A DNA stretch of 53,390 nt, counting the filler, from Bipalium vagum (taxonomy: Eukaryota), in assembly GCA_037834085.1 (NCBI GenBank). It is 3 parts of 3 records of this genome, joined end to end, with 100 filler letters (N's around TTAATTAATTAA, not from the genome) between each part and the next. Parts side by side here need not be neighbours in the genome. Positions count along the whole stretch, not along the records: positions 17,531 to 35,643 come from JBBMKC010040532.1; 2 more parts are not named here. One strand, written 5' to 3'. Of this stretch, positions 1 to 53,390 are shown piece by piece. Made by a program: the position numbers and the translations under genes. The first letter of the stretch is position 1. The number at the start of each line of letters is the position of its first letter. Below the pieces are notes generated by a model. That model was not told the origin of the DNA and searched no databases. It was given only the letters and a program-made list of their open reading frames with translations.

Positions 1-329
1 AAATTTAAATATCAAAAACGTTGACTGATGAAGAACTGAAAAATAAAAGTTCGAAACATGTTTCATGAAAATATATACTTGAATAAATTTTGTATTCATT
101 TAATAAAAGGCGTATATTCGAAAAATCAAATACATTTTGTTTAAAAACTTAAATTTATTACAGAAAAGAAAGAAAATATTTTTTAATCAAGTCTTAATAA
201 GTTATTTTCGAATTTTTATTAAACCTTTTTTTAAAATGAGCTGGTTATTCGTTTAGACGTTAAACTTTAGAGCATCTATTGAAAAATGCACATATTTAAT
301 CAATTAATAATTGACTTGATTTCTTTTTG

Positions 330-1200
330 CTAAAATAAGTTTATAAATTTTTTCTGTCACTGATTTCACTAATTTAACAACAGTTTCCCTTAAAATGTTT
401 TGCTAAGCATGACGTAATGCAGTTTAAAGTTCAGTAATAATTCTTACTAAGATTCCACACATGCTTTCCATGTCATTTTTATCTGAACTCAATGATGGTC
501 AATCAAGAAGTTGGATATTTTTGATTTAAATCATTGTTTTGTAGACGAGAGAGGATGACTTAGAGCGTTATCCTGCTAAACTATATTTTGGCTGCCTAAA
601 GTCCTGGTTGGTGGAATAAAGTATTTTTCAAGGATGTTTTGATAAACTGTAGAATCAATACGACCATTGAAAATTACTAACTCTGAATTTGTAATTAAGA
701 TAAATTTTAATACTGCTAAACCTGTAAAACTGGTAATTCTTTGTCTATGCTATGCCAATAACTTTGAATCCGCCTAAATTAAATTTCTTGTCCTAAAGGA
801 TAATATTCCTTAACTTTTTCGTCTATGTTACTTATATTTGTAGCAACGACCAACCTCGCAAGTTAATACGCTTCTTTCAAAAGGGGAAATGACTTTAATT
901 TTTCATATTTAAAATTATTAGAAATTAATTTATTCCTAATTTCTCTACTGGTTAATTTAATACTAAATAAATTTAATATTCTTTAATGACATTATATTGC
1001 AGATGGAAACAGAAAATTTTTCTTTTATCTTGCAAGGAAATTTTCGTATTACCATTGTATGGTTTTTAATTTCATAACACGATGTCATAATTTTATGAGA
1101 CCTCGGAGCTTTCTGGTTAATAACAGAAATGCTCATTCTTTGATCACCACGTGTATTTATTTGCCATCTTTCGAAATCCTTCAGATACCTTTAGGTATGA
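330..1200 (-). mobile_element. Decayed Tc1-like transposase remnant
   Basis: Minus-strand translation gives ELVIFNGRIDSTVYQNILEKYFIPPTRTLGSQNIV*QDNALSH...IQLLD*PSLSSDKNDMESMCGIL, matching the Tc1 QDNA..H and WPxxSPDLNPIE.xW motifs. Many stops and frameshifts; ends approximate. Confidence 0.7.
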
Positions 1201-2185
1201 TGTAACAGAAAGAAACATAATTTATATTTTTTAGGATTTACATGATTGATGAAATGTTTTAAATAATATTTAAGAAAAATTACAGATTAATCTTTTTTTC
1301 AAAAACTAAAAATACTTGTGTTCTAAAATCTAAATGACTTTCCAGGTATAAAATGTGTTATAAGTAATATATGGTTTGAATCTAAAATATGTTAATTGTT
1401 CTGTCAAGAGTTGATTAGACATTATCTTTAATCAATTATATCTTTAAATTATTAAAATTAATCATCTCTTTTAAAAAAATATGATATGCTAAACGAATTT
1501 CCACCACTGTATTTCAAAATAGATCTTAACATCTATTGATTTATAATCCATAATTGTAAGACATAAGAATTTATGAATCTTAATATTTCAAAAAAATGTA
1601 GTCAAACCTTAGAAATCGCATAAATAAAAATAATACAATATAATTATATATGAAGTATTTAACTGATTAATTTTTATTTTTTATTACACAGTTATAAAAT
1701 TAATAATAATATTTTTAAATTTTATTATTATTATTACATTTTACAATTTTACAATGCATATTATAATCTTAAATTAAATATTTATAATAGAATTTTAAAT
1801 AATTATTTTGAATATATTAACATTTATTATAATATTAATACGCTCACAAGATTAAAATATAAATATGATATTAAAATTAAGAATTCCCATTGTCTGATTA
1901 ACTTCCATACACATTTATTTTAATAAATTTCATAACATCTATTTTTTCTTTCTTTATCCAGTTCAAGAACTATATCAAATCTTAAGCATAAAATAAAAAG
2001 ATTCAAATTATAAATGTTTAATTTTATTTCTCCTTACTAACTTTTCATTAAATATTTTCTATCTATACGTGTAAAATTGAATTTATTATTTTTCTGGTTA
2101 TATATGATTATTTAATTCCAATATGTAAATAAAATAAAATGAAAAATAATAATTTAACTAATTTTAATATTAAAAAATTCATTAC

Positions 2186-5100
2186 TGTCCTTGGGCAAAC
2201 GAATACGCTCCTGGCCACCGTATTGAAGATAAACAGGCTACTGCATATTTTTTTGGAACCAAGTTACTGGATACCTTAACTCGCCATGCCGATTCACCAT
2301 TTAATTGCTCATCTTCTTCCAGTGGACTAAGTAATGGTGGGCCTTCTTCTGGTTCTTCCTCCTCTGCTTCTTCTTTTTCCTCCTCTTCTTCCTGTTCTTC
2401 TTTTTGTTCTTCTTCTTCCTCTTCTTCTCCTTTTGCATTAGGATTCACATATTGACAACGACCTTGTTTTAGAATATGTAGAGTATGATGAACCCAGCTT
2501 GTCAAGCTTGGATCTAGTAATTCTTCCATTTCTGGAGGTTCAAACTCTTCTGCTTGAATTAAATTTTCTGGAACTTCCTTAATTTTAGGTTTTTATAAAA
2601 TTTAACTAATTCATTTAATAATTCTACATTTTCCTCTGGTTCCTCTTCTTCATCTATTTCAAAAAATCCAGCCGGAGAAACATGAGTTCCCGCTGAAATT
2701 CTAACTACTTGTGCAGCTAGTAGATCAATCTCCTTTCCAGGAAATGGTGGAAAACTTACTACATCTTCTCCGGGCCTTCCGGTAAAGAATTTTGTGATTT
2801 GTCTGGCTACATTAATTTGTTCAGGAGTTACTTTCGGCAAGCGAAACCACGGTTTTCCTGGTTCATTACAACAAAAGTAAATATTTTTATTAACTCCGCG
2901 GCCTTTAGCTTCAGGAGGTAATTTCTTTGGTGGTTTCCATTTATTTTTGGGAAAGGGTGGAGGTTTTTCTATATAAAACTTTAGTACTTCAGTAAAAATT
3001 TAAAAATGAACCTTCTTCTTCACCCATTTCTTCTTTTGCTGCCTCATCTGCTGCTGCCTCTTCTGCTCCCTGTTCTGGTTCGGCTTCTTCCTCTCCTTCA
3101 TCTTCTCCTTCTTCAAATTCTACTTGTGTTATGTAGTAATTTTGTGAAATTCCAAAAATTTTTCCCCAAAAATTAACTTTTGATAAGCGATGAGTTTTAG
3201 ATAATTGTTTCATTCCCATCCAAACACGGAATATCTCTTCTCTGTTCATTCCTATTGGAAAATAGTTATTGTACAGTTTATAACATCATTACCAACACCA
3301 GCTTGCTCAAAAAAATAAATAGTTTGCATTAGATTAGGAAGAGGAGACTCCTCTTCCTCATCTCCCATTTCATCTGGATCTGGCTCTACATCAATTGGCA
3401 TATCTGCCATTGGCAGTTTTTTCTAAAACAATTATGAAGTACAACAAAAGGTAGTATAATTTTCATCTGCTTCTATTTGGATCAAATATAAGAAAATATC
3501 ATGGTGAGTCATTAACTTTAATTTGTTTTACAACTTTTACTTATAATGAAGTATTTTAAGTATAATAACTTTCAAATATCGAAACAATCATTAGTAATAA
3601 AATAAACTAATATTTATTATGTTTATTGTTTAAATATTAAAAGGACGTATACATTTTTAAATCTTATTTAGATATTTACTTTCAAAATGAACTACTCACT
3701 CATCGAAATCAGAGTCACTCTGAGACATTAATGGAAACACAACTTGAAAGCAATAGATTCAATAAGGAGAGTAAAAGATCAATATCAATTTGAACAGTAA
3801 TAGTTCAAAAAGTTAAAAAATGGTGATACCAGCTTGGATTATGCAACTAATAAATCATGACCAACAACCTTGTGAACAATTACTATCTAGTCCTTGGAAT
3901 GCTCAATTTAAATGGAGAGTTGTCACAAGTGGTGAAAAATGGATGTATTTTAACAACACCAAAAGGCAAAACCTGCAGTTCCTATACCAAAGTTTAGAAA
4001 TTTGAAAAAAAGATGATGTTTTCCTTCTAAATGGAATTTTGAGGAATAATCTACTTTGAAATAATTCCTGATGGTCGGACTATCAACTCTGATCTCTATT
4101 GGCATGAACTGGAAAAAGTTTAAGAACGTTTAATGAAAAGTGTGCAATCTTCCAGCACGACAATAAAAAGTTTGAAGAGCTGGAGATTGAAGTTTTCCCT
4201 CGTTCAGCTTATAGTCCAGACCTTGCGCCGCTTGATTCTCATTTGTTCTGTTCTAAGGCTTACTTCCTCAAAGGGTGGAGTTTTGAAATTTTTGACCACT
4301 TACCTTTTAAAAAGATTACGATATAAACAAATTTATATTAATAACACAAAATTTCATTAAAAAATTCATAATTTCGAATTTCTCCTTTTAGCTTTCGATG
4401 ATAATAATTTTTTTTCGTAATTTTTAATTATTGCTCATATTTTGTAATCTTTCATTTTGAACATGGAAACTATTTGATCAAAATGAAAGAAGATTATTAA
4501 TTTTCGATTTTCATAGGGGATATTCATTTGTAAAGTGATTGTAAAAATGTTCTACAACTTAAAAATTTCTAAAACTCTGTACAGTATTTTGGGAACTTTA
4601 GAAATTTATAATTATCAAAAATGATTAAATACTTATATCTAAAAAAAAATTACAGTTTTTCCTGTTCAAATAATTATTCTAAATAGTAAATTTAGCCTCT
4701 GCATATAAAACTTGGCTTAAGCAATTTATAAAAGGTTAAGTTAAAACCTCCATTTGCCTTGCGAAAATTTTCAAAACCTTTCTATTGTAAAAAAAAGAAG
4801 CTTGTATTTTTACAGAAAAATATTTTAGGAATCTTGTGAATGATTCCAATTTAATTACAACGATGTCCAATTCAGAAAAGAATGGTTGGATAGCTTTCAA
4901 AAATGTTTCCCAAAATTTTTAAGGTAACCGGAAAGCTAAAAATTATAAATAAATAATAATTAATAATATTTGCGGGAATTTAAAATTTAGACTGTAATAT
5001 GAGTCTTAAATTGCATTTTTTGCAGTCACTTGAACTATTTTTCGAACAATATTGGTGAATATAGTGAAGAACAAGGCGAAAGGTTTCACCAAGACATTAT

Positions 5101-5798
5101 TGATTTGGAAAAAAGATACCAATGGAAATGGGATGTAATCATGCTGGTCGATTATTGCTGATGTTTAAAAATGAGATATGAGCACTGATATCCATAAAAA
5201 GAGATATAAACGAAGAATATTTTAACTGAAATCTTGTGTACTCTGTTTTGTGTTCAATTATAAATATAACTAATTTTTTTCGTTAACGTTGTTGAAAGTA
5301 GCGTACTTTGTTTAGTTAAAATTATTTTAAAAAATTAAGCTTTTGCAGAAATTTGATATTATACAAGTTTTTCATTGTATGTATAAAACTTGTTAATTTT
5401 TAAAAATCAATTTCAATAAAAGATAATTTAGTAAAAAAACTTTGAAAATTATTGATTTTAATTTTTAAAAAAATTAAATGTTTAAAAATAAATTAAATTA
5501 ATCGAACCCAAAATAACTTTTTCTGAATATTCGCCAGCTCCACTTCCGTATTTGGATCAAGCCGTCCGTGTAACATGCTATCATTACTTCCCATCCGTAA
5601 ACGTTTTACTTCTTGACTTATTTGTTCAAAACTGTCAACAGCATTGTTGGGATGAAACTCCAGTAGATATTTGATGACAGAGACCAAATGTTCGTAAAGA
5701 TTAAGACCGGACTGGTTGGAGAGCGACTGCAAGAACCCCTTTGCATTGGCATATTCCTGATCATTTGGAGCCAGTCGGGGTAACTCAATATTTGCCAT
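2186..5798 (-). CDS. RSPH4A: Radial spoke head protein 4/6 family (RSPH4A/RSPH6A-like), 5 exons resolved, 3' end missing
   Basis: Exons 5798-5508, 3422-3293, 3251-3012, 2968-2628, 2577-2186, all GT..AG and phase-consistent (0,1,1,0, then 2). The spliced protein has family motifs NLYEHL, FFEQAGVGM, FWGKIFG..QNYYI, NKNIYFCCNEPGKPWFRLP.VTP.QI..AR.I.KFFTG, RISAGTHVSP.GFF, WVHH..HILKQGRC and S.RWPGAY. A donor at 2185 implies a final exon (expected FEN.YIGWG) that I could not find in 1-2185. Confidence 0.95.
3690..4310 (+). mobile_element. Decayed mariner (DD34D) transposase in RSPH intron 1
   Basis: RVVTSGEKWMYFNN (first catalytic D region) and AYSPDLAPLDSHLF motif; frameshifted and internally deleted. 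Confidence 0.85.
4465..5230 (+). mobile_element. Decayed Chapaev3-like (CMC-type) transposase in RSPH intron 1
   Basis: PLHIKLGL.KQFIK near 4696, then MSLKLHF..HLNYFSNNIGEYSEEQGERFHQDIIDLEKRYQWKWDVIMLVDYC at about 4999-5160. Superfamily name is from memory of this motif. Confidence 0.75.
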
Positions 5799-6359
5799 AA
5801 ATTCTTTTTATTATTTGAAAAAATTGATTATTTTAAATCGTTTAAATAATGATTTTATAAAAATCAATTTTAAATTAAATATAAAATGTAAATCCACCGT
5901 TAAGAAAATAATTTTCTTACAATTTTAAAGTATTCTCAATAAAAATAAATAAATAATGAAAGATATTTCTTCAGATTTCCTGTCAGCCGAAACCTTTCTT
6001 TGTCAAAAAGGGAATTTATTTTCCATGGATTGATGACCTACAATGGCTTCATTGTCGGCAAGATTACTTTCCCGTTAAAGTCAACCAGACTTCCTAAACG
6101 ATTGAACAGGTTTTTGTCAAAAGCATCTTTCCTATGATTTCTTGGGTCTCTTAGAAAAAGTCAATTAAATTTCGGATGAAACCATGGTTCACTGAACAGT
6201 TCTGTATCAATGATTAACATAAGATGGTTTTTTGTAAAATAATTAATTAAAAATTATAATATATTAAGTAATTAATTGATGAATTATCACTGTTACGTTG
6301 GACAATCTATGTAAAATATGTTTTAACAAATAGTTTTCTTTTCAAATTCAAAATTCAGA

Positions 6360-6860
6360 ACAAAAATAAATCCATTGATTTGACAGAGGAGACTCAACAA
6401 TGGATTATCTTTTGGACTCTATTTCTATATCATTCTGCAGTTCTGGAGTTTATAAATCGTGGTCAGTTCCTCGTGAAGAGCTTCTTCATTTTCAAAGCAC
6501 CGTCATCGAAGAAAATGTGACATTGAGCGAAACAAATGAAAGTCTGTATCTGCGAAATCTGGTGAATAAAGCGTATGTGACAGTAGTTCCAGGCTGTTGG
6601 TTTTTTCCATTGATTTCCGTGACGTATGAGGATTTGGTTATCTTCCTGTAATGTATCTTTCTTCCGATTGATTCAAAACTGCTATTTTGTTGTCATAACT
6701 TTATGCAATCTCTTTAAGTGTGATTAATAAATGTCAGAACTAAAACTATTATCAACTGGTACAATTTCAAAGTAGAAAAGTCCACAGCGGTTCCAACTAC
6801 AAAATAACCTATTTTTAGAATCACTGTACTTTAGAACAAAAAACGAGCGATTCATTTCTG
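6360..6860 (-). mobile_element. Mariner transposase C-terminal fragment
   Basis: Minus strand LELLSHTLYSPDFADTDFHLFRSMSHFL..RCFENEE. The listed plus-strand ORF 6400-6651 is its antisense. Confidence 0.85.
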
Positions 6861-6887
6861 TTTGGCTTATTAAATTAAACCTACTTT

Positions 6888-7037
6888 TAAACCATGGTAA
6901 CAATCCTTTTGAAAATGTGGTCTTCCAATGGTATTTTAAAAGTGACTTACAAATTTTAAAATTTATAGTTTATTTGCCATAGTTTTCAACAGTTTATAAA
7001 AGTCGATCCGAAAAGCTATATTAATGACTAGAGCAAC
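6888..7037. promoter_or_regulatory. Possible RFX X-box half-sites upstream of the radial spoke gene
   Basis: CCATGGTAAC at 6892-6901 and AGCAAC at 7032-7037 resemble the RGYAAC half of the X-box found in ciliary gene promoters. Only partial matches, about 1.1-1.2 kb from the ATG. Confidence 0.25.
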
Positions 7038-8099
7038 CAAATCCATTTTTTGCACTTTGCATTAAGTAATGCAAAAAGTGAAAATTATAAACTCAATTTT
7101 GTTTAAATAATAAATATTAAAAGGTGGAATTTTAAATAATGGCAATTATTAGTTATTGATTTATTATTAATAATGTATTATAATTAATTATTAAGTAATT
7201 GAAAAATAATTTTTGATATATTTTAATTTATCTTAAACCAGAAAATCTCTGGAAATATTTTATTTCCTATATTAACGGATTGAATAATACCGGTACATGT
7301 AAAATTGAACAAAGTTTTGTAATCCATATCTAAATTTTAATAAAAAATTTTTCTAAATATGTTTTGTAAATTTTTGCACTGTTTTCGAAACTTTGCTTTT
7401 TTGGTTGGTCTATAATTAATAATAATATAATAAATATGACATTGCTGGAATGAAAAATTTTTACTTAAAATCAAATAATGTATTAATTAAAACAAATTGA
7501 AAAGATAAGTAAAAAAATATTTTAATTCGATGTGGGAAATCACAACCCATTCGAATACTCCTGCAGATATTAATAAAATACATAAAATATTCCTCTTTCC
7601 TATGAAAATCAGAATAAATACGTGAATCACTGAAAGGGGTTGAATTAAAAAAAGTCCATTGAATTTGAGGATTTCACTTCATAATCCATTGCGACATTAT
7701 TGTAGATCATTCCAATTTCCTAATTAAATAATCGAATCATGACTTGAGAATAAGAGACTTCCGATTTGCTTTTGTGGTTTCAAAAATCAGAGACAAAAAC
7801 AGAATTATTATTTCTAATTGAACAATAATTGGTTCAGATTTTTGAAACAGGAAGATTTAGCAAATGTATTATTCGATCAATGAGGGGTTTTACGAGTCAA
7901 ACTCTGAAAAACTGTTATTATTATTTTTCAATTTTATTTAATTAATTATTTTCCAATGATCATTTGGATTTTCAGCTTTCAAAAATCATTTTTTTCTTTT
8001 CTTTTTTTTATTATTGAAAATATTTTTAAAATTTGTTTTAATGATGGAAAGAAATATTGTTATATATAATGGATTATAAAACGTAGAATATTCAAATCA

Positions 8100-8490
8100 A
8101 TTTTGAATACATTGATAATTAATAGATAATAGTGGAACCAAAACACTGTCCTAAAATACTTTCTTATAGACTTCAAATTGTTTAAAACTGTTGTGTGATG
8201 TTTGCAAATAGTTTGCCCGAATTCAAGAAAGGTCATCTTTGGATCACAGTCAATTAATTGTCTCAAAGCATCATTGTCCAGTTCTTCAGGATGACCAAAT
8301 TTTGATAGATTCTCAAGGTCAAAATTATTTCCTCTGACGTGAACAAACCATTCGCGAACTGTTCTCTCGCGTACAGCATTTGGACATACTGCACAGATAT
8401 TTCAGATTGTCTCAGAATCATTTGATTAGCGAAGAAATTCATAGAAAATTTATTTTTTTGTGAATTAATTATTTTCAGTTATGGATTACA
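8100..8490 (-). mobile_element. Mariner transposase N-terminal (HTH) fragment
   Basis: AVRERTVREWF...FDLENLSKFGHPEELDNDALRQLIDCDPKMTFLEFGQTICKHHTTVLNNLKSIRK. Confidence 0.85.
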
Positions 8491-9254
8491 TTAATTTTGT
8501 GTAAATTAATTAAAAATATATTATTTCATTATATTGATTCATTATTGACATTGTGATTATTTTTATTTGATTTAATTTCATTGATTTAATAACCTTAAAA
8601 ATAATATTGATATAAAAAAATAATATTTGGTTAATAATTCAAAATATAATTTTAAATATTATAAATTCTAAAAATGCTTATTAAAAATTTACATTAAATT
8701 GTGTTGCACTTGAAAAATGTTTTAATAATTGTAAAATTTATTTAAATAATAAACATAAAATGAATAAAAAAGAAATAATAAAATTTATATAAATGAAATA
8801 TTTTATATATTTAATATTATTTGTTTGAATTAACATCAGAAATCTTATTTTCTTTGGCTTACGTTATCGACATGGTTTTTGATTTTATTTTTTTATCAAA
8901 TGGCTTAAAACATTTTTTTATTTTACTTTTTTGTCTACATTACGTCCGTATGGTGTTGAGACTGCTACCACGAACAGGGACAGCATTTTTGCAAATTCTG
9001 AAATAAAAATTGAAAAATCTTAAGATATTTTATTTATTTATTTTATATTTTATTTTTTTTAGTTAATTAGCAGAATTCGGACAACTCTTAATTTTTCTTA
9101 AATAATATGTTCATAATTTTAATTCATTTTACTTTTTATCATTTATAAGGAGACCCCGGGAATTTTTAATTTAACATTTTTATTTATGTTTGTAACAATT
9201 TATTTAATAATATTTAATTTAATAACTTTGACAAGTTTTCTTAGGATCGGTTTC

Positions 9255-9315
9255 GGATCACCATGGATCCTAGACTCATGCTAGGATCCATGGTGATCCT
9301 AGCATGATCATGCTA
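9255..9315. repeat. Perfect 19-bp hairpin plus adjacent 16-bp palindrome
   Basis: ggatcaccatggatcctag (9255-9273), 7-nt loop, ctaggatccatggtgatcc (9281-9299), then tagcatgatcatgcta (9300-9315). Confidence 0.95.
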
Positions 9316-9339
9316 CTTTTTACGATCTTGTATCATATT

Positions 9340-10032
9340 TTATTGAAAGCAGAAATTGTCCTTTTTACATGTCCAATCTTCGAATTTCTTAATTGTTTTA
9401 CCTCCATTGATCACTGCAAAGAAGTTTAAACTCTTTGAGATGAAAATTAATGACCTCATTCCTCCATGTATAACTAACGCACACATTTGTGTCTTCCTGT
9501 CGGAAATCTTTTCAATAACGTCTTGCATCTATCTAGAATCTAGATGTTTTTTAATTGCAAAGTTGTTCAGTACCTGAATCTTTACCATATTTCTGAAATT
9601 CATCCCAGGATCTTTTTTTAGAATCATTTTCCCTAAACTGACTGATATGCTAACGGCTTTCCCTATTTTTTCCATTTAGTTCTTGAGGCAGTTTGGATTT
9701 CTTTGGATTTTTCTCTTAATATTCTGTGTTTTACCTAGTGTTCTTACAATTATAGGCCGTCTACTTCCGAGTTTTGGTTCATCAAAACTAGTTTTTTTTA
9801 AAAGCTTTATAACCCAGTGGACAGTTAATTTTGGCAAATTTAATAAATTTGATATTCTCATTCATGTTTTACATTATGGAAAATCTGTAAAAATTGATTT
9901 TTAATTCTCGATATTCAACAATTTATAAAAATGAAAATTAAGAACTATGGTAAAAATTAAATATAAAAATCAATTTTTTATAACATTAAAAGTTCTCATT
10001 TTTTATTTGTCCAGGTTTTTCGAATCGCCCTT
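9340..10032 (-). mobile_element. Tc1/maT-like element 5' part (HTH fragments and probable terminal repeat)
   Basis: ISNLLNLPKLTVHWVIK...GSRRPIIVRT...IKRKIQRNP; TIR-like end near 10005-10032 (reverse: agggcgattcgaaaaacctggacaaa). Confidence 0.7.
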
Positions 10033-11399
10033 TAAAATTTATTTAATGTTTTTTAAAATTTGATAGATTAATAATGTTAAATTTTAAAGATATTTTCTAA
10101 ATGTTATCATATTAAAATCAATGACCAAACTGATTACTGATCTTCTGTATTTTTAATTTAGACCATGACCTAGGTCAAACTAGACCATAATTAGTTAGTG
10201 TTACAGTTAGATTTTACTTAACATTTTTAATGAACATTTTTTATTTTTTGTGATCCTCGTTTTATTAACTGTGCACAAAAATATTTTTTTTAAATTTATT
10301 TTTCTAAAAAAAATATGTATTAGTTGAAATTTGGACTACAAAGAAGTGGAAACATTTTAAGTTATTTTTTTCAAATTTATACAGATGGTGATGATGATGA
10401 TGATGAGTTTTTGGGTTTGGAGTCAGATTATAAAAAATTAATAGAAGGAAAATTTAAGTGTTTTCAATATTTTATTTTTTCAATAAAAGTCACTTAATCT
10501 GCAAAACAATCAATTTATCAAAAATAAATAAAATAAAACTGTTTAGGTATTATTCTACAAGATGAAACTGTTTCTTTTTCCTTTGGACCGGATTAAATAG
10601 CCTAGAAATGAACTTATTCAATTATCAGCTAATACTGATTTACCTATCACCTTCATTTGGCAAAAAGTTTAATAATCTATCTAAATTTTAAAACCATTCC
10701 AAAAAAGCAACTGATATAACTTAAAATAATAATGAATCAATTAATATAATTACTCCTCAATCATTGAGTTGAACAAACACTTGCGCTATGTTAACAAGGT
10801 TTCTAAAATACAGTGGTGTGCTGAATAATTTACGAAATCATTTAAAATAGAAATTCAATTTTGATTTTTGATCGGAAACCATTGATTTTTATGAAACTCT
10901 CATTTTGAGCACTGTACTTGATCCAACCAGATCTGTGGAACTTGTAAATGATGTTTTAAACCTTGGTAAAGAGTGATCAGGTATTTTTTCAAAGACGTTT
11001 TTGTTTTTATTCGCTGGAAGATGTATACAATAAATATCAAGTATCCAAACAAGAACAAATTAAGCCAAATGCTAAAAATATAGAGGTTATTTCGAGAAGG
11101 GAGATATATTCTTAAAAGAGATTAATTTTTTCGGAAATTGTCTAAACGGAGAATTTCGATAAGTCTTAATGGGATAAATTTTGGATTAAAAACCAACAAA
11201 TATTTTCCCTGATGTTTAATTAACGTATCATAGTGTTGTCTGTTATGCAGCTATTGAAGAGAGACTATAAGTGGGAAGGAAAAATAATCATTTATTAACT
11301 TTATTTTATTAGGTCTACAAATTGAAAAGGTGCATATTTTTAAAAATATTACATGTCAAAAGATCGATAAAATAAATATATATTTCTTCCATTATAGGT

Positions 11400-11700
11400 A
11401 CAAATTTTTCTTTGAAATAATTTCCATTATTGTCGATGCATTTTAACGATTTTTCAGGAAGCTGGCTAATATCTGTTCTGGAAAAAGATGGCGATTTTGA
11501 ATCAATGTAATTTGAGATCGATTTTTGACACAAATCTTTTTGAACTGAGTATCAGCCAGATGATGTTGAAGAGACCTGAATAAATAATAATCTGATGGAG
11601 CCATATCAGGTGAGTAAGCAATTGTGAGAGAACTTCCAAGCCTAGAAAAGTTAGATGGTTCACTGTTGTCTTTGACGAGTGTTTTTCAATTTCTTGAATG
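11400..11700 (-). mobile_element. Mariner transposase C-terminal fragment
   Basis: AYSPDMAPSDYYLFRSLQHHLAD...QLPEKSLKCIDNNGNYF. Confidence 0.9.
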
Positions 11701-12204
11701 AATTATTTTATTAATTATATATAATAATTATATTATTACTATTTTATATTTTCTAAATAATAATTCTAATTTATAATTTTCTAAATAATAAAGTAAGTTT
11801 TAGTTAAAATTATATTTTTTTCTCTCATTAAATGACTGTTGATTACATTGGAGTAAACTCAGAAAATATAGAAATATAAGCAATAACATCTTCTTACAAA
11901 TCAAGAAATCTGGAAGACAGTACAATTTTTTTATATTTATATAAATAAATAATTGACATTTCTTCTGTAGATAAGAAATCAGACTTACGATTTTAAGGAA
12001 TGAAACAAACAATCAATATTTTTTCTTTTATTGTTAACAATTTCCATATTTTTAGATTTTATTAAATGCTGATTTATTTGCAAAACAATATTTTTAAGAA
12101 AATTTTACAATAATTTTTCTTGTAGAATATTTTTGAATTTTATTTGATATTGTTTTAATTTATTTAATTTAATTTGATATATTCTTTATTATTATTGAAA
12201 AAAT

Positions 12205-12640
12205 ATCTACTTTTCGTCTCCGGTTACAATCAGTTGCAAAAAAGATTTTTGTTTGTGTCTATTGAGAAAGGAAAGACAAGTGGTGAGTCGGCTGGTAATG
12301 ATCTTCTCTGATAAACCATGGGGAACCAATTTTCCTTCCTTATGAATCTTTATGAATTATGGTGCTCTGGTAACCTTCTTGCCAATTCTATACTAGACTG
12401 AGTAAAATCCCCTTTCAAAAGTGCTTCCAAGTGATCCGAACTCATCCCATGTGGCCGCCCAATGCGTTCTTTATCGTTCAAATCAAAATCACGGCTTTTG
12501 AAGAATCGAAACCGATGATGACATGAGCTTTATCACCAGATGTATTGCATATGATCCGAGTTTCTTCGGCTGGTGTTTAGCTCTGAATAAACAAAAATAA
12601 CATGCAGTGGTGTATATGCATTTTATCTATTTCCATTATA
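12205..12640 (-). mobile_element. Mariner transposase N-terminal fragment
   Basis: MEIDKMHIHHCMLF...RFRFFKSRDFDLNDKERIGRP...LEALLKGD..QSSIELA. May belong with 11400-11700. Confidence 0.85.
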
Positions 12641-13489
12641 ATTTCTACAAATAAATTGATAAGCTTAAATTAATTAGCAAATTAATTCTATAAATATAAT
12701 CAATATTGACTTACTTAAACTAAAAACAAATTTCTAAATGTTATATTATTATTAATATTATTTAAATTCCACATTTACATCAGCGATATGAACTTATAAC
12801 CCTGATAATGCTTAATTAAATTAAAAGTATAAAAGTTTAATAAATTACTTTTTCTTCCATGAAATATGTTTCTAAAAAGTATAAATAAATCTATTTAATG
12901 AAACAAAAAATAGACAAAAAATTTATTTTTTGAAAAATAAATATCGAATTATAAAAAGGCTTATAAACTAATAATTTATAAAATTTATAAGTTATATAAC
13001 TTAATTTGATATGATAAATTGAAGTAATTTAAAATTATATTTATAAATAAAATTTGATAATGCGGTTTTGTGACTGTTTCCAAATTTTCTCCATAAGTTT
13101 TCGAATATAATTATCAGGAAATGTTTATTGAAAAGAGAATCCCATTGTATCAGTGATCTTTTCTTTTGTGATCTTTTCTTCAGATCAAAGGTTATCTGAA
13201 CGAATAATTAAGGAGGTCAAAGAAAGATTAAAGATTTCTACATTCACATCAGCTTTGAATTTTATGAATGTGATGTCGTTTGATGGATATTTGTTTCATC
13301 TGGAACTATTTAAAATATTTGGATTCCATCATATATTTTTAGATTATATTAAAAATAATAAAATAAATAAAATCTACATGATGAAGATATACACATCCAG
13401 CGAATAAATCGAAGTCTATGATAATTTTTATTTTATCTTAATTGTCGGTTTTAAGTCACAAATTCGAACAAAAATTAATAAGTGATACA

Positions 13490-14130
13490 GTAAACTTTAT
13501 TCATTGAAATAGTCAACGTCTGGTTCCATAATTTTCAGCCAACGTTCCAATGGCTTAATAATTCCTGATTTGTAAAATTTTTGAGTTTTTCCAATTTTTG
13601 CATAGTTAATTTTGACTTATAAGGTCTTGCATTTTAAGTTTTTTAACTTTGTGAAGCAGTTTGCTGTTTACATCAAATGTAATGGTTTTGCCTTCTTTTT
13701 GAACCTCAGAGTGTGTACATCTGACAAGGACCACCGGATGGTTTTCATTGTCTTCTTGGGATGATTGTGTCGTTTTACCACTTTCTATGAAGGCTCATTT
13801 ATATAAAGCCATTTTGTCAAGAGCAATGAGAATTCTGGTTAAAATCCTGGTTAAAATTCTGCTCAAAAATGGATCATTGTTGTTGCGTAGCGTCAAAAAA
13901 CTGCAGATATTTAGACGATAGGTCTTGTTCTTGTTACTCAATTTATGTGGAACCTACCGCTTATGGTTCCACACTGTCAATCTAAAATCTCTGGAAAATA
14001 AATGTACATACCAACACTGAACCATATGTTTTGAAATATAGTCACCACCATCAAGTTCAACTAATTTTCTAAGGATGATTTGAGGTTACCATATATTCCA
14101 TCATACTGTTGGTTATTTCTCATGTTTTCA
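13490..14130 (-). mobile_element. Decayed, internally deleted mariner
   Basis: NDPFLSRIL region and C-terminal FYKSGIIKPLERWLKIME.DVDYFNE*. Confidence 0.8.
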
Positions 14131-14840
14131 GATCTCTTATAAATTTATCAAGATAAACTGATCCAATTTCGTCATCTTTGATTATTGATTAATTAAGATT
14201 AACAATATATGCAAAAAATTTTGATTAAATTACAGAGTTGGATTCAATGGTTAAATCGATATATATCATATGATATTAAATATTGAAACATTTAAACAAA
14301 TTTTACACGTTAAAGTTCAAATACGCAGTCACAACATGTTCTAATCTAATATTTTATTTTTTGGTTATTAAATATATATTATTATAATTATAATATAATA
14401 AAAATTAGACTAATATAAATAGATATTATATATTTTAAAATTTTATTTTTAAAATTTTAATGAATATTACCATTTTTAATTAATTCATTAAATTAAATTT
14501 TATTACATAATTAAACGAATAAAAAAATCTTAAATTTTTATTGAGAGATAAAATTAATTACTCAATCAATAATAATTAGAAAAATATCAGAGAAATAATT
14601 ATATTTCGGATAATTGTTTGGATTGAGCACGGGGAAAAATTCGAAAACATTTCTAAGAAATATTATTAATATTATTATCATAATTTACTCTTATAATTAT
14701 AGTTATAATTGAGATAATAATTTGTTATACTTCTCATATTTTATTTTAATAATTATTATCAATTATATATAATTTCAATTAAAATCTCATGGTAGAATTT
14801 TCCAGTGAATTAATTGAGCAATAAATGCCACATTCATTAC

Positions 14841-15216
14841 AGATGGGCAATATAAATGGAGAAAATTAGTCTCCGTTTTGATAACCTATTCCTTACCTTT
14901 AGTAATAATTGTGACAATGACCGTTCAAATGAAGTTTTAATTAATTATTTGATTTATTTTTATATTTATTTTTAAGTTATTGTCATTTTTAAAACTAATA
15001 GATTTATATGGAGTAACAACATTTTAAAAATATAATTTTCTTATTTTATTCATCTTAGAAATAAAAAGATTAACCATTGCTAAGGTTACCCTGATCAATT
15101 TTTTAAGAACTGAATTATAAATGAACCATTTATTATTCAAAATTCATCTTGCCTTCAAAACAGCCTTTTGGTTGGACAAAGGCACATGCTTCGCAGTTAT
15201 ATGACAACCAAAGGGT
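14841..15216 (-). CDS. Candidate exons, possibly a continuation of the SAPS/PP6R gene across the gap
   Basis: Exons 15216-15153 and 15109-15075 joined by a 43-nt GC-AG intron, then 14885-14841. Spliced reading TLWLSYNCEACAFVQPKGCFEVLKKLIRVTLAM|VIKTETNFLHLYCPS resembles SAPS IGVILNMFFKYTWNNFLH. The third acceptor is weak. Confidence 0.35.
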
Positions 15217-16179
15217 CTGATTTAAAATAATAATAATAAGTAACAATAATAATAATAAATAAATAAAATTATAATAATAATATAATTATAAATTAGATCT
15301 GGTTCGCAATTTTAGTCAGATTTAGTAACTTTCGCCTGAAAAAGGAATTAACGTTCCCTGATAAGAATATTTTATCTACGAGAGAGAAGTCGTCTGACCA
15401 ATATTAAAGATGATGGAGTCCTCATTGGACTGTCCAGAAAATTTCTTATTTGAAAAATATAGAACAGTTTTGTATTTTGCGAACTATGTTGGAAGAAGAT
15501 TATATTTATGGGTCATCTAACGAGCCGAAGACACATCGTCAGCTAGCGGTGAGCAGTTAATTTATTTGCTTTTGTTTTTGTTCCTAATTAACTTTTGATC
15601 AACATTTTGATAAACGGTTTTTAATATTTTTTTATTGGTAACGTTGGATTATTTGTGAATTAGACATTGATCTATGCAATACCTGTTTTAATATTTATTT
15701 GGTTGATTTTCTTTATTTTTACATTTGATTTAGAATTTTGATCGATTACTATTTTTATTGATGACTTATTATAAGTTATATTGACCGTTTTTCTTGAACT
15801 GATGATTGCACGGTGATTTTGATGATGTATTGTTATGTGGTGATTATTTTCATTCATTTAAAATCGAACAAGTAATTAACATAAGTGATAGAGTCAGTAA
15901 AATCACAAACTAAATGTTATGCAGTTTTCAAGCAGTATCAACGTAACACAATAATCACTTTTAGACGGAGTGCGTCATATTTTCCAATCTTCTATTCACT
16001 TCAAATATTCCAGAATGCATCACTTAAATCCGGAATAAATTTTTTTTGTTTTACTGTGCCTTATCGTAAAGCTGAAGATATAAATTATATACTCAGAAAT
16101 TCTCATACTTGAATTTATTATTTTCATACTTGTTTGGATAAACCAATATCTTCTTAGAAAATATCAGAATAAAGAACAA

Positions 16180-16593
16180 AAGTGGCAAACAAAAATTCTC
16201 ATAATTAATTTTTCCAGTGGAAATTGCGCTATGCATCTTCGGAAAACATTACTTTATCATTCGGAAAAAGGTACAGGTAAGAAAGGAATCGTTAAGTGAT
16301 GATATGTGAAATTTGAGAATGACGAAAGCCAATCAAACAAAGACCTCCGTAGTCATAGAAACCTCATTAAAAGGCCGATTTAGTCTCCGAGTAGAAATTA
16401 CATTCAAGTTCAACCATTTGGGATCATCCTAAACCATTCATTTTTAGTCCAAAGACAATTGCAGCATATTTGAAAACGGTTAGTAAGGTTAAGCGATTTT
16501 AGCCATTGGTTCTATTGGTTACTATTTTAATTAATTAAAAATAATTCTTATGTGTTTCATTGTTATTTCCGACATTTTATGACGCAACCTAAT
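16180..16593 (+). mobile_element. Deleted mariner derivative with one TIR-like end
   Basis: MHLRKTLLYHSEKG resembles a mariner N-terminus; ends in ttttatgacgcaacctaata, the reverse of a TATTAGGTTG-type mariner TIR. Confidence 0.6.
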
Positions 16594-16659
16594 ATTTTTG
16601 GTTTTAAAAATTCAAGATATGTTAATCATCTGTTAGAGCTTGCAGTATTTTAACAATGG

Positions 16660-17240
16660 ATTATAGAACGCGGGGGACAAGAGTTCATTTAAGGCCACTA
16701 GTTTTAACAATGTAAGGTGTTACCAGTAGATATTTCGTTTCCAAAGGGGTACAATCTTATTGTGGTAAATTTTTAAAAGTCATTACCAGTTTTTTTTAAA
16801 GTGATCCAATGGAATCATAAATGAGCTAATCAACCTCTGGCCGCAAACATATAAGAAAACGAGAGCCTTTATATCAGAGTTTAATATTTGTGTGACATTT
16901 ATCCGAAATTTGGAATATATATATTGTAATTTGTAAGGCGACAGCATTGGGCTAAATATACGCCGGAGGTTGTCAGGATATTTGAATTGAAGGAGACTGG
17001 TGATATGCTCGCTCATGTAATTTCCATCAAGAGAAGAAGAGGTGTATGGATAAACTTTTATTACGACCTAAAATTTCTGAAATCATTTGTCAATATCGCC
17101 AATGATTTATCTAACATGTCCATGACATGGTTTTTAATGGTCTGACAAGGCGCTCGAATTAGAAGTACGTAGACCATAATACTTTTCGTGTGATATGTCA
17201 TTTTGTCTTTGAGAAGAACCGTGAAGCAAATAGGAATGTC
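16660..17240 (-). mobile_element. Unclassified decayed coding-like fragment, possibly a non-LTR retrotransposon 3' part
   Basis: GC-elevated and stop-interrupted; YSKFRIN resembles LINE C-terminal regions. Weak. Confidence 0.25.
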
Positions 17241-17430
17241 TCTAAAAGTCTATAAAGTATAAAATGTTTATGAACTCTTATTTTCTGTTTTATTTAATTA
17301 TTTATACTATAGACATAATAATTAATAATAATAATAAAAACATTTAATAAATTGAAAAAAAAAGCATATGGTTTTAAGAATTAAATTTCATTTTTGGAAA
17401 CATTCGTCAGACAGTTCTTATTAATAATAA

Positions 17431-17530
17431 NNNNNNNNNNNNNNNNNNNNNNNNNNNNNNNNNNNNNNNNNNNNTTAATTAATTAANNNNNNNNNNNNNN
17501 NNNNNNNNNNNNNNNNNNNNNNNNNNNNNN
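17431..17530. other. Assembly gap with artificial six-frame-stop spacer
   Basis: 44 N + TTAATTAATTAA (17475-17486) + 44 N. Confidence 0.97.

Positions 17531-17600
<70 letters not shown>
17531..17600. repeat. (ATT)n microsatellite at contig end
   Basis: Pure trinucleotide run abutting the gap. Confidence 0.97.
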
Positions 17601-17605
<5 letters not shown>

Positions 17606-19263
17606 TATAATAATTAATTTTAACATGAATTTTTTTCAACTTTAAAAAATTAATTGACTTATTTTCATAAAAAAATAATCTTTGATATTATTTAAAATTT
17701 TAGAAAACCATCTTCATAAAATTCAACTGAATTTCTAATTTCATTTTTAAAAATTGACTTAATGGCAATTCTATCACAAGTAGAATGAAATCATTGGCTG
17801 ATAAAATTAATATTAGTTTAATATATTTCATTCTAAACTGGGAATTTATCTGTTTATACTTCTCTGATCCTTTAAATAATTAAAATGTCGATAGTAAATT
17901 AAATTTTCTCAATTTCAAGAAATTACTTTAAATTTATTTTTCAATTATTTGTTTTTGGTAGAATAAAAATTAATTAAATTTAAAGAAGTTACTCATTGAC
18001 TCCGTGTTTCATGAATTATTATCAAATTTATAGACTAAAGTTTTTGAGATAATTTGTACTTTTCAGCATTCTTTTTAAAATGACTGAATTAAAAAAATGG
18101 TGATTTTTATGTCTTAAGTAAACGGAATTTTTTCTTCTCCATGATGTAAAGATAAAAAATAAAGAAATAATAATATTTAACATTTAAAGTTTTCCATAAG
18201 AATAGAATGTGAAAAACAGATATGAATCTGTCAGATTTTGTGAATAGATCTTCGAATGATCAATAGTTGAAATATGTAATTTGATTATTATAACTTAGAT
18301 CTTTTTCACATATGATAAAATTATTTTATAATAAAATACACGCTTTTTGCTTTTTTCAAATATTTTTAAAATGAAAATCAATAATTATTTCGAAAATAAA
18401 TAGCTCAAATGAAATTAAAATATTGTATGATTTCAAATGTCTGAAAATAATCTCATTAAAATAATCCCATTTTATTTTATAATGCTTCGGCAAAAAATAA
18501 AAAATAAATCGTGACTTTCGACCAAATTAATTATTTCAATACGATTTCTGCTTAATTTAACTTAAATCTTATTGCTGTTATTAAGAAATTGAACTAAAGT
18601 ATTATTCATGGAAACTGATTTGCAATAAAATTTTCCAAAGAGTTTGAACGATCAATTTCCAAAATCAAAATGTATATTAATTAAAACACTGTCAATTAAA
18701 TATTTGAAAACGACTAAAAATAAAACTACTAAAGATCAATTTTGATCTAACAACTTTTCAATGAATAAATCGATAAACTTTTCTGAAAAAGAATACTTTT
18801 ATATAAAACCGAAATAATTTTCCTCCACACCAAATCATAATATTAAAAGATTTAAAATTCCAATTTATAATTTAAGGAAAAATCAAAGTATGTTACAATT
18901 AAATTCAAATTTTCTCTTTAAAAAATTTATATCTTTTTTATGATTGAGAATTTTATTGAATATAAAAAAATCCTTTTATAACCTTATATAACAAAACAGT
19001 AATCAATTATTTATATCAATAATTTTTATAAACAATAAGCAGAAATAAAAAGAACAATTTACTAATAATTATAAGTAATGTAGCAAATAATTTTTATATT
19101 GATCAAAATCTTTTTATCCAATGAAGTCAAATTCTCAAATTAAAATCTCATGATAAACAAAGGAAATTTCAATTATAACAATACACATTCAAGAAGTGTA
19201 ATAGAATAATAAAAATAAAATGCAAAATCTGGAAATCTGTAAGTAAAACTTTTTTAAACTTAC

Positions 19264-22200
19264 TTCTCAGGAATCTCGAAAATGGATTTAATGAACTCAA
19301 GACCACTGCTGATCATAGACATTTTACTAGCAGGAGCACCTAACATCACTGATAGAATGTGTGTTACCACCCGGGAGCTTAAAATAGTAAAAAGTACAAC
19401 GACAATCATATAAATAAAGATTATTAATAATGTAAATATATATAAATCGAATTTCTATTTAAATCTATTTGAAGCAATAATGCGGATCCGATCTCTGATG
19501 ATGGTTTTTATGATTAACCGTGTAAATAAAATTTTCTATTCATTGTCAATGTTTCATATTATTAGGTTTGAAAATTAATTCCAATCGTTTTTTATGAAAA
19601 TTTAAAATTTTTAATTTAAAAGTAACAAAATATTTATGTCAGTCAAAATATTTTCCGTTGGCAGCTACAACTTTTGACCATTTTTCGGACTAAGAATGGA
19701 TTCTGTGGTAAAAGAAATCTTGATGCTTGAAGCAATCCGTTGACATCTTGATATGAATTGAAAACCTGTCCAGTCAAGATAATGCTGCATGGATCTAAAC
19801 AAGTGAAAGTCAGATGGCTCTGTCTGGTGAGTACGGCGGGTGACATTTCAAAATTCAAGTTGTTGTCACGGGTCTTCTTTGATAATTCAATGTAAATCAT
19901 CAACTTCGAAGTTCTTTGGTTGTAATGAACATTCTTTGTGTTCGACGCTAAAGTCACCTGTCTTAAATTGTAGATACCATTCTTGTCATGTTGGTTCGAC
20001 AGGACATATTCACCATAAACTTTTGTTATTAATACATGGGCTTCAGCTGGTGATTTCTTTAAATTGTAGCAAAATAATAATGATTCCCACAAATACTGTT
20101 AACTTGGTCTATGATTTTGCATTTTCGCTAAAATAAAACTATTTACTCAGTTAAAACAAATACTAACTATTGTTATATTATAAATATCAATGGTGTAATA
20201 TACGTAGTGTGGATAAAAAGTCCTTATATTCGTACATAAATAAAAAAGCTACTGAAACGAAACTCTGTATTTAGGACAATCACTTTTCTATATAACAACC
20301 TTTTACTTCCATCGATTTATCACAGAAAGAGACAAAGAAAGTAATAGACCTTGAACAAAAATAGACTATTTGAACAAAAACTACTTAGTATTTAAAATGT
20401 TAAAAGTAAAGCTTCTTTTGGAAGACCCTTTATTTGAAAAAAATTTGTATTCATTTATTATAACGTGTATTTTCGAAAAATAAATTTATATTGTTCACAA
20501 GATTAAGATTAATAATATAATATTTTTCATATACTTATTAATATTAATTATTTTTTTAGTATGTCTCTATTTATTTAAATTGTGAATAAATATCAGACTA
20601 AAAGATAAATTATTATATATAATACAGATATTTGAACAATATCAATTTACTTTTGCAAGTCTGAGAGTAAAGAATTTTCTTCTTTTGTGGTTTTGATTGC
20701 AGATAATAATTCCAAAAGACACTGCATTGATTTAATACAAACCTATAATAAAATTGAAATATTAATTACTAATTAAATTTATAATATTCTGAAAATAATT
20801 AAGGATTCTTATTTTTAAATCATTCATTAACCGTATTGCTAAATTTGAAATACAATACATTTTTCCTATTTTTTCATATTCAAAATATTCAAAATTATTT
20901 AGATCCTAAATTTTAGGCAAATACAGTATTAGCAAATGGTTTTCTATATTTAGTCTTAAATAAACATTAAATACATTAAACCATATTTTTAATATTTCTT
21001 ATTGAGTTTATCAAATACTTTATAAGTTTTCTAAGAATATTTAGTAAAAAATGTAGACCACAAATTTAATTGAACCCTAAATCAAAAAATAAAATGATGA
21101 AACTTAAGATTGTAAAAGATGAGGATAACGTTAACGATCAATTTTTGAATTCTAATTATGAAATAAAAGAAATTTTTTAAAAATAATTTTTGCAATTGAG
21201 TAGTTAATTCAATGATGTTTAATGTGGCTAATTGTACATAAAATATAATAATACTTTGTGTTCATTCTCTCATCTCTGACAATACGTTACTTTTAATAAA
21301 CTTCTTTTTGTGTTGTTTTTCGAATTTCAAAAACTATCGAATAATTTTCTTTAAAATAATATCAAATTTTCCATCCTATTTATTAGATTAAATTACATTA
21401 AGTCATATTCTGTTAAAGATATACAATGCATATTTTTGATATTCCACATATATTCCACTAAGTATTTACAGGTTTTTCTTTTTAAATTAATTTTAAAGAA
21501 TTAAATAACATAGAATTTTAAGCATAACATGATACCATTTCATTTTTAAAATTTATACAAAAAAAGAAAATTAATTCTTCAACTTTAGATTTAGTTTCGA
21601 TTTTATTCGTTTCCATCTAAATTATTTCAAATTTTTGTATATTACAGAGTTTTTCAAAAAAATTAACACTTTCAAATATGAAAACTGATTATTAAATTCT
21701 TAGGAAAATTATATTTTTCAAATATAAAATTTTTAAAATACTTCTCTGGCTATACCTTTAACAAAAAAAATTTTCATGTACTTTAAAAAATCTGGACGTT
21801 TTCCTTCGTTTATGGAATCTGCAGCATCTTTAATGAAATCATTAATTTATTATTGTTATTACAATTTACACCCAGAATTCTCTCATTCTCTTCAATTTGG
21901 TTGAGCTGAAAAACATGATTTAATGCTTAAGATATTTTTTTTTATTTCACTGTTTTTGTGAAATGGAACATTGTCAGACAATAATCATATTTTTCAATTT
22001 TTTCTCTCTATATTTATTAATTAAGTTTTTAATAAACAAGCCCAAATGTTCTGAATTAAAGGCATCATCCTTAATTTTAAAATACATGAGTTCTTTGTTT
22101 GTAATCGCTGCAGAAATAGAATTATTTTTGCTTCTGGTCGTTTTAATTTTTTTTCTACGTGTTTGGCGGACTGGTGTATATCCATATCTTTTTCGCATAC

Positions 22201-25200
22201 TACAGTTAATACCCATTTTATCTATAAATACTAATTTTAACTCTTCCATTTATATTACCCGACGAAAATATTCAAAGACTGTCGTGATATTATTTTCGTC
22301 ATTTCGTCTTTCAGGAATTAACTTTATCAGCTTGAAACAATATATTCAACCTTCCCAATTGCTGTATGAATTGTCTAAAGTTACTAATGCATACTTATTA
22401 ATTTTCTATTTTATAAAGATTATATCTTTATTATCAAGTTTCTTCATTCTTCCACAGTTTCTTTTTAATAATATTGAAGTATCATTTTTTTTACATGTTC
22501 TTAGTATATTATAGACAGTTGCTTTTTTTAATGTTAAAATCTTCTACTATTTGAATAGCAGGAAATTCATTGTTGTATTTATCACAAATTAAGCCTCTAA
22601 TACTACTTTAGGTATGCTTGTGTGATCTTTTTTCTCTAATTTCTTTAGGTTTGTTCATTTACAAAATATCTCCTAATTATACTGGTTAGTTAGCAAATTA
22701 CTTGTGGTTGTAAAGTGTAAGTGTAATTTAAATTTAAAATAATAATTGTATTTCAAAAAATAGAATTAAGCATTAATTGTATTTTTGAAAGTGTTAATTT
22801 TATTTTGAAAAACCCTGTAATATAAAAAATGATAACTTAGGTATTTATAATTTTATTTCTTTAAATTGATTGTATAAAATTAGTTCTTTTAAAATTCATT
22901 AAATTTACTAAATACTATTAAATATACTAATTTTTCACATCACAAAACTAAGAGATGTTAAACGAAATTTCCACAAAATTATAAACCATCCTCTTCGGAC
23001 CTTAGTTACAAAAGTATTAATAACCAAATCGAATATTAATAAACCCTTAACGACTGTGACTTGAGAATTATAATGCTGTAATTATATTACATCTAGAAGA
23101 AACATTGATAAAAAATAATTAGTATTTTACTTATAATTCATAAAATTCACTGTAAAAAATTTCAATAAATTAAAATTTCAAATGTGTATTATGAGGATTA
23201 AAATGCTTTAAATAATTTTAATTAGTTTAAATATTTATTATTTAAGTTAATTAAGTAATTTGTTTGAATAATTGTTATATTAAAATATATAATTTTCGAA
23301 ATGAATCTTGATAGCTTATCAACCGATATAAATGTAACTGACATGTATATTAATTTTAATTATTACCAAATTATTTTAGAATTGTTATACTAGAGACTTT
23401 TGTGAAGCTCCAAAAAATGATATTATATAATAATAATTTAAATTAAGGTAGTCTAAGAGATAAATATTCAAAATCAAATCAAATAGTAAAAAGTAATAAG
23501 GAAAATCGTTGAAATAAAATTAAATATTTTTTATCAAAATACTGAGATTAGTATAAGTATAATCACTTTCTAGTACCTGGTTTTCTGCGTCCGGTTGTAT
23601 TTTTGATAACAACTTACTAGTTATGTCTTCATTGGATAACCACTGAAAATATAATATTTTATTCAATATTTTATATTAATAGAATAATTAATAATGATCA
23701 TAAAACCATATCAATGAATTATTCATTCTAATAAGCAAGAATTATACGTAATACCCTTTGATCTTAATTTGAATAAACATGAAATGATAAATTGTGGGAA
23801 TATTTGTAAAATAATAATTTTTAATGAATATAAATTTAATAAAATCAATAACAACAAATGAAACCAAAATAATAGAAAACTACTGCTTTTTTTTAACTTC
23901 ACGTTATACTGATTTATTTAAACATTTTCAAAATCTTCAAAATTTTTCAATATCAACAATTAATAATGTTAAAATTTCAAGATCGGAATTTAAATAGCGC
24001 TAATCGATATAATAAGAAACGTTTTAATTTGAATAATTCAATTAATTTTTATTACTTATTTACTCTTGTAATACACCTGTTTTCAAAAAGTTTCGAGAAT
24101 TTTCAAATAAATCACAAAATATTTATTTAATCATCAAAATTAATTAAGTTTTTTTCAAAGTTGAGTCCAGTCACCATAACATCACAGAAACATAATTTTT
24201 CAGTGTTCTGGAACATTACATACTCAGTTAAAAAATTTTAACAAAAATCTGTGCTAGCACTGAAATTTGCAGAAGAAAACTTAACTGTGAGGCTTTGCAA
24301 AAATCTTTGTCAAAGAATTGGTATATGAAAAAAATCTGGAAATTCGACATAAGACACTGTATGAACCTTTTGTATCTGTTGATGTTGAACGCTCTTTTTC
24401 TCAGCATAAACTAATGTTATCTGATCGTAGACAGAATTTGACAATTGAGAATATACAATATTTGGATGTTATTGCATATAATAATTTGTAGAAACAAAAT
24501 TAGAAACCCCAAGATAGTTATTTCGATATCATAATAGATGAACGGTTTCGTTTATTTAACTGGAATTAGTAGGCACTAGAGACTAGGAACTTGGAGGCCA
24601 TTGTTTTATACAATTGGTGAGAAAAATTATTACAATAGGGATTTTAAAAGTTTTCGTTGAAAAAAAAATTTTTAAATACATGCGCAATGTATATTTACAG
24701 AAATATTTAAAATCAAAAATCAGTACTACAAAACATCATTAAATTCTGTAATGGTCAGCATGTAAATAAATTTAGAGTTTATAATTAATACACTTTTATT
24801 GGTCTGACTATGTTTTCACATTGAATGAATCGAATTCATCCACCTTGATTTATAAAATAAATATACTTAATACAATAAACTATATAAACATGTCGAAAAA
24901 GAAATCTCACTTTTAAATAACTCATCAGTACATGAGGTGGTTGAAAGGATTGGATACACTTGATCAAGAATTCAGATACTGAATTATTCTCAATGTTATT
25001 TACAAACTGATCGAGTATTCCATTATTTGACATGAAAAAGTTTAGCAACTAAAGAGATGAAAATAATAAAAATTATTATAGATAATGATCATATTAATGT
25101 TTTATAATAACAAAAAGTAAAATAACTATAAATATCCATTTAAATTATTTAATTAATAAAAATAAAAAATTTCATTAAAATGTAACAAAAATATAATTGA

Positions 25201-28200
25201 CTTAAAATTAAAAATTGTATGTGGAGAAATTTGTAAAATAGCAGAAAGTACCAATAAAACGATAAATATTATAGGTCTTTTTAACATATTTAATTTATTT
25301 TCTTTAAATAAACTTCAAAATCATATTTTTTTAGAATTATTAATATTATTTTGGAAACGAACACTATTCCTTATTATAATAAACAGGTATTATTAATTAA
25401 GTCCCAATACTGAAATAAGAACTGAAACTCTGTTACAGTAAAAATACCAAAATTGCAAATGATTAAAAAAGTAGAAAACTATATAAAATCAATAATTACA
25501 GAATAATTTTATAATAAAAAACTTAATTAATCGTTATTATGATTAAAACAAGAAAATTATTTTTTAAAAAACTCCTTGTTTGTTACAGATCCAATTGGGA
25601 CTAATTTTGATTTAATTTCTATTAATATTGAATGATCAGAAAATTTATTATATATACTCATTTTAGTTTATGGATTAAGACTGAAACATACATTAATTAA
25701 AATGAAGATCTGAAAGACTTTTCTGTCCACTTTAAAAAAACAAGTGTTTCCTAAGCTTGAAATGAACTTATTCTAGTCACATTAAACTACAATATCACAA
25801 AATTCATGCTAACGTATAATCTATAAAAAGCCAGTATTATACATAAGGCCGTAAAAACGAAAACAGATTAATTTGCAGTGACAATTTATCAAAATTCTGA
25901 ACAGTGTTTTGTTATGCATTAATAAATCAGCACCCTTAAATCAGTACTGATATATCCATTTGATAATGATTATGACAATCAAAAAATAATAAATAGCTAA
26001 AATATAATGGTATTAAACTGTTTGTTTTGGAATATTTTCGTTATTTAAATAGTAATTTTAAAATAAAAAACTTTAACTTTTCAAAATCTAAAAAGTCTCA
26101 TGTTGAATGAAATGAGGCTCAGTTTGATAATTAAATAGTGCTCCTATATTTATCAGTTTATTAATCTTAATATTTAAAAGATTATTTTCGCTATTATAAC
26201 AATTGACACATATATTAAGCAGTTTTTTATTTCTTAATGGATAGGTCCAGTATTCCAACATTGTAAAAAGATTGAATACCCACAGAACACATTCTGACAT
26301 AACACTTAGAGATGTTAAGAATTTTCAATAATGATATTGAGAAAGAATTCTGATCCTCCCTCCTGAAAATACTGAATATTAAAATAAACTTGACTTTCCG
26401 TGAATGAGAATTACTATCCAAATTTTAATGTCACTAAATAACGACAGGGAGCCCATGTTAAGCGGAAATAAATTTAAGTTTCATTGATCTATTTATCCAT
26501 ATATAAAAGTTTTAATAAATCAACTTTATAAAAAAAATCAGGAGTAAAATCTGAATATTTCAATTATAAAAAGAATTTAACACTAAATCTACACAATTTG
26601 AAAACCCAAAAGAGATTAGAGAATAACATAATGTAAAAAAACATTTGGCTTTATTTATATCTTGGTACTTTAATGAAATCTGTATTTTAAAATCAATATT
26701 CGTATGAGAATAAACGAGTTTGTATAAATTAAATGTCATCGACAAAAACATATTAATTTACATAAATTTACATTATTTTCTATTATCTACATTGAGAGGT
26801 TCTGTTATTGTACTTCGAATAAATAAATCTTCAAAAAATTTCACAATACTAAATCCATATTTATTTTGATAAAAAATAAGAAACTAAATTTCAATATCAC
26901 ATAATAATACTGGATTCTACCAAAATTGACATTTTGCACAATCGTCAATTAGAAATTCTCAATGTCAGTAATTTTATGGACAAATCTCTATTCAGTCAAC
27001 TGCTGTAAATATAATTTTCCATCAATCATTATTGGTCAAATTTTGATATATTTCTTTAGGATCCCCCAAATATATATATAAAGAAAATTAATATAACTAT
27101 AATTTTAATACAGTTAATAATTTATTCTCCTCTTCATTAGAACATCCTTCTGGTTTTTTTATATAAAAGGTCTTTACAAATTTTGTTTCATTCAAATGAT
27201 TAAACCTGTGTTGTTTTTTAATTTCATTTAAATTGGTGAAGGAGAATATTGTTTTCTATAAATATTGATAATAATAAAAAAAACAAAATATTTAGTCTTT
27301 TGAGAACCATTGGTACATAATCCTGAAAATCCCAATTTTAAATTAGAAATAATGAAGTTTCAAAAAAATTCGTGAATTTGTCTCAAGTGGATTTTCAAAA
27401 AAGTATTTATTAAAGGTTTTAAAATTCATAAAAACACTAATAAAGAATTTTTTTAAAACAATATAAAAGATACTACTATTTCAATTAACAATTTTTGATA
27501 TATTACTATCATCCCCATTCATGGTGAAATTTAATTAAATGACTAAATGTGCTTATAAATTTTTATTGATAAAATCAAAATAATATTAAATTCATAAACT
27601 TTGATACATTTTCACAAAACATGTAATACATAATATCACAATTAGTAATTAAGAAATAATAATACTTTATCACTGCTTTGCTGACATAATATTTTGGCCA
27701 CTTTGAAAATTAAGCTACAAGTAACAGAATTAACTGGCACTGCTGACTGATTTTCATCGATGGAGCACGAGCTAATGAAAGGCTTAAACAAGATGGCCAA
27801 ATAATCTGGATTGTTACTGAGGGTTGAGAATATAATATTGACATATGAAGATAAAATCTCTGAAACTACATTTTGTTCCCTGAATATGATAACTTTTATC
27901 AAATTTTATTTTAAAAATATATTAATTAAATTTCAATGGATTCATAAATAAGAACGAATAAGAAATAAATTTCACTTTTCTTAATCTCTTATTTTTAAAA
28001 TTCACTTTTAAGTATAATCGTACATTTTTATTGTAGAGAATGTTCTTCTTGTGACAGTGATAAATGATTTTCAAATGTTAACCAATTTATTAACATAAAG
28101 TAATTACTACAAATTGATTTTTTGGGAAAATTTTTTTAAAAAAACCAGAATATTAATTGTAGTTCCTAATTTTTAGGAAACCGAAAGTCGGATGATCACG

Positions 28201-31200
28201 ACAATTTAGTCAGGAATATGATCCAAGATTTTCAAGTCCTAGGATGTCGAATGAGTATAAAAATGCATTTTTTTAAACTCACACCTGGATTATTTACCTA
28301 GCAACCATGGAGCTTATAGCGAGGTGCATGGTGAACGATTTAAACAGGACATAGCCATTATGGAGAAGAGGTATCAGGGGATTTGGAATGTCAGCATTCC
28401 GGGCAAACTGTTGTTGTTGCATAAGCGTAACAATGCTACAACTATTCATAGTAGAAAACCTCATAGGAAAACGTTTAATTGTAAATAAAATAAAATTTTT
28501 TGTTAAAATTAAGTCTTTTTCTTATTATTCTTTAAAATGTATTTTTGCCTAAACCAGATGTCCTTCAGGAAAAAGGATTTTAGATTCTTAATCAGGTGCA
28601 AAAAATACACTATATTATTATAATACCGTCTCCGATAAAAAAGTTTAAATTTGTAGTGTTATTTTAAAATGTATTATTGATATCAGACTTAAATATCCAT
28701 TATCAGTGTTTTACTTCATAAATATAAGAAACTGGCGTTTAAATTGACTTAAATTTGATTTAACTCAATATAATTTTTACTAATATAAATAATATTTTAA
28801 TATAATTCTTGTTCATAAATAAATCAATAGATAAATAATCATTAAAACAACTTTAAAGATATAATTTCCAGTTGACCAATACAATACCTGACATATTTTC
28901 TGGGAATTGCATAAGAAGTGAATAATATTTTTTTAAAATTTCAAAATATTGCCATCTAAATGTAATACATCTAGTTTTAGAAGTTTATAAATAACTAATA
29001 AAATAATCATTTTGTTTAATAATTAATTAATATTAATTATTAATTAAATATTTAAATTCTATTGATAGGAAAAATGTATGATTGATAACGTTATCTGTTC
29101 TTTTTCTTTGGAACTTACCAACTTCTTAATTTAAACTGATTTGAGTGAAAAGACTTATCATTTCTTAACATTAAAATTAAAATTTTAAAACAAAAATCTA
29201 TTATTTTCAGGTCAATTTTTCAAGAAGTCACGATTCTGTAGATTCTGTACCTTGACACAAGAATTACTTTTTTACAGTCATCAGAAGTAAAAATTTTCAC
29301 AAAAAAAATATTAAGAGAAATTGATCAGTTTTGAATAAATTATATATCATAATATATGTTATTTAACTAAATTAGATTTTATTAATAAATCTAATGAAAA
29401 GTTATCAATCTTATATATTTCTAATTCCTTAACATTGTACGATTACTAATTCATGATTAAAACTAAAACATAAATAACATCTTTTGAAAATAAATATTCA
29501 TATTTTTCAGGAGATAATTTAAAAACAATCAACCAATCAAGTTGAGATAAGATATTCAATGAATTTATGTTTCTATTTTCCATTAAATACAAATAGATAC
29601 AAATAAAAATTTTAATTTGAGATTCTTGCTATAAATCTAAATAAAATTAGAACAACTAAAGTAAAATATATTTTACTTATCAAAAAAATCAATAACATTT
29701 TCACAAAATGGAATTATAATTATAATATAAAATTAATCTGGTACATGATAATTTAATGCAACAGACTTTTACGTCTGATTGTGTTTAAAATTTAAAACAG
29801 GAAAGTGTCAAATGCCTTTGTTTAAACATCCTATACTTGTTATTTCAGAAATGATCAAATAAATTTTTATAATTTTTCTGAGTTCATTAGAGAGATGAAT
29901 TATGTGACTATTATATTTCAATCAATTTGTAAATTCTAAAATTGAAATCAAATTTCTTATATGGATCAAACATTGAGAAGAAATCAAAATCTTAGAAATA
30001 ATAAAATTATAAAAAAACATCTAGATCAGAAGATTTACTTTTTCGCAGTTTTTAAAGCGAAATGTAAATTTTAAAATATATTGTCTCATTCAATTAAAAT
30101 AAAATCTTTAGTTCAAATTATAAACTCCTCATCCTTGAACTTCACAAAAAAATTATTAAATGTTTATAATGAATAGTTTTTCAATAACTGAAATGTCATA
30201 TCAATTGTTGATATTCCAAGTATTTCAGGTCAATTATCAAGAATTTCAATCTTCTTTAAACCGAGAGTTTAATTGTTGTCATTAAGACTTTGGAGTTTAG
30301 TCTCAATACTGTTTCATATAAAAAAACCAGAAGAAAAAGTGAAAAATTATCTTAAAATAGTTTGACGAAATTAAATGTGATAAGACATGAAACAAAAATG
30401 AGAGTCGGTGTCAAAATTACAAACCTTTTATTTTTTTTTAAACTTAACCAAATGATAAAACATGTTCAAAAGAGAGATTTGAGAAAATAATAATGGAGAA
30501 ACTATTAGATTTTATATTAAGATATCTGACATTAATTTTAAATGTAAAAGAAGCTTTAACACGGAAAAAGCGACTATTCACAAATACCAATTTCCAAAAT
30601 TAATATTTATTATAATTCAAATAGAAACAAATAATTTGAAAATTTGAAATTTAGACTTCAACTGAAGAAACAACTTTTGAATTATTAATTTATTTTTTAA
30701 TAATTATCGATCTTCCAAAAAGTTTTTAAAAATAATTATTCAAAATCTTTTTAACTTAACAACTTCATCTAATTTTAAAATGACAAAAAGGAAATTAAAT
30801 TAAATTAATTAGAAAATTACTTAGATATTTTTTAAAAAAGGATAAAGAATCCTAGTAAATTCTAAAAATCCTGAAAATATAACCATCCTCCATTATCCTA
30901 CATAACACAGATCATTTTATTATTCTAACTACGTTATATTAAACTCATATTTACATAAATAACTTTGATAAAGAATACAGGTTCTGTCATTAAGATATTT
31001 ATTAGATTTCAATAAAATAGTCAATATTTTATTTTCACAATATCTAGATTTTTATTCTCTAAAAATATCCATTGGATTTTACAGCTCAAATATTACTTTC
31101 TTTCAAAACACTTATTAATAAAATATCACATAAAAAATTAAATATCTTGAATGTTCTTTAGTTGGACGGTTTTGAAATGACAGTATTATTGGGTGAGGGA

Positions 31201-32261
31201 AATTTTTTGGTATAAAAAAAATTAAACAGAAAGAATTAAAATATTTATTTTAACCACATATGGATCTTTAACATGGATAATCTTTTAACATTTTTCAGGT
31301 GAAGTCATTATTACATTACTCAAAAATTTCGTGAATTCTTTGAAGAAATTTATCAAATATTATTCACAACACTGAATAGAAATGAGGTTTACTCCCTTGA
31401 GAATTTTGCAGACTTATAATAGTCAGACAGTGTCAAATTCGGCAAAACTCGTCCAATCTTCAAACTCATAGATTTACATGGCCTATCATTGGTGGGGCAG
31501 ATAACAATTTCATTTGATGCCAATGCATTTTTATAGAATACGAAAAAACCATTTTCCAATATCAAATAAGTTCAATTAAAATGAAGATAGACCAAAAAAT
31601 GACAATCTGATACTTAAAATTCGATCATTTATTTTAAATGAGGTAATTTGAATTTTCAATGCATTATTAATTAATGTCAAAATAAAATTCGATCATTGAT
31701 CTCAATAATTTGAATTTAAATTGACATTATCATTTTAATAAATTTAAGGTAATAAAGTAAAATACCGAAAAAACAAAATTCCCTCTTCATTTGGCTCTGG
31801 TTGTGTGATCAAAATATTCAACATATCAGAAATGTGCTCGGGAATAACAAGGCTAAAATTCAAAATAAATTTCCACCCATTAAATTACAAAACAATGACC
31901 ATTTCATAAATTAAGTTAATGTTTTATATTTCAGAGTTTGACAGTTAATTCATCTTGAAAATTGATAATCATATTCATTGACACAAATAATTAGTGGACT
32001 TATTAAAATTATATAGATTTTCAATTTACACATTAACAATAAATGCAATAGCCAATTGTTTGAAAATTAATCTTTACTAATTTAATAATTTTTCATTATA
32101 CACCTGTACTTCGTTAATAACCCCGTCCTCAGATAAAACCTCTTTTAATGTGACACCCTGTATGACATTCGATAATTACAATAAAGTAGAAATTATAATC
32201 TAACTTCTTTGTTTAATAAATGATCAACTTTGGAAGAATCAACATTAGGTCTCCAATACAT
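19264..32261 (-). CDS. PPP6R3: SAPS-domain protein / protein phosphatase 6 regulatory subunit (PPP6R-like), 8 exons resolved, 3' incomplete
   Basis: Exons 32261-32205, 32157-32078, 31852-31766, 27879-27666, 25048-24911, 23642-23577, 20742-20651, 19377-19264, all GT..AG with matching phases (0,2,2,0,0,0,2). Protein MYWRPNVDSSKVDHLLNKE|GVTLKEVLSEDGVINEVQVYNEKLLNY|LVIPEHISDMLNILITQP...VVSEILSS...QPP...|WLSNEDITSKLLSKIQP is collinear with the PP6R N-terminus [44 protein letters not shown]. The symbol denotes the family, not strict orthology. Confidence 0.9.
19559..20140 (-). mobile_element. Internally deleted mariner in SAPS intron 7
   Basis: LLFCYNLKKSPAEAHVLITKVYGE N-terminus, SDFHLFRSMQH motif in another frame, and TIR-like tattaggtttg near 19559. 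Confidence 0.85.
21645..22817 (-). mobile_element. IS630-Tc1-type DNA transposon with both TIRs and TA target sites, inactivated
   Basis: TA|cagagtttttcaaaaaaattaacactttcaa ... ttgaaagtgttaattttattttgaaaaaccctg|TA. Transposase remnants IKKATVYNIL, LVFIDKMGINCSMRKRYGY, SISAAIT, FNSEHL..FI and DNVPFH. Confidence 0.9.
24150..24492 (+). mobile_element. hAT transposase C-terminal dimerisation-domain fragment
   Basis: FVSVDVERSFSQHKLMLSDRRQNLTIENIQYL. Confidence 0.8.
28150..28658 (+). mobile_element. Chapaev3-like transposon 3' fragment with probable terminus
   Basis: LGNRKSDDHDNLVRNMIQDFQVLGCRMSIKMHF..SHLDYLPSNHGAYSEVHGERFKQDIAIMEKRYQGIW; ends ...gtagtg|tta, consistent with a GTG terminus and TWA target. 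Confidence 0.8.
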
Positions 32262-33249
32262 TTTACAAACACTCTAGAGAAAATTTAAGAAATACAATTT
32301 AACAGTTTAAGTTGCTTTTTAATTGAAATTTATGAAATAAATTTTAATATAATTAACAAATATATTCATAAACTAACAACTGATTAATGAAATTTGTATA
32401 ATATTTAATTTAAATGAAATTATGTAACTAAAGTCTACAAGTTTAAAATATGATACTCGGAGGTGATTTAAACAAAAGTACTTTCTCATTTTCATATTTT
32501 AAATTATGAAAAACGTTACTTTAACTTTTAAGAAAAATTTGAAATTAGAAAACATTGAGAAATATTATCATGGAAAGGATTTAAAATTATTTTTGGGTTA
32601 TAGTCAGAGTATTGGTTAAATACTCTAATATATTATCTAATAAAAAAGAAATCAATTTCAAATTTATATTATTAAAATTACTTCAGTAAAAACGATAAAA
32701 ACTTATGGATTGCTTACTTTACCATAATATTAATTAAAAGCTGATAATACTATTTTTTAAAATATAATGAACTTAAAATAAGTAAGAAAAATGACAATTT
32801 TAATATTATTTCAATATTTAACTGCTGCAAAACTTTTAAGACAATATTCAGAGTTTGTAACCACATTTTGAAAATTTATAATTAGAATTTGAATATTTAT
32901 TAAAATGTTAAATTTTTAAATTACATGTAAGAAAAGTGTTAAATGATTTAAATAAAAGGATTTTAGATTCGCACAATAATGAACATTCTAGGAAAAAAAT
33001 GTCAAACTAAGTACAATTTCTGCCGTTATAAATGTATATCTTTAAGGTAAATAATTTTAAGTACATACATATAATATATAATGTAAAATTAGTTGGCCAC
33101 TCGGAAGACTTTTGTTTTCCTGTGTAAAGTCCTGTGTGGCATAAAATTGTTTTTAGTCTTGAAATTTTTGTAAAGCGCGCTGTGGTATTAAAGTTCGTTT
33201 GGTTTAGAATTTCAGAAATATAGTTTGGCTAGTGAAAGAAAATCAGTTT

Positions 33250-34650
33250 TAGATACGCCAAGAGTATTGACAAGGAGTTCAATGAGGATACTTAGGATAA
33301 ATACTTGATTGATTGTGGATGCAATGTCAATGAGGAAACGATAATATTAGCGGTACAAGTAGACAATTTTGGTCACCCAAGATTAGTCGGACATAGATAC
33401 GATGAATTATTAAATCCATTTATCCGAGAAGGAAGAGAATTACGTAGAGCAACAGGAATTACTGAGGAATTAACAAGAATTGAAGTTGAGGATCCGGAAT
33501 CGGTAATGCTAGACTAGATATCAGATGAAGATATTCAAGGGACCAGAGAAATACCGCCAACAGAACGGCTAAGAGAAGAAACTCAGATGGGTGATCTATC
33601 CATTGCCTAACAAATTGGAAATCTTTTCATCATTCGAGCCTCATCATATTCTAATGCCTCTGCTACCTGTCTATAGAAAAAATAGAACATGACGAACAGT
33701 CCAGACAATATCAGGAAACAATCCAGTAGGAAGACCAAGGAAAGATCCAAACGCACCACGTCCACAAGGGATTATCAGAGAAACCAAGAAAATACTCCGA
33801 AGAGAATATTTAACCAGATTAGAAGATCGATATAGAAAGCAACACTGAGAAAAAACTTATGATGATGCCACGAGGGAAGATCAAGAACGATTATTAAGAA
33901 TATTGGAAGTAATAGATCCATCTATGGAAACAAGAGGAGAACTGAACGATTTAACATTGGAAATATATTTAGAAATTTTGAAAATTCTAGAAAATTTTGT
34001 GTATAAACCAGACAGTACAAGCGATGAATTATGGTTGGCACAGTTTTTCGAAGGTAGAATGGACAAAGAAAAAGTTATGGTTGGCATAGCATTAATTCTG
34101 AAAAGGGTTGATAAAGTAAATCGGTAGTCTAGTCGAAATAATACAGATATTCTAATTCGAGGTGCAAACAAGACGATTGAAGAATTTTTCGGACCATGGA
34201 TGCAGCTGAATCAAGGATGGTATAATTTACTCGGAATAAAGAAAGCACAACAATCAGAGGCTAAATCAACAACAAGAGGATCATATGATACACCACAAGA
34301 GCAGCCAGATTTCAGACAAAGAACAAGACAAGAGGAACAACCAGAAGAGCCACGAAGAAACAATCAATCAGGACAAGGATCAAGATCAACGAATGACTCC
34401 CGGATGCCTGTGGTGTTAATCATGATTATGATGTTTCTCAACATGATGAACAAGACAAATGCACTAGTATCATACGATCGCAACAAACCGAAGATGGGGA
34501 AAATTTAATCATTAGTGGACTTGGAAGAGTATCCAGAAGCCTACCAGACCAATCTGAAAAACAGAGATGTGGAATATCACAATTTACAAGACACAGAGTT
34601 TAGAAGAACCCAGGTGAAAGAATGTATCGTAAAAAGGGCAGTTTTTATAT
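33250..34650 (+). mobile_element. Decayed env-like / endogenous viral ORF ending in a chuvirus-type glycoprotein N-terminus
   Basis: Purine-rich coding-like strand. ORFs 33903, 34200 and 34515 share one frame from about 33590 to 34650, broken by isolated stops. Hydrophobic signal MPVVLIMIMMFLNMMNKTNA (34404-34463) then LVSYDRNKPKMGKI*SLVDLEEYP...LQDTEFRRTQVKECIVKR. Confidence 0.65.
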
Positions 34651-35369
34651 TTCGAACAAAGATTTTATTGGTGCAGTATGCAATGAAAAGATATTAATTT
34701 TCTTCAGTTACTATTTTTTTCAACAGTCCAATGAATCCTTCATTTTTACCTCTCATAGAAGGTTTGTCATCGGTGCAGACACTAATCAAATTATTTAAAA
34801 TTTATTTTAATTTTTGGTTCACTTCTCTGAAATTTTAAGCTTTATGTGTTTTTTTAGTTAATGTACCAAGCACAAAAAAATCTTCATAACACTAAAAATC
34901 TTTGGTCACAGCTCGAAAAAAAAATTATGTAGAATCGATTTTATCAGTACTCTCATCTAAAGTGATTGAAAAATAAACATCTTTGTTTTCTATTATTGTA
35001 CAAAGTTTCTCCGTTATATTTTGAGCTATTTCATGTTGCCGATCTGTAACAGTTCTTCTTGAAGGAGATTATTGTTTATATTTTTCAACTTTTTCTGGAT
35101 CTAACGTACTCATTGCTTTAACAATGCATTCCTTAATTGTTTCAATGTCACTAAATAGTTTACCTTATTTTACTAAGCCCGTGCCCTATCTTAAGGTAAT
35201 ATTAACTGCAAAATTAGGTTTCTTTAAAAAAGCCACAAAATTCGCTTGTTCTTGATGTTTTTCTTTTTTCAACTTTTCAGGATCAGCTTTACAATTTTCT
35301 CCTTCTAAACTGAAATATTTATGATCTTGATGAGTCGAATAGTGTGTATTGCATTTGATTTTTTAATAG
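34650..35369 (-). mobile_element. hAT (Buster/SPIN/GTF2IRD2-like) transposase fragment
   Basis: SRRTVTDR, FSITLDESTD, NLISVCTDDKPSMRGKNEGFIGLL and ISFHCILHQ*NLCSK; truncates the neighbouring glycoprotein-like ORF. Confidence 0.9.
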
Positions 35370-35371
35370 TA

Positions 35372-35643
35372 CAGTGCGCGTAAAAAGTCTGTTCACCCTT
35401 TATAAAAAATACTAACTAATAATTAATTAATTAATTAATTAGTTAATTTTAATTGAAAATAATATTTTAAACAACGAAATTTATTAAATGAACAAGTCTT
35501 AGTATTGAATAAAATATCCCTTTGATTTCTTGACCAATTGTAATCTTTTGGGCATTGAGTTCACATTTTTCTGGCACGTGTTACGAGAAAGGTTGTACCA
35601 TTTGTTTTGGATCTCATTCCATAAATCTTCAGCACAATTATGT
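35372..35643 (-). mobile_element. Tc1 element 3' end with TIR, running into the gap
   Basis: TA|cagtgcgcgtaaaaagt TIR; minus-strand EDLWNEIQNKWYNLSRNTCQK..SMPKRLQLVKKSKGYFIQY*. Confidence 0.9.
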
Positions 35644-35743
35644 NNNNNNNNNNNNNNNNNNNNNNNNNNNNNNNNNNNNNNNNNNNNTTAATTAATTAAN
35701 NNNNNNNNNNNNNNNNNNNNNNNNNNNNNNNNNNNNNNNNNNN
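35644..35743. other. Assembly gap with artificial six-frame-stop spacer
   Basis: 44 N + TTAATTAATTAA (35688-35699) + 44 N, same design as the first gap. Confidence 0.97.
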
Positions 35744-35882
35744 ATACAACTTTAATTAAATTAAATCAAGTACTTAAAATGTCTTTAAAAAGTTAAGATA
35801 CTTGTACTAACAATAGTAAATATAGTAAAGTTTATTTATAATTAGAAAAAAAACAATTAAATAATAATTATAATAGTAATGA

Positions 35883-35883
<1 letters not shown>

Positions 35884-35935
<52 letters not shown>
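35884..35935. repeat. (ATT)n microsatellite
   Basis: Direct observation. Confidence 0.95.
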
Positions 35936-35940
<5 letters not shown>

Positions 35941-36089
35941 TAAACATTAAATATTGTTCAAATATTTTTTAAAAAACTTAAAATTTAATAAATATTCTTA
36001 ACCACAAAAAAGTACTGCAACATAATAAAACGAGATTTCAACAAAGTAATTGTGTTAGTCATAATATAAACACATTATTTGACAATTAA

Positions 36090-36420
36090 TAATTAGTATT
36101 TTTGTCAATATATTCCTGTGGTCTTCTCCAAATGTTTAAAGTAAAGTTTTTGAAAATTGTCTGGTGCTATTAGTTCCAATTGCTATTTTAATCCTTTTGA
36201 CATTTGTTATTTTGAAGTTGCCATATGATTATAATTTTGTCTGACAAGTCGACTAAATCCCTCAAATCATGTTCGATACCATTATAGGATATGAACATTT
36301 CTGAAATACAATGTATCAAACATTATTTTTGCAGCATGTAACCTTGCATTATCATACTTCAGCACAGATTGTGTTTTACAGTACTTGGAATGATGTACAT
36401 TTAAATATTTCTGAATAATA
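36090..36420 (-). mobile_element. Highly decayed Tc1-like catalytic fragment
   Basis: YDNARLHAAKIMFDTL..RNVHIL*W resembles QDNA..H....V..L.W. Confidence 0.5.
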
Positions 36421-37967
36421 TTAAAATTAAAAAAATTCTTTTTTCAAGTAAAAAAGGATTAATAAAAAATTCGTTGCAGTTTGAAATTTTGAAAATTTTT
36501 CATTCATTCACACACAAAATTAAAAAAAAAATTTGGAAAATATGAAAACACGTATTTACAGAAATTAATCCATAACTAAGTCAAATTTGAAGTTTTCGTT
36601 CTTTTTAATATGAAATAAAGTTTTTTCACTTTTTGTGACGAAACTTGTGAAAAAGAAAAAAAGTCTTATGATGCTAATCCATTTTACATTTCCAAGAGAA
36701 ACCAAATCAAAAGATAAAACAGTTTATATTTTAAGAAGTTTTAAAGAATTTTTTTATATATAAAATTAACTATAAAAATAAATAATATTTTAAGGCATTT
36801 ATTATTTTATTTAACATTTAAACGTATAAATTAGATACTTTTTGTAAAGAATATAATATAATATAATATAAAGTTCCCATAAATTGGTGACACGAAAGAA
36901 TTGAGTTAGGTAGGTAATTTAACATAAGAAATTTAGTGATCAGAAGGAATTATCAGAATGTAACGCTAGGAGAAAATTTAAAACACCAAAGAACAATATG
37001 TAAATTGTCAATATACATATTAAAACTGAGTAAATTATTGAGTCAAGTGAACAACTAAAACACAAAGACAAATAATAATACAAAATCGAAAAAAAATTTT
37101 AAAAATTGATTTACTGAAATATCTCGACTTTCTAAAATCAATTTTAGAATAATTGTTTGTTAAAACAAGAAAGAGAAATAACCCTCATTGTCTCATCCTC
37201 AAAGGCATCAGTTGAAGTATCAGTTCTAGGTCCTACTGGAAGTAGAGAACGCAAAAAAAAAGATAACAGGGCAATAAAAATAAAACACTTAATTATTTGA
37301 TTATGGGGTGTCAGAGACGATAGTATTTAATTTCTTTAGTTAATTATCCTAGAAAAAAATAATTTGTAATAAAAATATTACTTTTACTTTAAAAATTTTA
37401 TTATTTTTATTATTAAGTAACCTGATTACCTTTTAACACTGTGATATCTTTTAATATATAATTATTTTTACTTCGTTAATTACCGAATTATTTGTTGTTT
37501 AGTTTAGATTTAATATCAAATCTTCTGAAGAAGTAGCTTTAAAATTAATTACTTTTGTAAGCCTCGAATTTCCACTTCTAATGTATGTTTGGTTGAAAAT
37601 GATTCTATGAAATTTTTATTGCTGACACTCTGTCTTCTCATTGATTTCTCGATTCTAAAAAATTCTCAAAAATATTTATCGGTTTCAAATCTACTCTTTC
37701 TGTAGGCATTCTCTGTCTCGTTTTCTCATAATTCACTTGATACTTTTTGTTGAAACTCGAAGACTTTTTCCTGTGATTTATTATGAATCTGTTCGTATTT
37801 TATTAGGTCTGCTGACCTTTTTTCGATAAACTATTGCGTGTCTTCATTTATCTTATTCTTTTTCTGTTGTCATTATCGAAATAGTAACTTGATGTTGCTA
37901 ATTTTAGATTTACCATAAAAGTTTTCTAAGCTAATCCTTTTTATTTTAATTATATAATTAGTATATA

Positions 37968-38943
37968 CGCGGTGCGCCCACTAAATACTTAGACTCGACA
38001 TGAAATAATTACTTTATACAAAAGATATTCTTGGTATTGAAGCAAACAAATACCCAAGAAGTTATTAATCAACTGCAGGATGCTTACAAGGGTGAGTGCC
38101 CATGTAAAACGACAATTTATAACTTGGATGTTGCATATATTGCTGCATGGAATGGGCAATAGGAAGTTGTATTCACGATTTGTGCCACGATGTCTCACAG
38201 GTGATATGCAACAACGCCAACTAAAATGTTATGAGAAAAATTTGGAGATCTACATAAAACTAGGAGATGATTTTCTCAATAACATAATCACGGAAGATGA
38301 GACACCTTTGAGAATGTATATATCGGAAATCAAACGCGAATCTGCCGAATTGAAGATGTCAGGGGAGAGACCAACATTAAAAATGAGAACTAGTACATCT
38401 CATAAAAAATTTCTGATGCTGACAATCTTTTGGGATATGAAAGGCATTCTCTATGTTAAATTTAATACATCTGATGACAAAGTTAATTCAGAATATTATG
38501 CACCACGTATAAAGAAAGTAAAAGGAAAACTACAAAAAGAGGAAAGACTGAGCTATGGCTCTTGCAAGATAATGCTCCAATCCATACATCCCATCTGATA
38601 AAATCAAAAATTGATTATTACTCGTTCCTAACCCACAATAGAGTCCCGATCTCATTCCCAGTGAATTTCGCTTCTTTCGTTAACTGAAGAAGGATTTGCG
38701 AGGAAAATTATTTGATTGGGGCTTTGATTTGCAGAACTTTCACGGATTTGTTGAAATCGTACTCCAATACCTTTTATGAAAAAGGTATTTTGGATTTGTT
38801 GTATCGTTGGCAAAAATGTGTGGATGTTGGTGGAGGTTATATTGAAAAATTAATATAATTTCTTGCTACATCATTGTTATTGAAAGTTTAAATAAAATAT
38901 GTGTAATAATTATTCAGTCAAAGTACTTAATGGGCCCAATATG
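37968..38943 (+). mobile_element. Mariner element with both TIRs, N-terminal deletion and frameshifts
   Basis: TA|cgcggtgcgcccactaaatacttagact ... agtcaaagtacttaatgggcccaatatg|TA. Motifs SRFVPRCLT, IITEDET, MLTIFWDMKG, QDNAPIH, SPDLIPSEF and RWQKCVD.GGGYIEK. Confidence 0.93.
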
Positions 38944-39064
38944 TAATTACTACGTTTGTGTTAATACGAAAAAAGAGAAGGATATCCACATTATAATTTT
39001 TTAAAAAAGACGTTCTGATTTAAATTTTCATATATAAGTCTATAATATATGGATAAAAGAAATA

Positions 39065-39067
<3 letters not shown>

Positions 39068-39142
<75 letters not shown>

Positions 39143-39143
39143 G
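39068..39143. repeat. (TTA)n microsatellite
   Basis: Direct observation. Confidence 0.97.
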
Positions 39144-41439
39144 GTTAAATTGACATTTTTGAGCATGTCAGATGTTGAGGTATGATCTAAATGTGCTCTA
39201 ATTCGTTGTACTAATTATGAGATGAAATTAAACGTTTTACGGTTGTTGATGAAAACAATCAATATCTTACGCATAGAAAGAATAAAATAATTATTTTCAA
39301 CATGTAATTTTCTCTTCCATTATCATTTTAATATTTTTGCTAACAAGTTATAACGATTATACATTTCTGGGAATTTATTTAATCTAATCCAAAAATGAAA
39401 ATGATTTGCAAATCTTAATAATTTTTTGCAATTAATTATAAAATGTAAAACGACGTCAACATGTTTTTATTCTTTCTCTAATCTTCTCTAATACCTACGA
39501 TAATCTCGGACATTCTCTGAATTCCTATGCAAATAAAGAGTATGTTGGGGTTCTTAGGTTGGACAGTATTAGGCGGAAATCAATTAATATAAGAAATCGC
39601 AATGTTTATTTAAATAAATTGTAATGAAGTTGTTATGAAAATCAATCTCAAACTGACACGGTAATTGTAAATTATTAAACATTATTTTATAAAATTAGAC
39701 AAATTATTTATTTATTTTTTCTTAGGTTCTTTTTAAAATAATTAAAGCAGGTTTTATTTATACAATATTTATTTATCTGGGATATTTTCAAAAATTTAAT
39801 AACACTTTTGATAACAACGAAAACAACATACTTAAGTAAATGAGATTATTGGCTTTAAAGGATTTGTTCCAACCAATCCTTTAAAAATGTATCCTCATAC
39901 TAAAACACCATGATGAAAAGTTTTAATCTGAATGAACGTTGAGACATTTAAACTTTTAAAAAATATTTTTATAGTAGAAATATAAAAAAAAATTATAGAC
40001 ATGTTTTGTTATTCCTTCGGTTAATTTTTAAAACAATTCTCATGGGGAACATAAGAAATAAGAATGTTTATATATATACATGCATAATGGTATAGAAACG
40101 TTCATATGATCATAGAGGTCGGAGAAATAACACTTGGTATTATTAGGACTAGTAATAAATAACCTATATTTTTATAATATAATGTAAATATTGAAGTTAT
40201 TTTAACATATCAATTTAAAATTGATTTTCCGGTCAAATATTCATTAATTTATCATAATCAATTATCATCATATACATAATTCTATGATTCATATTTTTCA
40301 ACGACCTTGAATAAATTGGTGAACACGTGGCTTTTACCATCATCAATATTGTCTCGTTTTATTGAACAAAGAAGGTTTCTTCTGTTTGTATTCCTTAAAC
40401 CACCGATAAATTGTATTTTTGCACTATTTACCATTTACCAAAAGGAAATCGTTATTACAATTATTAACATTTTTATAAATAGTATATTTATCCATTACGA
40501 ACACATTTTCACAAATCTTTTTCTCGTGGTTTTCAAAAACGCAACGACCTACTCTTATTTTAACTGAAAAATATTAAATAATATTTTCCATTTCTCTCTT
40601 TTCCATTTTGAAAGTACATCTTACAGCTGATTAGTCTAGTCTGTTGAAGAAAGCCTATTTAAATACGCTTTCTGTTATAACACAAAAAAATCAGTAATAA
40701 TTTTCTTTTTATTTAAAAAGTAATATTTAATTTTTTATTTTATATTACGATTTATTTTTGTTACAATAAACTGATAAATTTTGCAAATAACTTTATAGAA
40801 ATTATTATTTATCGCATAAATTTATTTATTTAATATTTTACAATACATTTCAAAGATTTAAAGTCATCAATATCACTTATGTTTTCATATTTTGTTCCTA
40901 ATCGTTTCAAATATTTTTTATTAAAAGAAATTTTTGCATTGAACTTTCAAATCCAAAAATAAATAATAAACATTTTTCTTGATCAATATTATCCATAAAA
41001 GATAACAATATAATATTTGTGAAAAGTTAATCAATTTAAAAATTATCCAAAGGAAATTAAATTTAAAAAATCGATTTATTTTTCTAAAAGAAAAATTAAA
41101 TAAAATGAAATTTTAATAACATTGAAAGAAAAATTATATATATAAATATGTATATATGCAAATTATAAAGAATTATACAGAAGGTGTATTTGATAATAAT
41201 GCAGATTTGTTTTAAATAGAGAATTTATAGTTTTATAAAATACATTTTGTGATAAATCATCTTATTTTATTAAATGTTGGGAAACATGTAGTGTTATTGT
41301 CATCAATATTTTTAAGCTTATCAATTTTGAAAGTCCTTTTTAACAAACAATGTTTGCTGAATATGTATATTTTCTAATTTTTATTTAAATATTTCTATTA
41401 AATAAATATGCAAATTGTGAGGTATATTGAAAATTAGTA

Positions 41440-41511
41440 GGCGATGTAGCTCAGCGGTCAGAGCAGTGCATGCGCATGTGAAGGTTCCGGGTTCGAATCC
41501 CGGTATGTCCG
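41440..41511 (+). tRNA. tRNA-Ala(CGC)-like pseudogene or tRNA-derived SINE head
   Basis: GGCGATGTAGCTCAGCGGTCAGAGC...CCGGGTTCGAATCCCGGTATGTCCG. A box, B box, D arm and T arm intact, TTTT at 41517-41520. The acceptor stem has two mismatches, the anticodon stem does not pair and position 33 is G. Confidence 0.75.
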
Positions 41512-43299
41512 ATTAATTTTCAACTAACACAAATAATTAATAATATTGGTGGATATTGGTCTTTCTGTTAAGGTTGATTTAAAACGTTTTAAAAATGACC
41601 ATTTTCATATTGAATATTGTTTAAAAAAGCAAAATGGTTGGAATGTTCAGATTAATCAATGATTATGATTGGGATATTATCCATAAATTACCTGATAAAT
41701 GAGAAACATGTATCTAACAATGAACAATTGTTTAAACGAGCTATTTCTGACGTTCCTAATGAAGTTATTGTGAGATGGTAATTTAAAAATTCACAAGATT
41801 AACAGGTAATACAAAATCTTTGGTACATATATTTAGGACATAACGATACCCGTTCATTTATTGATTGATTATAATTTTAATTTAAATCATGTTTAGTTAT
41901 GGATATCATTAGGAAAGATATTTGAGGATCCTGAAATGATATGGGCAATAATTTTGTGAACAATCGATTTTTTAAAATAAAAATACGTTGAAAATAATTT
42001 TTATTACTTTATCAAGACAAAATTATACTAATTAAAATTAATCTTTAATAATAATAAAAATAATAAATTTATAAATAAATAATAAAAAAATTCTTTTTGC
42101 TGCTGTATTATAAAAACTTTCCCATAAAATATTTCAAAATGTATTTTAATCTTCCTTTTGTATTCCGATTTGTTAAATAATAATAAATAATAATATTATT
42201 ATTTAAGAAAAACTATGTATAAAAAATTATTTATAGATATTTTAAATAATATTTCTCAATGATATATATATATTTTCTTATTTTAATTTGTTTTTTGGAA
42301 TTATAAAAGTAATTATAAAATAACATTTTAAAGTCTGAAAATATTGATTTAAATAAAAGGGAAGTCTTCTAGGAATTGGTTGAGTCTATGAAATTAATAT
42401 TATTCCAATATTTTTAATAAAAATAGCAATTTATATATTTTATTTATTAAAAATATTATTTTATTTTTCTAAATTTAAAGAGGCTTATTGAAAATATCTA
42501 TTTAATTTATAATTTTGTCAAAAGAATAAGGCTTACGACACATACACACATATATAGACGTTAATTATCAAAAATTTGAAAAATCTATTTAATTAAATTA
42601 ATTTTTTATGTAAAACTTAATAAAATTCTGAATATCAATTCTTCACATCGATCTTCAATCTTGACAAAATCAATAATCTATATGAAATATATAATTTATA
42701 AGACTTTAAGTGACTTTATATAATTATTGTTTATTTTATTTAATTTCGTTTATATATATCTTTTCTTTTTCTTTTTTATTTTTCCTTATATGATATTTAT
42801 TTTGTTATTATATATATTATATTATGTTTACATACCAGCTAATTATAATTACATAATGATAATATTAATTAAAATCAAATTAGTTAATCACATTCATACA
42901 AAAATGATTTTCTAATTAACAAATTAATATTAATATTAATATTACTACTAATAATATTATTAATTAAACACTTATCAGCATTAAATATTATTACAAAAAC
43001 TTTTCATAAAAACAGCGAAAATGTTGCATAAAAACGTAACAAAATATTGTTTCGAAGTCCATTGTCAGTGATGAAGGAAAAAAGAAAATATGTCAAGAAA
43101 AAGAAACTGAATTGCAAAAAGTATCGTAATAAAAAATTCCATTTGGATTCCTTTTTAGTAAGGAAAATGGATTTTGAATTGGGTCTCCCCTATTGGTCGA
43201 ATGAATACTAATGAAGTGTTAGTTCATTTCTGTTCTTTCATTTGATTATACCAATGATCTGTGACCGTTTAGTTGTTCACCACTAATTCATGTGGTACA

Positions 43300-45069
43300 A
43301 TGAATTCCATGAAGAAATTGGCGATCAGTCCTCCGACCAAAAAGTTCAGAAAGATCCTGTCCTACAGGACGCTGGGAATCGGTCTTTCGTTCTGTCGAAA
43401 GAGTACCATTCATGGTCTCAACCATGTCGCCAGCTCGAGAGGCGTCGGTCAACGATTGTTTTGGCTTTGCATCTGTTTCAGTGCATCCGTTGGAATGTTT
43501 ATAAGCATGTATTTTTTGATCGACAAATTCATCGAGAGACCGGTACTGACAAACATTTTACAAGATCACGATTATTTCACTTATCCGGACATTTCCTTCT
43601 GTTTTACTAATCCGATTTATTTCCCTCCACTAAATACGACTTACTACACTTATTTGTTGCAGAAATATGAAGACTACAAAGTTTTCAAATCTAAAAACCA
43701 TAGATTCATCACCAATCATATAAAGTTTGGAGAGTTTCTCTTCATGGAGAAAAACTCCAGTTATACCCATCCATCATGGTCTACTGTTATCAATTGTAAC
43801 TACTTAGGCTTGCGGTGCTCATATCAAAATTTCATACCGAGATTTCTGTTTCCATTCGGAGCTTGTTATACATTCAACTCGACCTCAGTTGAAGAATCAG
43901 ATGCGCAGTTTCGTCAGCATATGACAACAAATCGCGAGTTGGAACTCATTATTTACAAAGCCGTTGATATCATTCCCGGCGAAATAAGTGATCCTTTTGA
44001 GAGTGTCTTGATGCCTTCGGGGATGTTAATTATGATTCATGATAAAGAAACGTGGCCCCAGATAAGGGAGAGTTATGTTTTAGATGGATACAGTCAGATT
44101 GATTTGAAGATTGTCAATAAGGTCCATCTCAATGTCGGAAACAGATGTAGACCCATCAAAGATAAGTTTTCGTATTATGATGTTTTTACGAAGATCAATA
44201 CATCTGTATACGGAAAGTATTCGGACTGTGTTTTCCAAAATGTTCAGCGAGAGGTTTCTCGCTTTTGCCACTGTCAGTGGCCAAAAATGCAAGTGCTTTC
44301 AGAATTTCATAATTTACGTTTTTGTTTGGATGGTCATTTACACATTAAAAAATTTTACGAATGTCTGCAGGAGGCTTATGCAGAACTGGACAACGGAATA
44401 CTACAGAAATGTTATATGGATGATTGTATACATAATACCTATGAAACAGTGATTTCTCAAAGTAAATTTCCGGCTATGATAGAAAGGAAAACCCAGCAAA
44501 AATGGTTGAATATACTTGCTGATCTGGAAGAAAAGGAAGTGAACTATTTTGGAAAATCCGATCTTCATCTGAGAGCTTTGAAGTCGTCCAGACAGCGTAA
44601 AACCAACATCAGTACAGCTTTAATTAACAAACAATGGCATCTGTTAGATGATGATTTCGTTGAAAGGAACTTCATGATGATTAAAGTCATGCCAACTTCA
44701 ATGTTCATTGATAAAATAGAAGAAACAGAAGAATATCCCATCAGTCGATTACTAGGTGATATTGGGGGCTGTGTTGGGTTATGGATCGGAGCCAGTCTCA
44801 TAACCATATTTGAGTTTGTAGATCTCATCATGGACTTTTCAGAAACGAGAATCATTCCATATAGACAAAAATCTCACAAGACCCGATCGAATTATTTCAA
44901 TTCCTTCTTGAAGAAGAACTGTTTTCCATTGAACTCGAACAGATCCCCAAGACACGATATGGTTTTCGAAAACACTATCCCATTGGAAATTGCAAATTCA
45001 CCAAACGAAAAACTGTACCCTGAGGATTCAGCCTGTGGGAAAGATATTATTAAAATATCCAATGTATAA
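43300..45069 (+). CDS. DEG/ENaC/ASIC-family (FaNaC-like) sodium channel subunit, single coding exon
   Basis: STIHG pre-TM1 motif, TM1, YPDISFC post-TM1, GACYTFN, G.LIMIHD, Cys-rich thumb, TM2 LLGDIGGCVGLWIGASLITIFEF. First in-frame ATG is 43300 (the track starts at TTG 43273). Confidence 0.96.
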   Translation: MNSMKKLAISPPTKKFRKILSYRTLGIGLSFCRKSTIHGLNHVASSRGVGQRLFWLCICFSASVGMFISMYFLIDKFIERPVLTNILQDHDYFTYPDISFCFTNPIYFPPLNTTYYTYLLQKYEDYKVFKSKNHRFITNHIKFGEFLFMEKNSSYTHPSWSTVINCNYLGLRCSYQNFIPRFLFPFGACYTFNSTSVEESDAQFRQHMTTNRELELIIYKAVDIIPGEISDPFESVLMPSGMLIMIHDKETWPQIRESYVLDGYSQIDLKIVNKVHLNVGNRCRPIKDKFSYYDVFTKINTSVYGKYSDCVFQNVQREVSRFCHCQWPKMQVLSEFHNLRFCLDGHLHIKKFYECLQEAYAELDNGILQKCYMDDCIHNTYETVISQSKFPAMIERKTQQKWLNILADLEEKEVNYFGKSDLHLRALKSSRQRKTNISTALINKQWHLLDDDFVERNFMMIKVMPTSMFIDKIEETEEYPISRLLGDIGGCVGLWIGASLITIFEFVDLIMDFSETRIIPYRQKSHKTRSNYFNSFLKKNCFPLNSNRSPRHDMVFENTIPLEIANSPNEKLYPEDSACGKDIIKISNV

Positions 45070-45628
45070 TTTCCATAAGATGCCAATATATTATGTAGTT
45101 ACTTTTTAAAATTTGATTTTCTTCTTTTTCAAAAGATGTCCCTTTAAAATACCTATGGAGGTGTATGATAACAGAAAAAAGAATAATTGGTTTAATGTGG
45201 TTAAGAATAGGCCTTGTCTCGAATTTTATTTTTATCTGATGTTAGAAATGTTCAGTGAGGTCCAGATAAAGTCATTAAAAATGTATTATTTTGAACTGAT
45301 CCGGTCATTAATGATCGGAATACTAAAATAATGATTCAAGAGTGAGATTATACGGATTTGTAAAACTCTACTAAATGGGATCACCTTATTAAAATGTTTA
45401 GCAAATTCCTTGAAAATCTCCTTTTCCTATGAATTTACCTGCTCTCTGGTTTTCATATCATTTACCATAATATTAATTTAAATTTTTTCGTCCTATTTTA
45501 TTATTATAATAATATATTAAAACAAAATAATAACAATATTTTTTACAAAATTTTTGAAAATTAAAATAAAATTACTTTGCATTTCTGTAACAATATCGAC
45601 CATTTTTAGTCGGATCACTCTCAGTAGA

Positions 45629-48020
45629 TCATGTCCTGGATGTAATTTTTAATTCTCCTGCTTTGTTATATACAATGACTTTCAGTGAAGAATGTAATGA
45701 TATCTGAAGAGTCTCGGTAAATATTGGTGTCTTGATTTATTATATTTTTAATCAGAAAATATATCGCAAGAAAATTCCTTGTAAGTATATCTGCCCGAGG
45801 AAAATGTATAATGATTTTTAGACCTTGATTTTATAAATTGAATTAGTCATCTTTTCTTTAGTTTTCATTATCACAATTACTTATTTCATATACTTATTTC
45901 AAAAATACAGTAAAGAAAAATAACTCTAAAAACTAAAATTTTGGAGATTTATTCGACATTTCTAAAACACCAGTAACATTAAACATTGGAGGTTGTAATT
46001 ATTTAATGAATCAATCATCAGCATCATTGGCAGCCTCTACACGACGCCTAAATCGAGAACAGGCCATTTAACAACACAATGAGACATTTTGAAGTTCTTG
46101 GTATATTCTATTTTGCAGCTCGTCTTTGTTAATGCGGACAGTCTTATTTTTTATCTTTTCAACAGCGTTCTATACCTAATAGGCAAGCAGATTACAATTA
46201 GGAATGGTATACTCTAAAAATTTAATGACAACCATTTTTGAGTTTTCTTGTCCGTTTGTGCTGGAGCTGAATCTTGTTGAAACACGTAAGATTTCTTAGT
46301 GGCCACTCTTTCTATCCAAGGTTTTACGATATTTGAAAGAATATCCTGATTCACTCTAAGAATTTACAAAAAGACCTTACTAAAAGCCATGAAATTTGAA
46401 AGAAATTTTCTTTTTATGAGTCAAATAACTGCTTCCTGATTCTTTGAATGGTTTTCAGAGTCAACTTCAGTTTCTCACAAATATCATGGTTTGTCATTCC
46501 GGCACAAATTCCATATACTATAGCTTTTCTTTTCTATGCTTCAGACCTCTAATGATTGTTCAATTCTGAGATATTTCCACTTTTGAATAAACCATAGATC
46601 AAAATAAATTAATCGATTAAAACAATGATATAAATTCAATCGTTTTGTAAGATTTTACATTTAGAAAATTGCATCAATTCTACTAGTGTACTCAGTATAT
46701 AAATGACTTTCAGCTGAATTTGGTGTAATACAGTACTTATCTGTCTTAACTTTTTCGTTAATATCCAATAATCCATAAAAAGACATTGTTCATCTAAGTA
46801 TAGATGACCATATTCGTAATATATATTTGAAAACTATAATAAATATTTACTTAAATTACTTTCAAAGTTACCGTTTTGATCTTTCGGTAATTGTTCGTTT
46901 TTCAATTGGGTTCCTAAAAATCCTGTTTGAAAACTTACAATAAAATAAAATTTGATCATAAAAAGCACCAAATCATATCTAAATGTATTTATTTATTAAA
47001 ATTTGTTTAGTAAAAGTATGAGACATCATATCATATGATTTTTAGTATACAAACAGAAGATTGATTCATTGGAAGCTTTGAAGACCGTAATAATTGACAC
47101 ATTCACTTACCTGCATAGAACTGAACTTTACCCCTTTGAAGTCATTCTTCAGAAACTAAAATTAATGATAACGATACCAAATTCATTGATTATCATTTAA
47201 TTGATTATCATTTAATTATCATATATCATTACTTCCCTGCAGAACTCGATCACTATTTGATAGTAATTCAAAGATATATATAATCTGATATTGTCGTACT
47301 GAAACAATTGATCTTTCTTTATATCAAATGTAACCTAATCTCCAATCTTTACTTTATTCTTGTTAATTGATTACAAAACAGATCAGAACTAATATCCTTT
47401 TTTATGGCAGGATGTCATAATTAATAATTTCTTTCCAATCCCTCCTGTCAACCAACTGAAAAAAATATTTGGAAATAATTAAAAATTTATGAAATTTTTT
47501 TAATTCAGTAGACCTAAGTTTGCATGAATAAACTTCGATCTCAAAATTCGGGTCTGTGTTAAATTCATCTATAATGACCAAAATCTGTAGGGTGAGAAAT
47601 TAGAACACCAAATTAATAATATATTACTATAATTATTTATACAGAATACTGATTTAAACTGTGTTAAAAAGAAACATTTTGATTATTTAAACTGAAAAAA
47701 TTGATTATAAAAAAATCACAAATGAGATTGATAATTGTAGTAAATAATTATTAAGATAATGATTGATCGACGATTTATATTGATCGTTTTGCATTAGTAG
47801 AAATCTTCAACTCCTATTAACAGTTGTGATAGTAGAGGTTCATTTCTCTTAATGAGCTTAATCTTAGGCCTATGCTTACTTCATCACGGATGTCACAGCA
47901 GGATTCATTCACTTGAGAGGTCGATTTGAGAAGACTCATTTTGTAGCATTGATTTACAGATGATGTATAAAGAATCTGCGAAATGAGAAAATAAAATAAA
48001 AAAAAATTACGTACGGACAT
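45629..48020 (-). CDS. Hypothetical small secreted protein (about 108 aa) with short phase-0 exons
   Basis: Exons 48020-47880 (signal-like N-terminus, donor GTAAGC), 47298-47233 (66 nt), 47155-47111 (45 nt, donor GTAAGT) and 45703-45629 (to TGA). All splice in frame. No recognised homology. Confidence 0.4.
45990..46600 (-). mobile_element. Decayed maT/DD37D-like Tc1-mariner remnant
   Basis: YVFQQDSAPAQTDKKTQKWL and ACSRFRRRVEA motifs. Confidence 0.8.
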
Positions 48021-48449
48021 CCATATAATCTAAAAGAGTCGAACCTGCTTAATAGGGCAGAAATACAGAATAAATCGATTAATGACCATTTCAACTTATA
48101 AAAATACAAACTATTATAACGTTATTATTTTTTTTTAAATAAATAAATAATTTTTTAACTGAGCTGCATTTAATTTAAACTTGTATCAAAAAGAAGAAAA
48201 TAATCTTGTGAACTGTCACTTTTGTATTAAAAATGTGCTTTATTTAAATCTATCTATTTTTAGAAACTACACAAAAGTAGGTTTTTGTTTAAATGAATAA
48301 CTGATGAAAAATATTTTGAATTTAAGTATGAATTTTGATTTGAAAATTGATTTATTCGATTTTATAATGGTAATGGATATAATTCCAATGATGCAATTAT
48401 AGATATCAATAGCAAAAAAAAACGAATAGCACACCAACAAGTTCTGCAT

Positions 48450-48800
48450 TATTCAAATGTTGAAGAAGTTTGAGGAGACTGGAAGTGTTGTCAACATACC
48501 TCATGGGTATAAAATATTGAATTGTTGATATGCATGGTAAGAAGTTAATTCTCAGATAATTATTGGAAACTAATATCCCACTTATTCAACGAAATTTAAA
48601 AGATAAGTTAATGTAGCTGTTTCATGAGCTGAAATACGCAGCTATGAGCAATTGAATTTTTTGCAGCATCAGGATATCCTGGGACCTCGCAACAGTTGAT
48701 TATTGGTTTAAGGTTTCTCTGAAAACAAAGATTTAATATTACCGAAAACTAAAAAACTACTAAATGAAGAGTATTTACTATCAAAGAGCTACAAACCGCA
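48450..48800 (+). mobile_element. Tc1-mariner N-terminal remnant
   Basis: MLKKFEETGSVVNIP HTH-type motif; the rest is degraded. Confidence 0.45.
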
Positions 48801-49595
48801 ATATTAGCAGTCCAACGAAGAATTTAGTTAATGTTATTTGTTAAAATAACTTTGAGAACATAATATAGGTAAAAATATATGTTTTTGTTATGAATTCATT
48901 ATTGAAAATTTTCATTAATATATTAAACTAATCTTTTATTTTTTACATTTTTCTAAATATTTTTAAAAAAGAAATTTAAATAGTTCCCTTAAAAAGTTTA
49001 AAAAATTAATTATAAAAATTAAATAAGCTTTTTTATAATTAAAAAAATCATTTTAAAATATTTTCTTAAAATAATTTTTATAATTAACTTTAAATAAAAA
49101 TATAGAAAATAAAAAAAATAGAAAGGGATATTAGACATGCGTTATAATGTTTTGTTTTTAGAAACACTTAATTAATTGCAAAAAGCAGAAAAAGTCTACT
49201 TCAAAATAAATCTTATTAATTAAATTTTCTTAGTGAATAATTCAATAAAGTAAAATAATCTTAGATTAATTATATTTAAAATTATTATGCATGGATTATT
49301 ATTATTAAATTATTATTATCTAATTTATTTATTATTATTTATAAATAAAACATTTTCTTTACCGTAAAATCGTATTAATATTTGATTAGCTTTAAGAGGT
49401 TGTTTTTTATGAATTTCTTATATATTATTTATGTAATTTACGAAAGCCATACATTTTAACCTTTTTTAATGAGACTATATTTATTATCTATCATCTATTA
49501 TTAATTATTAAGTGTCCATAAATTCTCTGAGTTTTTGTAAACTGTTTACAAAAAAAAATAATTCAAAATAATTAATAAAAAATAAAATCTGTATA

Positions 49596-49621
49596 AATAA
49601 TAATAATAAAAAAAAAAAATA

Positions 49622-49655
<34 letters not shown>

Positions 49656-49820
49656 TGCTAGACTGCTATTAAAACTTTAAAATATTTTCTTTGACAGTTT
49701 TTATTTAAAAAAAAATAAAAAAAGATGTTTTTATTGAATCACTACAGAATAAATGTTTAGGAGGCTCTACAATAGTAATAATAATAATAATAATTATTAT
49801 TATTATTATTATCATTATAT
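49596..49820. repeat. (AAT)n / (ATT)n low-complexity tracts
   Basis: Direct observation. Confidence 0.85.
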
Positions 49821-50699
49821 AAAGTGATATTTATATAACAAATATTCACCTTTTATTAAGTTATACTTGAATGTTAAGAACGTAGTTTTATAAATCACAT
49901 GCTTGTATCTTTAAAATAAATTTTATATTTCTTCCATTCTTATTTTATGTCAATTAAAATAAATGATGTTTATTTACAAATTACAAAAGGTTACTGATAA
50001 CATTACTTTTAATTAAAAATTATTAAAAAATTATTAGTGGATATTGTAAAATCACATTTGATAATAATTCGAATAATTAAAAATTAATTACATATAATAA
50101 TTAAATACAGAAAATTCATTTAGACGTCTGCAATCTGTAGTTACATTATTTCCCATTAAAATGATTTTAATTTGATAATAATTATGAATAATTATTCGAC
50201 AATTAGTGAAATAGAAGAAAATGATTCTGTACTTAATATCAATGAACAGGATCATGTCAAAATAGATCCATTTAAATATTCAACTGCGAAACGTTTTAAT
50301 TTGATAATGATTAAATTAAAAAAATTATACTAATTAAAAATATTTACAAATAAATTTTTATTATTAACTTTTTTGAGGAATGGTATTTCTTAATAATGTC
50401 GACAAGATGGAAAATACTTTTCAGATTTTTGTTCATATAATTTATGATTATTTTTAACTTTATTTTAGAGAAAAAAGATTTTCTGAAATTTTCAAGTTTA
50501 AAAATAAATATAATCTAAGTTAAAAATAAGAAAATATTTAAAATCGATATTTTTTTTAGAAAAATTGTAATTTTTTTTTCAATTTTTATGTTTAGTTTGA
50601 GGTATCAAAATAAATTTGGTAAGAAATTGAATTTTTCAAATAAATAAACTGGTATTATTTATATTTGAAAAATATCTTAACATACTTTTTAATATCTAT

Positions 50700-51690
50700 T
50701 ACTGGGTTGTGTAAAATCTTTTCATTGTGTTGTATTGACTTAAATAAGAAAAATATTGAGTCTAAATCATTTAAAACATAATAAATATGTTTGTTTCAAT
50801 ACTTAATCTAGTGCGCTCATTGTAAGTACGTTATTCAATAAAAATTATTCCTATGAGTTGAAATTATAAAAAAAAACATGATAGACAATAATCAATATTT
50901 TCGTTGCTTGATCTTATCTAATTTTAGTAAAAAAATCTAATGCAGAGAAAAAAGAAAATTTGAGAAGTGCATGGGGAAAATGAGTATGAGTGCACGTATA
51001 TGACCTCACTGATTTTTAAAAGTTCGGGCCAGTGTGAAGAGAGTGAACGCTCAGGGAGAACATTGTTGGCAGAGTGAAGGTTTGTTTATCGAAAGTTTAA
51101 TTAAGGAAAATCCATATTATACAACACATGAAATTACTGGTATTATCATTTTCTCTAAAATGTCAATTTCAAGCTATTTGTTTAAGATGAATCGCGACGC
51201 GATACTTGGTACCACACCATAAAAATGAAAAATAGTAATCGATTGAAAATAAATATGAAATTTATTGCTCTGGCGAAATTAGGAAAGTCCATTTCTCAAA
51301 AGAATTATTACGAAAGACGAAAAATAAATTTTATATAATAATGTCCAGTACAAAAGATGTTTGGGAAAACGTGTTGCACATCCAAAACCACAGTATTAAA
51401 TAAATTTCACTCAAAAAGGTATTACTGTTTATTTGGTGGGACTGGAACGGAATTTTATAAATTGTGTTGATTAAACAAAATGAAAAAATCATTTCCGATA
51501 AAAACTGAACTCACCTTGATAATTTGAAGTCAGAAATTGAAGAAAAGCGATCAGGACTGAGAAATTAAAATGATGTAACCTTTCAACAAAATAACACGAG
51601 ACCACATGTTTCTTTAAAGACCAAACAAAAGATATTTCAACTTGGCTGAAATGTTTTATCCACCCTACTTATTCACTGAAATTAGACATA
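50700..51690 (+). mobile_element. Decayed near-full-length mariner
   Basis: TIR-like tactgggttgtgtaaaa; LIKENPYYTTHEI, PFLKRIITKDEK*ILYNN, VLLFIWWDWNGI and FQQNNTRPHVS. Confidence 0.9.
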
Positions 51691-52079
51691 ACTAACCAAA
51701 TTTTTAATCAGTAAAATAATCTCCATAATATTCAAATTGTACCTCTTAGAAAGATTTATTAAAAATTTATCACAGAACTTCGCAGATATTTTGGATATTG
51801 ATTGGTTATGACTTTGTAGTCCCCAAATGTTTGGAAATTTTTACAATTATTAGTGGGATCTGAATAAATAGAAATTAGAAGGTACTACGACGGATAAATA
51901 TGACGATTGTCTTATTATCTTAGCTTAAGGTCTATCACCTGTATTATCAAGAATTGAAAATAAAGGTTGCTTATCATCGATTGCAGAATTTTGTACATTA
52001 ACTACCAGGCCAATTATTATAATTATTTAAATTTCAGTTGAAACTAATCATTTGTGAATTCGCAATGTGGAACTATTAT

Positions 52080-52500
52080 TGATAAGTGAGGCACCCGTCT
52101 CATTCATATTCTAATGAACTCAAAATTTGTGTTCCATTTCCCAGGAAATGCAGAACGCTGTTTTCTTTCAAAGGAGTCAACTTTAACAGTGGTGAGGCTC
52201 ATTTCATTTTTGTCAAGATATTGCTTGTTGCATATTATTAAATATAATCCATTTTTCATCAACTGTAATTGTGCTCTTATTAACAGATTTGCAACTCAAA
52301 AATAATGAGTTGCGTAATAATATGAGTCATTAATTACATGTACGTCAATGCAGGGTGAATTCAAACGTCATAAAAATGATGTAATCAATGTCCAACATTC
52401 ACGTGATATTTGTACTTTCAGTAAAATGGAAATCATTTCAAAACATTGAATGAATTGAAATGTCAAGGAAAACAAACTTAAAAACCCTAGTGTAACAATT
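52080..52500 (-). mobile_element. Mariner internal fragment
   Basis: ITVDEKWIIFNN and KKTAFCISWE motifs. The listed plus-strand ORF 52114-52305 is antisense. Confidence 0.75.
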
Positions 52501-52539
52501 TTCGTCTTTATACTGTTTATTCCTTTGCAATTAAAAAGA

Positions 52540-53390
52540 AATGAATTTAAAGATTTTCAAGAGATTTTTATTTCAGGTGAAGAAGTGATAAATAAAATTA
52601 ACGAGATTCACACGCTATTGATCCACACAGAATCAGAAAAAGTTGAATACTATATGAAAGATATACAAAATGAAAAACATGGGACAAATGATCCAGTAGG
52701 TAGTGCATCATACGAGGCTTGTCAAACAGATAAAACGCAAACCATCAGGACAAAGAAGGAGATCATAAAATTAGACGCAACCGAACTATTTGCTGATATA
52801 TAAGTCGATATAGGCGGGCCCAAGACAGATACAAGAGGTCAAAGGAAATAAATACTTGGTATAATTGATCAGTTTAGCAAATATGTATCGTTAACATCAA
52901 TAAATAGACAAGATGAGATGGGAGGACGATACTAAATAAATGGATAATGCGATTTGGATGTCCAGATCGAGTACATGAGGATTGCAGAAGAGTTTTTGAT
53001 TCAAAGTTTATGAGAGAAACTAATAAACTAAATATTGAATTATGTTATTCAAGTCCTTATCATTACTGCAATAATGGTCAAATAGAAAGGCAATTCCGCA
53101 CAATGAAAGATTTTATTAATGCTACCTTGCATGAGAGACACAAGATTAGACAGAAATCTTGCTAGAAGTAGAGTTTGCAATAAATGCCACTTTACAAAAG
53201 ACGATTAACAAGAGCCCGGCGGAAGTGGTCTTTGGGAAAAAAATATTCAGAGAGAATTATTATGGAGTAACAAATCCCCAAGTGGAAAGAGGACAGTTAC
53301 CAACTGCAGCTATAAGACGAAGTTTCAAAGAAGGTGAAGAAGTGTTGGTTAAGGCAGAGATACGGGATAAAAACCAAGAGCGGTTCGAGG
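52540..53390 (+). mobile_element. Ty3/Gypsy LTR retrotransposon integrase, decayed, runs off the window
   Basis: Degenerate HHCC (H..L.H...EACQTDK), VDIGGP, IIDQFSKYV, WIMRFGCPDRVHED, SSPYH..NNGQIERQFRT, FAINAT, SPAEVVFGK and FKEGEEVLVK. Confidence 0.93.

Follow-up and report, generated by a model that had tools for sequence, protein, structure and literature searches.

The stretch of DNA analysed here, referred to throughout as the window, is 53,390 nucleotides long, eukaryotic and AT-rich, with a GC content of about 0.25. On its plus strand, the frame at 33591–34676 holds four stops in 362 codons (at 33690, 33846, 34125 and 34506), against 11–30 stops in each of the other five frames over the same stretch, and four stops or fewer were never reached by the best frame in 5000 shuffles. 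The frame sits in a block of raised GC content, which measured per 100 nt is 0.26–0.44 across 33100–34700 compared with 0.17–0.23 immediately upstream. A phmmer search against 1.84 billion representatives returned 21 proteins with E values of 0.001 or less (best 6.8e-24), referred to here as the relatives and cited by P numbers; word-indexed protein searches gave no matches with the translated frame and two proteins only with an alignment, A1. The features of the locus are as follows.

33251..33590 (+): decayed sequence that may also stem from the element, one base out of frame, raised GC content
33729..33743 (+): GRPRK basic motif upstream of the Bcl-2-like domain, also found upstream of the envelope (env) in relatives
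33867..34247 (+): predicted divergent Bcl-2-like helical domain, core 33933–34247, from profile and structure matches
34059–34076 (+): putative BH1 equivalent without NWGR, from aligned columns
34194–34220 (+): BH2-like motif PWxQxNxGW
34248..34403 (+): polar Q/R/E/S-rich linker, predicted to be disordered (pLDDT 32–37, no secondary structure)
34404..34463 (+): internal hydrophobic segment from hydropathy, likely the env signal peptide, with likely cleavage after 34463
34464..34655 (+): start of an envelope glycoprotein of the HSV-gB/chuvirus type (first ~65 residues), from PF24664, the phmmer relatives and tblastn
34650..35330 (−): likely decayed DNA transposase of hAT/Charlie type by its motifs, abutting the env break and not part of the retroelement

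A plus-strand frame with isolated stops from about 33590 had already been proposed in the preliminary description, and that part holds, but the sequence before it (33251–33590) lies in another frame and could not be upheld as coding. Its depletion of stops is not significant (664 of 3000 shuffles were equally open), no Pfam family was found in it, and its match to relative P0012 is weak, covering 22 residues; in one of six tests, as good a match arose in 2 of 200 shuffles. An idea formed by eye that this sequence encodes ankyrin found no support from Pfam. The GRPRK motif, which we take to be AT-hook-like, has counterparts (GRP[RK]) upstream of env in P0012, P0013, P0014, P0023 and P0025, and the region around it is identical to P0013 at 8 of 11 positions.

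No LTR pair was found beside the fragment and no gag or pol family in a Pfam six-frame scan of 27001–40500, and when the entire window was searched by tblastn with the relatives, the only trace of gag or pol was a weak, unrelated-looking integrase piece at 52944–53123. The fragment is therefore a dead, broken piece of about 1 kb that would make no working protein, as evidenced by its four stops, two lost cysteines, an env cut at about 34655 and the lack of any adjoining gag, pol or LTR.

The surrounding sequence holds several other features. The minus-strand stretch that abuts the env break (34650..35330) was given its hAT/Charlie label from motifs that we presume to be diagnostic; its stop depletion is weak (169 of 3000 shuffles), and neither Pfam nor PDB provided confirmation of the label. 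The integrase piece at 52944–53123 (+) is decayed and gypsy-type, shares 28–30% identity with the relatives' integrases (E 2e-4 to 0.016), and probably belongs to a separate element, being 18 kb away in the window and past a host gene. An uninterrupted ORF of 598 codons at 43273–45069 (+) encodes a sodium channel of the amiloride-sensitive type (ASC/DEG-ENaC, Pfam E 1.6e-46), and a radial spoke head-like gene (RSPH4/6) has exons at about 2180–5810 (−), with a Pfam E of 2.6e-49 for 2559–2999. There is a mariner-type transposase remnant at 38041–38598 (+; Transposase_1, E 1.2e-13), and a frameshifted coding-like remnant without a Pfam family at 28180–28450 (+) that presumably resembles the transposase of a DNA transposon. 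A tRNA-like stretch at 41440–41511 (+) shows A- and B-box-like words by eye, but ARAGORN calls no tRNA there, which makes a pseudogene or the head of a SINE the likely explanation. Runs of N with the TTAATTAATTAA linker occupy 17415–17532 and 35624–35743, the second being 1 kb downstream of the fragment.

The envelope start and its likely signal peptide

With stops written as X, 34401–34661 matches the Pfam family PF24664 (Monjiviricetes_fusion) at positions 4–83 of 653 with an E of 8.5e-5, which bears out the preliminary description of a chuvirus-type glycoprotein start. The score of 21.1 bits is under the curated cut-off of 27 bits because just 80 of the 653 positions survive. The same family is matched by 20 of the 21 relatives, with five of the fuller ones scoring 285–304 bits. 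Similarity between the fragment and the relatives ends at 34652–34658 at the furthest (tblastn), cutting env at about a tenth of its full length, and the best env identity to any relative is 44%, to P0004.

In addition to this truncation, the env start is interrupted by the stop at 34506 and has lost two conserved cysteine columns. The motif LVSYD begins at 34464, and the codons at 34479, 34530 and 34623 read in frame as Arg, Tyr and Cys, so that cysteine is retained only in the third column. Among those relatives whose matches cover the three columns, cysteine is present in 20 of 21, 20 of 20 and 15 of 16, respectively, in agreement with the earlier suggestion that the first two cysteines had been lost and the third was intact. 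The missing cysteines, ectodomain and transmembrane anchor mark the decay of this copy rather than a different ancestry.

The strongest hydrophobic stretch of the frame starts at 34404 (Kyte-Doolittle 15-mer 2.27), exactly where a hydrophobic signal had been proposed (34404–34463). A hydrophobic stretch also precedes env in the 16 relatives long enough to be compared, and a small residue occupies position −1 in 15 of the 16 and position −3 in all 16, which is consistent with cleavage by signal peptidase. A further hydrophobic, transmembrane-like segment of env is present near residue 685–700 in P0005, P0014 and P0017.

The region ahead of the likely signal peptide

The pre-signal region, described previously as unknown, is well supported as a divergent Bcl-2 fold, as judged by sequence profiles and a structural model. 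When a profile built from the fragment and eight relatives was compared with PDB, all 59 matches at E ≤ 0.05 belonged to the Bcl-2 family (best 3.5e-4), these being mostly Bcl-xL variants and representing about three distinct proteins. The alignment covers the BH1–BH2 region, and the BH2-like motif is identical to Bcl-xL at 6 of 11 positions as aligned. The NWGR of BH1 is missing from the aligned columns in the fragment and in the relatives displayed. The weaker profile, A1, gave a best Bcl-2 match at E 0.019 in PDB, with an unrelated spike mimic as its top row (E 0.018), and the translated frame on its own had no Bcl-2 match in Pfam or PDB.

The region is shared with the relatives. Built from seven relatives' pre-env stretches with the fragment excluded, a profile matches the frame at E 1.2e-11, the next best among 714 six-frame chunks of the window being E 0.35, and P0004, the best relative, aligns across the helical region as well as the env start (frame residues 87–347). 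Directly before env, 3 of the 21 relatives have Pfam Bcl-2 matches, all weak and below cut-off (E 7.7e-5 to 9.6e-4); an Atlas query with P0004 gave no family lead and no Bcl-2. The distance from BH2 to env is 84 aa in the fragment and 50–79 aa in seven of the 16 relatives compared. No BH2-like motif precedes env in P0012, P0014 and P0023, so the module is not universal. In the fragment, one stop (34125) falls within the domain and another (33846) before it.

An AlphaFold model from nine sequences has a mean pLDDT of 50.8 and a pTM of 0.37, rising to a pLDDT of 64–80 over residues 91–160, whereas a single-sequence fold of the translated frame has a mean pLDDT of 42.6. Compared with 48,161 chains by VIA-align, the model places Bcl-2 folds at ranks 1–31 (Z 8.7 to 5.8), some of which we take to be Bcl-2 folds from their chain names, and the first unrelated chain at Z 5.4. 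The best match is KsBcl-2 over 103 residues with an rmsd of 3.1 and a Z of 8.7, a value below the caution level of the tool for helical folds, and identity in the top structural rows is 8–16%. Foldseek returned nothing with the model at E ≤ 0.001, and its non-significant list consists of Bcl-2 family members in 41 of 42 rows, one judged by a shortened title. A BFVD fold search with the model gave nothing under E 0.34.

The carrier element and rival explanations

Several relatives are long enough to reveal the element that carries this module. A single ORF contains zf-CCHC, env and proteases in P0012; zf-CCHC and env in P0013; env and protease (PR) in P0017 and P0023; and env, PR, RT, RH and IN both in P0014 and in P0025 (4844 aa, a cluster mate of P0023). 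In these six, env is seen in frame between gag and pol, whereas the fragment is truncated on both sides. The relatives with pol carry RVT_1, RT_RNaseH, Integrase_H2C2, rve and gag-asp_proteas in one ORF with env before the protease, and this we take to be a gypsy-type set. No BEL/Pao-specific or negative-strand-virus family was found among the 21 relatives at the thresholds used. Judged by domain content, the 21 relatives represent parts of Ty3/gypsy-type polyproteins whose env lies in frame, with gag before it and pol after, and the preliminary reading of a remnant of an envelope-bearing retroelement holds. P0025 also has up to six protease-like stretches, a C2H2 finger, ankyrin repeats (with the Ank_2 match falling downstream of env) and ~1,500 residues past the integrase, an order unlike that of published Burro. 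In P0007 and P0009, env starts are fused to host domains (FAD-oxidase_C and mitochondrial ribosomal L47), and these fusions are likely chimeras that gene calling or assembly produced across decayed pieces of elements.

The locus is, with high probability, a broken and truncated piece of a Burro-type Ty3/gypsy retrotransposon, taken from what is likely one gene encoding the gag-env-pol polyprotein, the host likely being a planarian. In the published description of planarian Burro/GYPSM1, as far as it was compared, these giant gypsy-like LTR elements of Dugesiidae have a single ORF of ~4,900–5,100 residues, with env placed after a BCL2-like motif and before the protease and matching mononegavirus fusion glycoproteins, and decaying fragments with stops and frameshifts occur in Dugesia japonica (Arkhipova and Yushenova, PMC6431247). 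Compared by description, the fragment reproduces the BCL2-env junction of these elements, but with only ~1 kb left it lacks their BIR, MATH and ankyrin domains, gag, pol and LTRs (PMC6431247). The possibility of an undescribed architecture, raised previously, finds no support, since the pre-signal region is a predicted Bcl-2-like domain and BCL2 followed by env in one polyprotein is part of that account of Burro (PMC6431247). The locus is mostly explained by an element class that has been described, with a layout already known in planarians.

A second line of comparison is offered by the gypsy elements with a gB-type env and GAG-ENV-POL order reported in Platyhelminthes, and also in nematodes and bryozoans, by Chary and Hayashi (PMC13524379), where six of the nine flatworm rows are from S. 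mediterranea (errantiviruses 1–6, configuration C1a). By eye, the pattern Y-h-x-Q-x-[ST]-x-F...[KR]EC of the env start is shared only with these six rows among the rows compared (parts 1 and 7 of 114 and the search rows); the nematode, bryozoan, branchiopod and viral env rows compared start differently, and most insect and all BEL/Pao rows fall outside this comparison (PMC13524379). Over the 31 residues before the break, the fragment is identical to Smed_errantivirus_4 at 16 positions and to Smed_errantivirus_1 at 14 (by eye), while P0009 is identical to the env of the latter, from Schmidtea mediterranea, at 54 of 57 (by eye). With respect to the S. mediterranea errantiviruses in the rows compared, the fragment represents a different and more distant family, to which P0004 is nearest.

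This distance leaves some room for a gypsy element of gag-env-pol order, likewise with a Bcl-2-like module, whose host lies outside the planarians, or whose family is distinct from Burro proper. The best env identity to relatives, at only 44%, would fit such an origin, as would the compact gag region of P0013, which is without the BIR and MATH domains of Burro, and the occurrence of GAG-ENV-POL order in nematodes and bryozoans noted above. We nevertheless consider it unlikely, given that the env-start pattern is confined to the six S. mediterranea rows among those compared and that P0009 is near-identical to one of these rows. The GC content of the window also suits planarians.

A BEL/Pao element with a captured chuvirus glycoprotein as its env, the lead named in the preliminary description, is very unlikely as the source. 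The glycoprotein class (PF24664) is identical, and Anakin, a published Pao-chuvirus hybrid of mosquitoes, uses this class as its env (PMC7642597), but the relatives with pol have gypsy-type PR-RT-RH-IN domains with env upstream of the protease and no BEL/Pao-specific family at the thresholds used, and the abstract on Anakin mentions no Bcl-2 module (PMC7642597). The accompanying expectation of a probably non-insect host can be counted as right. It is extremely improbable that the fragment derives directly from a chuvirus (Jingchuvirales) genome; its glycoprotein start fits the Monjiviricetes fusion profile and mosquito genomes contain solo chuvirus glycoproteins (PMC7642597), yet a viral polymerase or nucleoprotein family is present in none of the 21 relatives, the five longest of which bear retroelement domains, the upstream Bcl-2-like domain is common to retroelement relatives, and a close-relative search of metagenome and viral contigs found no related loci. 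A domesticated, working host gene, whether Bcl-2-like or env-derived, has next to no likelihood, for although the frame is far more open than chance, one of its four stops is within the Bcl-2 core, two conserved cysteines are gone and env is about one tenth of its length.

Proposed topology and significance

The preferred reading, a Burro-type gag-env-pol polyprotein, raises the question of how intact elements would handle an env in the middle of one chain. Signal peptidase and tail-anchored Bcl-2 proteins provide the basis for proposing an anchored fold in the cytosol and an env in the lumen. In intact elements, Gag and the accessory domains would be translated in the cytosol, after which the hydrophobic segment would be inserted into the ER and signal peptidase would cut behind it, leaving the ectodomain of env free in the lumen. 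The transmembrane helix of env would then bring the chain back to the cytosol for the protease, RT and integrase. At the end of the upstream product there would be a Bcl-2 fold, a linker and a hydrophobic tail, the arrangement found in tail-anchored Bcl-2 proteins, and such a product may well act to keep the host cell alive.

The predicted fold, the BH2-like motif and the downstream hydrophobic segment are alike in viral Bcl-2 homologues (KSHV KsBcl-2, ASFV A179L, EBV BHRF1 and poxvirus M11L/N1L) and in Bcl-xL. The fragment differs from these in that it has no NWGR in BH1, is part of a retroelement polyprotein, and has a hydrophobic tail that is likely also the env signal peptide. A comparable arrangement is described for the core-E1 junction of HCV, where the upstream cytosolic protein ends in the signal peptide of the envelope and stays anchored to the ER after cleavage by signal peptidase (PMC5402940). 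The junction proposed here would work alike, although virus and proteins are unrelated and the likeness is one of topology only.

It is therefore proposed, tentatively and with less than even confidence, that planarian gag-env-pol elements use the env signal peptide as the tail anchor of a viral Bcl-2, with one signal-peptidase cut yielding both a luminal env and an anti-apoptotic protein, the latter perhaps also holding the Gag polyprotein upstream of it at the membrane in which env sits. The same proposal would make Burro and the S. mediterranea gB-type errantiviruses one group, in which the Bcl-2 module was gained or lost between families. No statement of an env signal peptide serving as a Bcl-2 tail anchor was found in the literature searched, and the idea seems to be unpublished, but the Burro domain maps and supplements of Grohme et al. 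2018, which lie outside that search, may already show the junction.

As a locus, the fragment carries little weight, being a dead piece of a described element class. The order of Bcl-2 fold, linker, signal peptide and env is, however, fixed in seven relatives and in this copy, and predicts a topology and a cleavage that can be tested. BURRO1 is reported to be transcribed in somatic tissue upon SMEDWI-2 depletion, and the proteins of intact copies could therefore matter (PMC8532177). The comparison also links the descriptions of Burro (2019) and of the errantiviruses (2026), which make no mutual reference in the text compared; the words 'Burro', 'Bcl' and 'polyprotein' are absent from the main text of the latter (PMC13524379). 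For the planarian elements themselves, the arrangement sharpens the question of what the apoptosis-related domains of Burro may do.
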